Assembly: GCA_002269645.1 (NCBI GenBank)
Contig: NIVC01001433.1
Span: 186,001-250,000 of the forward strand
Source: Macrostomum lignano
Taxonomy: Eukaryota
Direction: 5' to 3'
DNA length: 64,000 nt
Under the pieces are notes generated by a model. That model ran no database searches, was not told the DNA's origin, and worked only from the letters and a program-made list of their open reading frames with translations. How positions within the stretch are numbered: the stretch's first letter is position 1; each line of letters opens with the position of its first letter. Below are positions 1 to 64,000 of the stretch, in pieces. Both the position numbers and the translations under genes were made by a program.

Positions 1-685
1 CAGTGACTTGAGTTAAACTAAACTTGAGTTTGATGGTTCACTACATAATAAAAACAGGAACCTTAAGACGTGAAAGTGAAAAACATAACTCAAAAAAATG
101 GATTGTTATCAATGTTTCTGAAGCGTTTCTTTGCCGGTAGAGAAGAGAAATCTTGGACATAATCCAAGTTTAATTTGATCATTTCGGGTCAATGGTTTAC
201 CCGGGTCAATTTTTGAAGAACAGTGACTCAAAGACTCAAATGTGGAGGGTCGCCCGTTAAGGACTTGTGTTAGCGCGCGCCTTACCTTTCTACTAACTCA
301 ACTAACTAGACTAAATGGAGTTGTTAAACACGAAATGCGAAAAAGTGCCATCTTATGCACTTTTAGACTGCAACTCAGTGATTCCACAGCGACTCTACGA
401 CTTAGAGTCATTTCAGAGTCGTTTCAAATTGACTTTAGGACGACTCTTTGACGACTTGTACCGTGAGATCTCGTCATTTTACAGTCGTCTAGAGAGTCAC
501 TTCTTTCCTATTTTACCTGTGTTACCTGAAACGACTTTGGGACGCTTCTTGGCCAATTGGTATCGTTTTCATCTGGTCGAACGAGTGACTGCAGAATCAC
601 AAAGACTACTTGTAAATTAGATAATTACCTGGAAAATACCCTCAAGTCTATGATACAAGCAAGACCAGAAAAAGGAAATACGAAC

Positions 686-2114
686 TCAAAAGAAGCTGAC
701 CCCATTCAAACCGCCTGAAACGCTGCTCAACGCTTTCACCACAGCCTCAACAATGGTGTCAGGTTCAGCCATTGCCCCGGCTCCAACTTCTCCGCACATC
801 AATGTTTTAGCCACTACAGGCACTTCAATATAGCCTAAAGTGTTTTTCAATACGGCTACGTGTTTAGCGGTGAGCGGATGCTGGTACATAGCAGAGTTCA
901 TTGCCAGTGCAAATATGATTGGACGGCCGAAGTCGCCAACAGGCCAGGCTCTGGCTATGCAGGTGAGTAGGTTATCGCACAGGCCACATGACAGCTTGGC
1001 CAAGGTGTTGGCGTCCAGCGGTGCCAGCAGCAGCAGGTCCGCCCAGTTGCGCAGGTCGATGTGAACCACCGGGTCGCCGCGCGCCTGACGATGTTATTTG
1101 TTTAAGAGAGAGCGACTGAAGTGTGACCAGAAGTTTTCCCTGAAGCCTTTTATAGAGACTGAGCTGACTAACATAAAGTTTTTTTCTGAAGAGAGCCTTA
1201 AGTTCCTGAAGTATCCGTGGACAGATAGACTGAAGTTAATCCTGAGTTTTTTGCTGAAGTATCCGTAGACAGATGGACTGAAGTTAACCCTGAGTTTTTT
1301 GCTGAAGTATCCGTGGACAGATAGACTGAAGTTAATCCTGAGTTTTTTGCTGAAGTATCCGTAGACAGATGGACTGAAGTAAATCCTGAACTTTTCCTGA
1401 AGTATCCGTGGACAGATAGACTGAAGTAAATCCTGAACTTTTCCTGAAGTACCCGTGGACAGATGGATTGAAGTTAAACCTCAAGTTTCGGAAGTTTTCG
1501 TTGACACACGTACTGAAGTTAAACCCGAAGTTTTTCCTGAAGAGAGTAACTGAAGTTAATCCTGAAGTTTTCGTAGTGGGATGGACGGAAGTTAAATATC
1601 AAGTTCCCGAAGTATAAGAGTGGTAAGAAGGATTGAAATATAACCTGAAGTCTTTTACCTGAAGTGGAGGGAGATTAACTGAAAATAAACCTGAGGTTTT
1701 TCCTGACGTCTTTTAGGTGCGACTAAACCCCAACCTGAAAGTTTTCCTAAAGCTTTCTTGCAGATTTCTTGAAGGATCTGAAGCCTGAAGAATCGCGTAT
1801 AGCACTGACAATGCCTTAATACACAGCTAAAATTACAGCTACATGTAAACAGGGTAAATCAGGAATGCAACCCTGGCCCTGCCAACCTGCCAAGAGGACC
1901 ACTCGTCGCTGTCGCGCCACACTCGAGTGACACCTTCGGGCATGGAGCGATCAGCTCTAGCTAGGAAGTGCTCAGCAGACTGGGTGCACACGACTGCAAC
2001 ATCCAGCCCGCGATCTAGCAGACCCTGGCACATCTGTGGCACCTTGATCGAGGCCACGCTGCCTGTGCAGCCAAGCAATACGCGCCGCTTTCTTTTAGTA
2101 GCAGCTCCAGACAT
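686..2114 (-). CDS. PPCDC: Phosphopantothenoylcysteine decarboxylase (HFCD flavoprotein), 2 exons, 208 aa
   Basis: Exons 2114-1887 and 1084-686, GT-AG intron in phase 0 (WQ|ARGDPVVHIDLRNWAD). Recognisable motifs: RVLLGCTGSVASIK, HIDLRNWADLLLLAPLDANTLAKL, AMNSAMYQHP, LMCGEVGAGAMAE. Confidence 0.96.
1140..1790. repeat. Degenerate ~48-bp tandem repeat (CTGAAGT-rich) in the PPCDC intron
   Basis: Unit GAAGTATCCGTGGACAGATAGACTGAAGTTAATCCTGAGTTTTTTGCT is repeated and decays rightwards. Confidence 0.8.
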
Positions 2115-2247
2115 TGTTGAGCCACTGCGCTCTTCTGCAACAGGCTCAGACTCTGTGTTGTTTGCCTGAAAAGTTTTTTAACACAACCTTGCCTTGAAGA
2201 TGTCACTGTCTTTATGAGCCACATACCACAAGCGCCAATTCTAAAAA

Positions 2248-2965
2248 CCAGTCCCCCAAACACCAACCCCCAAACAAAAGCTCCCGAAACAAAAGCTCCC
2301 GAAACAAAAGCTCCCCAAACACCAGACCCCCAAAAACCAGACCCCCAAACACCAGACCCCCAAAAACCAGACCCCCCAAACACCAGACCCCCAAAAACCA
2401 GACCCCCAAACACCAGACCCCCCAAAAACCAGACCCCCAAACAGCAGACCCCAAACAGCAGACCCCCAAACACCAGACCCCCAAACACCAGACCCCCAAA
2501 AACCAGACCCCCAAAAACCAGACCCCCAAACAGCAGACCCCCAAAAACCAGACCCCCAAACACCAGACCCCCCAAACACCAGACCCCCCCCAAACACCAG
2601 ACCCCCCAAAAACCAGACCCCCAAACAGCAGACCCCCAAAAACCAGACCCCCAAACACCAGACCCCCCAAACACCAGACCCCCCAAACACCAGACCCCAA
2701 ACACCAGACCCCCAAACAGCAGACCCCAAAAACCAGACCCCAAACACCAGACCCCCAAACAGCAGACCCCCAAAAACCAGACCCCCAAACACCAGACCCC
2801 CCAAACACCAGACCCCCAAACACCAGACCCCCAAACACCAGACCCCCAAACACCAGACCCCCAAACACCAGACCCCAAACACCAGACCCCCCAAACACCA
2901 GACCCCCCAAACACCAGACCCCCAAACACCAGACCCCCCAAACACCAGACCCCCAAACACCAACC
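2248..2965. repeat. ~15-bp minisatellite (CCCCCAAACACCAGA)n
   Basis: Directly visible tandem array; it produces the low-complexity ORFs at 2015-2988. Confidence 0.95.
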
Positions 2966-3579
2966 CTAACCATGATCACAGAAAACAATACACAATAAAA
3001 TAAATGAAGTCACAGTGAAGGCTCTATCATAGCAGAAAAAATTTATTACACAGTATGACACTGGTGAATCACATTACTATACAAAAGGCATGCTAAGATG
3101 CAGTTTAGGTGTAACAACTACGATGGCAGCGTGTAATTAGTATTAATTAATTTTTGAATTGCCTCAGCAAAAGTTGAGTAATCCACCAGGTAACTAATAG
3201 TTGACAGGACAGCAAAGCACAAATAAATGACAATGAAAGGGAATAAGCTGTACAAAAATTTATGTAATTAATAATAACGCTTTGAAACTTAGCAGCTTTG
3301 TCTAACAGTATTCTACTAGGCTGACTGCAACTGTCTCAGTATCCATACTTCTGAACCGCGAACATCTTATAAGTAAGTTTAATACAAGATGGAACGATTG
3401 CATAATAGGCCATAATTTTTCCCAAAGAATAATAAAAAACATAGGGGTGCCAGAAGGAAATTAGTTATACGAATGAAGAAATAAGCTTAAAAGCTAGGAT
3501 TAGCTATTATTCAAAATAATAGGCGAGTGTTATGAACAAGAGGAGAAAATCAGACCGGTAATTGACGGAGACTGAGCCA

Positions 3580-4020
3580 GACAGACACGAGAGATTAGAA
3601 GTGAGAGATAAGACAAACAAGGCTAAGAGATAAAGCAGACAGGTGAGAGATGAGACAGACAGGTGAGAGATAAGACAGGAGAGACATGAGACAGGTGAGA
3701 GATAAGACAGGAGAGACATGAGACAGGTGAGAGATAAGACAGGTGAGAGATGAGACAGGTGAGAGATAAGACAGGAGAGACATGAGACAGGAGAGACATG
3801 AGACAGGAGAGACATGAGACAGGTGAGAGATAAGACAGGAGAGACATGAGACAGGAGAGACATGAGACAGGTGAGAGATAAGACAGGAGAGACATGAGAC
3901 AGGAGAGACATGAGACAGGTGAGAGATAAGACAGGAGAGACATAAGACAGGAGAGACATGAGACAGGAGAGACATGAGACAGGTGAGAGATGAGACAGGT
4001 GAGAGATAAGACAGAACATA
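3580..4020. repeat. ~15-bp GAGACAGG(T/A)GAGA(G/C)AT(A/G)A minisatellite downstream of SNRNP40
   Basis: Visible tandem array; it explains the spurious ORFs at 3507-4053. Confidence 0.9.
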
Positions 4021-4089
4021 TAATAGACACAGGACAGGTCGACAAAGTGCCAATAAAACTGGGAGTCTATCTAAGCCTGATCATAATTG

Positions 4090-5536
4090 TCAAGGTTCGA
4101 TCTCGCCCAGGTAGACTTTCTTATCGCTGCCAACAGACATAATAATCGGCTCCTTGGGATGAAAATGAGTCTCATTAACCGAGCCGGTGTGGCCAGGCAG
4201 TTTGTACACAACTTGCCGGCTAGCGCAGTCCCACACGTACACGAATCGATCCGACGAGCCGCAGGTGACCCGGCGCCCGTCCGGTTGCCAGGCGCAGCGC
4301 AACAGATTCTGCTCAAAGCTGTGCCGATGACCCGACAGGATTTTCAAGCAACGATCCTGCGACGCGTACGGCCGAATGTCCCAGACTCGCAGGCTGGCGT
4401 CCATGCCGTTAGACAGTAGATAGTTGCCATCCGGGCTCAGCGCCAGCCCGGTCACCGTGTCGCTGTGACCTCTCAGTCGCATAGTGCAAGCGCTTCGGCG
4501 CAGATCCCAGGCCTGGATTGAGTTGTCAATGCCGCCAGAGTAGACCAGCTCGCCCGTGTCGCCGAAGGCTACGCTGGTGACGGCGTTGCCGGAATCGAAG
4601 CTGTGCGTGTGGCCGCGGACTCGCCGATCCCACAGCCGGATGGTGCCGTCGTCGCTGCCGGTGCACAGCAGCTGGGGACCGCGGCGGACAACGTCGACAC
4701 TGTTGATCAGCTTCTCGTGGCCTGCGGAATGACCATTTGGCAATATTTGAAGTGAACAGAGGTCGTTTGAAAACAAAATAACTGAGGTAATTTAATTAAG
4801 GCAATAAAGGTGAAACAATTAATTAAATGAAACTAAATAGCGAACAAATTAAATATAAGACAGGTGGGTCAATTAAAGATAAATAAAATTGAATCATTAA
4901 AAAAAGAAAGGTGAGATAATTAATGATAATAAAGGTGAGTCAATTAAAGATAAATAAAGCTTAACTATTAAAAGATAAAAAAGGCAAGGTAATAAACCGT
5001 ATGATAAGAAAGGTGAGTGATCAATTAAGATAAGAAACGTGAGTCAATCGAAGACATTCTAATTGGACACAGGTGAGCAAAGACGCACCTTTAAGCCTCT
5101 TGATCCGCAGCCCGGCCTCCAGATCCCACAAAGCGGCAGTCTTGTCGCTGGCCGCCGACACCAGAGTCTCGCCATCCGTGGTGAACTTCAACTCCAGAAT
5201 AGCCCCGCCGTGGCCAGTGAGCACGGCAAGGTTCTCGCACTCGTCATAAACTGTCCACAGGAAAATTTTACGTTCGTAGCCGGCCGTAGCCAAAATGGAA
5301 CCGGTCGGAGAGAACTTGCCGCAGTAGATCTCGCCTTCGTGACCAGTTAGCAGCATGATCGGCGCGTGCAGAGACGACGTTCTTGACGGGCCAGCCGAAA
5401 CCAGGCGCTTGTTGTTGGCCGAGCCACCGTGTTGAATCAGTTCGCCAGCTGTGCGAGCCTGCTTGGCTGGCACAACAGATAAGGCCGCCGATTGGGCAGC
5501 TGGACGCTTCATCGGATTGTCGGCCGCTGATGCCAT
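4090..5536 (-). CDS. SNRNP40: U5 snRNP 40 kDa WD40 protein, 2 coding exons, 359 aa
   Basis: Exons 5536-5089 and 4721-4090, GT-AG in phase 1 (RLKG|HEKLINS). Motifs SSLHAPIMLLTGHEGEIY, RRGPQLLCTGSDDGT, HSFEQNLLRCAW and YKLPGHTGSVNE match the SNRNP40 family. A probable 51-nt 5'UTR intron lies at 5598-5548. Confidence 0.96.
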
Positions 5537-5659
5537 GGTGATTAATGCTGCATGAATCATAACGAATATTTATATTTAGAATATGAGCAATATTTTACCT
5601 GCAGATATTGAGTCGTACCTAACAGATCAAGATAATTGACGAGTCTTACTGAGATCAAT

Positions 5660-5810
5660 TAATGAGTCAGATTGAGAAGGAATGAGTCAGACTGCGATAG
5701 AATCTGACTCAGGTGTAGATAGCTGATAGTGATGAGTCAGACTAAGATAGCTGATGAGTCAGACTAAGATAGCTGATGAGTCAGACTAAGATAGCTGATG
5801 AGTCAGACTA
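5660..5810. promoter_or_regulatory. Cluster of 7 TGA(G/C)TCA (AP-1-type) motifs, partly a 22-bp tandem repeat
   Basis: TGAGTCA at about 5663, 5683, 5733, 5755, 5777 and 5799, and TGACTCA at 5705, just upstream of the SNRNP40 5'UTR. Regulatory function is not shown. Confidence 0.35.
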
Positions 5811-6409
5811 AAATATTTAAAGTGTCAGGATAACACAGTTCAGAAGTCAAAGCAGTCAGATAGAGATTCGACTAAAGACTTGTATCAGTTCGGTAAACAA
5901 TCCTACACTAAAAACAACATTTCTTAAACGGACGAGTACTTAGCAAAAACAATGAAATCATCTGAAACCTTGGTGATTATTAGTATATATTATGATCCAA
6001 TGTTAATTAGCATTCTGTTCTAAACTGCACTGATGAATATACATAGTTAACATAGCTATCACATAAAATGTACATAAGCACTATGAGCAGTGACATTAAC
6101 AAATGACAATTATTATAACAAACACCAAAAAGCATTTTAAGTCAAACAAAATTCAAAATAAGGGGGCACAGATGATTAGATTGCAATATAATTGATTAGT
6201 GTAAGCAGAATACGGAAGACTATGCATAATTAATATTCTATAATTTTTAATCAACGACAAGCACTGTTTTTGCAGGTAAAAATTATACATTGAATTAATT
6301 AGCAACAGAAAATATCCGACACCAGATGTTATTGAAACAAAAATTTGGGAAACCCTATAATAAACTTACATCTTTAGGTTTTTAATTAACGATTTTTTGT
6401 AGATTAGGG

Positions 6410-6717
6410 GCGATTCTGATTGGCTAGCGGATTAACAAGGGCGATTTTCATTGGATAGCGAATCAAGGGCGATTCTCATTGGCTAGCGAATCAAGGGCGA
6501 TTCTCATTGGCTAGAGGATCAAGGGTGATTCTCATTGGCTAGCGGATCAAGGGCGATTCTCATTGGCTAGCGGATCAAGGGGGACTCTCATTGGCTAGCG
6601 AATCAAGGGCGATTCTCATTGGCTAGCGAATCAAGGGCGATTCTCATTGGCTAGCGGATCAAGGGTGATTCTCATTGGCCATCGAATCAAGGGCGATTCT
6701 CATTGACTAGCGGATCA
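6410..6717. repeat. 28-bp minisatellite x~11, each unit containing a CCAAT box
   Basis: Unit TTCTCATTGGCTAGCG(A/G)ATCAAGGGCGA, with ATTGG recurring every 28 bp. Confidence 0.92.
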
Positions 6718-6853
6718 ATAGGGGCAGCTCTAAAAATTCTTTCAGGGACGGATTTGGATGTGACGTAATTCTTACATTAATATTTAATAACCATGCAGTC
6801 AGTTAGACCAGAAAGCACAGTCAGCGCAGCGATGCAATCTCAAAAAAATCAAA

Positions 6854-9800
6854 TCACAGCATTCTCAACAGCGCGGCCGCATTATCCCAAGTTCTCAATC
6901 CGGGATGACAGCCTCCGCCTCGCTGCTCCATCATCAGCCACGCGGCTTCCGGTTGACAACCGGCCGTTCTTAACTGTTCGATAGTTTGAGCCAGCCGATT
7001 CGAAGATTTCGAGCTTGGATCGGCAAGCAGCCGGGACACGAACTGAGGATACAGACAGGAGCCTGGGAGTTTGCCAGCAAGACCTGCATCAACCAGTGAC
7101 AGCAGCGTGTCAGACCGCAGAGCTGGCGCCGGTTCGGCAGATTCACAGGCCGTCAGGAAACTGTCAATGAGACTGCCGGCAGACAATCGGGCAATTGTAC
7201 AAGCGGAGTCCCAATCTCTACTGGCTTGGTCGTCTTCTAGAAGACAGATTTCGTAGGCTCGATTGTACACCTCCGGTGGCCATAGCAACAGCTGTTGCTG
7301 AGAAGACTCTTCGTCTTGTTCCAGCTGTTGCTGCTGAATAGCCCTAGCAACGGCTAGATCGCGACCAGCCTGACCCAGTCTGCCGCAGGCGTCGAGCCAA
7401 GCAAGCCAAGCTGGGGTTAAATAATTAGTTGCCACCCGCTGCTGTTGAGCTTCGCTACTGCAGGGTGGCCACAGAGCCAGCAGGTCGCCCATGCCCGACA
7501 CCTGTAGAAGCGTTTTAATGGGTTTCAGTTAAGTAGCATTGAGTAATTACAGAATTCCAGAAAATCAAACAGTATTACAGACTCACAGAACATCGAACAG
7601 AACCCAGACAGCCATTACAGACTGATAGAACATTAAAAAACAGCACAAAGAGATTACAGAAGGATAGAAAGAATATCGAACAGCACACTGACATTACAGA
7701 CTGACAAAACATCAAAACAGCACACTGACATTACAGACTGACAGAACATCAAAACAGCACACTGACATTACAGACTGATAGAACATCAAAACAGCACACT
7801 GACATTACAGACTGACAGAACATCAAAACAGCACACTGACATTACAGACTGACAGAACATCAAACAGCACACTGACATCACAGACTGATAGAACATCAAA
7901 CAGCACACTGACATTACAGACTGATAGAACATCTAACAGCACACTGACATTACAGACTGATAGAATATCAAACAAAATAAGTTAAATAAATACAAAAAAA
8001 CAGAAAAACAGAAACAAACCTGCTCCAGAGTCCGGCACTCCTGCATCAATTGGACAAACTTTTCACACCTGGCCGACTCAGACTCCAACAATTGACTAGC
8101 GGTGATGCCACAAGAATCGGGTAGCAACCTAGTCAAGCATTCAACAGCGTGCTCGGCTAGCAGAGGCAACAGCCGGTCGCCCGACAGTTCAAAATAATTA
8201 GCTAGAAAATCTAGCACAGACAAGCGCCTGTCAGCTGATAGAGTTTGCCCGGAGCCGAGACAGTCTTTCAACGCTGCCAACACTGGCGCATCGTTGATAG
8301 CAGCAGCCAGAGACGACTGCAGCGGCTCTCGCAATTCATCTAGCAGACTGGACAGGCCAATAATCCAATCGGCGTCTTCGTTAGCTTCGCAAATTCTTTT
8401 ACGTACAGCGAATCGAAGTAGATTGGACACGTCTGCGCCAGTCAGCTTGGCCACCTCGGCAACAGCTAGAGTGGACTCCAGCGGTACAGACTGGTCGGTT
8501 AGCAGGCGCTCGATCAGCTGTTCAGCGTCGGAGCGATCCGGACCCAGTGCCGCTGCAGCCGCCGCGATGGAGCTACTGCTGCTAGAAGATTGTTGCAGCA
8601 GCAGAGGCAGCAGACGTTCGCGAACTGAACGGGCGTGCTGCAGCCAGGACGAAGCGGTCTCGGCAGCTGCTGGCCAATTAGTTGAGTCTGCTGGCCCTGC
8701 CGCTGCCGCTTCCGCTGAATCAGCTTCTACTGATGCTGAACGCTCTGAAAAGTTTAATTTTAACTTAAAAGTTTAATTTAAAGATACGCAAAAATGGCCG
8801 TATACATGAAAGGATTGAGCAATCGGTGCGGTAGAGATCAAAGAATTGAGCAATCTGTGCGGTAAAGATCAAAGGATTGAGCAATCGGTGCGGTAGAGAT
8901 CAAAGAATTGAGCAATCGGTGCGGTAGAGATCAAAGGATTGAGCAATCGGTGCGGTAGAGATCAAAGAATTGAGCAATCGGTGCGGTAGAGATCAAAGGA
9001 TTGAGCGATCGGTGCGGTAGAGATCAAAGGATTGAGCAACCGGTGCGGTAGAGATCAAAGGATTGAGCAATCGGTGCTGTAGAGATCAAAGGATTGAGCG
9101 ATCGGTGCTGTAGAGATCAAAGGATTGAGCAATCGGTGCGGTAGAGATCAAAGGATTGAGCAATCGGTGCGGTAGAGATCAAAGGATTGAGCAATCGGTG
9201 CGGTAGAGATCAAAGGATTGAGCAATCGGTGCGGTAGAGATCAAAGAATTGAGCAATCGGTGCGGTAGAGATCAAAGAATTGAGCAATCGGTGCGATAGA
9301 TATCAAAGAATTCAGCAATCTGTGCTGTAGAGATCAAAGGATTGAGCAATCGGTGCGGTAGAGATCAAAGGATTGAGCAATCGGTGCGGTAGAGATCAAA
9401 GGATTGAGCGATCGGTGCGGTAGAGATCAAAGGATTGCGCGATCGGTGCGGTAGAGATCAAAGGATTGCGCGATCGGTGCGGTAGAGATCAAAGGATTGA
9501 GCAATCGGTGCGGTAGAGATCAAAGGATTGAGCGATCGGTGCGGTAGAGATCAAAGGATTGAGCAATCGGTGCGGTAGAGAACAAAATAATAAAACACTA
9601 AGTTGTATCTATCGGTTAAAACAGGTGTGAGAACCGAGCTTCACCTTTCTGCTGCTGCTGTTTGCGCTTCCCAGATGCCTGTTGCGACTGGTTAGACGAT
9701 GAAGACTGCTGCTGAGCTTGTTGCTTGCAAAATTTCACCGCGCGTCGAAGGATTTCTAATCGGGCATCGGCTGGCACGGACTCAGAGCGCGCACCTGGAA

Positions 9801-12800
9801 TTGAGAAGGTTTCTTTAGGAAGTAGATTGACAAAAAACTACTAAGTGATACCCCTGTCAGGTGTGATTATTATCACACCTGTTGTTCAATGAGTGCACGC
9901 TTGTGTCACACCTGTTGTCTATGAGTACACGCTTGTGTCACACCTGTTGTTAATGATTACGCACTTGTGTCACACCTGTTGTCTATGAGTACACGCTTGT
10001 GTCACACCTGTTGTTAATGATTACGCACTTGTGTCACACCTGTTGTCTATGAGTACACGCTTGTGTCACACCTGTTGTTAATGTTGACCATGTTTGTGTT
10101 GTGCTTAAGGAGTGCGCCCTTCCACGCTTGCAAGTAGGACACAGTAAAAGGTAAATAACTAACCGAAAGCAACGCTTCGTAGAAATCCCAGATAATCGAC
10201 AGGGTCCAGTCTAGTCAAATTTGGCGAACAGGCCTCGTACCGATGCAGCCAATTCACTTCGCCCTCGCCCTCGCCCTCGCCATCGCCCAGAACAGTCGAC
10301 CAATCCAGCGCGCATAAACGGCGCCAGGCCGAAGCCCGACGCTTGGCGCCAATTTAGCCAACGTGCCAACATTCTGCGGAGTCAAGGCCGGAGCTAGAAC
10401 TTTGTCAAGCACGTCGGCACCGGCGTCGGCTTGTCGATCTTCGCCGGCAACAATTAGGCGACGATAGTCGAGACCGCGAGTGCCGGCCGAGTGCAGCTTT
10501 CGTAGAGTTTTGCAGTGCCAATCGGCGGTGCGGCCTGCAGCGCAGACGGCTTCGCCGGGTAATAAACTGTAAAAGTACATCAGCTTGGCCAGGTCGGTGC
10601 CGTCCAGGGTCGGATAGACGATAGTTAAAAGTAGACGCTGAAATTCGTCAGGCTGCGAACGCAGGCTGGGTAGCAACGGCTCCAGACTGGAACGGAGGCT
10701 GTCCAACGGTACAACCGATTGCGACTCAGAGAACAGGTGCTCCAGGTGGGTGGCGCACACCTCCCAGTCCGATATGGAGTATCTGGATTGATGCCACGGG
10801 ATAAATGGGATTGGTTGAGATTAGAGAGCGCTACTGCAGCTATTCGAATACTAACATTTAACTCCTTACAACTATTCAATCTGCTTACAGGCTTTATCCG
10901 CACTCATTCACTGACCATGCAGATCCATCTTCCTCCTACAGACTGCAGTACTCCCCCCCACTAGATTCTATCCGCCCCCACTAGAACTCATCTGCCCTCC
11001 ACTACAGACACCATCCACCCCACTACAGACTTCATCCGCCCCAACTACAGACTCCATCCGCTCCTCCCTCCTACAAACTCCATTCACACTCCACTATAGA
11101 CTCATCCGCTCCCCACTACAGACCCATCCGCCCCCACAACAGACCCATCCGCCTCCACTACAGACTCAATCCGCCCTCCACTACAGACTCAATCCGCCCT
11201 CCACTACAGACCCATCCGCCCCCACTACAGACTCAGTCCGCCCTCCACTACAGACTCAATCCGCCCTCCACTACAGACTCAATCCACCCTCCACTACAGA
11301 GTCAATCCGCCCTCCACTACAGACTCAATCCGCCCTCCACTACAGACTCAATCTGCCCTCCACTACAGACTCAATCCACCCTCCACTACAGAGTCAATCC
11401 GCCCTCCACTACAGACTCAATCCGCCCTCCACTACAGACTCAATCTGCCCTACACTACAGACTCAATCCGCCCTCCACTACAGAGTCAATCCGCCCTCCA
11501 CTACAGACTCAATCCGCCCTCCACTACAGACCCATCCGCCCCCACTACAGACTCAATCCGCCCTCCACTACAGACTCAATCCGCCCTCCACTACAGACTC
11601 AATCCGCCCTCGACTACAGAGTCAATCCGCCCTCCACTACAGACTCAATCCGCCCTCCACTACAGACCCATCCGCCCACTACAGACTCAATCCGCCCTCC
11701 ACTACAGACCCATCCGCCCCCACTACAGACTCAATCCGCCCTCCACTACAGACCAATCCGCCCTCCACTACAGACTCAATCCGCCCTCCACTACAGACCC
11801 ATCCGCCCCCACTACAGACTCAATCCGCCCTCCACTACAGACTCAATCCGCCTTCCACTACAGACTCAATCCGCCCTCCACTACAGACTCAATCCGCCCT
11901 CCACTACAGAGTCAATCCGCCCTCCACTACAGACTCAATCCGCCCTCCACTACAGACTCAATCCGCCCTCCACTACAGACTCCATCCGCTCCCACTACAG
12001 AATCTTATATCCGCCCTGCCCCCTAAATGTCCACACGGACTCCGCACTCAGTGAGCATACCTAGCAGCCAGAGCCCTGGCCAAGTCCAGCTGTTTAGCAT
12101 CGGCAGTCATAGCCAATCCCAGCACAGTGTCAGTTCGATAATCGGCATCGCTAGCGAATCGCTGCAGGCTTACACTGGGACAGGTGTCACTTAATCTACT
12201 AGCCAGGTCGCAGTCGGCTAACAGACTTTCGCATTTTCGGAACTCGTCTATTAAAACACTGTCATTGTCTGTGTCTTCTGCTTCAGCAGCCGCGGTATTT
12301 GCCAACTGTAGAAGAGACTTAGCAACGGCATAGATACGACCGGGGCGAAGTTGGCGACCAATCAAATCGAGCGGACGATGCTGCCAATTTTGCTGTTCCA
12401 CGCTTTGACAAGATTGCGCCTCTGTTTGCTTCTTTTTCTGCTGCTGCAGGCGTTTGGCAGCGGTTTTTGCAGGTTCTGCAGAGGTTAAAGCAAGCGGTAT
12501 AATATGATTCAATTTCTCAATTTCGATTTTGACCAATTTTATGGCTCTAATTTATTAGAGCCAGATAAAGAACCTTGCTAATGGTTGCGGACCAGATGAG
12601 AGAGAATAGAGGAGAGAGGAGATGAGAGATAGAAGAGAGGAAGTAAGAGAGCTAAGAAAAGACACAAGCCTTGAGAGAACAGGATTGCTATTTTTTGAAG
12701 TTTTAAAGGACCGCGGGCCGTATAGAGAGGCTCAATGTGAATCGCCCAACAAGCTCGCTCCCCCGCCCCACTAAGCTTCGCGCAAGAGCACAAAATCAAA

Positions 12801-15800
12801 GGATCTTGACGCGTTCACCGCGGCTAAGCTACATCCCCAGAATCCCGAATTAACCAAACGAACTCACCATCCTGAGCAGCGGATCGCCGGTTCTTAAACC
12901 CGGCCCTTTCCTGCCGTTTCAACAGGATTTTATAAGCCATAGCAACTAACGCGAAGGTGTGCAGTTTCGGCCCGGGCTTGTACCGTCTAATTGCGGTTTC
13001 TGTAGCGACCACATCGGCACGAGTAGACACAGCCGCCGAGAAAGCGTACAAAGTTGACACCTGACAACGACTGACAGTCAGATCTGCAAGCAGCTGGTCC
13101 AACTCCAACTGGCAAGTGTCTCTATTAGCATCGTCAGGATACCGGCTCAGCCGCCGCTGTAACAACCGAATCTGCTGTAGCCGGTCGTCGTGATCCTCGG
13201 CGGCAGCTAAACTAGCCAGCGCCACCTGATTGACACCTGTGGAATCTGCAGCTGTTGCTGTCACCTGCTGGAGAAACGGTTCAACTCCGCCGCTACAATC
13301 TGACTCATCGGCGCTGTTATCGCTGCAGCTATTATAAAATAACGATTGTAGCACGCGAAATTCGTCAGGTTGGCCAATGCCGGTTGTTAAACTCGATCGA
13401 TTAGGGACCTTTCCTTAGTGACATGCTTTGACGACAGACTGAAATTTAATAATTGTTCGAACAGGTTTATTATCGTTCATCTCTTAAAGGCATTTCATAG
13501 AATAATTTTTAATTGGATGTAATATTAGTATCTGCGGGAGCTCTTTCTCTCTCTCTCTCTCTGAGGAAAGGAGAGTGAGGGAGAAAGAGGGTGAGCGAGG
13601 TGGGGAAAGAGGGTGAGGGAGGAGTGAGGGGGAAAGAGGGTGAGAAGAGAGAGTGAGGGGGGAAAGAGGGTGAGTTGGGGGGCGGAGAGGAGAGGAGAGG
13701 CGGGAGAGATGGTGATAGTGAGGGGGGAGAAAAAGGCTGAGTTGGGAGAGGGAGGCGGAGAAAGAGGGTGAGAGAGGAGAGTGAGGGGGGAGAAAGAGGG
13801 TGAGAAGAGAGAGTGAGGGGGGAAAGAGGGTGATAGAGGAGAGTGAGGGGGGGGGGGAGAAAGAGGCTGAGTTGGGAGAGGGAGGCGGGAGAAAGAGGGT
13901 GAGAGGGGAGAGTGAGGCGGGAGAAAGAGGGTGAGACGAGAGTGGGAGAGTTTATCAATTAATTTAGCTTAGTAATTTATTAGCAAATTAATTTAGCTAA
14001 TAAATTTTTAGCTTATCAATTAATAGAAACAAGTTTTTTGTTTCATTGCCGATATGTTGTGTAAACAACTTTATACACTGCAGGTCTAGAGTTTTAAAAA
14101 AATGATAACACATGGAATGAGTAGACTTTACCCAATGAAATTCGACTTTGACAAATCCACGCCCAGATTAGACAGAGTCTTGTCAAACAGTCTCTTTGAT
14201 GTTGCCGCCGATTTAAATACGCCGCGAATGCCGCCTTCAACTACGGCGGTAAGCGACGACGCCTGCTGAGCATCTTCTGGATCGTCAACAGCTGCAAAAC
14301 TGGTTGCTTCCTCGTCTTCCTCGCCAGCAGTGCCAGCGGTCAAGCATTCGACATCTTCGAGTAGGTCGCAGGCAGCTTCCAGCATGTCGGGTGAGCAGTA
14401 GACGGTGCAGAACCGAGCCATGCGAAGGCGATCAGCCGCTGAGCCGGAGCGACTATCCGGCCAGCGGGTGAGCAGGGCGTAGCAGATGCGCCAGGCATCC
14501 GGACAGGTGGAGCTCAACCGGCCCTGTCCATCGGGGTCTGCTGTCCTGTCAATCAAACGAAGGCAGAGACGAGAAGCGAATTTGAAGTCGCCAGCCGTCA
14601 GGGCGGCCTCTCCGGCTGAGAGTTGAACTGAGGCGGAAGCAGACGCTGGCAGGGCGAGCAGATCGCAAACTCGCAACAGGCTGAGGGATTATAAATAGGA
14701 ATTAGTCTGTGTTGATCCCTGAGCACCCAACCTTAGGTAACTTGTTGGTGCGAGTGCCATACTCTGGTGGTCGCCACTACCATTGACTGATTGTTCTAGA
14801 TTAAGGCTGATTTAGTCTATTACAAGAAATCCCAAGCTGAGGATTCCTCATAGGAAATATCAAATGGAGATTCCCCACAGGAAACCCCATCAGAGATTCC
14901 CCAAAGAAAATCTCAAATAAATATTCCGCAAAGGAAATCCCAACTAAAGATTACCCATGAGAAATCATCACTAGAGATTTCCCATAGGAAATCCCAAGTA
15001 GAGATTCCCAAAGGAAATCTCAACTAGAGATTCCCAAAGGAAATCCCAACTAAAGATTCCCCACAGGAAATCCCAACTAGAGATTCCCCATAGGACATCC
15101 CAACTAGAGATTCCCCATAGGAAATCCCAACTAGAGATTCCCCACAGGAAATTCCAACAAGAGATTCCCCATAGGAAATTTCAACTAGAGATTCCCCAAA
15201 GGAAATTCCAACTAGAGATTTTCCAAGGGAAATCCCAACAAACTCCAATCGAAAGCCACTCACTCGTCCAGCCGCTTGTACAAGTCACCCTGCCGTTTAA
15301 TGGCTTTACAGATCAACCCTGCTGGGTCGGCGTGCCCTCTCAAACCGACTGGCAGCACTGGAACGGCAAGATCTTCAAGAGCGACCAGAGCTTCAATTAG
15401 GGCTAATTCTTTACGCACAGCGGACTCAGTAGCCGGCAAATAGGCTAGACAACGCTTAGCCAAAGCAATAGTAGGATCTGTAGCGCTAGCAGCCGAATTG
15501 AAATAATCAATAGCAGCCGATGTGATCAACTGTACAGAGTCCATATAGGGCACGTGCGGCCTACGCGACGGCACCCTGCCGGGCTCTAATTCTAAATGCG
15601 CAATCGCGGATTTGATCAATCCAATTTGACCAGCCGACAGCATGCACTGCAGTAGGAGACGTATCGGTCGGCCAGCGGTGACCAGAGCGGCCAGAGCTCC
15701 AGTAGCTAGCGTATCTAAATCCCGCAACAGACTGGTAACCTTCTGCAGGTCAACTAGCGAACCCGACGAACTATTCGAATCTAATTTTCCAGCCGAAACA

Positions 15801-18800
15801 GACTCCGAGCACCACACTTGAACTTCTTGTCTAGCCACCTGCTGTAACAATAGGTCGGCTTTGGCAGCGTCGAGCGAAGCTAAAGCTGCCGGGCTCCTAG
15901 CGGCGGACACGGTGCCGACGCCGCGTCGGGAAGCCACCAGACGACAGGCGTCGACGCGTTGACGAAGTACTTTAGCCTTCTCAACAACGGCAGGAGCTAC
16001 TGATGAGGTGAGCTGAGCAACTAGATCTGCCAGTCTCCCAGCAGCGACTAGGTCGACCGAATCGGCATCGACATAGGCCGCTTCTAGCGCCACATCGGCT
16101 AAGAGAGCTTGATCGGCTAAGAACCCAGCCGCTGATGAATTGCCATACGAACTAGCTGGTGGCCGTTCAACATAGGCTGCTACTAAGCCTAGTTGGCCTT
16201 CATTAGCCAGGCCTAGTAGGAGCCTGCGCAACAGATCTCTGCCGAGGCCTTTCTGCCTGGCCTCCAGCCTAGCCAGATGCGGCGCCAATCGGTTAGTAAC
16301 ATCCGATAGGAAATCTTCTTTAGATTCTCGGCGGCTAATCAATAATTGGCAGCGTTCCAATTCGGTCAGGTCGCGCAGGTTGGCTAGGCGAAGATAGTCG
16401 GTGCCGCCGCTGCTGCCGCCTCCGACACTGCCGCCGCCGCCGTAGACAAAGTTGGCCAGCAAGCGGACCTCTTCTAGCAGATCGTCTAAGCCAGTGAAAC
16501 CGCGTTCGACGCCCAATTCTAATAGGCAGAGTGCGTTGTCAACCTGAGAGGGTAGATTCAAATTGCAGTTTACTGAATACTAATTAGCACTAGCTGATTG
16601 GTCATACAGTGTAGTAAATTATCATAAACCATACTGGTAATGATAAAGTATCATAGATAAAGAATATCGTACATTTCAAATATTGTTCATAGAGACAAGA
16701 CACTGAAGCGGACCTCTTTAATGTCTTGTTATTTTATCTCTTCGCTTTGAAACGTTTTCCATAGTAATTGTATTTATTCATTGTTTTCCGTATGCTACTA
16801 TTTCACTAGTGTAGTGTATCAATTTTCAAACCTTTAATTAGCTCGTATATTTGCCTGATGTGCTAGCGCTAGGCCACTTACACACTTGCATATGCCTTTG
16901 TTCTTTGTCATTAAACTATGTTTTGTCAACATTGGGCCGTATGCAGAAAGCCTAGTCCAGACTAGCTAGTCCGGACTTGGGTAATTCAGTCTATGGTATT
17001 ATGGTCCAGCTACCCTAGTTCTGTCTATAGTAGACTGGTCTAACTTTGCGCTTCTGCATACCAAATTTAAGTCCAGAATAGCTTTTCAAGACCGGACTAC
17101 CCTAGACAGAGCTTTCTGCATACGGCCCTATAGAGCAACTCATTCGCTGCATTAATACTTCTTCAGTTTTAGTGTTGTGTTTCCACTATTTATTTTGCTT
17201 ATATTAAAGGCTTTTTAATAAACGATGTGTTACAGGTTATCTTGTTTATACCGAACAATAAAGTAACTGTATTCTATCCCGGGAATCCTTCCAGCAATGG
17301 CATCGTACAGTCAAGCTAAGCGACAGAGGCGTAGTGCTTCGTTGAGGGCTACGCTCGAGGACGTCCAAACCACACTTGAGACCAGTGCAATGGGTGATAC
17401 AAACGCGAGGTGATGAAGTGACTGAGTCGGACGGACGACGAATCCTCGGACAACCGCAGCTACTACTCCTGCGATGACGTGGAGGATGTGGAAGCTGCTG
17501 ACGAGATTGTGGATGTGCCATCATTTGATTTTGCCTATGAATTGGCCTTGTTTGTTCTGATGTTCAATCTGTCTCGTGCTGCAGTGGAGTGCTTGCTTCG
17601 ACTTCTTATTCAAATGGGTGCCAATGTCCCCCCGTCTTTTTACCTATTGACGAACGGGAATAGGAAGAGTGTGGCCCCTGCATTGTCGCTTACCTGCGGT
17701 GGTACTTTTTCTTACATGTCCTTTCGAGAGAACATCAATGTGAGCCGTCCCCGTGCGCTGCGCGCTCTTGTCAGCCCCGCTGTCCAATGTAGGTCGTACT
17801 CTCTCTCCCGCCAGCCAACTTAACCCTTCGGCCCTTGCAATATTCAAACCCCCACCCCATTCAGTTCTTCTCTCCTCTGCAGCCAATCGGCTTGAGCTTT
17901 GGCCCTTCTAGCATTATGTACATCGTATTGCATATCGATCAACCACAATATATAATAGCACGCAAGGCTAAGTGGAAGCCTAAGCTTTTTTCCATTCGCA
18001 ATTAATTGAGCCTTTACAATCAAGTTTTGGTTAGATAAATCGTTGCTTTGCCTTGACTCACTCACTGCGTGTTGAATCATCTGCCATTGGCATTGACGAG
18101 CTTATCAATATCGACGGATTGCATCTTTACAAGAGCAGCTCTGCGTCTCTTTGGCCCATTCTAATCTAGTTTGAAGGCTCTCATATAATTCTTCCTGTTG
18201 CTTTGCTCTATGGGGTTTTTTAAGCTAAGCGTCGATGAGTATCTGCACGATTTTGTCAACGAAGTCCGTCTGTTGAGGCAGACAGGGTTTGAGTATAACG
18301 GTAAGCTTTTTAAGCTCAGTTATCTAACGTTCATTTGCGATGCTCCTATGCGTGCTTTTATACAATGTATCGCTGGTCATACCTCTACTAACGGGTGTGG
18401 CTATTGCCGAGTCACTGCCAAGAAAGAAAACGACCGGATGGCTTTCCCTGTGTCCGTTGCTGCCCCTAGTGAGAATTAGCTGTATGCTGAAAAAGAAAAA
18501 AATAACCACCAGCAAAGATTGTCTCTGCTTTGTAGCACTGCATCCTTGTTGACTGAGTTCCCATTGGACTATCGTCTACGTCTAGTGTTTGTCTTGGAAT
18601 TTTCAGGCGTCTGTTCAAGTTTTATTTTCAAAAGGTCAAGTCGTTTCGTCTTTTTTGTCGTCTTACCAGTGCTCAGTTAACCGCATTATCTGACAGCATC
18701 GCGTCTTGCAGAAAGTATTTTCCCTGTGAGTTCCAGCGCGCCACGAGGCAATTGGACAAAGGGCTGAGCAACTATAAGGCAAATGGATTTCGTTCTCTTA

Positions 18801-21800
18801 TTCGTTACTGTGGCCCCTTTCTTTTCAAGTTCTACTAGCCCGCCCTGTACTTTCAGCATTTTCTCCTTCTACACTTTGCAATTTTTGTCTTTGCTTCCCA
18901 TCAACTTAATCAGTTGCACGAGCAGGCAGCCAGTGCTATTAAGCTGTTTGTTTTTCAGGCACGTGAGCTGTTTGGTTCTACGAGTAGTTCAATTTCCTAC
19001 AATTTTCATATTCTTTGGCATCTTTTGACTTTGTCAAGCGTTATGGACCCTTGGGCAGTTTTTTACTTTCTGTTTTGAAAACTACCTGGGAAGACTGAAG
19101 TGATGAATCAGGTAAGTTCTAGTGGTCGTCAGTCATGTCAGTAGGCAAGCTGTGGCACTCAGAGAGTTGGATTCAGATAAGCGTGATCAGAGTGAATATT
19201 TATACAAGACCTCTGGACCAGACAACGGCGCTATTGTAAATGTCCTATACGTTTCTACTAACTTCATTAATGGAGATAAAATCGTCAGTGGATTCTCTTG
19301 TATTTCAGCGGAATTCTTAATATTAGTATGTACGCACTGTCGCGGTCCAGAATTACGGGTGTACGACAGGGAAATGCTATCGCTTTTCCGAAGGATGTGG
19401 AGCACGCTATTTTTCCACTGTGACTGTTGCGTCTCTGTCGGGCTTGATTTTTCCTGTTTTCTTTTCTGGTAGTTTTTTTCGGTATTGTTCTGCGAATCAT
19501 CAAGTTGTTTATATTGCCTTGCGTTGGAAGTTGCATTGTTAGTGATATTAAATATACTCCGCGTCGTACCGTATGGTTGCTTGGTTGATTATGGATCAAA
19601 GAGATTGATCATAGAGACACTTCCATTATTTTTTATTATAGAGACACTCCTATTGTTGATCATAGAAACACTCCTATTATTGATCATAGAGACACTCCTA
19701 TTATTGATCATAGAGACACTCCTATTATTGATCATAGAGACACTCTTATTATTGATCATAGAGACACTCCTATTGTTGATCATAGAAACACTCCTATTAT
19801 TGATCATAGAGACACTCTTATTATTGATCATAGAGACACTCCTATTATTGATCATAGAGACACTCTTATTATTGATCATAGAGACACTCCTATTATTGAT
19901 CATAGAGACACTCTTATTATTGATCATAGAGACACTCCTATTATTGATCATAGAGACACTCTTATTGTTGATCATAGAGACACTCCTATTGTTGATCATA
20001 AAGACACCCCTATTGTTGATCATAGAGACACTCCTAATATTGATCATATAGACTCCTATAATTGATCAATGACACACCTATTATCGATTATAAGTACTTC
20101 TATTACTGATCATATAATAGTTTTAAAATGAGTACTATTCATAGCACACATACCTGCAGCGACTCAGCCTCGATAAACCTAGCTCTGTCGGCAAGCCAAG
20201 CGGCAACCTGAGCAGAAGTCAGCGGATTGGCAGCGGCCGCCGATTCCGGAGCCTCAGCGTAGAGCGACGCCATCTCGGCAGCGGCTTCATCAGTGGGCGG
20301 AGACGCCGGCACGGCAAGCACGGCCTGATCGCGCCAAGCCCAGTCGGCCAGAGCCGATGACGTCACTCTTCGAGGCCAATCCAACAGATCGGAATCATGC
20401 AGTCGACGCCCGGCGCTAGGCAGTAGAAACTCGTACTGCCTAGGACTGTCGCATTCGGCTGCGTTGCTTAATATTAATAGCCGATGTGGCAGCAACTCGT
20501 CCGTATAGTGACTAATCACGTGATCAACGGCGTCGTAGTTGCCAAGCCGGGCGTAGGATACGGCTAAGCCTAGAGGAGTTTGCCGACGAAAATCGGCGAA
20601 TTCTTCGGCAGTGTACCGTTCGGGAGCTCTGTGTCGACCGCCGAGTACCTGCGAGTGAAAAATCGGGCTGGAAAAATAAGAATTCGTATTAAAGAGAAAA
20701 ACGGCCATTTTCGGGGCCACCATAAGGCCGCACTATTCAGTAATGTATTGCATGTACTTGTAGCAAAGTAGTTATCGTGTCGGACTCAAGACTTGAAGAT
20801 CGGGGGTTCGATTCCCGATCCCAATGGGACAATTGGTGTCCCCCCCCCCAGTCTATGGACGGAACAGCCGAATGCAGCCTTCAGATGCGCCGCGCAATAG
20901 CTACGGCTGAGCTGTCATTAGCACATCAGGCCCAATCAGGGCAGGCGAAATCGATTGTTATTAACATAGCCATTTAAATTATTTCGCAATTGAAACTAAA
21001 ACGGCCCTCTTTGGGGCACAAGTATATGTAACTTCGAGTTATTATATACTATTTGTTCAAACAAAAAATTCTATACCTGTTCATAACAGTCCAATCTATG
21101 CAGGTGGGCCAACAGTTGCCTTCTAGTGCGCATCAGTTCTCGCTGTTCCGGTCGCAATTTTTGCCAATCTAAATTGGCCAAACGATTAGAACGGTATTCC
21201 TGCGGATTGGGAATTGTCAGGTTGGTGTTCAGGTAAGATGGCACAGCGGCAACCAACTGAGGGATCAGGGAGGGTTGGGGTGGAGGAGCAAAGTGAAGGA
21301 TGAGGGAGGGTGTGGAGGGGCACAGCGACAACCAACTGAAGGATCGGGGAGGGTGGGAAGGGGCAAAGTGGCAACCAACTAAAGGATCAGGGAGGGTGGG
21401 AAGGGGCAAAGTGGCAACCAACTAAAGGGTCGGGGAGGGTCGGGATGGAGCGCAAAGTGGCAACCAACTGAAGGATCAGGGAGGGTGGGAAGGGGCAAAG
21501 TGGCAACCAACTGAAGGATCAGGGAGGGTGGGAAGGGGCAAAGTGGCAACCAAGTAAAGGATCGGGGAGGGTCGGGATGGAGCGCAAAGTGGCAACCAAC
21601 TGAAGGATCAGGGAGGGTGGGAAGGGGCAAAGTGGCAACCAACTGAAGGATCAGGGAGGGTGGGAAGGGGCAAAGTGGCAACCAACTAAAGGATCGGGGA
21701 GGGTCGGGATGGAGCGCAAAGTGGCAACCAACTGAAGGATCAGGGAGGGTGGGAAGGGGCAAAGTGGCAACCAACTGAAGGATCAGGGAGGGTGGGAAGG

Positions 21801-24800
21801 GGCAAAGTGGCAACCAACTAAAGGATCGGGGAGGGTCGGGATGGAGCGCAAAGTGGCAACCAACTGAAGGATCAGGGAGGGTGGGAAGGGGCAAAGTGGC
21901 AACCAACTGAAGGATCAGGGAGGGTGGGAAGGGGCAAAGTGGTAACCAACTGAAGGATCGGGGAGGGTGGGAAGGGGCAAAGTGGCAACCAGCTGAAGGA
22001 TCAGGGAGGGTGGGAAGGGGCAAAGTGGCAACCAACTGAAGGATCAGGGAGGGTGGGAAGGGGCAAAGTGGCAACCAACTGAAGGATCAAAGAGGGTGGG
22101 AAGGGGCAAAGTGGCAACCAACTGAAGGATCAGGGAGGTACAAAGCGGCCTAAAAACACCCGAATGACCTAAAAAGGCAGTGAAAAACAGCTCTCCCGAC
22201 AATCCAAATCACCTCTTCATTTCGCTTCAATCTGTCGCGCTCCTCCTGAGCAGTCAGCCTCTCCCCAGTATAGTTCATCTCAGCATAGATATTGGCATCC
22301 GTGAGCACTAGCCGGCCCTGATCCTCGCCCTCGCCAATAGCCGTGAAGCAGTCGACATCAGTAGCCCTTAGGCCGAACTCTAACAGATCCCTAGCCGAGT
22401 CCAAATCTTTCGGCACCCGATGCAGGCACTCGTGCAGCACCCAGTGCCGCTTGTTAATCCGAACTAGAAAATCGTCAATAGCCGACCGAGTCATCAGAGA
22501 CATTTGCCACTGCCGCTGATACACTAAATCGGTATCCAAGCCGTAGTTTCTGGCTAGCAACAGGGCTTCTCCGTATTCGTCCGAGTCCAGTTTCCACTGG
22601 AACAGCTCGGCGGGTGAGGTCCGTTTAAAGCACACGATTCGATAGTCTCTCGACGCCGTGTACCGACTGCGCTTCGACGACGACGGGCTGTCGAAATCGC
22701 CGTTGTCGCCGCCGCCGCCGCCTCCGTCAACGGTGAATAGGCGCTTCAAGCCCACTCCGGTTGCCCATAGCAACCCGTGAGCCGCTCGGTAAGCCGCCCA
22801 GCTAGCCGAACCGACAAGGCCGCCGTCTCTGCCTTCTTCGTCTCGGTCATCGTCGTCGTCGTCGTCATCGTAGTCGGCGGCATCGTCGGCTTGTCGATCG
22901 TCGGCGGAGTCAGTCTGGATTTGTCGATAGGATTGACTAAGTCTAATTATATATTTTACTTAATCTGGCCACTACAATCTTGTTATACTCAAGCTTTGGG
23001 TGTTCTGAATCTGGTCACACAGATTTAGTCACTCCATGACCTGATCACTCCCTGAGTTTATCACTCCCGGACCCTATCACTCTCTGACCTTATCACTCTC
23101 TAACCTGATCACTCTCTAACTTGATCACTCTCTAACCTGATCACTCTCTGACCTGATCACTCTCTGACCTGATCACTCTCTGACCTGATCACTCTCTAAC
23201 CTGATCACTCTCTGACCTGATCACTCGGATCTTATTAGTCTGACCCTATCACTCGCTGACCTTATCACTCTCTGACCTTATCACTTTCTGACCTTATCAC
23301 TCTCTGACCTGATCACTCTCTAACCTGATCACTCTCTGACCTGATCACTCTCTGACCTTATCACTTTCTGACCTGATCACTCTCTGACCTGATCACTCTC
23401 TGACCTGATCACTCTCTGACCTGATCACTCTCTGACCTGATCACTCTCTAACCTGATCACTCTCTGACCTGATCACTCGGATCTTATTAGTCTGACCCTA
23501 TCACTCGCTGACCTTATCACTCTCTGACCTTATCACTTTCTGACCTGATCACTCTCTGACCTGATCACTCTCTGACCTTATCACTTTCTGACCTGATCAC
23601 TCTCTGACCTTATCACTCTCTGACCTGATCACTCTCTGACCTGATCACTCTCTGACCTGATCACTCTCTGACCTGATCACTTTCTGACCTGATCACTCTC
23701 TGACATTATCACTCTCTGACATTATCACTCTCTGACCTGATCACTCTCTGACCTGATCACTCTCTGACCTGATCACTCTCTGGCCTTATCACTCTCTAAC
23801 CTGATCACTCTCTGACCTGATCACTCTCTGACCTTATCACTCTCTGACCTTATCACTCTCTAACCTGATTACTCTCTGACCTGATCACTCTCTGACCTTA
23901 TCACTCTCTAACCTGATCACTCTCTGACCTGATCACTCTCTGACCTGATCACTCTCTGACCTGATCACTCTCTGACCTTATCACTCTCTGACCTGATCAC
24001 TCTCTGACCTTATCACTCTCTGACCTAATCACTTTCTGACCTTATCACTTGCTGACCTGATTACTCTCTGACCTTATCACTCTCTGACCTGATCACTTTC
24101 TGACCTGATCACTCTCTGACCTGATCACTCTCTGACCTGATCACTCTCTGACCTGATCACTCTCTAACCTGATCACTCTCTGACCTGATCACTCGGATCT
24201 TATTAGTCTGACCCTATCACTCGCTGACCTTATCACTCTCTAACCTGATCACTCTCTGACCTGATCACTCTCTGACCTGATCACTCTCTGACCTGATCAC
24301 TCTCTGACCTTATCACTCTCTAACCTGATCACTCTCTGACCTGATCACTCTCTGACCTTATCACTTTCTGACCTGATCACTCTCTGACATTATCACTCTC
24401 TGACCTTATCACTTTCTGACCTGATCACTCTCTGACCTGATCACTCTCTGACCTTATCACTTTCTGACCTGATCACTCTCTGACATTATCACTCTCGGAT
24501 CTTATCACTCTAATCGTTCGCTAATCTTATCAGTTTCTCATTTCGTCACTCTCTCAACTTTTCGTATACAATCAATGTGAATTCTCAAAACGTATAAATA
24601 CCCCCCACCAAAAAGACAGACACCCACCTGTCCACCCGACGTCAATCTTCGTCGCCTCGCTCGCCGCTTTCTGACTTCGCATTCCAATATGAGAAACTGG
24701 CCAGCCTGCGGCGGCGTCACCGCCGGATACGGCTCGAACCATTCAGGCGAAGATCCCATTATTGATTGACAGGTGGCCGCGTCCAACAGGCTGACCGAGC

Positions 24801-27080
24801 CGTTAGTTCGGACAATAATTAGCACAGCCTCTGACCACCATTCAACTCCGGAGGGCCGGTCACCGGGCTTGCCCGGATACAACCGCCTGGGCACGCCAAG
24901 CACTCTGGTGCGAGACAGATGCGGACTCCGAACACTCGACAGGCACTGTTCGGCTAGGGAAAATGTTGCTATCAAATTCCCAGCCGGAAATGTCCAAACA
25001 GACACGCAGCCGTAGGCGTAACTAGCGGCTAATTTGAAACCGTCCGGCGATAGGGCCATAGAGGTGACGCAATCGGTTCGACTGCGATTGCGCAATAGTA
25101 CAGAGGCTAGTAAACGGCGGGATCGGCCAAGCTCAATCATGTCCTCCTCTAGGGCTAGGGAGGCCTACGAAATGATAGTTATAATTAAGCAAATAAATAA
25201 ATATTCCAGGTGCTTTTGGTTTTTGGCCGCGGCTTAGGGCTCCCACATAGAATGTACATAGTCCTTAAACAACAACCCTAGAATGTACACAGCTTAACAA
25301 ACCTCTACCCCACAATGTACAGTCCCTAACCAACCTTTACCCCAAAATGTACAGTCCCTAACCAACCTCTACCCTTCAATGTACACAGTCCCTAACCAAC
25401 CTCTACCCTTCAATGTACACAGTCCCTAACCAACCTCTACCCTTCAATGTACACAGTCCCTAACCAACCTTTACCCTTCAATGTACACAGTCCCTAACCA
25501 ACCTTTACCCTTCAATGTACACAGTCCCTAACTAATCAACTTCTAGAGCACAATGTGCACAGCCATTAGCCAATTGATTAAATTTTACATTCAATTCGCT
25601 ATCTCACCTTAATAAATGGAAACTCGCTGATCCTACGCCACAACTGAATACCGTGCTGTAGCGGAGCAGACAGGGTAGGACTATGCCGCATAGTACAAGT
25701 GCCAAGAGCCAGAGTGCCTGACACAGAATCGTAGCAGCCGCAAAACACCGGTTGGCCAGCAACTCGGTCGCGTATATTATAAGCGCTTAAACACTGCGGC
25801 GATTCAGTTTGAGGAAACTGTTGCTGTTGTTGCTGCTGCTGCTGCGGCGGCTGTTGCAGATCCAATAGAAACTGCTTTAACATGCCGGATATGGACACTG
25901 TGAAAAGTACAATCACTCCGCCGCTGGTAGAGCCGTCGTCTCCGCCGCCGCCAGATTCTAGCATTAAGAAGGCCAGAGGACAGCCCGACGGATTGTCGGT
26001 CACCTGCGCGGGCGGGGTACCAAATGAATAGTTACGAGTAGTGTATTTCAATCGAACAATTTCAATTTAGGAATAACAACACTTGAAACTCAGAATCCAG
26101 AAATTTCAAACTAAGAATCCCACGACTAATCAGATCAGCTTTCTAAGACTCCATCTCAGCAACTCAGGACTCCCAACTCAGCATCATACGGCTCCATTAT
26201 AGAATCTTGGAATTCCAACTCAGCATCCCAAGACTCCTAACTCAGCATTCCAAGACTTACAACTCAGCATCCCAAGACTCCCATCTCAGCATCCTAAGAC
26301 TCCCAACTCAGCATCCCAAGACTACAACTCAGCATCCCAAGACTACAACTCAGCATCCCAAGACTACAACTCAGCATCCCAAGACTACAACTCAGCATTC
26401 CAAGACTCCCAACTCAACATCATACGGACGGCTTTATCATAGAATCCTGGAATTCCAACTCCGCATCTGATTAAGTCTCAATTTAGAAAAGCCTGTAGAA
26501 ATCCCCTCACCTGTTCAGGCGCCAGTTCGCATAATTTCTGTCCTCGAATGTTAAACACAAGGACGCCACCGTTGCTATTAGCAACGGCAATGCATTGGGA
26601 ATCGGCCGACCAGCTCATCAGTCGCCATTGACAAAACTGATCTGGCGGCGTTGCTATGACAACTAAAGCTTCATCTAGGCCTCTCTTTAAACTATACAGC
26701 TCTAATTGGCGACGTTTTAACAAAGCTAATCGTCGACCGTTCGGCGACACGGCGATAATCCATGGCAGTCTGGTAGCTCTGTGCTCCTCAATCTCCGGCG
26801 GAACTAATTGAGGCGACACGCTCAACCAGAGTTTGTTCATCAACTGGCCGGACAGACTGTCAGCCACTGGCCGAAGCGGCGATTGTTGTCCGAGGCCAGT
26901 GTCGGCCAAATATTCGTCGTAGTCTTCGTCTACTCGACATTCTTTGAGCAGTTTTCTGAAGTAATGCAACGTATCGTCATCGTTGCTAGCGCAGGCGCTT
27001 GAAGAATCAGCAGCTGCTGCAGCAGCGGCCGGAGATACTGGAGAAGACGGCATCAATTCTTCTCGACGCGATGTCTGCAT
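6854..27080 (-). CDS. NBAS: NBAS (neuroblastoma-amplified sequence / Sec39-domain protein), 14 exons, ~2593 aa, with two 1-nt frameshifts as assembled
   Basis: Exons 27080-26511, 26003-25608, 25164-24628, 22914-22213 (acceptor less certain), 21199-21077, 20648-20154, 16543-15264, 14680-14132, 13438-12868, 12475-12061, 10782-10164, 9794-9645, 8744-8020 and 7501-6854. All introns are GT-AG and phase-compatible if one base is added near 13410 and one near 10287. NBAS hallmarks: QWRLMSWSADSQCIAVANSNG, YGEALLLARNYGLDTDLVYQRQW, HWVLHECLHRVP, QRFASDADYRTDTVLGLA, RYSISDWEVCATHL. Confidence 0.93.
7600..7975. repeat. ~37-bp minisatellite, NBAS intron 13
   Basis: Unit CAGCACACTGACATTACAGACTGA(T/C)AGAACATCAAAA. 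Confidence 0.9.
8805..9580. repeat. 31-bp minisatellite x~25, NBAS intron 12
   Basis: Unit AAGGATTGAGCAATCGGTGCGGTAGAGATCA. Confidence 0.95.
9890..10085. repeat. ~32-bp minisatellite x~6, NBAS intron 11
   Basis: Unit CACACCTGTTGTCTATGAGTACACGCTTGTGT alternating with a variant. Confidence 0.9.
10960..12000. repeat. 23-bp minisatellite x~40, NBAS intron 10
   Basis: Unit CCGCCCTCCACTACAGACTCAAT. Confidence 0.95.
13545..13950. repeat. Polypurine (GA-rich) tract, NBAS intron 8
   Basis: About 400 bp made almost only of G/A on the + strand, with recurring GAAAGAGGGTGAG. Confidence 0.85.
14830..15240. repeat. 27-bp minisatellite, NBAS intron 7
   Basis: Unit GAAATCCCAACTAGAGATTCCCCACAG, degenerate toward the left. 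Confidence 0.88.
16934..17128. mobile_element. 195-bp MITE with perfect 18-bp terminal inverted repeats
   Basis: GGGCCGTATGCAGAAAGC (16934-16951) is the exact reverse complement of GCTTTCTGCATACGGCCC (17111-17128). TAGTCCGG is present subterminally in both arms. No clear TSD. Confidence 0.8.
17297..19420 (+). pseudogene. Degraded EnSpm/CACTA (CMC)-type transposase in NBAS intron 6
   Basis: Frameshifted and stop-riddled remnants of family motifs in the expected order: NIDGLHLYKSSSASLWPIL (~18105-18165), FICDAPMRAFIQCIAGHTSTNGCGYC (~18330-18410), FPLDY, FPCEFQRATR, YGPLG..F.FENYLGRLK (~19045-19100). Element ends were not found. Confidence 0.8.
19590..20090. repeat. 24-bp minisatellite x~19, NBAS intron 6
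   Basis: Unit TTGATCATAGAGACACTCCTATTA; it yields the spurious LLLIIETL ORF. Confidence 0.95.
20760..20950 (+). mobile_element. tRNA-derived SINE-like element, NBAS intron 5
   Basis: A-box-like TAGCAAAGTAG, anticodon-loop-like CTCAAGA and B-box GGTTCGATTCC, but no complete cloverleaf. A non-tRNA body follows; the 3' end is uncertain. Confidence 0.6.
21240..22140. repeat. ~43-bp G-rich minisatellite x~20, NBAS intron 4
   Basis: Unit AAGTGGCAACCAACTGAAGGATCAGGGAGGGTGGGAAGGGGCA, plus a slightly longer variant recurring about every third unit. Confidence 0.95.
23030..24510. repeat. 16-bp minisatellite x~90, NBAS intron 3
   Basis: Unit CTGACCTGATCACTCT with periodic variant blocks. Confidence 0.97.
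25270..25530. repeat. 34-bp minisatellite x~7, NBAS intron 2
   Basis: Unit AATGTACACAGTCCCTAACCAACCTCTACCCTTC. Confidence 0.9.
26150..26460. repeat. 21-bp minisatellite, NBAS intron 1
   Basis: Unit CCCAAGACTACAACTCAGCAT. Confidence 0.88.
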
Positions 27081-28085
27081 GTAGCCAGTGGGCCGATATG
27101 TATCGAAAATGTTTAACTAGACTAAGGAAAAATCGCACATACTTATTGAATACGTGTTTAGCTACCCTTAATAAAAATTGCACATCTGCATTAAAAAGTT
27201 TCACTTAGCGAAACTGCCGATATGTATCGAAGCTACATTTCACCTACTTAAAGAAAAAGCCGATATGTATCGAAACTACGTTTTACTTACTTAAAGAAAA
27301 AGCGTCGAAAATATGTCTAATTTTTTTAGGAAGAAGCCGACCGATATGTATCAATAATATGTTCTTCTGGCCAAAGGAAAAGATGGATGTTTCTTTTGTA
27401 CAGGTCTATATTTATTTAAATTACTATTTTTATCCTAATTTAAACTTGAAAGCATAGAATCTAAGGATAGAAAGGGAAGCTACTTCTTAAGGATAGAAGG
27501 TGGTGGTGAATGTTTTTGGTCAATTGCCTGAACAATGAGTTTTCCAATACTATCCTTACTAAACTGCTCAAAATAAATAAAATTAACCAGATACTTGTTG
27601 CACCATAAAAACAGTGATAAAGAAACTTAATTACAGTAAGCACAGACAAACACAAGCATGTTTTATTGTTTTGCCTGTCGGACAATTTGCTGCAGATTGA
27701 ACCGGTTCATTTGAATGCAAAAAGTTACCTATATTCCGGACAGGACTTGTCAAATTATCATTAATTAATAATTAGCAGTACATACAACAGGGCTTCAACA
27801 AAAACTTTACCAACACGAATAGTTGTTAAAATGTTAATAAAACGCGATGACAGGCCTATAAGTTATTGCAAACCAACTACCTAGTAAAAACGCACGCGTT
27901 TTTTTAAAAATGCCTCAAAAAAGATGCTTTTACTACTTATTAAACTACTTTTATTACTAACAGTGTAAGTAGTGCGTTGCGGCAATGAAATTTGTCCACT
28001 TTAATTTCTGTTAAAAAACGAGATTTAAAAAGATTTTATTAACTGGTTGGTCAAAGTTCATGCACAGAGACACGGGCTCGTGCGT

Positions 28086-30999
28086 TCAGATAAGATCGGC
28101 AACGTTCATTGGCATCTCGTCAATCTGGGTTGAGTAGTACTGCTCAATATCTCGCAGAATTTTGATGTCGTCAGTTTTCACAAAGCTAATAGCGACTCCA
28201 CGGCGGCCGAATCGACCAGATCGACCAATTCGATGAATGTAGAGCTCGCGATTATTAGGCAGATCGTAATTAATGACCAGAGACACCTGCTTGACATCGA
28301 TGCCGCGAGCCCACACGTCGGTGGTAATTAACAGGCGGGTAACTGTGGCGCGAAAGTCTTTCATAATTGCTTCGCGCTCCTTCTGCGGCATGTCGCCGTG
28401 CATCATGGAGACTGTGAAGTTCGCCTCCTGCGGGTTGGTGCGTTGCGGTTCGGATTGAGAGGAATTAGCACGCCGATGGGCTAGAGATGGAGTGACAGAC
28501 GACTGATGGACAAAGAGAGACGAAAGTGACAGGCAACTGATGGACAAAAAGATACGGAAGTGACAGGCAACTGATGGACAAAAAGAAACGGAAGTGACAG
28601 ACAACTGATGGACAAAAAGAAACGGAAGTGACAGGCAACTGATGGACAAAAAGAAACGGAAGTGACAGGCAACTGATGGACAAAAAGAAACGGAAGTGAC
28701 AGGCAACTGATGGACAAAAAGAAACGGAAGTGACAGGCAACTGATGGACAAAAAGAAACGGAAGTGACAGGCAATTGATGGACAAAAAGAAACGGAAGTG
28801 ACAGGCAACTGATGGACAAAAAGAAACGGAAGTGACAGGCAACTGATGGACAAAAAGAAACGGAAGTGACAGGCAACTGATGGACAAAAAGAAACGGAAG
28901 TGACAGGCAACTGATGGACAAGAAGAAACGGAAGTGACAGGCAACTGATGGAGGAACATGTGGAAGACAGACAATTGAAGGACAAAGCGTACGAAGTTTC
29001 GGCAGGGCCCAAAGCCCTTTGCAAACTAACTGAGCAAAGCAAAATTAGCAGCCATTCACTTTAACAGCTTACCAACATCTTCTCGGCAAGCCATTCAACC
29101 TTGCGCTTCGTATTGCAAAAGATCACGGCCTGCGAGATAGTCATGGTGCCGTACAGGTCAATAAGCGTGTCGTATTTCCACTCTTCGCGTTCGACGGCAA
29201 CAAAGAATTGTCGAATACCCTCCAGGGTAAGCTCGTCGCGTTTCACCAGGATGCGAACTGGATTGCTCATGAATTTTGATGTCATCTCAAGGATCTCGTG
29301 CGGCAGAGTGGCACTTACGAGGACAACCTAAGCATTGGGGTTAGAGTAAAGTTAAGAATAACAATAAGAATGTACTATTATCTGATTAAAATGGAATTTT
29401 GAGGTGCGAGTGTACATTGACGCTAGACGGAATATGGGGGTTGGGAGGTGTGCATACATTGGGGCTAGACGGAATGGGGTTGGGAGGCGTGTGTACACTG
29501 GGGGTAGACGGAATGGGGTTGGGAGGCGTGTGTACACTGGGGGTAGACGGAATGGGGTTGGGAGGCGTGTGTACATTGGGGCTAGACGGAATGGGGTTGG
29601 GAGGCGTGTGTACACTGGGGGTAGACGGAATGGGGTTGGGAGGCGTGTGTACACTGGGGGTAGACGGAATGGGGTTGGGAGGCGTGTGTACTCGTATGTG
29701 TACATCGGGACTAGGCAAAAGTGTACATATTTTAGCCATATTTCTGTGCACATTTAACCAAAAATTTTCACCTGAGTCCCAGGTGGCAAATAGCGATAGA
29801 CATCGTAAATTTGCTCCTTAAATCCTTTATCAAGCATTTCGTCGGCCTCGTCCAAGATTAGCATTCGAATAGCCCGTGTTCGGAGGTTCCGCCGGCGAAT
29901 CATGTCCAACACGCGACCGGGAGTGCCGGCAACAATGTGCTGGCCGTAGTCCAACTTGCGCATATCCTCGCCAACGTTTGTACCGCCGTAGGAGGCGTGG
30001 CATTGAACGTTCATGTAGTCGCCGATGGCTAGCACCACCTTAACAGGGTTTGAATTTGTTTTGAAAGGCAGTTTTGTGAGCCGCAGAAACTACTTATAGT
30101 CTCTATAAATATCCGCTCCGATACGCATCTTCTAAAACCATAATACGGCTTTATAACCCCACAGATCTCGATTAGTAATCCCACTAAGCATCATTCTCCT
30201 AATCTACAATCCACTCTAAGCCTCATGCTCCTAATCTACAATCCACTCTAAGCCTCGAGCTCCTAATCTACAATCCACTCTAAGCCTCATGCTCCTAATC
30301 TACAATCCACTCTAAGCCTCATGCTCCTAATCTACAATCCACTCTAAGCCTCATGCTCCTAATCTACAATCCACTCTAAGCCTCATGCTCCTAATCTACA
30401 ATCCACTTTAAGCCTCGAGCTCCTAATCTACAATCCACTCCTAATCTACAAGCCTCATTCTGGTAATATATAATCCACTCTAATCCCCCATTCTCTTAAT
30501 CTATAATCCGCTCTAAGACCTATTCCCTTAATCTATAGTACCTATCTCTATTCTCATCTTGTAGATTCACTGACTAATCGTATATATTTTAATAACAGAC
30601 TTGCATATTCAGTACTATGAGCAGCAACCAACAGCATTTGCAATTTACCTTCTGAATCTGCGAGGCCAGCTCTCTAGTAGGCGCCATTATGAGCACCTGA
30701 GTCTCCCTAGTCTGCGTATCGATCACCTGCAGAGCCGAAATGGAGAAAGTAGCCGTTTTACCGGTGCCACTCTGAGCCTGAGCGATAACATCACGGCCGC
30801 TAACAATCTGTTTAATAGCTCTCTGCTGTATAGCCGATGGCCGTTCGAAGCCGTACGCGTAGATACCGCGCAACAGTTCCGGTTTCAGCTTCATATCCTC
30901 GAAGCTAACAGCAATGGTGACATCTTCGGACGTTTCAAATTCGATGTTTTTCATGTCCTCGTCTAAGCCTCCTTCGTCGCTTCGGTGAGCTCGCGCCAT
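28086..30999 (-). CDS. EIF4A3: Eukaryotic initiation factor 4A-III (DDX48, exon junction complex DEAD-box helicase), 4 exons, 404 aa
   Basis: Exons 30999-30649, 30038-29772, 29327-29073 and 28427-28086, all phase 0 GT-AG. Motifs [26 protein letters not shown] and [10 protein letters not shown]. The N-terminal EFETSEDV and C-terminal [13 protein letters not shown] are diagnostic of eIF4A3 rather than eIF4A1/2. Confidence 0.97.
28490..28970. repeat. 34-bp minisatellite x~13, EIF4A3 intron 3
   Basis: Unit GTGACAGGCAACTGATGGACAAAAAGAAACGGAA. Confidence 0.95.
29400..29690. repeat. 39-bp minisatellite x~7, EIF4A3 intron 2
   Basis: Unit GGGGGTAGACGGAATGGGGTTGGGAGGCGTGTGTACACT. Confidence 0.93.
30180..30530. 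repeat. 32-bp minisatellite x~8, EIF4A3 intron 1
   Basis: Unit CTCCTAATCTACAATCCACTCTAAGCCTCATG. Confidence 0.93.
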
Positions 31000-31080
31000 T
31001 TTTTCTCTTGCAATAAACACATGCAACAAATAGATAGATACATGTTGATAACATGTCAATAAATGGATTTACTATCCAAG

Positions 31081-31590
31081 GAGGGCAGGGAAAACCAAGA
31101 CGACAACCACCGTCTGGTGAGGCTATTCATGCCTAGGTCGCAAATCACAACCCATTTTAACAGGTGGCTCCACCAGCAACACCAGCTCCACTGGAGCAGT
31201 TGCACTGACTATAGGCAAACCTGAACCGGGAAGTCTCCGAATATCTGATCTCATTTAACAGAACCAATCTCAGGGAGATGCGCATGGTCCTAACCGGCCA
31301 TGGATTCTTTCAGAGACATATCTCGTCGCAAACTGGTTGCCCTCCCACCGATCCTTTCTGTGGTATAGAAGAGAGGAGACTGCAGAGCATGACGTCACCT
31401 TCAGTACTTTAGAGGATGGACGACCTGACTACCCCACCCCGGACAACATCCGTGACCTTCGTCCGAAATAACGGCCAGATGAGGGTCACCGATGCCTCCT
31501 CTGCAAAGCTCCCGACTACAATCCCGCAATGGGGACTTCGCGGCTTAATCGCGACGCCTGCGCCCCCCCCATTAGTAAGTAAGTAATAAA
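31081..31590 (+). mobile_element. 5'-truncated non-LTR retrotransposon 3' end (LOA/R1/I-like ORF2 C-terminus)
   Basis: Disrupted translation [19 protein letters not shown] ... [12 protein letters not shown] ... CG..EETAEH resembles the C-terminal zinc-knuckle region of LINE ORF2. It ends in a short (TAAG)n tail at about 31573-31586. Confidence 0.65.
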
Positions 31591-31954
31591 ATGTCGCATC
31601 TATAATCATACTACTAAGCTGGGTAACCTCAAGTATACTACGAAAACTACATGTAACTAAAATGTGGCAAAACAAACACAAACAATGATTTGAAATTAAC
31701 TCAAGGTGGTGAAATTTTTCCAACATTTATTTACTGTTTTAAGCAGGCAATACAAGCAATATAGTAAACAGAATATGTAGTTGTAATAGTAATTCTACCA
31801 TTGATAGGACGCCGGAAAAAGAACACCCGGAAAAGCTACAAAAACTCTACAATTTCTAGTTGCTAAATTTTTTAAAAGGATTCCTATCCTAAAACAAAGG
31901 TGTCCACAGTTTAAAGTGTAATTCTATCTAATCGATTACGAAGTTGTCAATAAA

Positions 31955-32170
31955 TCAATAGTGCCAGGGATCTTCTCCTTCTGGCACCTTTCGATTCCTG
32001 TACAGTGCCGTTTGACCTTTAATGTAAGCGAAATGCTGCCTATAGGGCTTGTGCACTACATAATAGTAAAACACTGAGACTCCCACAGATAGCAGCAAAG
32101 GCTTATAAATGCCAGGAATCCGACGCAGAATCATCCTAGGCAGACTGTACTTGCCACCATACTGCACCAT
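31955..32170 (-). CDS. Small 71-aa single-pass membrane protein, possibly a respiratory-chain accessory subunit (COX6C-like)
   Basis: Intact ATG-to-stop ORF with non-repetitive composition: basic N-terminus (LPRMILRRIPG), one hydrophobic segment (PLLLSVGVSVFYYYVV) and a basic tail. The resemblance to COX6C is by eye only. Confidence 0.55.
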   Translation of the reverse strand: MVQYGGKYSLPRMILRRIPGIYKPLLLSVGVSVFYYYVVHKPYRQHFAYIKGQTALYRNRKVPEGEDPWHY

Positions 32171-35100
32171 GCTTGCTTGATGTTGGACTTCAGTCTTCTT
32201 ATTGCTTGCAAGATTGTTTCACTCACTGACTGATGTCAGCATGCAATTAAATGATTTCTTAATTACTTTCAATGCACTTTTATTGGTTCATTTTTCAAGT
32301 TTTTCATTTTTCATTTGTGACCTTAAAAAGAAAACAATAAACCAAAATAAACTGCTAGGAGTTTTAGATTAGTAGTTAGAGTATCTGACTCATGACTGGA
32401 AAGTCAGGGGTTCAATTCTCAACCCACTTAGAATGATTTGTGTTCTTAAGCAAGACACTTAACTCTGCATTGCTTTAGTGTAATAAGTTGTAAAATATGT
32501 ATCAAAATTTGTTTTTTTTGGTAGGTCACAAAACTTGGCCAGTGTAATTTTAGAGACTGCACATGTATATCAATGTAACTTGGGTTTTAAGAAAATATAT
32601 TCCAATGTGTGCAGAACAATCTTTCTAACTAATGACTGGCACCAAATTATAGATTGTCACACAATAGGAAATTCTAGCAAAGCCAGGTTGGATTTGGGAT
32701 TGGAATTATCATTAAGTGCTAATATAAATTTATTGCAAAATAGCCAAGGGCCTTTAAAACTTAAATATTTAAATAGATATTCTATATAGCACCTTAGCCA
32801 ACAAGATCAATACTTGAATCAAATCTTATTTAACAAAAATTTATTCCATTTTTAAACTTTAATTCTAACAATTTCTGTTTCAGTATAAGGATGACTTTAA
32901 ATTTATTTTTTTGCAAAAATAGGTCCAGAGATTAGAATTAATTGGGTTCATAATCTATGGATTTCAATAGCTTGTTTGATATTAAATACTAATAATAAAC
33001 TAGATATTATTGTTACTATGGAGACAAATAGTTACTTATTTATTTATATAGTATATTCATATGCTAGAAGCCTATACAAGTATTGCCAATGTAATATAAC
33101 ATAGGGCCTATTTAATAATATAGTAGCCTATTACGGCTATTATTTCACAATTAGTAATACTTGTATTATATATACCTAATCTACAGTCTAAAAAGTGGCC
33201 TTTATATTAGAAAATTATATAATTTTTTTTAATAATATTCTTGGCATATACTTGGCAAAAATTTAAAATCATGCATTTGTTTATATATAGACAAAGTTGA
33301 TATATAAAAAATAGCACAAGTTTAGGTTTGGCATTTATAAAATAAAGTTACATTTTGATAAAAAATGAAAGAAAACTTTTTTTAAATAAATGGAGAATTA
33401 AATGATAATAATATGCAACTTACTAAAGAAAAAAAAAGTAGGACATAAAATAGAAAATTAAAACTTATAGAAAGAGTAGACTTTATAGTTTAACAAAATA
33501 TATATCATAAAATTGGAAACAAATACAATGTTTTTAAATAAATATCTCTCCAAAAAATATAAGCTATAGTCTAGACTATAATATTTAATATTTTACTATG
33601 TTATTATCTATTCTAATCCATAGTTAGAAAGATAGCTGGCTTTTAAATAGAAAATGTAAGAAAAAATTAGCCTTGGTTTTTGGAATTAGATAGAAAAAAA
33701 TAGGGCAGAATTCAAAGGCTAGGCAAGGTAGGCCCTAAAGCAAGGCAAAGGCAGGTTAGAGCAAGGTAAGGTGTGGATAAGGAGCAAGGTGAGACAAGGC
33801 AAGTAGCTATATAGTCTGGGTTCTTGGGCCATGTAGGATTTTTTAGATTTTTGGCATTAGAGGCTTAAGGCTTAAGTAGGGCCTAGGCCCTATTAAATAG
33901 CAAAAATTGACAATGTTAGGTCCTAATAATAAGTCCTAGACAGTCTTATTCCCACAATAATATAGGGGCTTAGTTTATTGCATACATGTTTAATGTCAAT
34001 GAGCCTTGGAAATATCTATCCTTGAGAATTTGGCTAGTTGCCAATAGGCCTAGCCTACAACCAAAAATAGGCCTAGCCATTGGCAACTGGATTTCTAACT
34101 TTAAAAAACACAGATTTTATTTATAACAAATTAATATTGTACTAGATTAAAATTGCATTAGGCCATACTTGGATTTGGAATGCTATATGCCTAACTCCAA
34201 TACTGTAGACATTGTCATTAGCTTAGCATGAATTGAAAATCTGAAAATTTTTATGGCAGACAAAGTGACCAAATTGCCTAGCAGATAAAATGATTAATAC
34301 TAACGAATATTAGTAGACAATAATATGGCAAACAAAATGTAGTAGGCAAAAATCACTATCAACCCTAGCATAGCACAAGTACTAGGTAGGCCCCCTAAGC
34401 CTAAGGCAACACTGCAAGCTGCAACAGCAAGAGGGTACCAATGTATCATACAATACAACTAAGGGGCAGGACAGAATAAGCAAGGAAGTTTAGATAGGTT
34501 GACATTTCCATATAGGCCAATCTAAAAAAATCTCTAAATAATTTTAATTTATAACTAAAAAATATTTATTTTACCTATGCCAGTAGGTAGGGCCTACACA
34601 ATCAATTTCAGAAAATTTAGGCTGATAGATAATTTACATATATGAATACCAATGTGTGATGTGAGAATTTCTGTCAACAAATTGCTCACTAAGATTTGTT
34701 TACAAGAAATTTTCCTGTCAATATTTGCCTGACAAGCTTTTCCCTGTAATTTTTCATAAAGACAAAATGACACATGTTAGATTAAATTGTTACGGTAGAC
34801 GAAATCGCCACCGGAGATGGCTCTGCTCCCCATAATATTAGCAGACGAAAGTGCGGTGCGGCAGGCAGTGGCACATAAAAAACGTGTAGGCCTAAACAGT
34901 AACAGTAATAAGTATTCGGCGCCTCAGCCATTGATTAGGCTCTTACGTAGGCCTAAACGTCGCCTGCCTGTTGTATAAAAATTGGCCTATTTCTTTTTCT
35001 AAGATTCTTTAAAATTTTAAATGTATAGTTTAACAAACTTAATTTGTAATAACTTTACTAAAAGGTAAATTTATAAAAAAAACTAATAAAAAATTCCTAA

Positions 35101-38100
35101 GTGTACATATTTAGCTTAGAAACACATAGATATCCTGATATTCATATTACAAGGAACTTGAAGCGTACATTTAAATTTTTCGATTTAAGAAAAGTTCAGA
35201 AAAAGGTAGAAACAAAATGACGTCCTTTAGTTAGATGTTGCTCAGACCGTTTTTTTATGATGTAAAGCTAACTATTAAATACAAAGCTAACTGTTCGTCA
35301 TATAACTGCACAATAACCTAGACAGTCTTGTTTCCTTAAATTAACGTGTTTTTTGGGACATAATAAATGTAGGACTAAGGCCTAGCGCGCCTAAGGGCTA
35401 AGGTGTAGTGTAGTGTATGCCTAGCCTATCCAGGCTAGCCCTAGCCTTTCAGTTTAAGCCTTATTAAAAACACAGCCGGGCCAGCCTTACTTTGTAGGCC
35501 CTAACCTTATAGTTTAGTTGACTTACATAAAGAAGTAATTTGACGATGCAGCTTTACATTTCAATTAGGCCTAGGGATTAGAAGCTATCTTGTCTTGTTG
35601 ATCTAAATAGGCAGTGACTATTCGTCTGGTATTGGATGAATAATGTAACTATTATTCGTCTGGTACTGGATAAATAAAACTGAAGTTATTTGTCTGCTAC
35701 TGGCTGAGCAGCCTGAGCTGCGTGAATTTATATGCCACTCTGCGTATCTTTTCTAGCAAGGTATACTAGTTTGATTTTAGAATGTCTTCCTGAAATTCAG
35801 TCAGTACTGAGTTCGAATGTATAGTTATGACTCCACTTTTTTATTGTAACAACTCCAAGTGTTATTGTAATAACTCTTAAGTCCTTACTTTGGCATTTGT
35901 TTATATAGCAGCAAATGTTCCTATTATTTTTTTTGACTATACCATGTATCATGACTAGGTCTACTGTTTACTGTGAAACCAAAACAAACTGATATGTATA
36001 GAAAGAAATATAATAAAGGTAAAAATTATTTAAAACTTTTGGTATTTTGCCTTTGCCTTTGGCCTTAGAAGGGTTTCACCAACTATGATCTGATCTGAGA
36101 AACAGCACTATCTAATCATAATAAATATTTTCTGCTTCTAGCCTAAAAGTGGACTATATAGGCCCCTAGTACTTTTTAGTATTCCCTATATTTTACAAGT
36201 TTTTATTATATAGGCCTATCTACTTCTATACTATGCCAGACAAATAACTTCATTTTTATTTATCTGGTACTAGACAAATAACTTCACTTTTATTTATCTG
36301 GTAGGCCTACTAGGCCTAGATAAATAGTCATTGTCATCTAAATAAGTAAAAAGATATTGCTTCATTTTCTCAAATTTAAATGTAAGCCCATCTAGATTGT
36401 CTTATCTATTTTTCTACTGCCTACTGTCTCTACTGACTATTTATTTAATTCTAGATCTAGAATTAGAATAGATAACCATTTAATAAAGCTTAGGCTAGGG
36501 TTAGCCAAGCCAAGGTTAAGTTAAGTTGTTAAAATAAGATCAGATTGGATGATCTGATCAAAAGTTTGGATACATCATTAATAATTTATTATATTTCAAA
36601 TTTATATATAATTATTGCCTAGGTCAAATGGGTATAGGCCCCCTATCCTTGAACCTAGGCCTAACAATTTTTAATTTGAGATAAATATCTAACAATATTG
36701 GCCTAGTTGTATAGGGGGCCTGGATAGGGATTAATATAGTTTTTATTTTAATTATATTATATTAGGAAATTAGAGTCTATTTGGGTCAATTATTTTGACT
36801 TTAGCAAGTTAGACTATAAGCTATTTCAAGTAAAAAATGACTAAAGCCTAAAGGCTGTAGGCTAAAGGTTTCAACCTACTTTGACAAAAGAATTTTTGGC
36901 AAAGTTAATAATGGCAAAAAATACTTTCTTAATTACCATTTTGTCTAAACGTAGCCATTTTTGCATAAAAATTTATTGATTGATCTAAGCTTTAGCAAAG
37001 AGTTTTGAATTTTTTTATTTTAGAAAAAGTCAAAGTCAAAACAGATAAGCTTTATGAAAACTATTTTATTGTCATATATATTTTTATTTTGTAGCAATTT
37101 TATTAGGGGGCCTATTTTATTTTCACAAACTACAAAATATGCTTAGGTAGTCAATGAATAATTTATTAAAAGCTACAATGCCCAAAGCATTATGTTTGCA
37201 ATTATAAGTTGCCTATATCCTGCCAAACTAGTCACTGTTTTCATTGAAATTTATATCTATTTAAACTACATATTCACTTTTATTAAAGCATTCTTTTGTT
37301 AAAAATTCCTTTGCTATAATGGGCTATACCCAGGCTGAATGAATAAACATTAGTAGTAAAACTAGAAATTAGTTAAAAAGGCAGATTCTAGAAGTTAAAT
37401 ATCCAAGAAGGATAAAAAGGGTAGTTCTATATTTTAGCATATATATTTTTTTTGGTCCTCTGAAGCCTTATTGTAGCCAATGGCCATTATTATAGATAGT
37501 GTCTAATATAGATTAATTTGGTGGTATAGGTGGGGTTTAGCACATTGGTGTGATCTAATATTAGTCTATGATCTAGTCTGGAGGATATCTAATATAGTTT
37601 AGACCTTGGCTATAATAGGTTGTCTACTAAGAGGATAAGGCAATTACCCCTTACATCCCCTTTGGTTATGTCATCAGTAAGTACTATTTATATATTTTAA
37701 ACATGTTATAATAATGTATTCTAATGCTAAAAAGCTACTAATAGTCTAAGATATGGCTAGAATATTTCATTTATTATTTGAATCAGTATAGTGTTACAAT
37801 GTGCTTATATTGTAATAAGTATATATTTTGACTTGTTATTCTATATAATGTATATAGATAATAAATATACTTATTTAGGCAAATGGGTTTAATTATTACA
37901 AATAATATTCTAACTTAATAATATGACTTTTTAATAGTGAAATATCAACAATTGTTTATTAATATATCACTTTTTTTCTAAAAATTCATAATGTTCATTT
38001 GACAAAAAAGAATTGCTTTTTTAAAATTGTTTTTTATATTAAAATATTTTTAATCCAAGACTTTAATCACTTAAACAATGAACTAGCAGATATTTAGTGC

Positions 38101-38640
38101 TAGTCTTTAGATAGCTTAAACATATTATTATATTTCTATTTTAATATGGTTATATTTCATATTGAGAACTGATCAAACTGCTTTTCTAGCTAGCCTTAAC
38201 TGAGAATCTTGCCTTAAAAAATTTTAGCTAGTTTGGATTCTTATATTTATGAATTTTAGGATGTAAAAATATTTTTGTAGCTCATAGCTGCTTATTTACT
38301 TGATATTGTTTTTTTAATATACTTTTTATACCACTATTATTTAGTAATTGTATAACAAAGACAATAATTAGCATTTATAAGATAGAGATGATTGAAATTA
38401 GAAAAAAACATGCTAGACAACAAACTTTGTTAAGCAATGGTTAACCTATGATACAAAAAGCCTGTGCTTCTTCATTGTGCTGTTTCTTTGCTGTTGAGTA
38501 GGTGTAATAAATGCTGGTGTAAATACTAGACTCATTTTATGGTTGCACAATTTATGGTTGTTCAATTAAAAATAGCAATTTGCTTATGCTTCTGGTCAGG
38601 CAATATGATTATTAGTGCCCATGCACCCACCCTGACAACT
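32130..38640. other. AT-rich, CpG-erased intergenic domain of decayed repeats
   Basis: By eye there are 2 CpG in 32130-34790 and 1 in 35830-38640, while GpC/GG/CC persist. It is rich in CTAG/TAGG/CCTA and has no long ORFs. Confidence 0.85.
32372..32470 (+). mobile_element. Decayed tRNA-derived SINE head
   Basis: GTAGTTAGAGTATCTGACTCATGACTGGAAAGTCAGGGGTTCAATTCTCAACCC aligns to the SINE head at 20770-20822, followed by a CAAGACACTTAAC SINE-body-like motif. Confidence 0.55.
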
Positions 38641-38908
38641 TTTCAGCATTCGAGTTGAAAAAAAGACTACTAAAATCTGGTGTTTGCTCAAAACACCCAA
38701 ACACCCTTTCCTTTGTCTGTGTAGTCTTGTGCATTGATTCCCTGACACTTTCAGCTCATTGTTGCTTTCTATATTTGTCTTGGTTACTGACGTTCTGTCA
38801 ATTTTTTATAGTATTTTATTTACCAGTCTGAGTTGCTTACTGTAATCTGTATCAAAATTTCATAGCTGTGATATCGCCCTATACACACTACTCAGTTGTC
38901 AGTAAGCC

Positions 38909-39919
38909 ATGTCGGATGATTACTACGCAGTATTGGAATTGACTCGCTCAGCCACCGAGGGCGATATTCGCAAGGCTTACAGGCGCATGGCCTTGCGCTG
39001 GCATCCAGATAAGAATCAGGACAACAAAGAGGAGGCCCATCTCAAGTTTAAAGAGATTAGCGAAGCCTACGAAGTCCTGTCCGATCCGAATAAGCGCCAA
39101 ATCTACGATGTCTATGGCAAAGCCGGTCTGGAGACTGACAATGGTAGCGGCGGCGGCGGCCGGAGTCACAGTCGGCATCACGCGGGCTTTCATCACGATT
39201 TTCATAGCTTTGTATTCCGCGATCCTCAGGAAGTGTTTCGCGAATTCTTTGGCAACAGGGATCCGTTCTCCGACTTCATGTTTATCGATCCGTTTGCCGC
39301 TTTTGGTAGGCAGCAACATTACCAACAACAGCATCAGCAGCAGCAACAGCAACAAGTTGGCAATCTATTTCAAAGCAATTTTATCGGATTCCCAACAATG
39401 CAGATGCACGATCCGTTTTTTTCGTTTGGCCAATTCGGCGGCTTGGGCAGCCACGCGGCTGTCGGCGGCGGCGGCGCCGCTCAGTTCATGAGTTTCAGCT
39501 CGTCAGGCCTGGGGCCCAGCACTCAGTTTCGGTCATCGTCCACATCTACTAGGGTAGTTAATGGCCGGCAGATTGTCACTAAGAAAGTTGTAGAGAATGG
39601 CGTGGAAACTGTCACAGTGACTGAGAATGGTCGAGTAGTGTCGAAGACTGTCAACGGTCAGGCTCAGTCTATTGAAGGCCCGTCTGGCGCCAACGCCGCT
39701 GCATCGTCTTCGTCGTCTTACGGCGCCGGTCACCATGGCTACGGTTCTCGAGCTGGCGGCGCGGCCCCGGCGCCAAGGATTTCGTCGGCTCATTCGCTGA
39801 GCGGCGGCGGCGGCCGTCCTGGCAGCAGCGGCAGCGGTGGCGGCGTCAACAAGCGCTACAGCCACCAGCCGACTGCGGATCAACAGAAACGCCAGAAGAG
39901 ACGCGAAGATCGTAAATGA
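38909..39919 (+). CDS. DNAJB6: DnaJ homolog subfamily B member 6 (MRJ)-like Hsp40, 336 aa, intronless CDS
   Basis: J domain with HPD (RWHPDKN), G/F-rich region (FRDPQEVFREFFG), and S/T-rich C-terminal domain STSTRVVNGRQIVTKKVVENG. Confidence 0.93.
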   Translation: MSDDYYAVLELTRSATEGDIRKAYRRMALRWHPDKNQDNKEEAHLKFKEISEAYEVLSDPNKRQIYDVYGKAGLETDNGSGGGGRSHSRHHAGFHHDFHSFVFRDPQEVFREFFGNRDPFSDFMFIDPFAAFGRQQHYQQQHQQQQQQQVGNLFQSNFIGFPTMQMHDPFFSFGQFGGLGSHAAVGGGGAAQFMSFSSSGLGPSTQFRSSSTSTRVVNGRQIVTKKVVENGVETVTVTENGRVVSKTVNGQAQSIEGPSGANAAASSSSSYGAGHHGYGSRAGGAAPAPRISSAHSLSGGGGRPGSSGSGGGVNKRYSHQPTADQQKRQKRREDRK

Positions 39920-40084
39920 AAAATAAATAAATAAAAACCTCGTGTATTAATAGATATTCGACTTAAATGACTTGTAGCTTGAATTTTACTGATGTAAATG
40001 CGCTAATTTTGTTTGTTTTGCTTTCTAAAATTTTAATAATAAACAAAAATTTAGTAACAAAGTGTAACCGCTTTAGTACCTAGC

Positions 40085-40439
40085 CGGGTCATTGTGAAGC
40101 TATCCGGCCCGCTCAGGGCTTGTGTCTCTTCTCAGCTATCTTCTCTTCTCTCTCTTCTTTCCCCTCTCCCCTCTCCTCTTCTCTCCCCTCTCCCCTCTTA
40201 TTCTCTCCTCTCTGTGCCCTCTACCCTCTTTTCTCTTTCCTCTCTTCTCCCTCTCCCTTCTCTCCCTCTCTTCTCTATCTGTTTTCCTCTTCCCTCTGCC
40301 CTGTCTACCCTCTTCTCTTTTTTATCTTTTCTCTAATCCCATTCCCCGCCTCTCCTCTCTTCTCTCATTTTTCGTCTTCCATTCCCTTTCATTTCCACTC
40401 TCATCTGGCCCTTGAGGTAATAAAGGTTTCCGACCCCTG
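40085..40439. mobile_element. Possible hAT-type MITE remnant containing a CT-rich tract
   Basis: CCGGCCCGC ... TCTGGCCC ... GGTTTCCGACCCCTG end resembles CAGGGGTCGG-type hAT MITEs. The left TIR is not recognisable. Confidence 0.35.
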
Positions 40440-41394
40440 CTATAAGATCTTGTATTAATAAAAAATCTGTTTGTAGTTATAAAGATTATACTACTAACTT
40501 GAGCAGTAGCATAACAGCACAATGGGCCTATTTTAGTAATTCTACTACTGTAGTGTCCGTTCATCGGGGACTAATTTCGAACAATATAATTTTATTTGTT
40601 TTGGTATCCTCGGAGACTTATTTGTGTTATTTAATTGTCGAAAAAATCTCCCGTCCCTACTTGTTTGTTTATTTATTAGTTTCCCGTCTTTAACTAAATG
40701 GATGTAGCTTTAGGCACACAAATTTGTAACTGATAATTAATTGGTAAATGCGGTACATGTATGATGAGCCATCTGTTAGATTTATCCAGTGGCTTGAACA
40801 GGATAAGTAGGCATCTAAATGCCACTTTTGTTATATTTTAGTTTTGCCTGCTCATTTGCTTCATTTTATGATTGGAAACTGTGTTAAAATTGTGGCAGAG
40901 AAGGCCCTGCCGTTTATATTATATTTAATATTTAGCTTTCTCCAAAGGTGCGAATTTGCGAAAGCCTCTGGCCCCCTCCCTCTTCTGCTTATATCTGACT
41001 CAAGTCATTTGTGTTTGCTAATCGATGTCTTTGTCAGAAGAATTTCTCTTTTTTGGCCTTCTCTCTGCACCATTATTAAGCAAAATTTTCCTGTCCTGTT
41101 TTTTCTCCAATGCCTATGCTGTCTTCTCCGAGCTGACTTCTGTCCTAAATGTGCAAGCCTGCTATACACACACGAAATATTGAATTTATTCTGTTGCTTT
41201 TTGTATTTGAATTTGTCAGTTCAACTACCAACAAAATTTAATTTTTAGCTGACAATGGCGAGAGGTGCGAGATCTGACTGTGGGTCTCTGGCAAACTTGC
41301 TTGTTAGCTAAACTCCGAATTTCATGCCCTTGATGCTAATTATGAACCGTTTTTGCCTTGTTAATTTATTTACTCTTGGTTTAGATAGGAAACA

Positions 41395-41755
41395 TGATCC
41401 CCCCATCTCCCGGTGCCTCCTGCAGCCCTCATTCCCACAGCTCCCCAGATTCGCATCCCACAGATTCCCATCCCACAGCTCCCCATCCCACAGATTTCAA
41501 TCACACAGATTCGCATCCCACAGATTCCCATCCTACAGATTTCCATCCCACAGATTTCAATACCACAGCTCCCAATCACACAGATTCCCATCCCACAGCT
41601 CCCCATCTCACTGCTCCCCATCATACAGATTTTAATCCCACAGATTTCTATCCCACAGCTCCCCATCCCAAAGATGCAGATCCCCATCCCACAGCTCCCC
41701 ATCCCACATCTCCCCATCAGCTCCCCATCCCACAGATCCCCATCCCACAGCTCCA
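41395..41755. repeat. (CCCACAGATTCCCAT)n satellite upstream of CYLD copy A
   Basis: Visible ~15-bp tandem repeat; the same family sits upstream of copies B and C. Confidence 0.92.
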
Positions 41756-41891
41756 CAACACCAGCAACTAAACAAATTCCTGACCAACAACGAATGCATT
41801 TTTATTTTTTTAAGTATTTTAAAACCCTATGTTTAAATTTCAAGCGTAAACCAATGCATGCGAAGATTGCTATTTTAACAAGCAATTGGTG

Positions 41892-44800
41892 ATGGAAAGT
41901 TTGGTAAAAGTGCGTCAGATTGAGCTGCCTAGCGACACGGCAAACGCTGGCAGTTTCAAGTTTTTCATGAATCGGTACAAAACGCCTGTCGCCGGAAAAA
42001 ATGGAAACAAAGATCAGCTGGATTCTGGCTTATTTTGGGTTAATGCACCTGACAGTGGAGGTGCAAATCAACTTGCACCATTGTATCGCTCATTGGAGTT
42101 CGAATCCTTGTTTTGCCAGATGTATAAAGGCGAAAAAATGCCCTTAACAGTTGAACAAGCCCGGATTTTGCTAGCTGTGCCAATACACAAGCGATACGAT
42201 TTTTGTGTTTCGAGTAATTTTCAATTGGCCCAACGCTTCCAAGTTGGTAGCATCGTGTCTGTTCGCGATCCCAGTTTTGTTGAGAAGCTAGGTTTGTACT
42301 CTCTTTTTGAGTCTCTGCAAGTACTTAAGGTTTCCTTTGCAATAGGAAAACCGGGTAATTTTTCGCTCAGAGTTTGAGTCATTCATTTCGAGGCACGAAA
42401 TATTGGCCTTGGAGTTGTCTTATGATTCACAGCCATTATGGCCGACCTCCAAGCTACAGACTACATGCCTGACGATTTAGAAAGTCAAAGAACCGCTGTA
42501 CAGCCTGTGTGAGCGTGTGTTTGATTGCGTGCTTGCGTTAAGGATTGGTACGCTAGGTTGTGTGTGCTCATGAGTCAGCGGAGTGCTCGTCTACAATATA
42601 GCGTTCTTTTTACTCCAAATCATTTTGGTTGCCCTTGAAAAATCCGAATTTTTAACTGGCTTACATTAATTTGATTTTTTAGAGCCGATAAAATCGTTAA
42701 AGTGTCAAGTTCGGTTCAAAGGTGTTCTGCCTAGCAGGACAAAACCGAAAGACCCAGACGGTCTCTATTTTGGTTTTGTCAGCTGCGATCCAAAAGTAGA
42801 TGACGGCCAGCCATTGATAATATCCGTGTTGGCTCTTTCTGACACTCAAAACCTGTTGAAAGTGCGCCCAGAGGAAGCTCGCGATCGCCGATTGATTCTA
42901 GCGGACGCTCGCTGGTTGGATCCGGTTCAAGATTGCCCAGCTGACCAGCTGTTTAACATTAACGATCGGGTAGTGCTGCAGTTGGACGCCAGACAGAATG
43001 AGTACAGGCGCGGCCTGATCAAATGGCTGGGTAGACTGGATGCAAACGGACCAAAACATCTGGCTGGCGTGGAGTTTGACCATCGAGTTCCCAATTCGTC
43101 ATGTTGGTTGGGCAATCGTTGTCTGTTTGAAGGCAAACCCGAGTGTTGTCTCATTGTTGAAGAGGCCCATTTGCAGCGAGAGGAAGACTTTGATCGTAAA
43201 ATGGCAGGTTGGTTGAGTTGCCCTCGATTTTGCCTAGGATTGAATGACTTTGATGAATTTAGTATTTCGTAAGTTAAATCTATAGAATTGAGTTTCTGCT
43301 AGTATTTGTAGGATTAGTAGTGCTGTTTGTTAATGCTTTTTTGACAGACCAAAGCTGTACTGTATAAATGCTGTATTTGAGAATACAATGCTGTAGTTGA
43401 TAATACAGAGCTGTACAAATGCTTTACTTAAGAATGAAATGCTGTAAAAATGCTGTACTTGATAATGCAAGGCTGTACAACTGCTGTACTGCTCATATTT
43501 TGTAGAGAGCCGCGCCAATGCTGGCCGAATTTATCAGCCGCCTGCTCAGCCTCCCAACTCATCTGATCCACGTCGCGACGAGGCGCAGGCACTGATGGAG
43601 AGTAAAGGCATTCGAATCGACTTGCATGTCAATTTAACATTCCTGGACAAGGTCGGCATGGTTATGTGGTTCGGTTTCATTCCAAACCAAACAGATCTGG
43701 TTGTTGGCGTTGCTCTTGATGACAACGAAGGAGTTGAACGCGGAGGCCACGGGTTCGTGCCTTCTAGCCAAGTGCGAGCCGTGCATCCAGATGTTCAGCC
43801 TGATCTGTGGTTCACCTTTCTGGATGCCATTGAGCCAGCGCAAAATGCCAATAGTCAGGCCGATCGTCCCAGAGGAGCCGAGGCTCTGCCTCACCAATTT
43901 GGCAGTGGCGACTTCGAAACCATTGCGGGTCCAACTGAGCCTCGAATTCGCCTAGAAGACTTGGACAATTTGGTCGGTCGCAATCGCGGTGTCCAGGGAC
44001 ATCACAACTCTTGTTATCTTGACTCAACGCTGTTCGCCATGTTTGCCACCGTTGACGCATTCGATGGCGTCCTAGAGCGGCCTGGTCAGGCTAAAGACAT
44101 CGATAATTATGAAGAAATCAAGAATACTTTGCGCGAAGGTATTGTAAACTGTTTGAGAAGGTGAGCGACACTCCTACCCTGACCTACAGTTGTATATTGT
44201 ATTTGTGTTTTCATATATTTCTACCACTGTCAAATGCTTTTAGAAACAAGTTTGTCAGCGCTGGACAAGTTCTGAAGCTGCGAAAATGTCTTAACGATCT
44301 CGACATCATTCCAGGAATGATGGGCGAAGAAAAAGGTGATTTAATATAAGACTAGTCTACTTTAATCCTCAAACTGGGTCTCTACTCTCCCAGATCCCTA
44401 GTCTGGGTCCCTACTGTTTACCAGATCTCTATAGGCTGGGTCCCTACTCCTTCTCAGATCCCTAGGCTGAGTCCCTACTCTCCCATATCCCCAGACTAAG
44501 TCCCTACTCTCCCAGATCCCTAGGCTGGGTCCCTACTCTCTCATCCATAGGGACTCAGGATTGAGGCTGAGTTCCTACTCTCCCAGATCCCTACGCTGGG
44601 TCCCTACTCCTCAGGATTGAGGCTGAGTTCCTACTCTCCCAGATCCCTAGGCTGAGTTCCTACGCTCCCAGATCCCTAGGCTGAGTCCCTACTCTCCCTG
44701 ATCTCCTGGCTAAGTCCCTACTCTCCCAGATCCTCAGGCTAAGTCCCTACTCTCCCAGATCCCCAGTAAACATAAGATACCTTTTTATCCTCATTTCGTT

Positions 44801-47510
44801 TTCAACCCAACCCGCAGATCCCGAGGAGTTCATCAACCTGCTGCTGGACCACGCGCTCCGTCATGAGCCGTTCATCAAACTGAGCACTGGGCAGAGCTCC
44901 CATGTGCTGCAGCTGTTTCTTGATCGGGCCGATTTGCCTTTCGAACAGCAGAAGCAGCAACAGCAGGTGTGTGATCTTTGAACGATAAGAAGATTATAAA
45001 AATCTCAGCGAATTCATTATTTTATGTGTATACCGGATATGCAGCAAAAAACTTTCATATAAGTTTTTATTAATAATCTATTGGCTAAAGGACTAGCAAT
45101 CACACTGATATTAAATAAGCCTTCTATATAATTGTTTTTTGACATAAGAAATTTGTGAAGCTAAAATAGCTGTCGCATTCCCTGATATCATCGCCTAGGG
45201 ATCAGCTTTCCGGCTTTTGAGCAACTCCCTCATCAGCCATGGCATCTCAGCAACTCCCCATTGAGCCAATTGGCATCTCAGCAACTCCCCATTGAGCCAT
45301 GGCATCTCAGCAACTCCCCATTGAGCCATGGCATCTCAGAAACTCCTCCTTGAGCCATGACATGACAGCAACGCTTGTATAATTTGCGTTCCCACAGCAG
45401 CAGCAGCAGCCGCATTCCACTGGTGCACGCGAGCACATCGCGGACACTGAGACCCTGCTGCACCTGTCGCTAATCCAGAGCAACATCCAGTTTAGCGAGC
45501 CGCCGCAGTGCCTGATTCTGCAGATGCCTCGATCTGGGAAGTCATATAAGATGTTCCACCGCATCCTGCCAGTGCTGCAGTTGAACATCACCAACCTGCT
45601 GCCAGACACCGCCAGGGCCTGCAACATCTGCGGCAACTTTGCCACTATCGAGTGCCATCAGTGCTTTCTCAAGCACGACTCCGGTCGCGATTACACCTAT
45701 TGCGAACCTTGCTACAATACGTTTGCGGATCACAGAAAAGGGAAAACGCATGAGCCAATCAAGATTAAATATCCTAAGCATATCCTGGAGCAATATCAGA
45801 ATCCTGGACAGGTGGTTGAAAGTCAGACTGTCATGGATCTGCTGGCTGTTGTCTGTATTTGCACCAGTCACTACGTCTGCTTCTTGCGGGCCGAGCCCAA
45901 CCACTGGCTGTTCTTCGATAGCATGGCCGATAGGGAGGGCGGTGAGTTCAGACTAGCTACTCGCCTCAGCATCCTCTCTCTCTCTCATCGTCTTGCATTC
46001 CATCCCCAATTCCCATTTCATCCCAATCCCCTTGCCATCCCCATTCCATCCCAGTAGTAGGGGTAAGCAGGGCGACAGGGCGGAGATACGAGTAAGAGGC
46101 GGGGTAGTGCATTGGGATAGGAGGAGGCCGCCTATCTCTCAACATAAAGATGGTTAACACTGCAGAGATAGGCGGAGAGGCGGCCTATCTCTTTGTACTT
46201 GGGACGGTTAACACTGCAGAGATAGGAGGAGAGGCGGCCTATCTCTTTGTACTTGGGACGGTTAACACTGTAGAGATAGGAGGAGAGGCGGCCTATCTCT
46301 TTGTACTTGGAATGGTTAACACTGCATAGATAGGAGGAGAGGCGGCCTATCTCTTTGTACTTGGAATGGTTAACACTGTAGAGATAGGAGGAGAGGCGGC
46401 CTATCTCTTTGTACTTGGAATGGTTAACACTGCATAGATAGGAGGAGAGGCGGCCTATCTCTTTGTACTTGGAATGGTTAACACTGTAGAGATAGGAGGA
46501 GAGGCGGCCTATCTCTTTGTACTTGGGACGGTTAACACTGCATAGATAGGAGGGGAGGCGGCCTATCTCTTTGTACTGGGGACGGTTAACACTGTAGAGA
46601 TAGGAGGAGAGGCGGCCTATCTCTTTGTACTTGGGACGGTTAACACTGCATAGATAGGAGGAGAGGCGGCCTATCTCTTTGTACTTGGGACGGTTAACAC
46701 TGCATAGATAGGAGGGGAGGCGGCCTATCTCTTTGTACTTGGGACGGTTAACACTGCAGAGATAGGAGGAGAGGCAGCCTATCTCTTTGTACTTGGGACG
46801 GTTAACACTGCAGAGATAAGATGGAGTGGGTTAGTTGAATGAATGCTTAATGTTTCCAGGTACAATATATGGCGTCCAGTAATTGACCCAATAGACTTAT
46901 CTATTATCAGTAAGTACACTTAGTAAAGCAACAAAGACCAGCCAGTAAACACTGTACAGTGCATGCAAGAAAAAACAGCTAAATCCAGGCCAATCCAGGC
47001 CCCAGACAGTTACTCTGCAGCAGCCACCCTTTCTAATTTGTCCAGGTAGTAAAATTGTTTTTTTGTGTGCAAAAGTTAGCCGCCTCCCCTATCTCTACAG
47101 TGTTGAGCATCCCCAGTACAAAGAGATAGGCCGCCTCTCCTCCTATCTCTGCAATGTTAACTGTCTCTATGTTGAGAGATAGGCCGCCTCCTCCTATCCC
47201 AATGCACTACCCCGCCTCCTATCTCCGCCGTGTTGGCCGTGTTCTGCTAACCCCTACTACTCATCCCCATCCCCATCCCTATGCCACCCCCATTTTAACC
47301 AGTTCATAAATGATTGAATTTCCAGGCTGCAACGATGGCTACAACATCCCGGAGGTGACCCGCGTCGATGGCCTTGAAGAGTGGCTTCGCGATCTTCAAG
47401 GCAAGACAGGCAACGCACCGCCTCCAGAACAGGGCAACCGCCTGCTAGAGGATTGCTATCTGTGTTTCTACGGCAATCCAAGATCTGTGCCCTTCCCTAG
47501 CAGCTCCTGA
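41892..47510 (+). CDS. CYLD: CYLD-like K63/linear deubiquitinase, copy A (intact), 7 exons, 849 aa
   Basis: Exons 41892-42291, 42683-43207, 43506-44160, 44244-44335, 44818-44966, 45398-45941 and 47326-47510, all GT-AG and phase-consistent. CAP-Gly-like VRFKG..GLYFG and RRGLIKWLG..LAGVEFD; Cys box GVQGHHNSCYLDSTLF; B-box CNICG...CHQC...YCEPC; His box TSHYVCF...WLFFDSMADREG; GYNIPEV. The start codon is not certain. Confidence 0.93.
44380..44765. repeat. 29-bp minisatellite, CYLD-A intron 4
   Basis: Unit AGTCCCTACTCTCCCAGATCCCCAGACTA (degenerate). Confidence 0.88.
45237..45358. repeat. 31-bp minisatellite x~4, CYLD-A intron 5
   Basis: Unit CCAATTGGCATCTCAGCAACTCCCCATTGAG. Confidence 0.85.
46053..47261. 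mobile_element. Foldback-like element with ~200-bp imperfect inverted arms and 54-bp tandem subrepeats, CYLD-A intron 6
   Basis: The left end AGTAGTAGGGGTAAGCAG mirrors the right end CTGCTAACCCCTACTACT. The left arm holds about 13 copies of GGTTAACACTGCAGAGATAGGAGGAGAGGCGGCCTATCTCTTTGTACTTGGGAC, and the right arm (47085-47261) holds reverse-complement units. CATCCC flanks both sides. Confidence 0.72.
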
Positions 47511-48039
47511 AGTAATATTGAAAACCATATACTTCGTTTTAAACGTTTTCGTCTTCTTTGAGATTCAACATCGTTTTTATTTATCAAATTTGCGATTCTC
47601 TCTTTTCTCAGTAAATAATATAATTTGTAAATATTTTTAATAAGAGGAATGCGAAAGCTATTAAAACCAATAACGGAGGATTAAACTCGGAGAAAAACGG
47701 TTCAACTTTCAAAACAAATAAGAGTCTACAATACGAGACAGACGCTTGTATAGAACTTAACTTTAATAATAATTTTAAGTCTGTTGTTACTCCAGAATCG
47801 GCATAAAATACTTTTATATACTACTTGCAGTAGTAAAAAAAGTGGTAGCTTAAGCGCCGGAAGCATATAATGTATACACATACAACGTTTGTATTGGACC
47901 AAATTGATTAATTTTTAATTAAATGAGTTTTCTTTTCATATATTTCTGGTTGGTGATCTGATGTGTACCATTTATTCCACTGTAATTGCATATTTCTACG
48001 CCGTCTCACCCAGTGATTAAACGATTTAATGCCATCATC

Positions 48040-48977
48040 CAGGGGCGTCGCCACCGGGGGGACATGCTAATGCTTTGTCATGCCAATGCTCCACCCCATC
48101 TTGTGACCCGTTATGGAAATCAATAATTTTGCTTACGGGCTCCAAAGCATAGCGCCTGCGGCACCAAAATGAGTGCCTTCGGCGCCAAAATGAATGTCTG
48201 TGGCGCCAAAATGAATGTCTGTGGTGCCAAAATAAGTGACTGTGGCGCCAAAATGAGTGACTGTGGCGCCAAAATGAGTGACTGTGGTGCCAAAATAAGT
48301 GACTGTGGCGCCAAAATGAGTGACTGTGGCACCAAAATGAGTGACTGTGGCACCATAATGAGTGACTGTGGCGCCAAAATGAGTGACTGTGGCACCAAAA
48401 TGAGTGACTGTGGCGCCAAAATGAGTGACTGTGGCACCAAAATGAGTGACTGTGGCGCCAAAATAAGTGACTGTGGCACCAAAATGAGTGACTGTGGCAC
48501 CAAAATGAGTGACTGTGGCGCCAAAATGAGTGACTGTGGCGCCAAAATGAGTGACTGTGGCGCCAAAATGAGTGACTGTGGCGCAAAATAAGTGACTGTG
48601 GCGCAAAAATGAGTGACTGTGGCACCAAAATGAGTGACTGTGGCGCCAAAATAAGTGACTGTGGCGCCAAAATGAGTGACTGTGGCACCAAAATGAGTGA
48701 CTGTGGCGCCAAAATAAGTGACTGTGGCACCAAAATGAGTGACTGTGGCACCAAAATGAGTGACTGTGGCGCCAAAATAAGTGACTGTGGCACCAAAATG
48801 AGTGACTGTGGCGCCAAAATGAGTGACTACTGCGCCAGAATGAGTGACTGTGGCATCAAAATGAGCGCTGACAACACCAATTCTCAAAATAATGTACATG
48901 TAGTTATTTAGTCATGTACATGCAGAATTCTTGGCTTTGTCCCCTTCCCCACCATAAAATCCATGGCGACGCCTCCG
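48040..48977. mobile_element. hAT-type non-autonomous element carrying a 21-bp minisatellite (x~33)
   Basis: TIRs CAGGGGCGTCGCCA / TGGCGACGCCTCCG (12/14); 8-bp TSD CCATCATC / TCATCATC (7/8); internal unit AAAATGAGTGACTGTGGCGCC at 48160-48870. Confidence 0.78.
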
Positions 48978-49674
48978 TCATCATCAATCAATAAAAAATT
49001 ATTCAATCGAATGTGATTCTCAATGAAAGTTTTAATTGTTTTGTCTCGATGTTTATTTTTTTCTTAATCCCTATTTATTATCATCATCACACCTGTAAAT
49101 GTGTAGAATGTGTAAAATGCTTATCCAGATCGACCCCTGCTGTGCTGATGCAGAGGGTTTTCTTGCTTTTTTGCAAAAAAAATTAATTCATTCTGTACTA
49201 AAAACAAAACAAAGTGAAATCAACTTTTTAGACAAGCCTGTTATATTTTAAACGAGAAATGTACTCGTATCAGCAAACATTATGACTAAATATTATTGAA
49301 AACTGAATCGTAGCTTGACTTGTCTTGGCATGTTTTTATTTATCCAGATTAGTACAAGCTGAACCTGGCGACCCACAACAGATGCAATTTTGTATTTTAA
49401 ATGTTGGTAATTACTGTATTTCACTTCTAAATCCTTTCAAACTTCACAATGGCAATCCGGCCCGCTCAGCTCTCTTCTCCACAATCTCTCATCTCTGCTC
49501 TCGTCTTCTATTTCTCTCCTCTCCACTTTTTTATCTTTTTTCTCTTCTCTCCTTCTCTCTCTTGTCCTTCTTCTCCTCTCTTCTCCTTATATTCCCTTGC
49601 TTCTTCTTTCTCCCTCTGGCCCACAATCATGCGCTAAGTTATCTTGCATTGCATTCCCAATGAGTCTATTTTAT

Positions 49675-50575
49675 TAATTCCCATCCTACTGATTCCCACC
49701 TCACAGCTCCCCATCCCACAGATTCCCATCCCAAAGATTCCCATCCCACATCTCCCATCCCACAGCTCCCCATCCCACAGATTCCCATCCCAAAGATTCC
49801 CATCCCACATCTCCCATCCCACAGCTCCCTATCCCACAGATTCCCATCCCACAGATCCCCATCCCACATCTCCCATCCCACAGATCCCCATCCCACATCT
49901 CCCATCCCACAGATCCCCATCCCCACAGCTCCCCATCCCACAGATTCCCATCCCACAGCCCCCCATCCCACAGATCCCCATCCCAACAGATTCCCATCCC
50001 ACAGCCCCCCATCCCACAGATCCCCATCCCACAGATTCCCATCCCACAGCTCCCCATCCCACAGATTCCCATCCCACAGATTCCCATCTCACATCTCCCA
50101 TCCCACAGCTCCCATCCCACAGATCCCCATCCCACAGATTCCCATCCCACAGATCCCCATCCCACAGATTCCCATCCCACAGATCCCCATCTCACATCTC
50201 CCATCCCACAGCTCCCATCCCACAGATCCCCATCCCACAGATTCCCATCCCACAGATCCCCATCCCACAGCTCCTATCCTACAGATCCCCATTCCACAGA
50301 TTCCCATCCCACAGATCCCCATCCCACAGCTCCCATCCCACAGCTCCCATCCCACAGCTCCCAATCCACACAGCTCCCTATCCCACAGCTCCCCATCCCA
50401 CAGATTCCCATCCCACAGATCCCCATCCCACAGATCCCCATCCCACAGCTCCCATCCCACAGCTCCCATCCCACAGCTCCCATCCCACAGCTCCCAATCC
50501 CCACAGCTCCCCATCCCACAGATCCCCACCCCACAGCTCCCATGCCACAGCTCCCCATTCCACAGCTCCCACAAT
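49675..50575. repeat. (CCCACAGATTCCCAT)n satellite upstream of CYLD copy B
   Basis: Visible tandem array; source of many spurious ORFs. Confidence 0.95.
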
Positions 50576-51599
50576 GCCAGTAGCTCAACTACTTCCTGTC
50601 CAACAAAAGTTGCATTTATTTTTCAAGTGAATTCAGTACCTATAGATTCAACTTCAAGCGCAAACCAATGCATGCGAAGATTGCTTTTTTATCAAGCAAT
50701 TGATGATGGAAAGTTTGGTAAAAAAGCGCCAGATTGAGCTGCCTAGCGACACAGAAAATCCCGGCAGTTTTAAGTGTTTCATAAATCGGTACAAAACGTC
50801 TGTCACCGTAAAAATTGGAAACAAAGATCAGATAGAAACAAGGAAGCATCAGATGGATTCTGGCCTATTGTGGCTTATTGCACCTGACAGTGGAGGTGCA
50901 AATCAACTTGCACCATTGTATCGCTCATTGGAGTTCGAATCCTTGTATTGCCAGATGCATCCAGACGATAGAGTGGCTTTAACAGTTGAACAGGCCCGGA
51001 TTTTGCTACCTGTGCCAGTACACAAGCGATTAAATTTTTGTCTTTCGAATAGTTTCCAAGTGGCCCAACGCTGCCAAGTTGGTAGCATCGTGTCTGTTCG
51101 CGATCCGAGTTGTTTTGAGAAGCAAGGTTTGTTTTTTATCTCTGAGTCTGATCAAAGTTTCTTTTTTAATAGGCATACTGGTTCATTTTTTCGCTCAATT
51201 AGATTTCAAGTCAAAAGCATTCTAACTTCATTTAAGTCTGAGACAGCGCAGCTCAGCGGTAAACGCGTCGTACTAAATCGTACCACGACCCCTGGTTCGA
51301 CTCCTTGCACGGGCACATTCAGAGCTTGTGTTCACTAAAATAGGACAGGGGTTTGTGCGATTTACAGCCATGGAGGCCAGCCCCAAAGGCACAGGGAGTG
51401 TACATGCCTGACGACTAGAAAGTCAGGGCCACTGTACACCCTGTGTGAGCGTGTGCCTGCCTGCGTAATGTATTGGCGTGCTTGTATGTGCTCAGGAGTG
51501 ATCGGAATAGGCAGAATTGCCTCAGTGCTCGTCTACCATAGAGGATAGTCTACTACTATTCTAGGCTACGATATCGGCTTCTTTTTAATTCTACATGTA

Positions 51600-52752
51600 C
51601 GAGGTGTATCCCAAAAGTAAGTTTCCCTCATATGTAACTCGGCACCCAAGAGGCTCAGCTAAGTGCCACGTACGTTGTTGCTTTCTTTTTTGTCTATGGC
51701 CCAACCGCCCTAAACAAGTCGCTAAGTCCTAGCTTGTTCTCGAGCTGCATGGCTGCAACCCAAGCACACAACCTTTGCAACGATGGCCGCGTCCAGCTCG
51801 TTCTCTCGCTATGACGTTCGAAGCATCATCAAGTTTTCTGTGCTGTCTGGAAAATCGACACCAGAGATTCATCAAGAACTCGTGAGAGTCCTAGGAGAAG
51901 CTGCACCAACCATTCAAACGGTCTGGAAGTGGGTGCGAGAAATTCAAGAAGGACAGGACTGCATGGAGGACAAAGAGCGTTCTGGACGACCAAGGACTGC
52001 GACAACGGATTCCAATGCTGATCGCGTGATGGCTTCTGTGAGTGAAGACAACAGAAGGACATGCAGTGAGCTGGAGGAACTCCTCGGCATTCCCCATGGG
52101 ACCCAGAGCTGAAGCGGCAGTCAGCGCAGTGGCTTCCGATAGGATCGGCGAGTCCCGAGAAGGTGCGACGCAAGCAAGGCTCATTGAAGGTGATGCACAT
52201 CATTTTTTGACATTGACGGGATCATTCTGGACTGGCCCCTGTGCCTGTGGGTACCAAAGTAAATGCTGAGTACTATCGATGGGTGCTTCAAGAGAAACTG
52301 CGACCAGCGATAAGGAAAAAGCGGCCGGGCCTTCTGGAGAGAGGCGTCATATTCCATCACGAAAACGCCCCGGTGCATCGGGCCAGACGGGTTGAAGAGC
52401 TGCTCGGCTCATGGAGCTGGGAAATTCTCCGCCACCCGTGCTACTCGCCTGATTTGGCTCCGGCGGACTTCTATCTGTTCCCGAAGATGAAAGAGAGCCT
52501 TCGTGGCCAGCGTTTCGGATCTGAGGAGCAGGTGAACAACAGCGCTTCATCAGCTCTCCGACATCTGGCGATCGCCGGCTGCAGGCCCGCCTTTGAAGCG
52601 TGGGTGCGTCGCTGGGAAAAGTGCGTTGAGCTTGGCGGCCGATTTGTGGAGTGACAAATACTTTAAGTTGTGGTTTGACAAAGTTTACGTTTTTTAAAAC
52701 TAATTGCTCACTGTTGGCAGCTGACCGAAACTTACTTTTGGGATACACCTCT
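51600..52752 (+). mobile_element. Mariner (Tc1/mariner, DD34D-type) transposon, internally deleted and defective
   Basis: 26-bp TIRs (C/A)GAGGTGTATCCCAAAAGTAAGTTTC with TA TSDs at 51598-9 and 52753-4. Transposase 51783-52654 has HTH and RSGRPR, loses the WVPR/DETW region after IPHG, has a frameshift near 52205, then HHENAPVH and YSPDLAPADFYLF. Confidence 0.96.
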
Positions 52753-54354
52753 TAATTAATTTGGCTTACCCTTTAAAAATCTGAGTTTAAAGTCTGGGCG
52801 CACTTATTCAAAATATTTGATTTTTAGAGCCACCTCTCTCGGTTAATTGTGAAGTTCGGTTTAAAGGTGTTCTGCCTCGTTTGACAAATCCGAAAGACCC
52901 AGACGGTCTCTATTTTGGTTTTGTCAGCTGCGATCCAAAATTAGATGATGGCCAGCCATTATTAACATCCGTGTTGGCTGACGACACTCGACAACTTTTG
53001 AATGTGCGCGCAGACGAAGCTCGCGATCGCTGATTGATTCTAGCGGACGCTCGCTGGTTGGAACCGGTTCAAGATTGCCCAGCTGACCAGCTGTTTAACA
53101 TTAACGATTGCGTAGTGCTGCAGTTGGACGCCAGACAGAATGAGTACAGGCGGGGCCTGTCATTTTGGTTGGGCAATCGTCATATGTTTGAAGGCAAACC
53201 AGAGTGTTGTCTCATTGTTGAAGAGGCCCATTTGCAGCGAGAGCAAGACTTTGATCGTAAATTGGCAGGTTGGTTGAGTTGCCCTCGATTTTGCTTAGGA
53301 TTGAATGACTTAGATAAACCTAGTATCTCGTAAGTTAAATATGTAGAATTGAGTTTCTGCTAGTATTTGTAGGATTAATGCTTTACTTGACAGGCCAAAG
53401 CTGTACAAATGCTGTATTTGATAATGCAAGGCTGTACAACTGCTGTACTTGATCATGCAAAACTCTACAACTTCGCACCGCTCTTTTTAGAGAGCCGCGC
53501 CAATGCTGGCCAAATTTATCAGCCACCTGCTCAGCCTCTCAACTCATCTGATCCACGTCGCGACGAGGCTCAGGCACTGATGGAGAGTAAAGGCATTCGA
53601 ATCGACTCGCATGTCAATTTAACATTCCTGGACAAGGTCGGCATGGTTATGTGGTTCGATTTCATTCCAAACCAAACAGATCTTGTTGTTGGCGTTGCTC
53701 TTGATGACAACGAAGGAGTTGAACGCGAAGGCTACGGGTTCGTGCCTTCTAGTCAAGTGCGAGCCGCGCATCCCAATGTTCAGCCTGATCTGTGGTTCAC
53801 CTTTCTGAGCCTGATTGAGCCAGTGCAAAATGCCAATAACCTGGAAGATCGGTCCAGAGGAGCTGAGGCTCTGCCTCACCAATTTGGCAGTGGCGACTTT
53901 GAAACCATTGCGGGTCCAACTGAGCCTCGAATTCGGCTAGGAGACATGGACAGATTGGTCGGTCGCAATCGCGGTGTCCAGGGACATCACAACTCTTGTT
54001 ATCTGGACTCAACGCTATTCGCCATGTTTGCCACCGTTGACGCATTCGATGGCGTCCTAGAGCGGCCTGGTCAGGCTAAAGACATCGATAATTATGAAGA
54101 AATCAAGAATACTTTGCGCGAAGGTATTGTAAACTGTTTGAGAAGGTGAGCGACACTCCTACCCTGACCTACAGTTGTATATTGTATTTGTGTTCTCATA
54201 TTTCTACTACTGTTAACTATTTTTAGAAACAAGTTTGTCAGCGCTAGGCAAGTTCTGAAGCTGCGAAAATGTCTTAACGATCTCGACATCATTCCAGGAA
54301 TGATGGGCGAGGAAAAAGGTGATTTAATATAAGACTAGTCTGCTTTAATCCTCA

Positions 54355-54990
54355 GACTGGGTCTCTACTCTCCCAGATCCTTAGTCTGGGTTCCTACTGT
54401 TTATCAGATCCCTAGGCTGGGTCCCTACTCCTTCTCAGATCCCTAGGCTGAGTCCCTACTCTCCCATATCCCCAGACTAAGTCCCTACTCTCCCAGATCC
54501 CTAGGCTGGGTCCGTACTCTCTCATCCTTAGTCTGGGTCCCTACTCCTCAGGATTGAGGCTGAGTTCCTACTCTCCCAGATCCCTAGGCTGAGTCCCTAC
54601 TCTCCCGGATCTCCTGGCTAAGTCCCTACTCTCCCCGATCTCCAGGCTAAGTCCCTACTCTCCCAGATTTTCACGCTAAGTCCCTACTCTTCCCGATCTC
54701 CAGGCTGAGTCCCTACTCTCCCAGATCTCCAGGCTGAGTCCCTACTCTCCCCGATCTCCAGGCTGAGTCCCTACTCTCCCAGATCCCCAGACTAAGTCCC
54801 TACTCTCCCAGATCCCCAGACTAAGTCCCTACTCTCCCAGATCCCCAGACTAAGTCCCTACTCTCCCAGATCCCCAGACTAAGTCCCTACTCTCCCCGAT
54901 CTCCAGACTAAGTCCCTACTCTCCCAGATCCCCAGACTAAGTCCCTACTCTCCCAGATCCCCAGACTAAGTCCCTTCTCTCCCAGATCCC
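54355..54990. repeat. 29-bp minisatellite, CYLD-B intron 4
   Basis: Same unit as 44380-44765, in a longer array. Confidence 0.92.
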
Positions 54991-55464
54991 CAGTAAACAT
55001 AAGATACCTTTTTATCCTCATGTCGTTTCAACCCAACCCGCAGACCCCGAGGAGTTCATCAACCTGCTGCTGGACCACGCGCTCCGTCACGAGCCGTTCA
55101 TCAAACTGAGCACTGGGCAGAGCTCCCATGTGCTGCAGCTGTTTCTTGATCGGGCCGATTTGCCTTTCGAACAGCAGAAGCAGCAACAGCAGGTATGTGA
55201 TCTTTGAACGATAAGAAGATTATAAAAATCTCAGCGAATTCATTATTTTATGTGTATACCGGATATGCAGCAAAAAACTTTCATATAAGTTTTTATTAAT
55301 AATCTATTGGCTAAAGGACTAGCAATCACACCGATATTAAACAAGCCTTCTATATAATTGTTTTTTTGACATAAGAAATTTGTGAAACTAAAATAGCTGT
55401 CGCATTCCCTGATATCATCGCTTAGGGATCAGCTTCCCGGCTTTTGAGCAACTCCCTCATCAGC

Positions 55465-56612
55465 CATGGCATCTCAGCAACTCCTCCATTGAGCCAATTG
55501 GCATCTCAGCAACTCCCCATTGAGCCAATTGGCATCTCACCAACTCCCCATTGAGCCAATCGGCATCTCAGCAACTCCCCATTGAGCCAATTAGCATCTC
55601 AGCAACTCCCCATTGAGCCAATTGGCATCTCAGCAACTCCCCATTGAGCCAATTGGCATCTTAGCAACTCCCCATTGAGCCAATTGGTATCTCAGCAACT
55701 CCCCATTGAGCCAATTGGCATCTCAGCAACTCCCCATTGAGCCAATTGGCATCTCAGCAACTCCCCATTGAGCCAATTGGCATCTCAGCAACTCCCCATT
55801 GAGCCAATTGGCATCTCAGCAACTCCCCATTGAGCCAATTGGCATCTCAGCAACTCCCCATTGAGCCAATTGGCATCTCAGCAACTCCCCATTGAGCCAA
55901 TTGGCATCTCAGCAACTCCCCATTAAGCCAATTGGCATCTCAGCAACTCCCCATTGAGCCAATTGGCATCTCAGCAACTCCCCATTGAGCCAATTGGCAT
56001 CTCAGCAACTCCCCATTGAGCCAATCGGCATCTCAGCAACTCCCCATTGAGCCAATTGGCATCTCAGCAACTCCTCCATTGAGCCAATTGGCATCTCACC
56101 AACTCCCCATTGAGCCAATCGGCATCTCAGCAACTCCCCATTGAGCCAATTAGCATCTCAGCAACTCCCCATTGAGCCAATTGGCATCTCAGCAACTCCC
56201 CATTGAGCCAATTGGCATCTTAGCAACTCCCCATTGAGCCAATTGGCATCTCAGCAACTCCCCATTGAGCCAATTGGCATCTCAGCAACTCCCCATTGAG
56301 CCAATTGGCATCTCAGCAACTCCCCATTGAGCCAATTGGCATCTCAGCAACTCCCCATTGAGCCAATTGGCATCTCAGCAACTCCCCATTGAGCCAATTA
56401 GCATCTCAGCAACTCCCCATTGAGCCAATTGGCATCTCAGCAACTCCCCATTGAGCCAATTGGCATCTCAGCAACTCCCCATTGAGCCAATTGGCATCTC
56501 AGCAACTCCCCATTGAGCCAATTGGCATCTCAGCAACTCCCCATTGAGCCAATTGGCATCTCAGCAACTCCCCATTGAGCCAATTGGCATCTCAGCAACT
56601 CCTCTTTGAGCC
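55465..56612. repeat. 31-bp minisatellite x~37, CYLD-B intron 5
   Basis: Unit CCAATTGGCATCTCAGCAACTCCCCATTGAG, highly homogeneous. Confidence 0.97.
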
Positions 56613-57306
56613 ATGACATGACAGCAACGCTTGTATCATTTGCGTTCCCACAGCAGCAGCAGCAGCCGCATTCCACTGGTGCACTCGAGCACATCGCGGA
56701 CACTGAGACCCTGCTGCACCTGTCGCTAATCCAGAGCAACATCCAGTTTAGCGAGCCGCCGCAGTGCCTGATTCTGCAGATGCCTCGATCTGGGAAGTCA
56801 TATAAGATGTTCCACCGCATCCTGCCAGTGCTGCAGTTGAACATCACCAACCTGCTGCCGGACACCGCCAGGGCCTGCAACATCTGCGGCAACTTTGCCA
56901 CTATCGAGTGCCATCAGTGCTTTCTCAAGCACGACTCCGGCCGAGACTACACCTATTGCGAACCTTGCTACAATACGTTTGCGGATCACAGAAAAGGGAA
57001 AACGCATGAGCCAATCAAGATTAAATATCCTAAGCATATCCTGGAGCAATATCAGAATCCTGGACAGGTGGTTGAAAGTCAGACTGTCATGGATCTGCTG
57101 GCTGTTGTCTGTATTTGCACCAGTCACTACGTCTGCTTCTTGCGGGCCGAGCCCAACCACTGGCTGTTCTTCGATAGCATGGCCGATAGGGAGGGCGGTG
57201 AGTTCAGACTAGCTACTCGCCTCAGCATCCTCTCTCTCTCATCGTCTTGCATTCCATCCCCAATTCCCATTTCATCCCCATCCCCTTGCCATCCCCATTC
57301 CATCCC

Positions 57307-59005
57307 AGTAGTAGGGGTAAGCAGGGCGACAGGGCGGAGATACGAGTAAGAGGCGGGGTAGTAGTGCATTGGGATAGGAGGAGGCCGCCTATCTCTCAAC
57401 ATAAAGATGGTTAACACTGCAGAGATAGGCGGAGAGGCGGCCTATCTCTTTGTACTTGGAATGGTTAACACTGCAGAGATAGGAGGAGAGGCAGCCTATC
57501 TCTTTGTACTTGGGACGGTTAACACTGTAGAGATAGGAGGAGAGGCAGCCTATCTCTTTGTACTTGGGACGGTTAACACTGTAGAGATAGGAGGAGAGGC
57601 AGCCTATCTCTTTGTACTTGGGACGGTTAACACTGCAGAGATAGGAGGAGAGGCAGCCTATCTCTTTGTACTTGGGACGGTTAACACTGCAGAGATAGGA
57701 GGAGAGGCGGCCTATCTCTTTGTACTTGGGACGGTTAACACTGTAGAGATAGGAGGAGAGGCGGCCTATCTCTTTGTACTTAATGGGACGGTTAACACTG
57801 CAGAGATAGGAGGAGAGGCAGCCTATCTCTTTGTACTTGGGACGGTTAACACTGCAGAGATAGGAGGAGAGGCGGCCTATCTCTTTGTACTTGGGACGGT
57901 TAACACTGCAGAGATAGGAGGAGAGGCGGCCTATCTCTTTGTACTTGGAATGGTTAACACTGCATAGATAGGAGGAGAGGCGGCCTATCTCTTTGTACTT
58001 GGAATGGTTAACACTGTAGAGATAGGAGGAGAGGCGGCCTATCTCTTTGTACTTGGGACGGTTAACACTGCAGAGATAGGAGGAGAGGCGGCCTATCTCT
58101 TTGTACTTGGAATGGTTAACACTGCAGAGATAGGAGGAGAGGCAGCCTATCTCTTTGTACTTGGGACGGTTAACACTGCAGAGATAGGAGGAGAGGCGGC
58201 CTATCTCTTTGTACTTGGAATGGTTAACACTGTAGAGATAGGAGGAGAGGCGGCCTATCTCTTTGTACTTGGGACGGTTAACACTGCATAGATAGGAGGG
58301 GGCGGCCTATCTCTTTGTACTGGGGACGGTTAACACTGTAGAGATAGGAGGAGAGGCGGCCTATCTCTTTGTACTTGGGACGGTTAACACTGCATAGATA
58401 GGAGGAGAGGCGGCCTATCTCTTTGTACTTGGGACGGTTAACACTGCATAGATAGGAGGGGAGGCGGCCTATCTCTTTGTACTTGGGACGGTTAACACTG
58501 CAGAGATAGGAGGAGAGGCAGCCTATCTCTTTGTACTTGGGACGGTTAACACTGCAGAGATAAGATGGAGTGGGTTAGTTGAATGAATGCTTAATGTTTC
58601 CAGGTACAATATATGGCGTCCAGTAATTGACCCAATAGACTTATCTATTATCAGTAAGTACACTTAGTAAAGCAACAAAGACCAGCCAGTAAACACTGTA
58701 CAGTGCATGCAAGAAAAAACAGCTAAATCCAGGCCAATCCAGGCCCCAGACAGTTACTCTGCAGCAGCCACCCTTTCTAATTTGTCCAGGTAGTAAAATT
58801 GTTTTTTTGTGTGCAAAAGTTAGCCGCCTCCCCTATCTCTACAGTGTTGAGCATCCCCAGTACAAAGAGATAGGCCGCCTCTCCTCCTATCTCTGCAATG
58901 TTAACTGTCTCTATGTTGAGAGATAGGCCGCCTCCTCCTATCCCAATGCACTACCCCGCCTCCTATCTCCGCCGTGTTGGCCGTGTTCTGCTAACCCCTA
59001 CTACT
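57307..59005. mobile_element. Second copy of the foldback-like element, 54-bp array expanded to ~22 units
   Basis: Same termini and CATCCC flanks as 46053-47261. Confidence 0.72.
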
Positions 59006-59783
59006 CATCCCCATCCCCATCCCTATGCCACCCCCATTTTAACCAGTTCATAAATGATTGAATTTCCAGGCTGCAACGATGGCTACAACATCCCGGAGGT
59101 GACCCGCGTCGATGGCCTTGAAGAGTGGCTTCGCGATCTTCAAGGCAAGACAGGCAACGCACCGCCTCCAGAACAGGGCAACCGCCTGCTAGAGGATTGC
59201 TATCTGTGTTTCTACGGCAATCCAAGATCTGTGCCCTTCCCTAGCAGCTCCTGAAGTAATATTGAAAACCATATACTTCATTTTAAACGTTTTCGTCTTC
59301 TTTGAGATTCAACATCGTTTTTATTTATCAAATTTGCGATTCTCTCTTTTCTCAGTAAATAATATAATTTGTAAATATTTTTAATAAGAGGAATGCGAAA
59401 GCTATTAAAACCAATAACGGAGGATTAAACTCGGAGAAAAACGGTTCAACTTTCAAAACAAATAAGAGTCTACAATACGAGACAGACGCTTGTATAGAAC
59501 TTAACTTTAATAATAATTTTAAGTCTGTTGTTACTCCAGAATCGGCATAAAATACTTTTATATACTACTTGCAGTAGTAAAAAAAGTGGTAGCTTAAGCG
59601 CCGGAAGCATATAATGTATACACATACAACGTTTGTATTGGACCAAATTGATTAATTTTTAATTAAATGAGTTTTCTTTTCATATATTTCTGGTTGGTGA
59701 TCTGATGTGTACCATTTATTCCACTGTAATTGCATATTTCTACGCCGTCTCACCCAGTGATTAAACGATTTAATGCCATCATC

Positions 59784-60721
59784 CAGGGGCGTCGCCACCG
59801 GGGGGACATGCTAATGCTTTGTCATGCCAATGCTCCACCCCATCTTGTGACCCGTTATGGAAATCAATAATTTTGCTTACGGGCTCCAAAGCATAGCGCC
59901 TGCGGCACCAAAATGAGTGCCTTCGGCGCCAAAATGAATGTCTGTGGCGCCAAAATGAATGTCTGTGGTGCCAAAATAAGTGACTGTGGCGCCAAAATGA
60001 GTGACTGTGGCGCCAAAATGAGTGACTGTGGTGCCAAAATAAGTGACTGTGGCGCCAAAATGAGTGACTGTGGCACCAAAATGAGTGACTGTGGCACCAT
60101 AATGAGTGACTGTGGCGCCAAAATGAGTGACTGTGGCACCAAAATGAGTGACTGTGGCGCCAAAATGAGTGACTGTGGCACCAAAATGAGTGACTGTGGC
60201 GCCAAAATAAGTGACTGTGGCACCAAAATGAGTGACTGTGGCACCAAAATGAGTGACTGTGGCGCCAAAATGAGTGACTGTGGCGCCAAAATGAGTGACT
60301 GTGGCGCCAAAATGAGTGACTGTGGCGCAAAATAAGTGACTGTGGCGCAAAAATGAGTGACTGTGGCACCAAAATGAGTGACTGTGGCGCCAAAATAAGT
60401 GACTGTGGCGCCAAAATGAGTGACTGTGGCACCAAAATGAGTGACTGTGGCGCCAAAATAAGTGACTGTGGCACCAAAATGAGTGACTGTGGCACCAAAA
60501 TGAGTGACTGTGGCGCCAAAATAAGTGACTGTGGCACCAAAATGAGTGACTGTGGCGCCAAAATGAGTGACTACTGCGCCAGAATGAGTGACTGTGGCAT
60601 CAAAATGAGCGCTGACAACACCAATTCTCAAAATAATGTACATGTAGTTATTTAGTCATGTACATGCAGAATTCTTGGCTTTGTCCCCTTCCCCACCATA
60701 AAATCCATGGCGACGCCTCCG
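59784..60721. mobile_element. Duplicate of the hAT-type element with the 21-bp minisatellite
   Basis: Identical termini and TSD at offset 11744. Confidence 0.78.
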
Positions 60722-61419
60722 TCATCATCAATCAATAAAAAATTATTCAATCGAATGTGATTCTCAATGAAAGTTTTAATTGTTTTGTCTCGATGTTTAT
60801 TTTTTTCTTAATCCCTATTTATTATCATCATCACACCTGTAAATGTGTAGAATGTGTAAAATGCTTATCCAGATCGACCCCCTGCTGTGCTGATGCAGAG
60901 GGTTTTCTTGCTTTTTTGCAAAAAAAATTAATTCATTCTGTACTAAAAACAAAACAAAGTGAAATCAACTTTTTAGACAAGCCTGTTATATTTTAAACGA
61001 GAAATGTACTCGTATCAGCAAACATTATGACTAAATATTATTGAAAACTGAATCGTAGCTTGACTTGTCTTGGCATGTTTTTATTTATCCAGATTAGTAC
61101 AAGCTGAACCTGGCGACCCACAACAGATGCAATTTTGTATTTTAAATGTTGGTAATTACTGTATTTCACTTCTAAATCCTTTCAAACTTCACAATGGCAA
61201 TCCGGCCCGCTCAGCTCTCTTCTCCACAATCTCTCATCTCTGCTCTCGTCTTCTATTTCTCTCCTCTCCACTTTTTTATCTTTTTTCTCTTCTCTCCTTC
61301 TCTCTCTTGTCCTTCTTCTCCTCTCTTCTCCTTATATTCCCTTGCTTCTTCTTTCTCCCTCTGGCCCACAATCATGCGCTAAGTTATCTTGCATTGCATT
61401 CCCAATGAGTCTATTTTAT

Positions 61420-62325
61420 TAATTCCCATCCCACTGATTCCCACCTCACAGCTCCCCATCCCACAGATTCCCATCCCAAAGATTCCCATCCCACATCTCC
61501 CATCCCACAGCTCCCCATCCCACAGATTCCCATCCCAAAGATTCCCATCCCACATCTCCCATCCCACAGCTCCCTATCCCACAGATTCCCATCCCACAGA
61601 TCCCCATCCCACATCTCCCATCCCACAGATCCCCATCCCACATCTCCCATCCCACAGATCCCCATCCCCACAGCTCCCCATCCCACAGATTCCCATCCCA
61701 CAGCCCCCCATCCCACAGATCCCCATCCCAACAGATTCCCATCCCACAGCCCCCCATCCCACAGATCCCCATCCCACAGATTCCCATCCCACAGCTCCCC
61801 ATCCCACAGATTCCCATCCCACAGATTCCCATCTCACATCTCCCATCCCACAGCTCCCATCCCACAGATCCCCATCCCACAGATTCCCATCCCACAGATC
61901 CCCATCCCACAGATTCCCATCCCACAGATCCCCATCTCACATCTCCCATCCCACAGCTCCCATCCCACAGATCCCCATCCCACAGATTCCCATCCCACAG
62001 ATCCCCATCCCACAGCTCCTATCCTACAGATCCCCATTCCACAGATTCCCATCCCACAGATCCCCATCCCACAGCTCCCATCCCACAGCTCCCATCCCAC
62101 AGCTCCCAATCCACACAGCTCCCTATCCCACAGCTCCCCATCCCACAGATTCCCATCCCACAGATCCCCATCCCACAGATCCCCATCCCACAGATTCCCA
62201 TCCCACAGCTCCCATCCCACAGCTCCCATCCCACAGCTCCCAATCCCCACAGCTCCCCATCCCACAGATCCCCACCCCACAGCTCCCATGCCACAGCTCC
62301 CCATTCCACAGCTCCCACAATGCCA
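61420..62325. repeat. (CCCACAGATTCCCAT)n satellite upstream of CYLD copy C
   Basis: Duplicate of 49675-50575 with about one extra unit. Confidence 0.95.
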
Positions 62326-62448
62326 GTAGCTCAACTACTTCCTGTCCAACAAAAGTTGCATTTATTTTTCAAGTGAATTCAGTACCTATAGATTCAACTT
62401 CAAGCGCAAACCAATGCATGCGAAGATTGCTTTTTTATCAAGCAATTG

Positions 62449-62872
62449 ATGATGGAAAGTTTGGTAAAAAAGCGCCAGATTGAGCTGCCTAGCGACACAG
62501 AAAATCCCGGCAGTTTTAAGTGTTTCATAAATCGGTACAAAACGTCTGTCACCGTAAAAATTGGAAACAAAGATCAGATAGAAACAAGGAAGCATCAGAT
62601 GGATTCTGGCCTATTGTGGCTTATTGCACCTGACAGTGGAGGTGCAAATCAACTTGCACCATTGTATCGCTCATTGGAGTTCGAATCCTTGTATTGCCAG
62701 ATGCATCCAGACGATAGAGTGCCTTTAACAGTTGAACAGGCCCGGATTTTGCTACCTGTGCCAGTACACAAGCGATTGGATTCTTGTCTTTCGAATAGTT
62801 TCCAAGTGGCCCAACGCTGCCAAGTTGGTAGCATCGTGTCTGTTCGCGATCCGAGTTGTTTTGAGAAGCAAG
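62449..62872 (+). CDS. CYLD: CYLD-like copy C, first exon only (remainder outside the window; functional status unknown)
   Basis: Near-identical to copy B exon 1, with the donor G|GTTTGT at 62872/62873. Confidence 0.75.
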
Positions 62873-63345
62873 GTTTGTTTTTTATCTCTGAGTCTGATCA
62901 AAGTTTCTTTTTTAATAGGCATACTGGTTCATTTTTTCGCTCAATTAGATTTCAAGTCAAAAGCATTCTAACTTCATTTAAGTCTGAGACAGCGCAGCTC
63001 AGCGGTAAACGCGTCGTACTAAATCGTACCACGACCCCTGGTTCGACTCCTTGCACGGGCACATTCAGAGCTTGTGTTCACTAAAATAGGACAGGGGTTT
63101 GTGCGATTTACAGCCATGGAGGCCAGCCCCAAAGGCACAGGGAGTGTACATGCCTGACGACTAGAAAGTCAGGGCCACTGTACACCCTGTGTGAGCGTGT
63201 GCCTGCCTGCGTAATGTATTGGCGTGCTTGTATGTGCTCAGGAGTGATCGGAATAGGCAGAATTGCCTCAGTGCTCGTCTACCATAGAGGATAGTCTACT
63301 ACTATTCTAGGCTACGATATCGGCTTCTTTTTAATTCTACATGTA

Positions 63346-64000
63346 CGAGGTGTATCCCAAAAGTAAGTTTCCCTCATATGTAACTCGGCACCCAAGAGGC
63401 TCAGCTAAGTGCCACGTACGTTGTTGCTTTCTTTTTTGTCTATGGCCCAACCGCCCTAAACAAGTCGCTAAGTCCTAGCTTGTTCTCGAGCTGCATGGCT
63501 GCAACCCAAGCACACAACCTTTGCAACGATGGCCGCGTCCAGCTCGTTCTCTCGCTATGACGTTCGAAGCATCATCAAGTTTTCTGTGCTGTCTGGAAAA
63601 TCGACACCAGAGATTCATCAAGAACTCGTGAGAGTCCTAGGAGAAGCTGCACCAACCATTCAAACGGTCTGGAAGTGGGTGCGAGAAATTCAAGAAGGAC
63701 AGGACTGCATGGAGGACAAAGAGCGTTCTGGACGACCAAGGACTGCGACAACGGATTCCAATGCTGATCGCGTGATGGCTTCTGTGAGTGAAGACAACAG
63801 AAGGACATGCAGTGAGCTGGAGGAACTCCTCGGCATTCCCCATGGGACCCAGAGCTGAAGCGGCAGTCAGCGCAGTGGCTTCCGATAGGATCGGCGAGTC
63901 CCGAGAAGGTGCGACGCAAGCAAGGCTCATTGAAGGTGATGCACATCATTTTTTGACATTGACGGGATCATTCTGGACTGGCCCCTGTGCCTGTGGGTAC
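63346..64000 (+). mobile_element. Second copy of the defective mariner (truncated by the window edge)
   Basis: Same TA-flanked left TIR, same insertion site in CYLD intron 1 and same internal deletion junction. Confidence 0.95.

Follow-up and report, generated by a model that had tools for sequence, protein, structure and literature searches.

The spacer of about 6.5 kb that separates two divergently transcribed housekeeping genes, eIF4A3 and DnaJ, in the flatworm Macrostomum lignano (assembly GCA_002269645.1, contig NIVC01001433.1) has lost nearly all of its CpG dinucleotides. The affected domain covers window positions 32125-38650, which are 218125-224650 of the contig. This loss is specific for CpG and, as judged from a comparison of three paralogous copies, it is older than the triplication of the locus. 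The spacer is probably old, AT-rich, transposon-derived DNA in which CpG decayed by germline 5mC deamination. The GGCC palindromes that crowd the same DNA originate from indels and are a phenomenon separate from the CpG erasure. Positions are those of the window, i.e. the whole stretch of 64,000 nucleotides that was analysed, and the features of the locus are listed in Table 1.

Table 1. Features of the eIF4A3–DnaJ locus, in window positions
Feature	Position	Strand	Remarks
eIF4A3-like DEAD-box helicase gene	28086..30999	-	409 aa, P0121; left neighbour; exon CpG o/e 1.2-1.3
CpG-containing left flank	31060..32124	.	Broken reading frame at 31060-31650
CpG-erased block 1	32125..34792	.	Exact CpG-free limits; AT-rich, non-coding, non-tandem
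tRNA-derived SINE-like segment	32355..32520	+	Head with GGTTCAATTC, then CTTAAGCAAGACACTTAACTCTGCATTGC; direct reading of the sequence
TA-G(2-5)-C(2-5)-TA palindromes (n=19)	33102..37114	.	e.g. TAGGCCTA, TAGGGCCTA, TAGGCCCCCTA; motif listing
CpG-retaining island	34793..35815	.	1 kb; 28 CpG, o/e 0.81
34-bp unit carrying TTCGTCTGG, 2.5 copies	35619..35703	+	Left inverted-repeat arm; CpG intact in 2/3
CpG-erased block 2	35816..38650	.	Exact CpG-free limits; single CpG at 36950
Same 34-bp TTCGTCTGG unit, inverted, 1.9 copies	36237..36303	-	In erased block 2; all CpGs replaced
DnaJ (DNAJB6-like) gene	38909..39919	+	Single exon, 336 aa; right neighbour; CpG o/e 1.18

CpG loss in the spacer

The erased DNA forms two blocks. 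Positions 32130-34790 (30.0% GC) contain 2 CpGs where 59.5 are expected, and positions 35830-38640 (27.6% GC) contain one where 53.5 are expected, which makes 3 against about 113 for both blocks together, an observed/expected ratio (o/e) of 0.03. An earlier reading of the sequence alone, which correctly took the DNA for that of an animal, had estimated that about 100 CpGs should be present; the loss is thus stronger than it proposed, and the three residual CpGs lie exactly where it placed them, at 33134, 34304 and 36950. The CpG at 36950 is common to the window and to its sister copy L002. Those at 33134 and 34304 are missing from L002, the latter also from the third copy, and they lie within window-specific indels (of 9 bp at 33134, complex at 34304). 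Two of the three residual CpGs are therefore recent and specific to the window, and the ancestral count was even nearer to zero.

The erased blocks keep GpC (o/e 1.7) and CC/GG (o/e 1.4), and non-CpG C and G still amount to 28–30%; a loss of CpG that leaves GpC and other C and G in place is what decay by 5mC deamination produces. The AT content of the blocks, named by the sequence-only reading as a possible cause, does not explain the loss, since AT-rich control DNA from the same genome has a CpG o/e of 0.69–0.81, and a young, AT-rich (31% GC) MITE-like insertion of 858 bp has a CpG o/e of 1.43. The remaining long CpG-free stretches in the window are all tandem arrays with a CG-less unit. In the approximately 110 kb of the genome sampled, erasure is limited to this one old spacer, and CpG is at normal levels in gene bodies, in introns, in young repeats and in the other AT-rich DNA. 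The flanking genes and their promoters have a CpG o/e of about 1.0–1.3, and CpG sites there show no hypermutability (13/966 vs 57/3033). As first described, the domain ends abruptly on both sides: on the left, about 1.1 kb of upstream sequence separates its edge from the eIF4A3 start, and on the right its edge lies 258 bp before the DnaJ ATG.

The domain shows no coding signal, as its stop-codon density (8.1–8.6%, or 175–187 stops per frame in the six frames) is at the expected value of 8.1%. An Rfam scan of positions 31000-40000 gave a single sub-threshold chance match and nothing else, ARAGORN found no tRNA, and the erased DNA is neither tandem nor of low complexity, with no periodicity or internal repeats left in it. 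The tRNA-derived SINE-like segment suggests that this DNA is old transposon debris; its CTTAAGCAAGACACTTAACTCTGCATTGC part appears to resemble the CORE/MIR domain of CORE-SINE/MIR elements. In the left flank, positions 31060-31650 contain a broken reading frame that we take, from its motifs, to resemble the C-terminal end of ORF2 from a non-LTR retrotransposon; a homology search with this LINE-like fragment gave no matches.

The two blocks are separated by an island that retains CpG (28 vs 34.5 expected in 34791-35829). It shares the TAG/GGCC style of the erased blocks (TAG o/e 1.55, GGC 3.1), is found in all three copies of the locus (CpG 19 vs 26.5 expected in the third), and carries CAGACGAAA and TTCGTCTGG repeats resembling the ends of the MITE-like insertion, which is polymorphic. 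Between the window and the third copy its CpGs are not hypermutable (4/32 CpG sites differ vs 34/216 other G/C sites). Its substitutions (6.3%) are similar to those of its flanks and the third copy has large deletions in it; the island is thus unconserved, which speaks against a bound regulatory element. We infer that it is a younger arrival and not a protected sequence. No clear insertion boundary was found for the island, and the match between ATTGTTAC and ATTGTAAC, a candidate 8-bp target-site duplication around it, was rejected because 7/8 identical positions are within chance expectation.

Three copies of the locus and the fate of the lost CpGs

The locus exists in three paralogous copies on three contigs, each time between the same genes and with the same order of erased block, island and erased block. 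L002 is 99.4% identical to the window, and the parts of the third copy (L006) that are homologous to the erased blocks contain 4 CpGs where 47.5 are expected. The presence of the same pattern in three contigs between the same host genes excludes misassembly, chimerism and contamination, so that the block is not the misassembled DNA that the sequence-only reading had considered as a way for its proposal to fail. As the pattern is common to the three copies, the comparison also indicates that erasure took place before triplication. Besides this homologous locus, no further copies of domain segments were found in the window and in L003.

Changes that followed triplication are not directional: the erased parts show no C>T/G>A bias between paralogous copies (17 vs 16), with a ts/tv of about 1.3. 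An apparent hypermutability of CpG sites between the window and L002 (4/98 vs 39/6791, p = 0.003) shrinks to an approximately 3-fold excess against non-CpG G/C sites only, and we do not rely on it. One change can be polarised, at 32159, where the window has CA and the two other copies have CG, which makes it a CG>CA mutation. New CpGs in the erased blocks first seemed too few (2/181 vs 37/931, p = 0.07), but the control class is of mixed polarity, and a correction for this leaves no deficit: in what is a low-power test, they have appeared at a near neutral rate (2 seen vs about 3.6 expected). In the third copy the domain contains a Penelope-like element and other insertions with a CpG o/e of 0.7–0.9, and younger insertions within the domain overall keep values of 0.7–1.4.

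Repeats that occur both in the island and in the erased blocks hint at what the CpGs were replaced by. The two arms formed by the 34-bp TTCGTCTGG unit (I1/I2) are complementary over 45 nt (89%) and 37 nt (86%), and in the block 2 arm CAGACAAATAA shows CG>CA and TTATTTATCTGG shows CG>TA; this pair spans the boundary between island and block 2, and would also fit a position-dependent process. In the erased blocks, CAGACGAAA and TTCGTCTG are present as decayed copies with the sequences CAGACAAA, TTTGTCTG, CAGATAAA and TTTATCTG; among about five independent cases, the CpG has become TG or CA in three and TA in two. At the scale of the domain, the CpA/TpG o/e rises from 0.86 in the island to 1.05 in the erased blocks and is 1.04–1.09 in AT-rich controls, so that the approximately 90–110 missing CpGs are matched by about 106 extra CpA/TpG against the island baseline, and by no excess against AT-rich controls.

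GGCC palindromes from indels at TA sites

The abundance of GpC, GGCC, TAGGCC and CTAG pointed out in the sequence-only reading is borne out by motif counts in the erased blocks (GGCC 25 vs 2.3 expected, TAGGCC 13 vs 0.3, CTAG 41 vs 14.3), to which TAGGCCTA is to be added (6 vs 0.04). The origin that it proposed for CTAG and TAGGCCTA, CG>TA changes requiring a second, non-CpG hit, is not. Small indels at TA sites account for the gain and loss of these motifs, and within the island TAGGCCTA-type motifs also adjoin CpGs that are intact; the motifs are therefore neither mutated CCGG or CGGGCCCG nor a product of CG>TA changes. The TA-G(2-5)-C(2-5)-TA palindromes (for example at 34045, 34068, 34887, 34948, 35566, 36159, 36211, 36302, 36311, 36656 and 37104) are absent from the remaining 57 kb of the window. 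Of the 26 indels between the window and the third copy, 9 bear TA-GnCn-TA, with private events in both lineages. At 35268 the window reads AAAGC-TA-AC and L006 reads AAAGC-TA-GGCC-TA-AC, and at 36159 the window has TA-GGCCCC-TA where L006 has TA, both with an exact TA duplication; the seven other motif-bearing indels are less clean.

A Tc1 excision footprint consists of a TA duplication and a few bases left from either end of the element, which makes a short palindrome such as TACATGTA. A TA, a short palindrome and a second TA, missing from the other copy, are what we find at 35268 and 36159. Like Tc1/mariner footprints, the motifs of the domain are TA-XX-X'X'-TA palindromes, polymorphic between copies as insertions of 6–8 bp exactly at a TA and variable in the number of bases retained; they differ from them by stretches of G or C that reach five nucleotides, compared with the canonical 2–3 nt, and by an unusually high density (19 motifs in 4 kb). 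The palindromes resemble what a cut-and-paste transposon that targets TA and has 5'-GG...CC-3' ends would leave behind on excision. No parent element with GG...CC termini and a TA duplication was found in the approximately 110 kb sampled, where the TA-flanked GG...CC inverted-repeat candidates turned out to be the long inverted terminal repeats of a Penelope-like element and a minisatellite that has one copy of its unit inverted. A MITE with GGCC terminal inverted repeats was also rejected as the source of TAGGCCTA, since pairs of sites are alike only in GGCCTA and their mean similarity equals that of the random control. The excess of TAGGCCTA, indel-borne and footprint-like, may point to an undescribed family of TA-targeting transposons.

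Origin of the CpG loss

The model that best accounts for these observations, and which we consider probable, is a methylation-type decay. A non-coding AT-rich spacer built of decayed transposon debris between eIF4A3 and DnaJ would have lost its CpGs before triplication through a CpG-specific process, most likely germline CpG methylation by DNMT1/DNMT3 followed by spontaneous 5mC deamination (CG>TG/CA), and some of the TG/CA products would later have been turned into TA by ordinary AT-biased drift. Sequences that arrived later would keep a normal CpG content, namely the 1-kb island, the MITE-like insertion (in one copy) and the Penelope-like and other insertions (in the third copy), so that the sharp boundaries would be joints between old erased DNA and DNA that is younger or was never methylated (e.g. 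gene-proximal). Retention of DNMT1 and DNMT3 by M. lignano, together with a low level of 5mC, is stated in three articles that all cite Wasik 2015 (PMC11292947, PMC9246332, PMC10658182).

The spacer shares several properties with methylation-depleted DNA of vertebrates with CpG islands, of transposon-methylating invertebrates and of the sponge Amphimedon: the loss is dinucleotide-specific with GpC kept, TG and CA seem to be among the products, the edges are sharp against CpG-normal gene-proximal DNA, a CpG-normal island is embedded, and the organism is reported to have DNMT1 and DNMT3. It is far more extreme, typical methylated vertebrate DNA having a CpG o/e of about 0.2, and an o/e as far below that of typical methylated animal DNA as 0.03 requires either a very high rate of CpG decay or a very long time. 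It also differs from methylation-depleted genomes in that the loss is confined to one old spacer in the DNA sampled, and in that adult 5mC is reported to be low. The bodies of the housekeeping genes are not depleted in CpG, so that a methylation of spacer and transposon DNA only, as the model implies, would be atypical for an invertebrate, and unlike the canonical gene-body mosaic. Methylation patterns in free-living flatworms are unknown, and M. lignano is the model species of what is, to our knowledge, the one flatworm lineage that keeps both DNMT1 and DNMT3; the main interest of a near-CpG-free spacer beside CpG-normal housekeeping genes is that it would predict, from sequence only, a germline methylation, present or past, of old spacer and transposon DNA and not of gene bodies. 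A bolder version of this proposal, in which flatworm methylation is restricted to such DNA, spares gene bodies, acts with near-complete efficiency and might still be active around an unmethylated island, with in addition a TA-specific process that sows GGCC palindromes densely, appears rather unlikely.

A related possibility is that the domain is still active, the blocks being methylated in the germline today, new CpGs being quickly lost and the island being unmethylated like a CpG island. This would agree with an island that has the style of its flanks and dates back to the triplication, whose CpGs evolve like unmethylated DNA and, in the inverted repeat, persist 540 bp away from an arm where they read TG, CA or TA; it would also agree with the recent origin of two of the three residual CpGs. 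The lack of conservation of the island, the CpG content of the insertions in the third-copy domain and, with little power, the nearly neutral appearance of new CpGs argue against it, and we regard it as possible but doubtful. Old methylation-type decay remains our preferred reading.

It is improbable that the DNA was CpG-free from its arrival or origin, whether foreign or horizontally transferred, misassembled, or derived from decayed CpG-free minisatellite arrays. Such arrays are abundant in this genome, the window contains many CpG-free tandem arrays of up to 1 kb, and the TAGGCC style of the domain is seen nowhere else in the DNA sampled. Against this origin stand the three contigs on which one and the same pair of host genes encloses the domain, the absence of remaining periodicity, and the decayed host-type transposon debris of the domain (SINE-like segment, MITE-like motifs); furthermore, a sequence diverged beyond recognition would regain CpGs unless these were specifically removed.

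The sequence-only reading had left the choice between methylation-driven and RIP-like hypermutation, and had favoured a locus-targeted mutagenesis of cytosines, including non-CpG C, that turns CG into TA and creates CTAG and TAGGCCTA. The methylation-driven term is the best supported, in the form of classical CpG-specific decay; the RIP-like one is largely refuted, notably by an unbiased substitution spectrum, an outcome that the same reading had named as refuting it. Among fungi, RIP (Neurospora RID/DIM-2) and, in transposons of Pucciniomycotina, a reported CpG-targeted RIP-like hypermutation do leave AT-rich, CpG-poor, sharply bounded repeat-derived blocks beside normal genes, as seen here. 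The TA products in about two of the five decayed motif copies, one CTGG-to-CTAG difference between the inverted-repeat arms and a TpA o/e of 1.03 (0.84–0.90 in AT-rich controls) would fit such a process. TpA enrichment is real relative to these controls and to the rest of the window (about 0.7), but 1.03 is at expectation and the highest TpA o/e, 1.15, is that of the island, where the same motifs lie beside intact CpGs; the TpA excess of about 110, roughly the number of missing CpGs, exists against AT-rich controls but not against the island. RIP is recognized by a (CpA+TpG)/(ApC+GpT) ratio of at most about 1.03, a TpA/ApT above about 0.89 and a composite index above 0. In the erased blocks the first is 1.29 (1.39 and 1.19 per block; controls 1.15–1.26), so that CpA and TpG are not depleted, the composite index is -0.2, and TpA/ApT is 1.09, but unmutated controls of this genome (0.92–1.02) already pass the threshold. 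RIP also mutates duplicated DNA, leaving C>T/G>A differences between copies. Here substitutions among the three copies are symmetric, the triplicated genes are intact and CpG-rich, and a 6-kb duplicate in the window is unmutated (99.4% identity, 6 substitutions in 5.4 kb). Together with the indel origin of the motifs, these properties make a RIP-like process very improbable and do away, for this locus, with the more exciting idea of a RIP-like mutator in an animal.

Finally, we give very little credence to a CpG-specific loss other than 5mC deamination, such as selection against CpG in a spacer that gives rise to a non-coding RNA or to piRNAs, because the domain, at 2–9% divergence and with many indels, evolves no more slowly than the non-coding DNA around it (1–3%), which makes selection on 110 separate sites implausible.

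Loss of CpG from the eIF4A3–DnaJ spacer

The CpG-erased domain is flanked by an eIF4A3-like and a DnaJ gene, and is therefore a 7.8-kb spacer separating two divergently transcribed housekeeping genes (see the table); it carries no coding signal in two frames, one per strand (stops are 8.1-8.6% of codons versus 8.1% expected from composition). The exact DnaJ product lies on contig NIVC01001433.1 of GCA_002269645.1, and its nearest relative bears the name Macrostomum lignano. Erased block 1 (32130-34790, GC 30.0%) contains 2 CpG versus 59.5 expected from base composition, and erased block 2 (35830-38640, GC 27.6%) 1 versus 53.5, while the island between them (34791-35829) contains 28 versus 34.5. 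The CpGs left, at 33134, 34304 and 36950, are exactly the three that the sequence-only reading had counted by eye. The persistence of GpC (o/e 1.7) and GGCC (25 observed versus 2.3 expected), and the abundance of TAGGCC (13 versus 0.3) and CTAG (41 versus 14.3), are likewise borne out, with TAGGCCTA at 6 versus 0.04. The TpA enrichment holds only relative to the rest of the window (o/e ~0.7), as the domain is at expectation (1.03) and the island higher (1.15); judging by the island, sequence of this type natively has high TpA.

Elsewhere in the window, long runs free of CpG all consist of tandem repeats whose unit has no CG; the domain is complex sequence without periodicity. AT-richness, which might by itself have depleted CpG, does not explain the loss, because other AT-rich non-tandem DNA of this genome has a CpG o/e of 0.69-0.81 and a young insertion of 31% GC reaches 1.43. 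The loss is real, striking and old, and the erasing process was CpG-specific and essentially complete. Within the domain lies a tRNA-derived SINE-like segment, with a possible resemblance to CORE/MIR SINEs, and CAGACGAAA / TTCGTCTG motifs recur, like those that terminate a MITE-like insertion. A CpG-rich broken reading frame (31060-31650, L002 1260-1800) lies immediately upstream of the eIF4A3 start and resembles the C-terminal zinc-knuckle part of a non-LTR retrotransposon ORF2 (its protein letters include CPPTDPFC and EETAEHDV); a homology search found no homologue of it.

Features of the locus and its copies (window positions unless a copy piece is named)
Feature	Position	Remarks
eIF4A3-like DEAD-box helicase gene	28086-30999	minus strand; 409 aa; left neighbour of domain
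DnaJ (DNAJB6-like) gene	38909-39919	single-exon ORF; right neighbour of domain
NBAS exons	15260-16561	
Erased blocks, exact CpG-free limits	32125-34792 and 35816-38650	
tRNA-derived SINE-like segment	32355-32520	within domain
858-bp insertion private to L002	L002 4681-5538	window site 34449/34457; absent from other two copies
Penelope-like element, 5'-truncated	L006 7191-9066	1.9-kb insertion; 431-aa ORF, partial RVT_1 + GIY-YIG
Tandem segmental duplication	46116-52254 and 57859-64000	~6.1 kb; 99.4% identity; 11.7 kb apart
54-bp array + inverted copy	46152-46826 + 47110-47160; 57409-58570 + 58855-58905	

Three copies of the locus

The locus exists in three assembly copies: the window, a second copy on NIVC01002689.1 (pieces L002 and L004) and a third on the 877-kb contig NIVC01000051.1 (pieces L003 and L006). 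Because all three share the same flanking genes, chimerism and contamination are excluded as the source of the domain, and the concern that the block is misassembled falls away. The M. lignano genome is partly polyploid, which a triplicated locus fits. Between L002 and the window, 43 of the 6889 sites aligned across 31900-39000 (0.62%) carry a substitution, and L002 has the same erased/island/erased pattern. In the third copy divergence is 2-3% close to the genes but 9.2% in the central part (34000-36370), and indels are numerous; its parts homologous to the erased blocks hold 4 CpG versus 47.5 expected, and its island homologue 19 versus 26.5. The same pattern in three copies indicates that erasure and island both predate the triplication.

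Later arrivals in the spacer have escaped erasure. The insertion private to L002 is flanked by a perfect 8-bp target duplication, CATACAAT, carries subterminal repeats TTTCGTCTGCC / GGCAGACGAAA, and is non-autonomous and hAT-like going by duplication length; with 30 CpG versus 20.9 expected (o/e 1.43), it is a recent AT-rich arrival within the domain that is CpG-rich. Private insertions of 1.0, 2.5 and 1.9 kb in the third copy have a CpG o/e of 0.7-0.9, and one of 4.6 kb, partly CT-rich low-complexity sequence, 0.34. Those of 1.0, 2.5 and 4.6 kb lie at window positions ~33361, ~32849 and ~32775; the Penelope-like element, with inverted terminal repeats of ~200 bp and a target duplication of ~20 bp, occupies the very site of a 1.6-kb deletion, where the counterpart of window 36367-37958 is gone. 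The third copy also lacks counterparts of segments 33575-34001 and 32904-33056 of block 1, and its spacer measures 15.4 kb versus 7.8 kb in the window. Along 18246-41000 its divergence from the window is uneven (~0.3% at 18246-25245, 1-2% at 25251-32775, 9% at 34000-36370, 1-3% at 37959-41000), a sign that, near the genes, the paralogous loci may have undergone gene conversion or recombination with one another.

Methylation footprint or targeted mutagenesis

Of the two processes proposed from the sequence, RIP-like or methylation-driven, we retain the second: the domain is probably best read as a CpG methylation footprint on an old transposon-derived spacer, a new case of a known kind of process. 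Methylated CpG would have changed to TG or CA, followed by drift, and the few traces of lost CpGs are consistent with this. Position 32159 is CA in the window and CG in both other copies, and decayed CAGACGAAA / TTCGTCTG copies read CA, TG or TA (~3:2 among independent cases). CpA/TpG is up by ~106 relative to the island baseline, for ~90-110 missing CpG, but this depends on the baseline, the excess against general AT-rich controls being TpA. Two of the three remaining CpGs are of recent origin and occur in the window alone, and the erased parts have gained 2 new CpGs versus ~3.6 expected under neutrality. Three papers state that M. lignano keeps DNMT1 and DNMT3 with low 5mC, and report no genomic pattern of its methylation (PMC11292947, PMC9246332, PMC10658182). 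Exons of eIF4A3, DnaJ and NBAS have a CpG o/e of 1.0-1.34, with no gene-body methylation footprint, which is unusual for an invertebrate keeping both enzymes.

An alternative reading has the domain methylated to this day around an unmethylated island, but we consider it unlikely: the island is no more conserved than its neighbours and has suffered large deletions in the third copy, which disfavours a protected regulatory island and favours its having arrived later. On the other hand, the island showed no clean insertion boundary, and an inverted-repeat pair spans its right edge.

Locus-targeted RIP-like mutagenesis, with CG>TA through a second, non-CpG C>T hit, is very improbable as the cause. 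In the erased blocks TpA/ApT is 1.09, (CpA+TpG)/(ApC+GpT) 1.29 and the composite RIP index -0.2; unmutated control DNA has a TpA/ApT of 0.92-1.02, so that the product index is uninformative in this genome. Differences between window and third copy in the erased parts are symmetric (17 C>T + G>A versus 16 T>C + A>G, transition/transversion ratio ~1.3), not biased as C>T mutagenesis predicts. The triplicated genes have remained intact, with CpG-rich exons (o/e 1.0-1.34), and outside its array the 6.1-kb duplicate has 6 substitutions in 5.4 kb. Nor are CpG sites hypermutable, in the flanks (13/966 versus 57/3033 other G/C sites) or in the island (4/32 versus 34/216, window versus third copy). Indices, substitution spectra, duplicates and the CpG sites tested thus give no sign of a cytosine mutator, whether triggered by duplication or active at present.

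Palindromes and minisatellites

TAGGCCTA, which like CTAG had been taken for mutated CpG, belongs to palindromes of the form TA-G(2-5)-C(2-5)-TA, of which 19 lie in 33102-37114, island included, and none in the other 57 kb of the window. They are not CpG decay products, because in the island they adjoin intact CpGs (e.g. ACGTAGGCCTAAACGTCGCC), as the caveat that such motifs are native there had anticipated. Nine of 26 indels of 4-60 bp between window and third copy carry a palindrome, private to either lineage; in two exact cases, window AAAGC-TA-AC corresponds to L006 AAAGC-TA-GGCC-TA-AC and, at 36159, L006 TA to window TA-GGCCCC-TA. A TA-targeting cut-and-paste transposon with GG...CC ends would leave excision footprints of this form; we offer that origin as a hypothesis, since no such element was found in ~110 kb searched. 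Footprint or not, indels carry the excess of GGCC, TAGG and CTAG, which is independent of the CpG loss.

Minisatellite arrays with units of 15-60 bp crowd the introns and spacers throughout the window (80 TRF rows; e.g. 2243-2966, 8809-9586, 10963-12001, 21294-22138, 23029-24511, 55447-56613), and array lengths vary among the three paralogous loci. The 3 kb preceding the 6.1-kb duplicate are also duplicated, in an older, more diverged form (43369-46826 versus 53358-58085, 90-96%). One array of 54-bp units is followed ~300 bp downstream by an inverted part-unit copy (AGAGATAGGCCGCCTCTCCTCC); the two together could represent a foldback-type element that has tandem repeats inside it.
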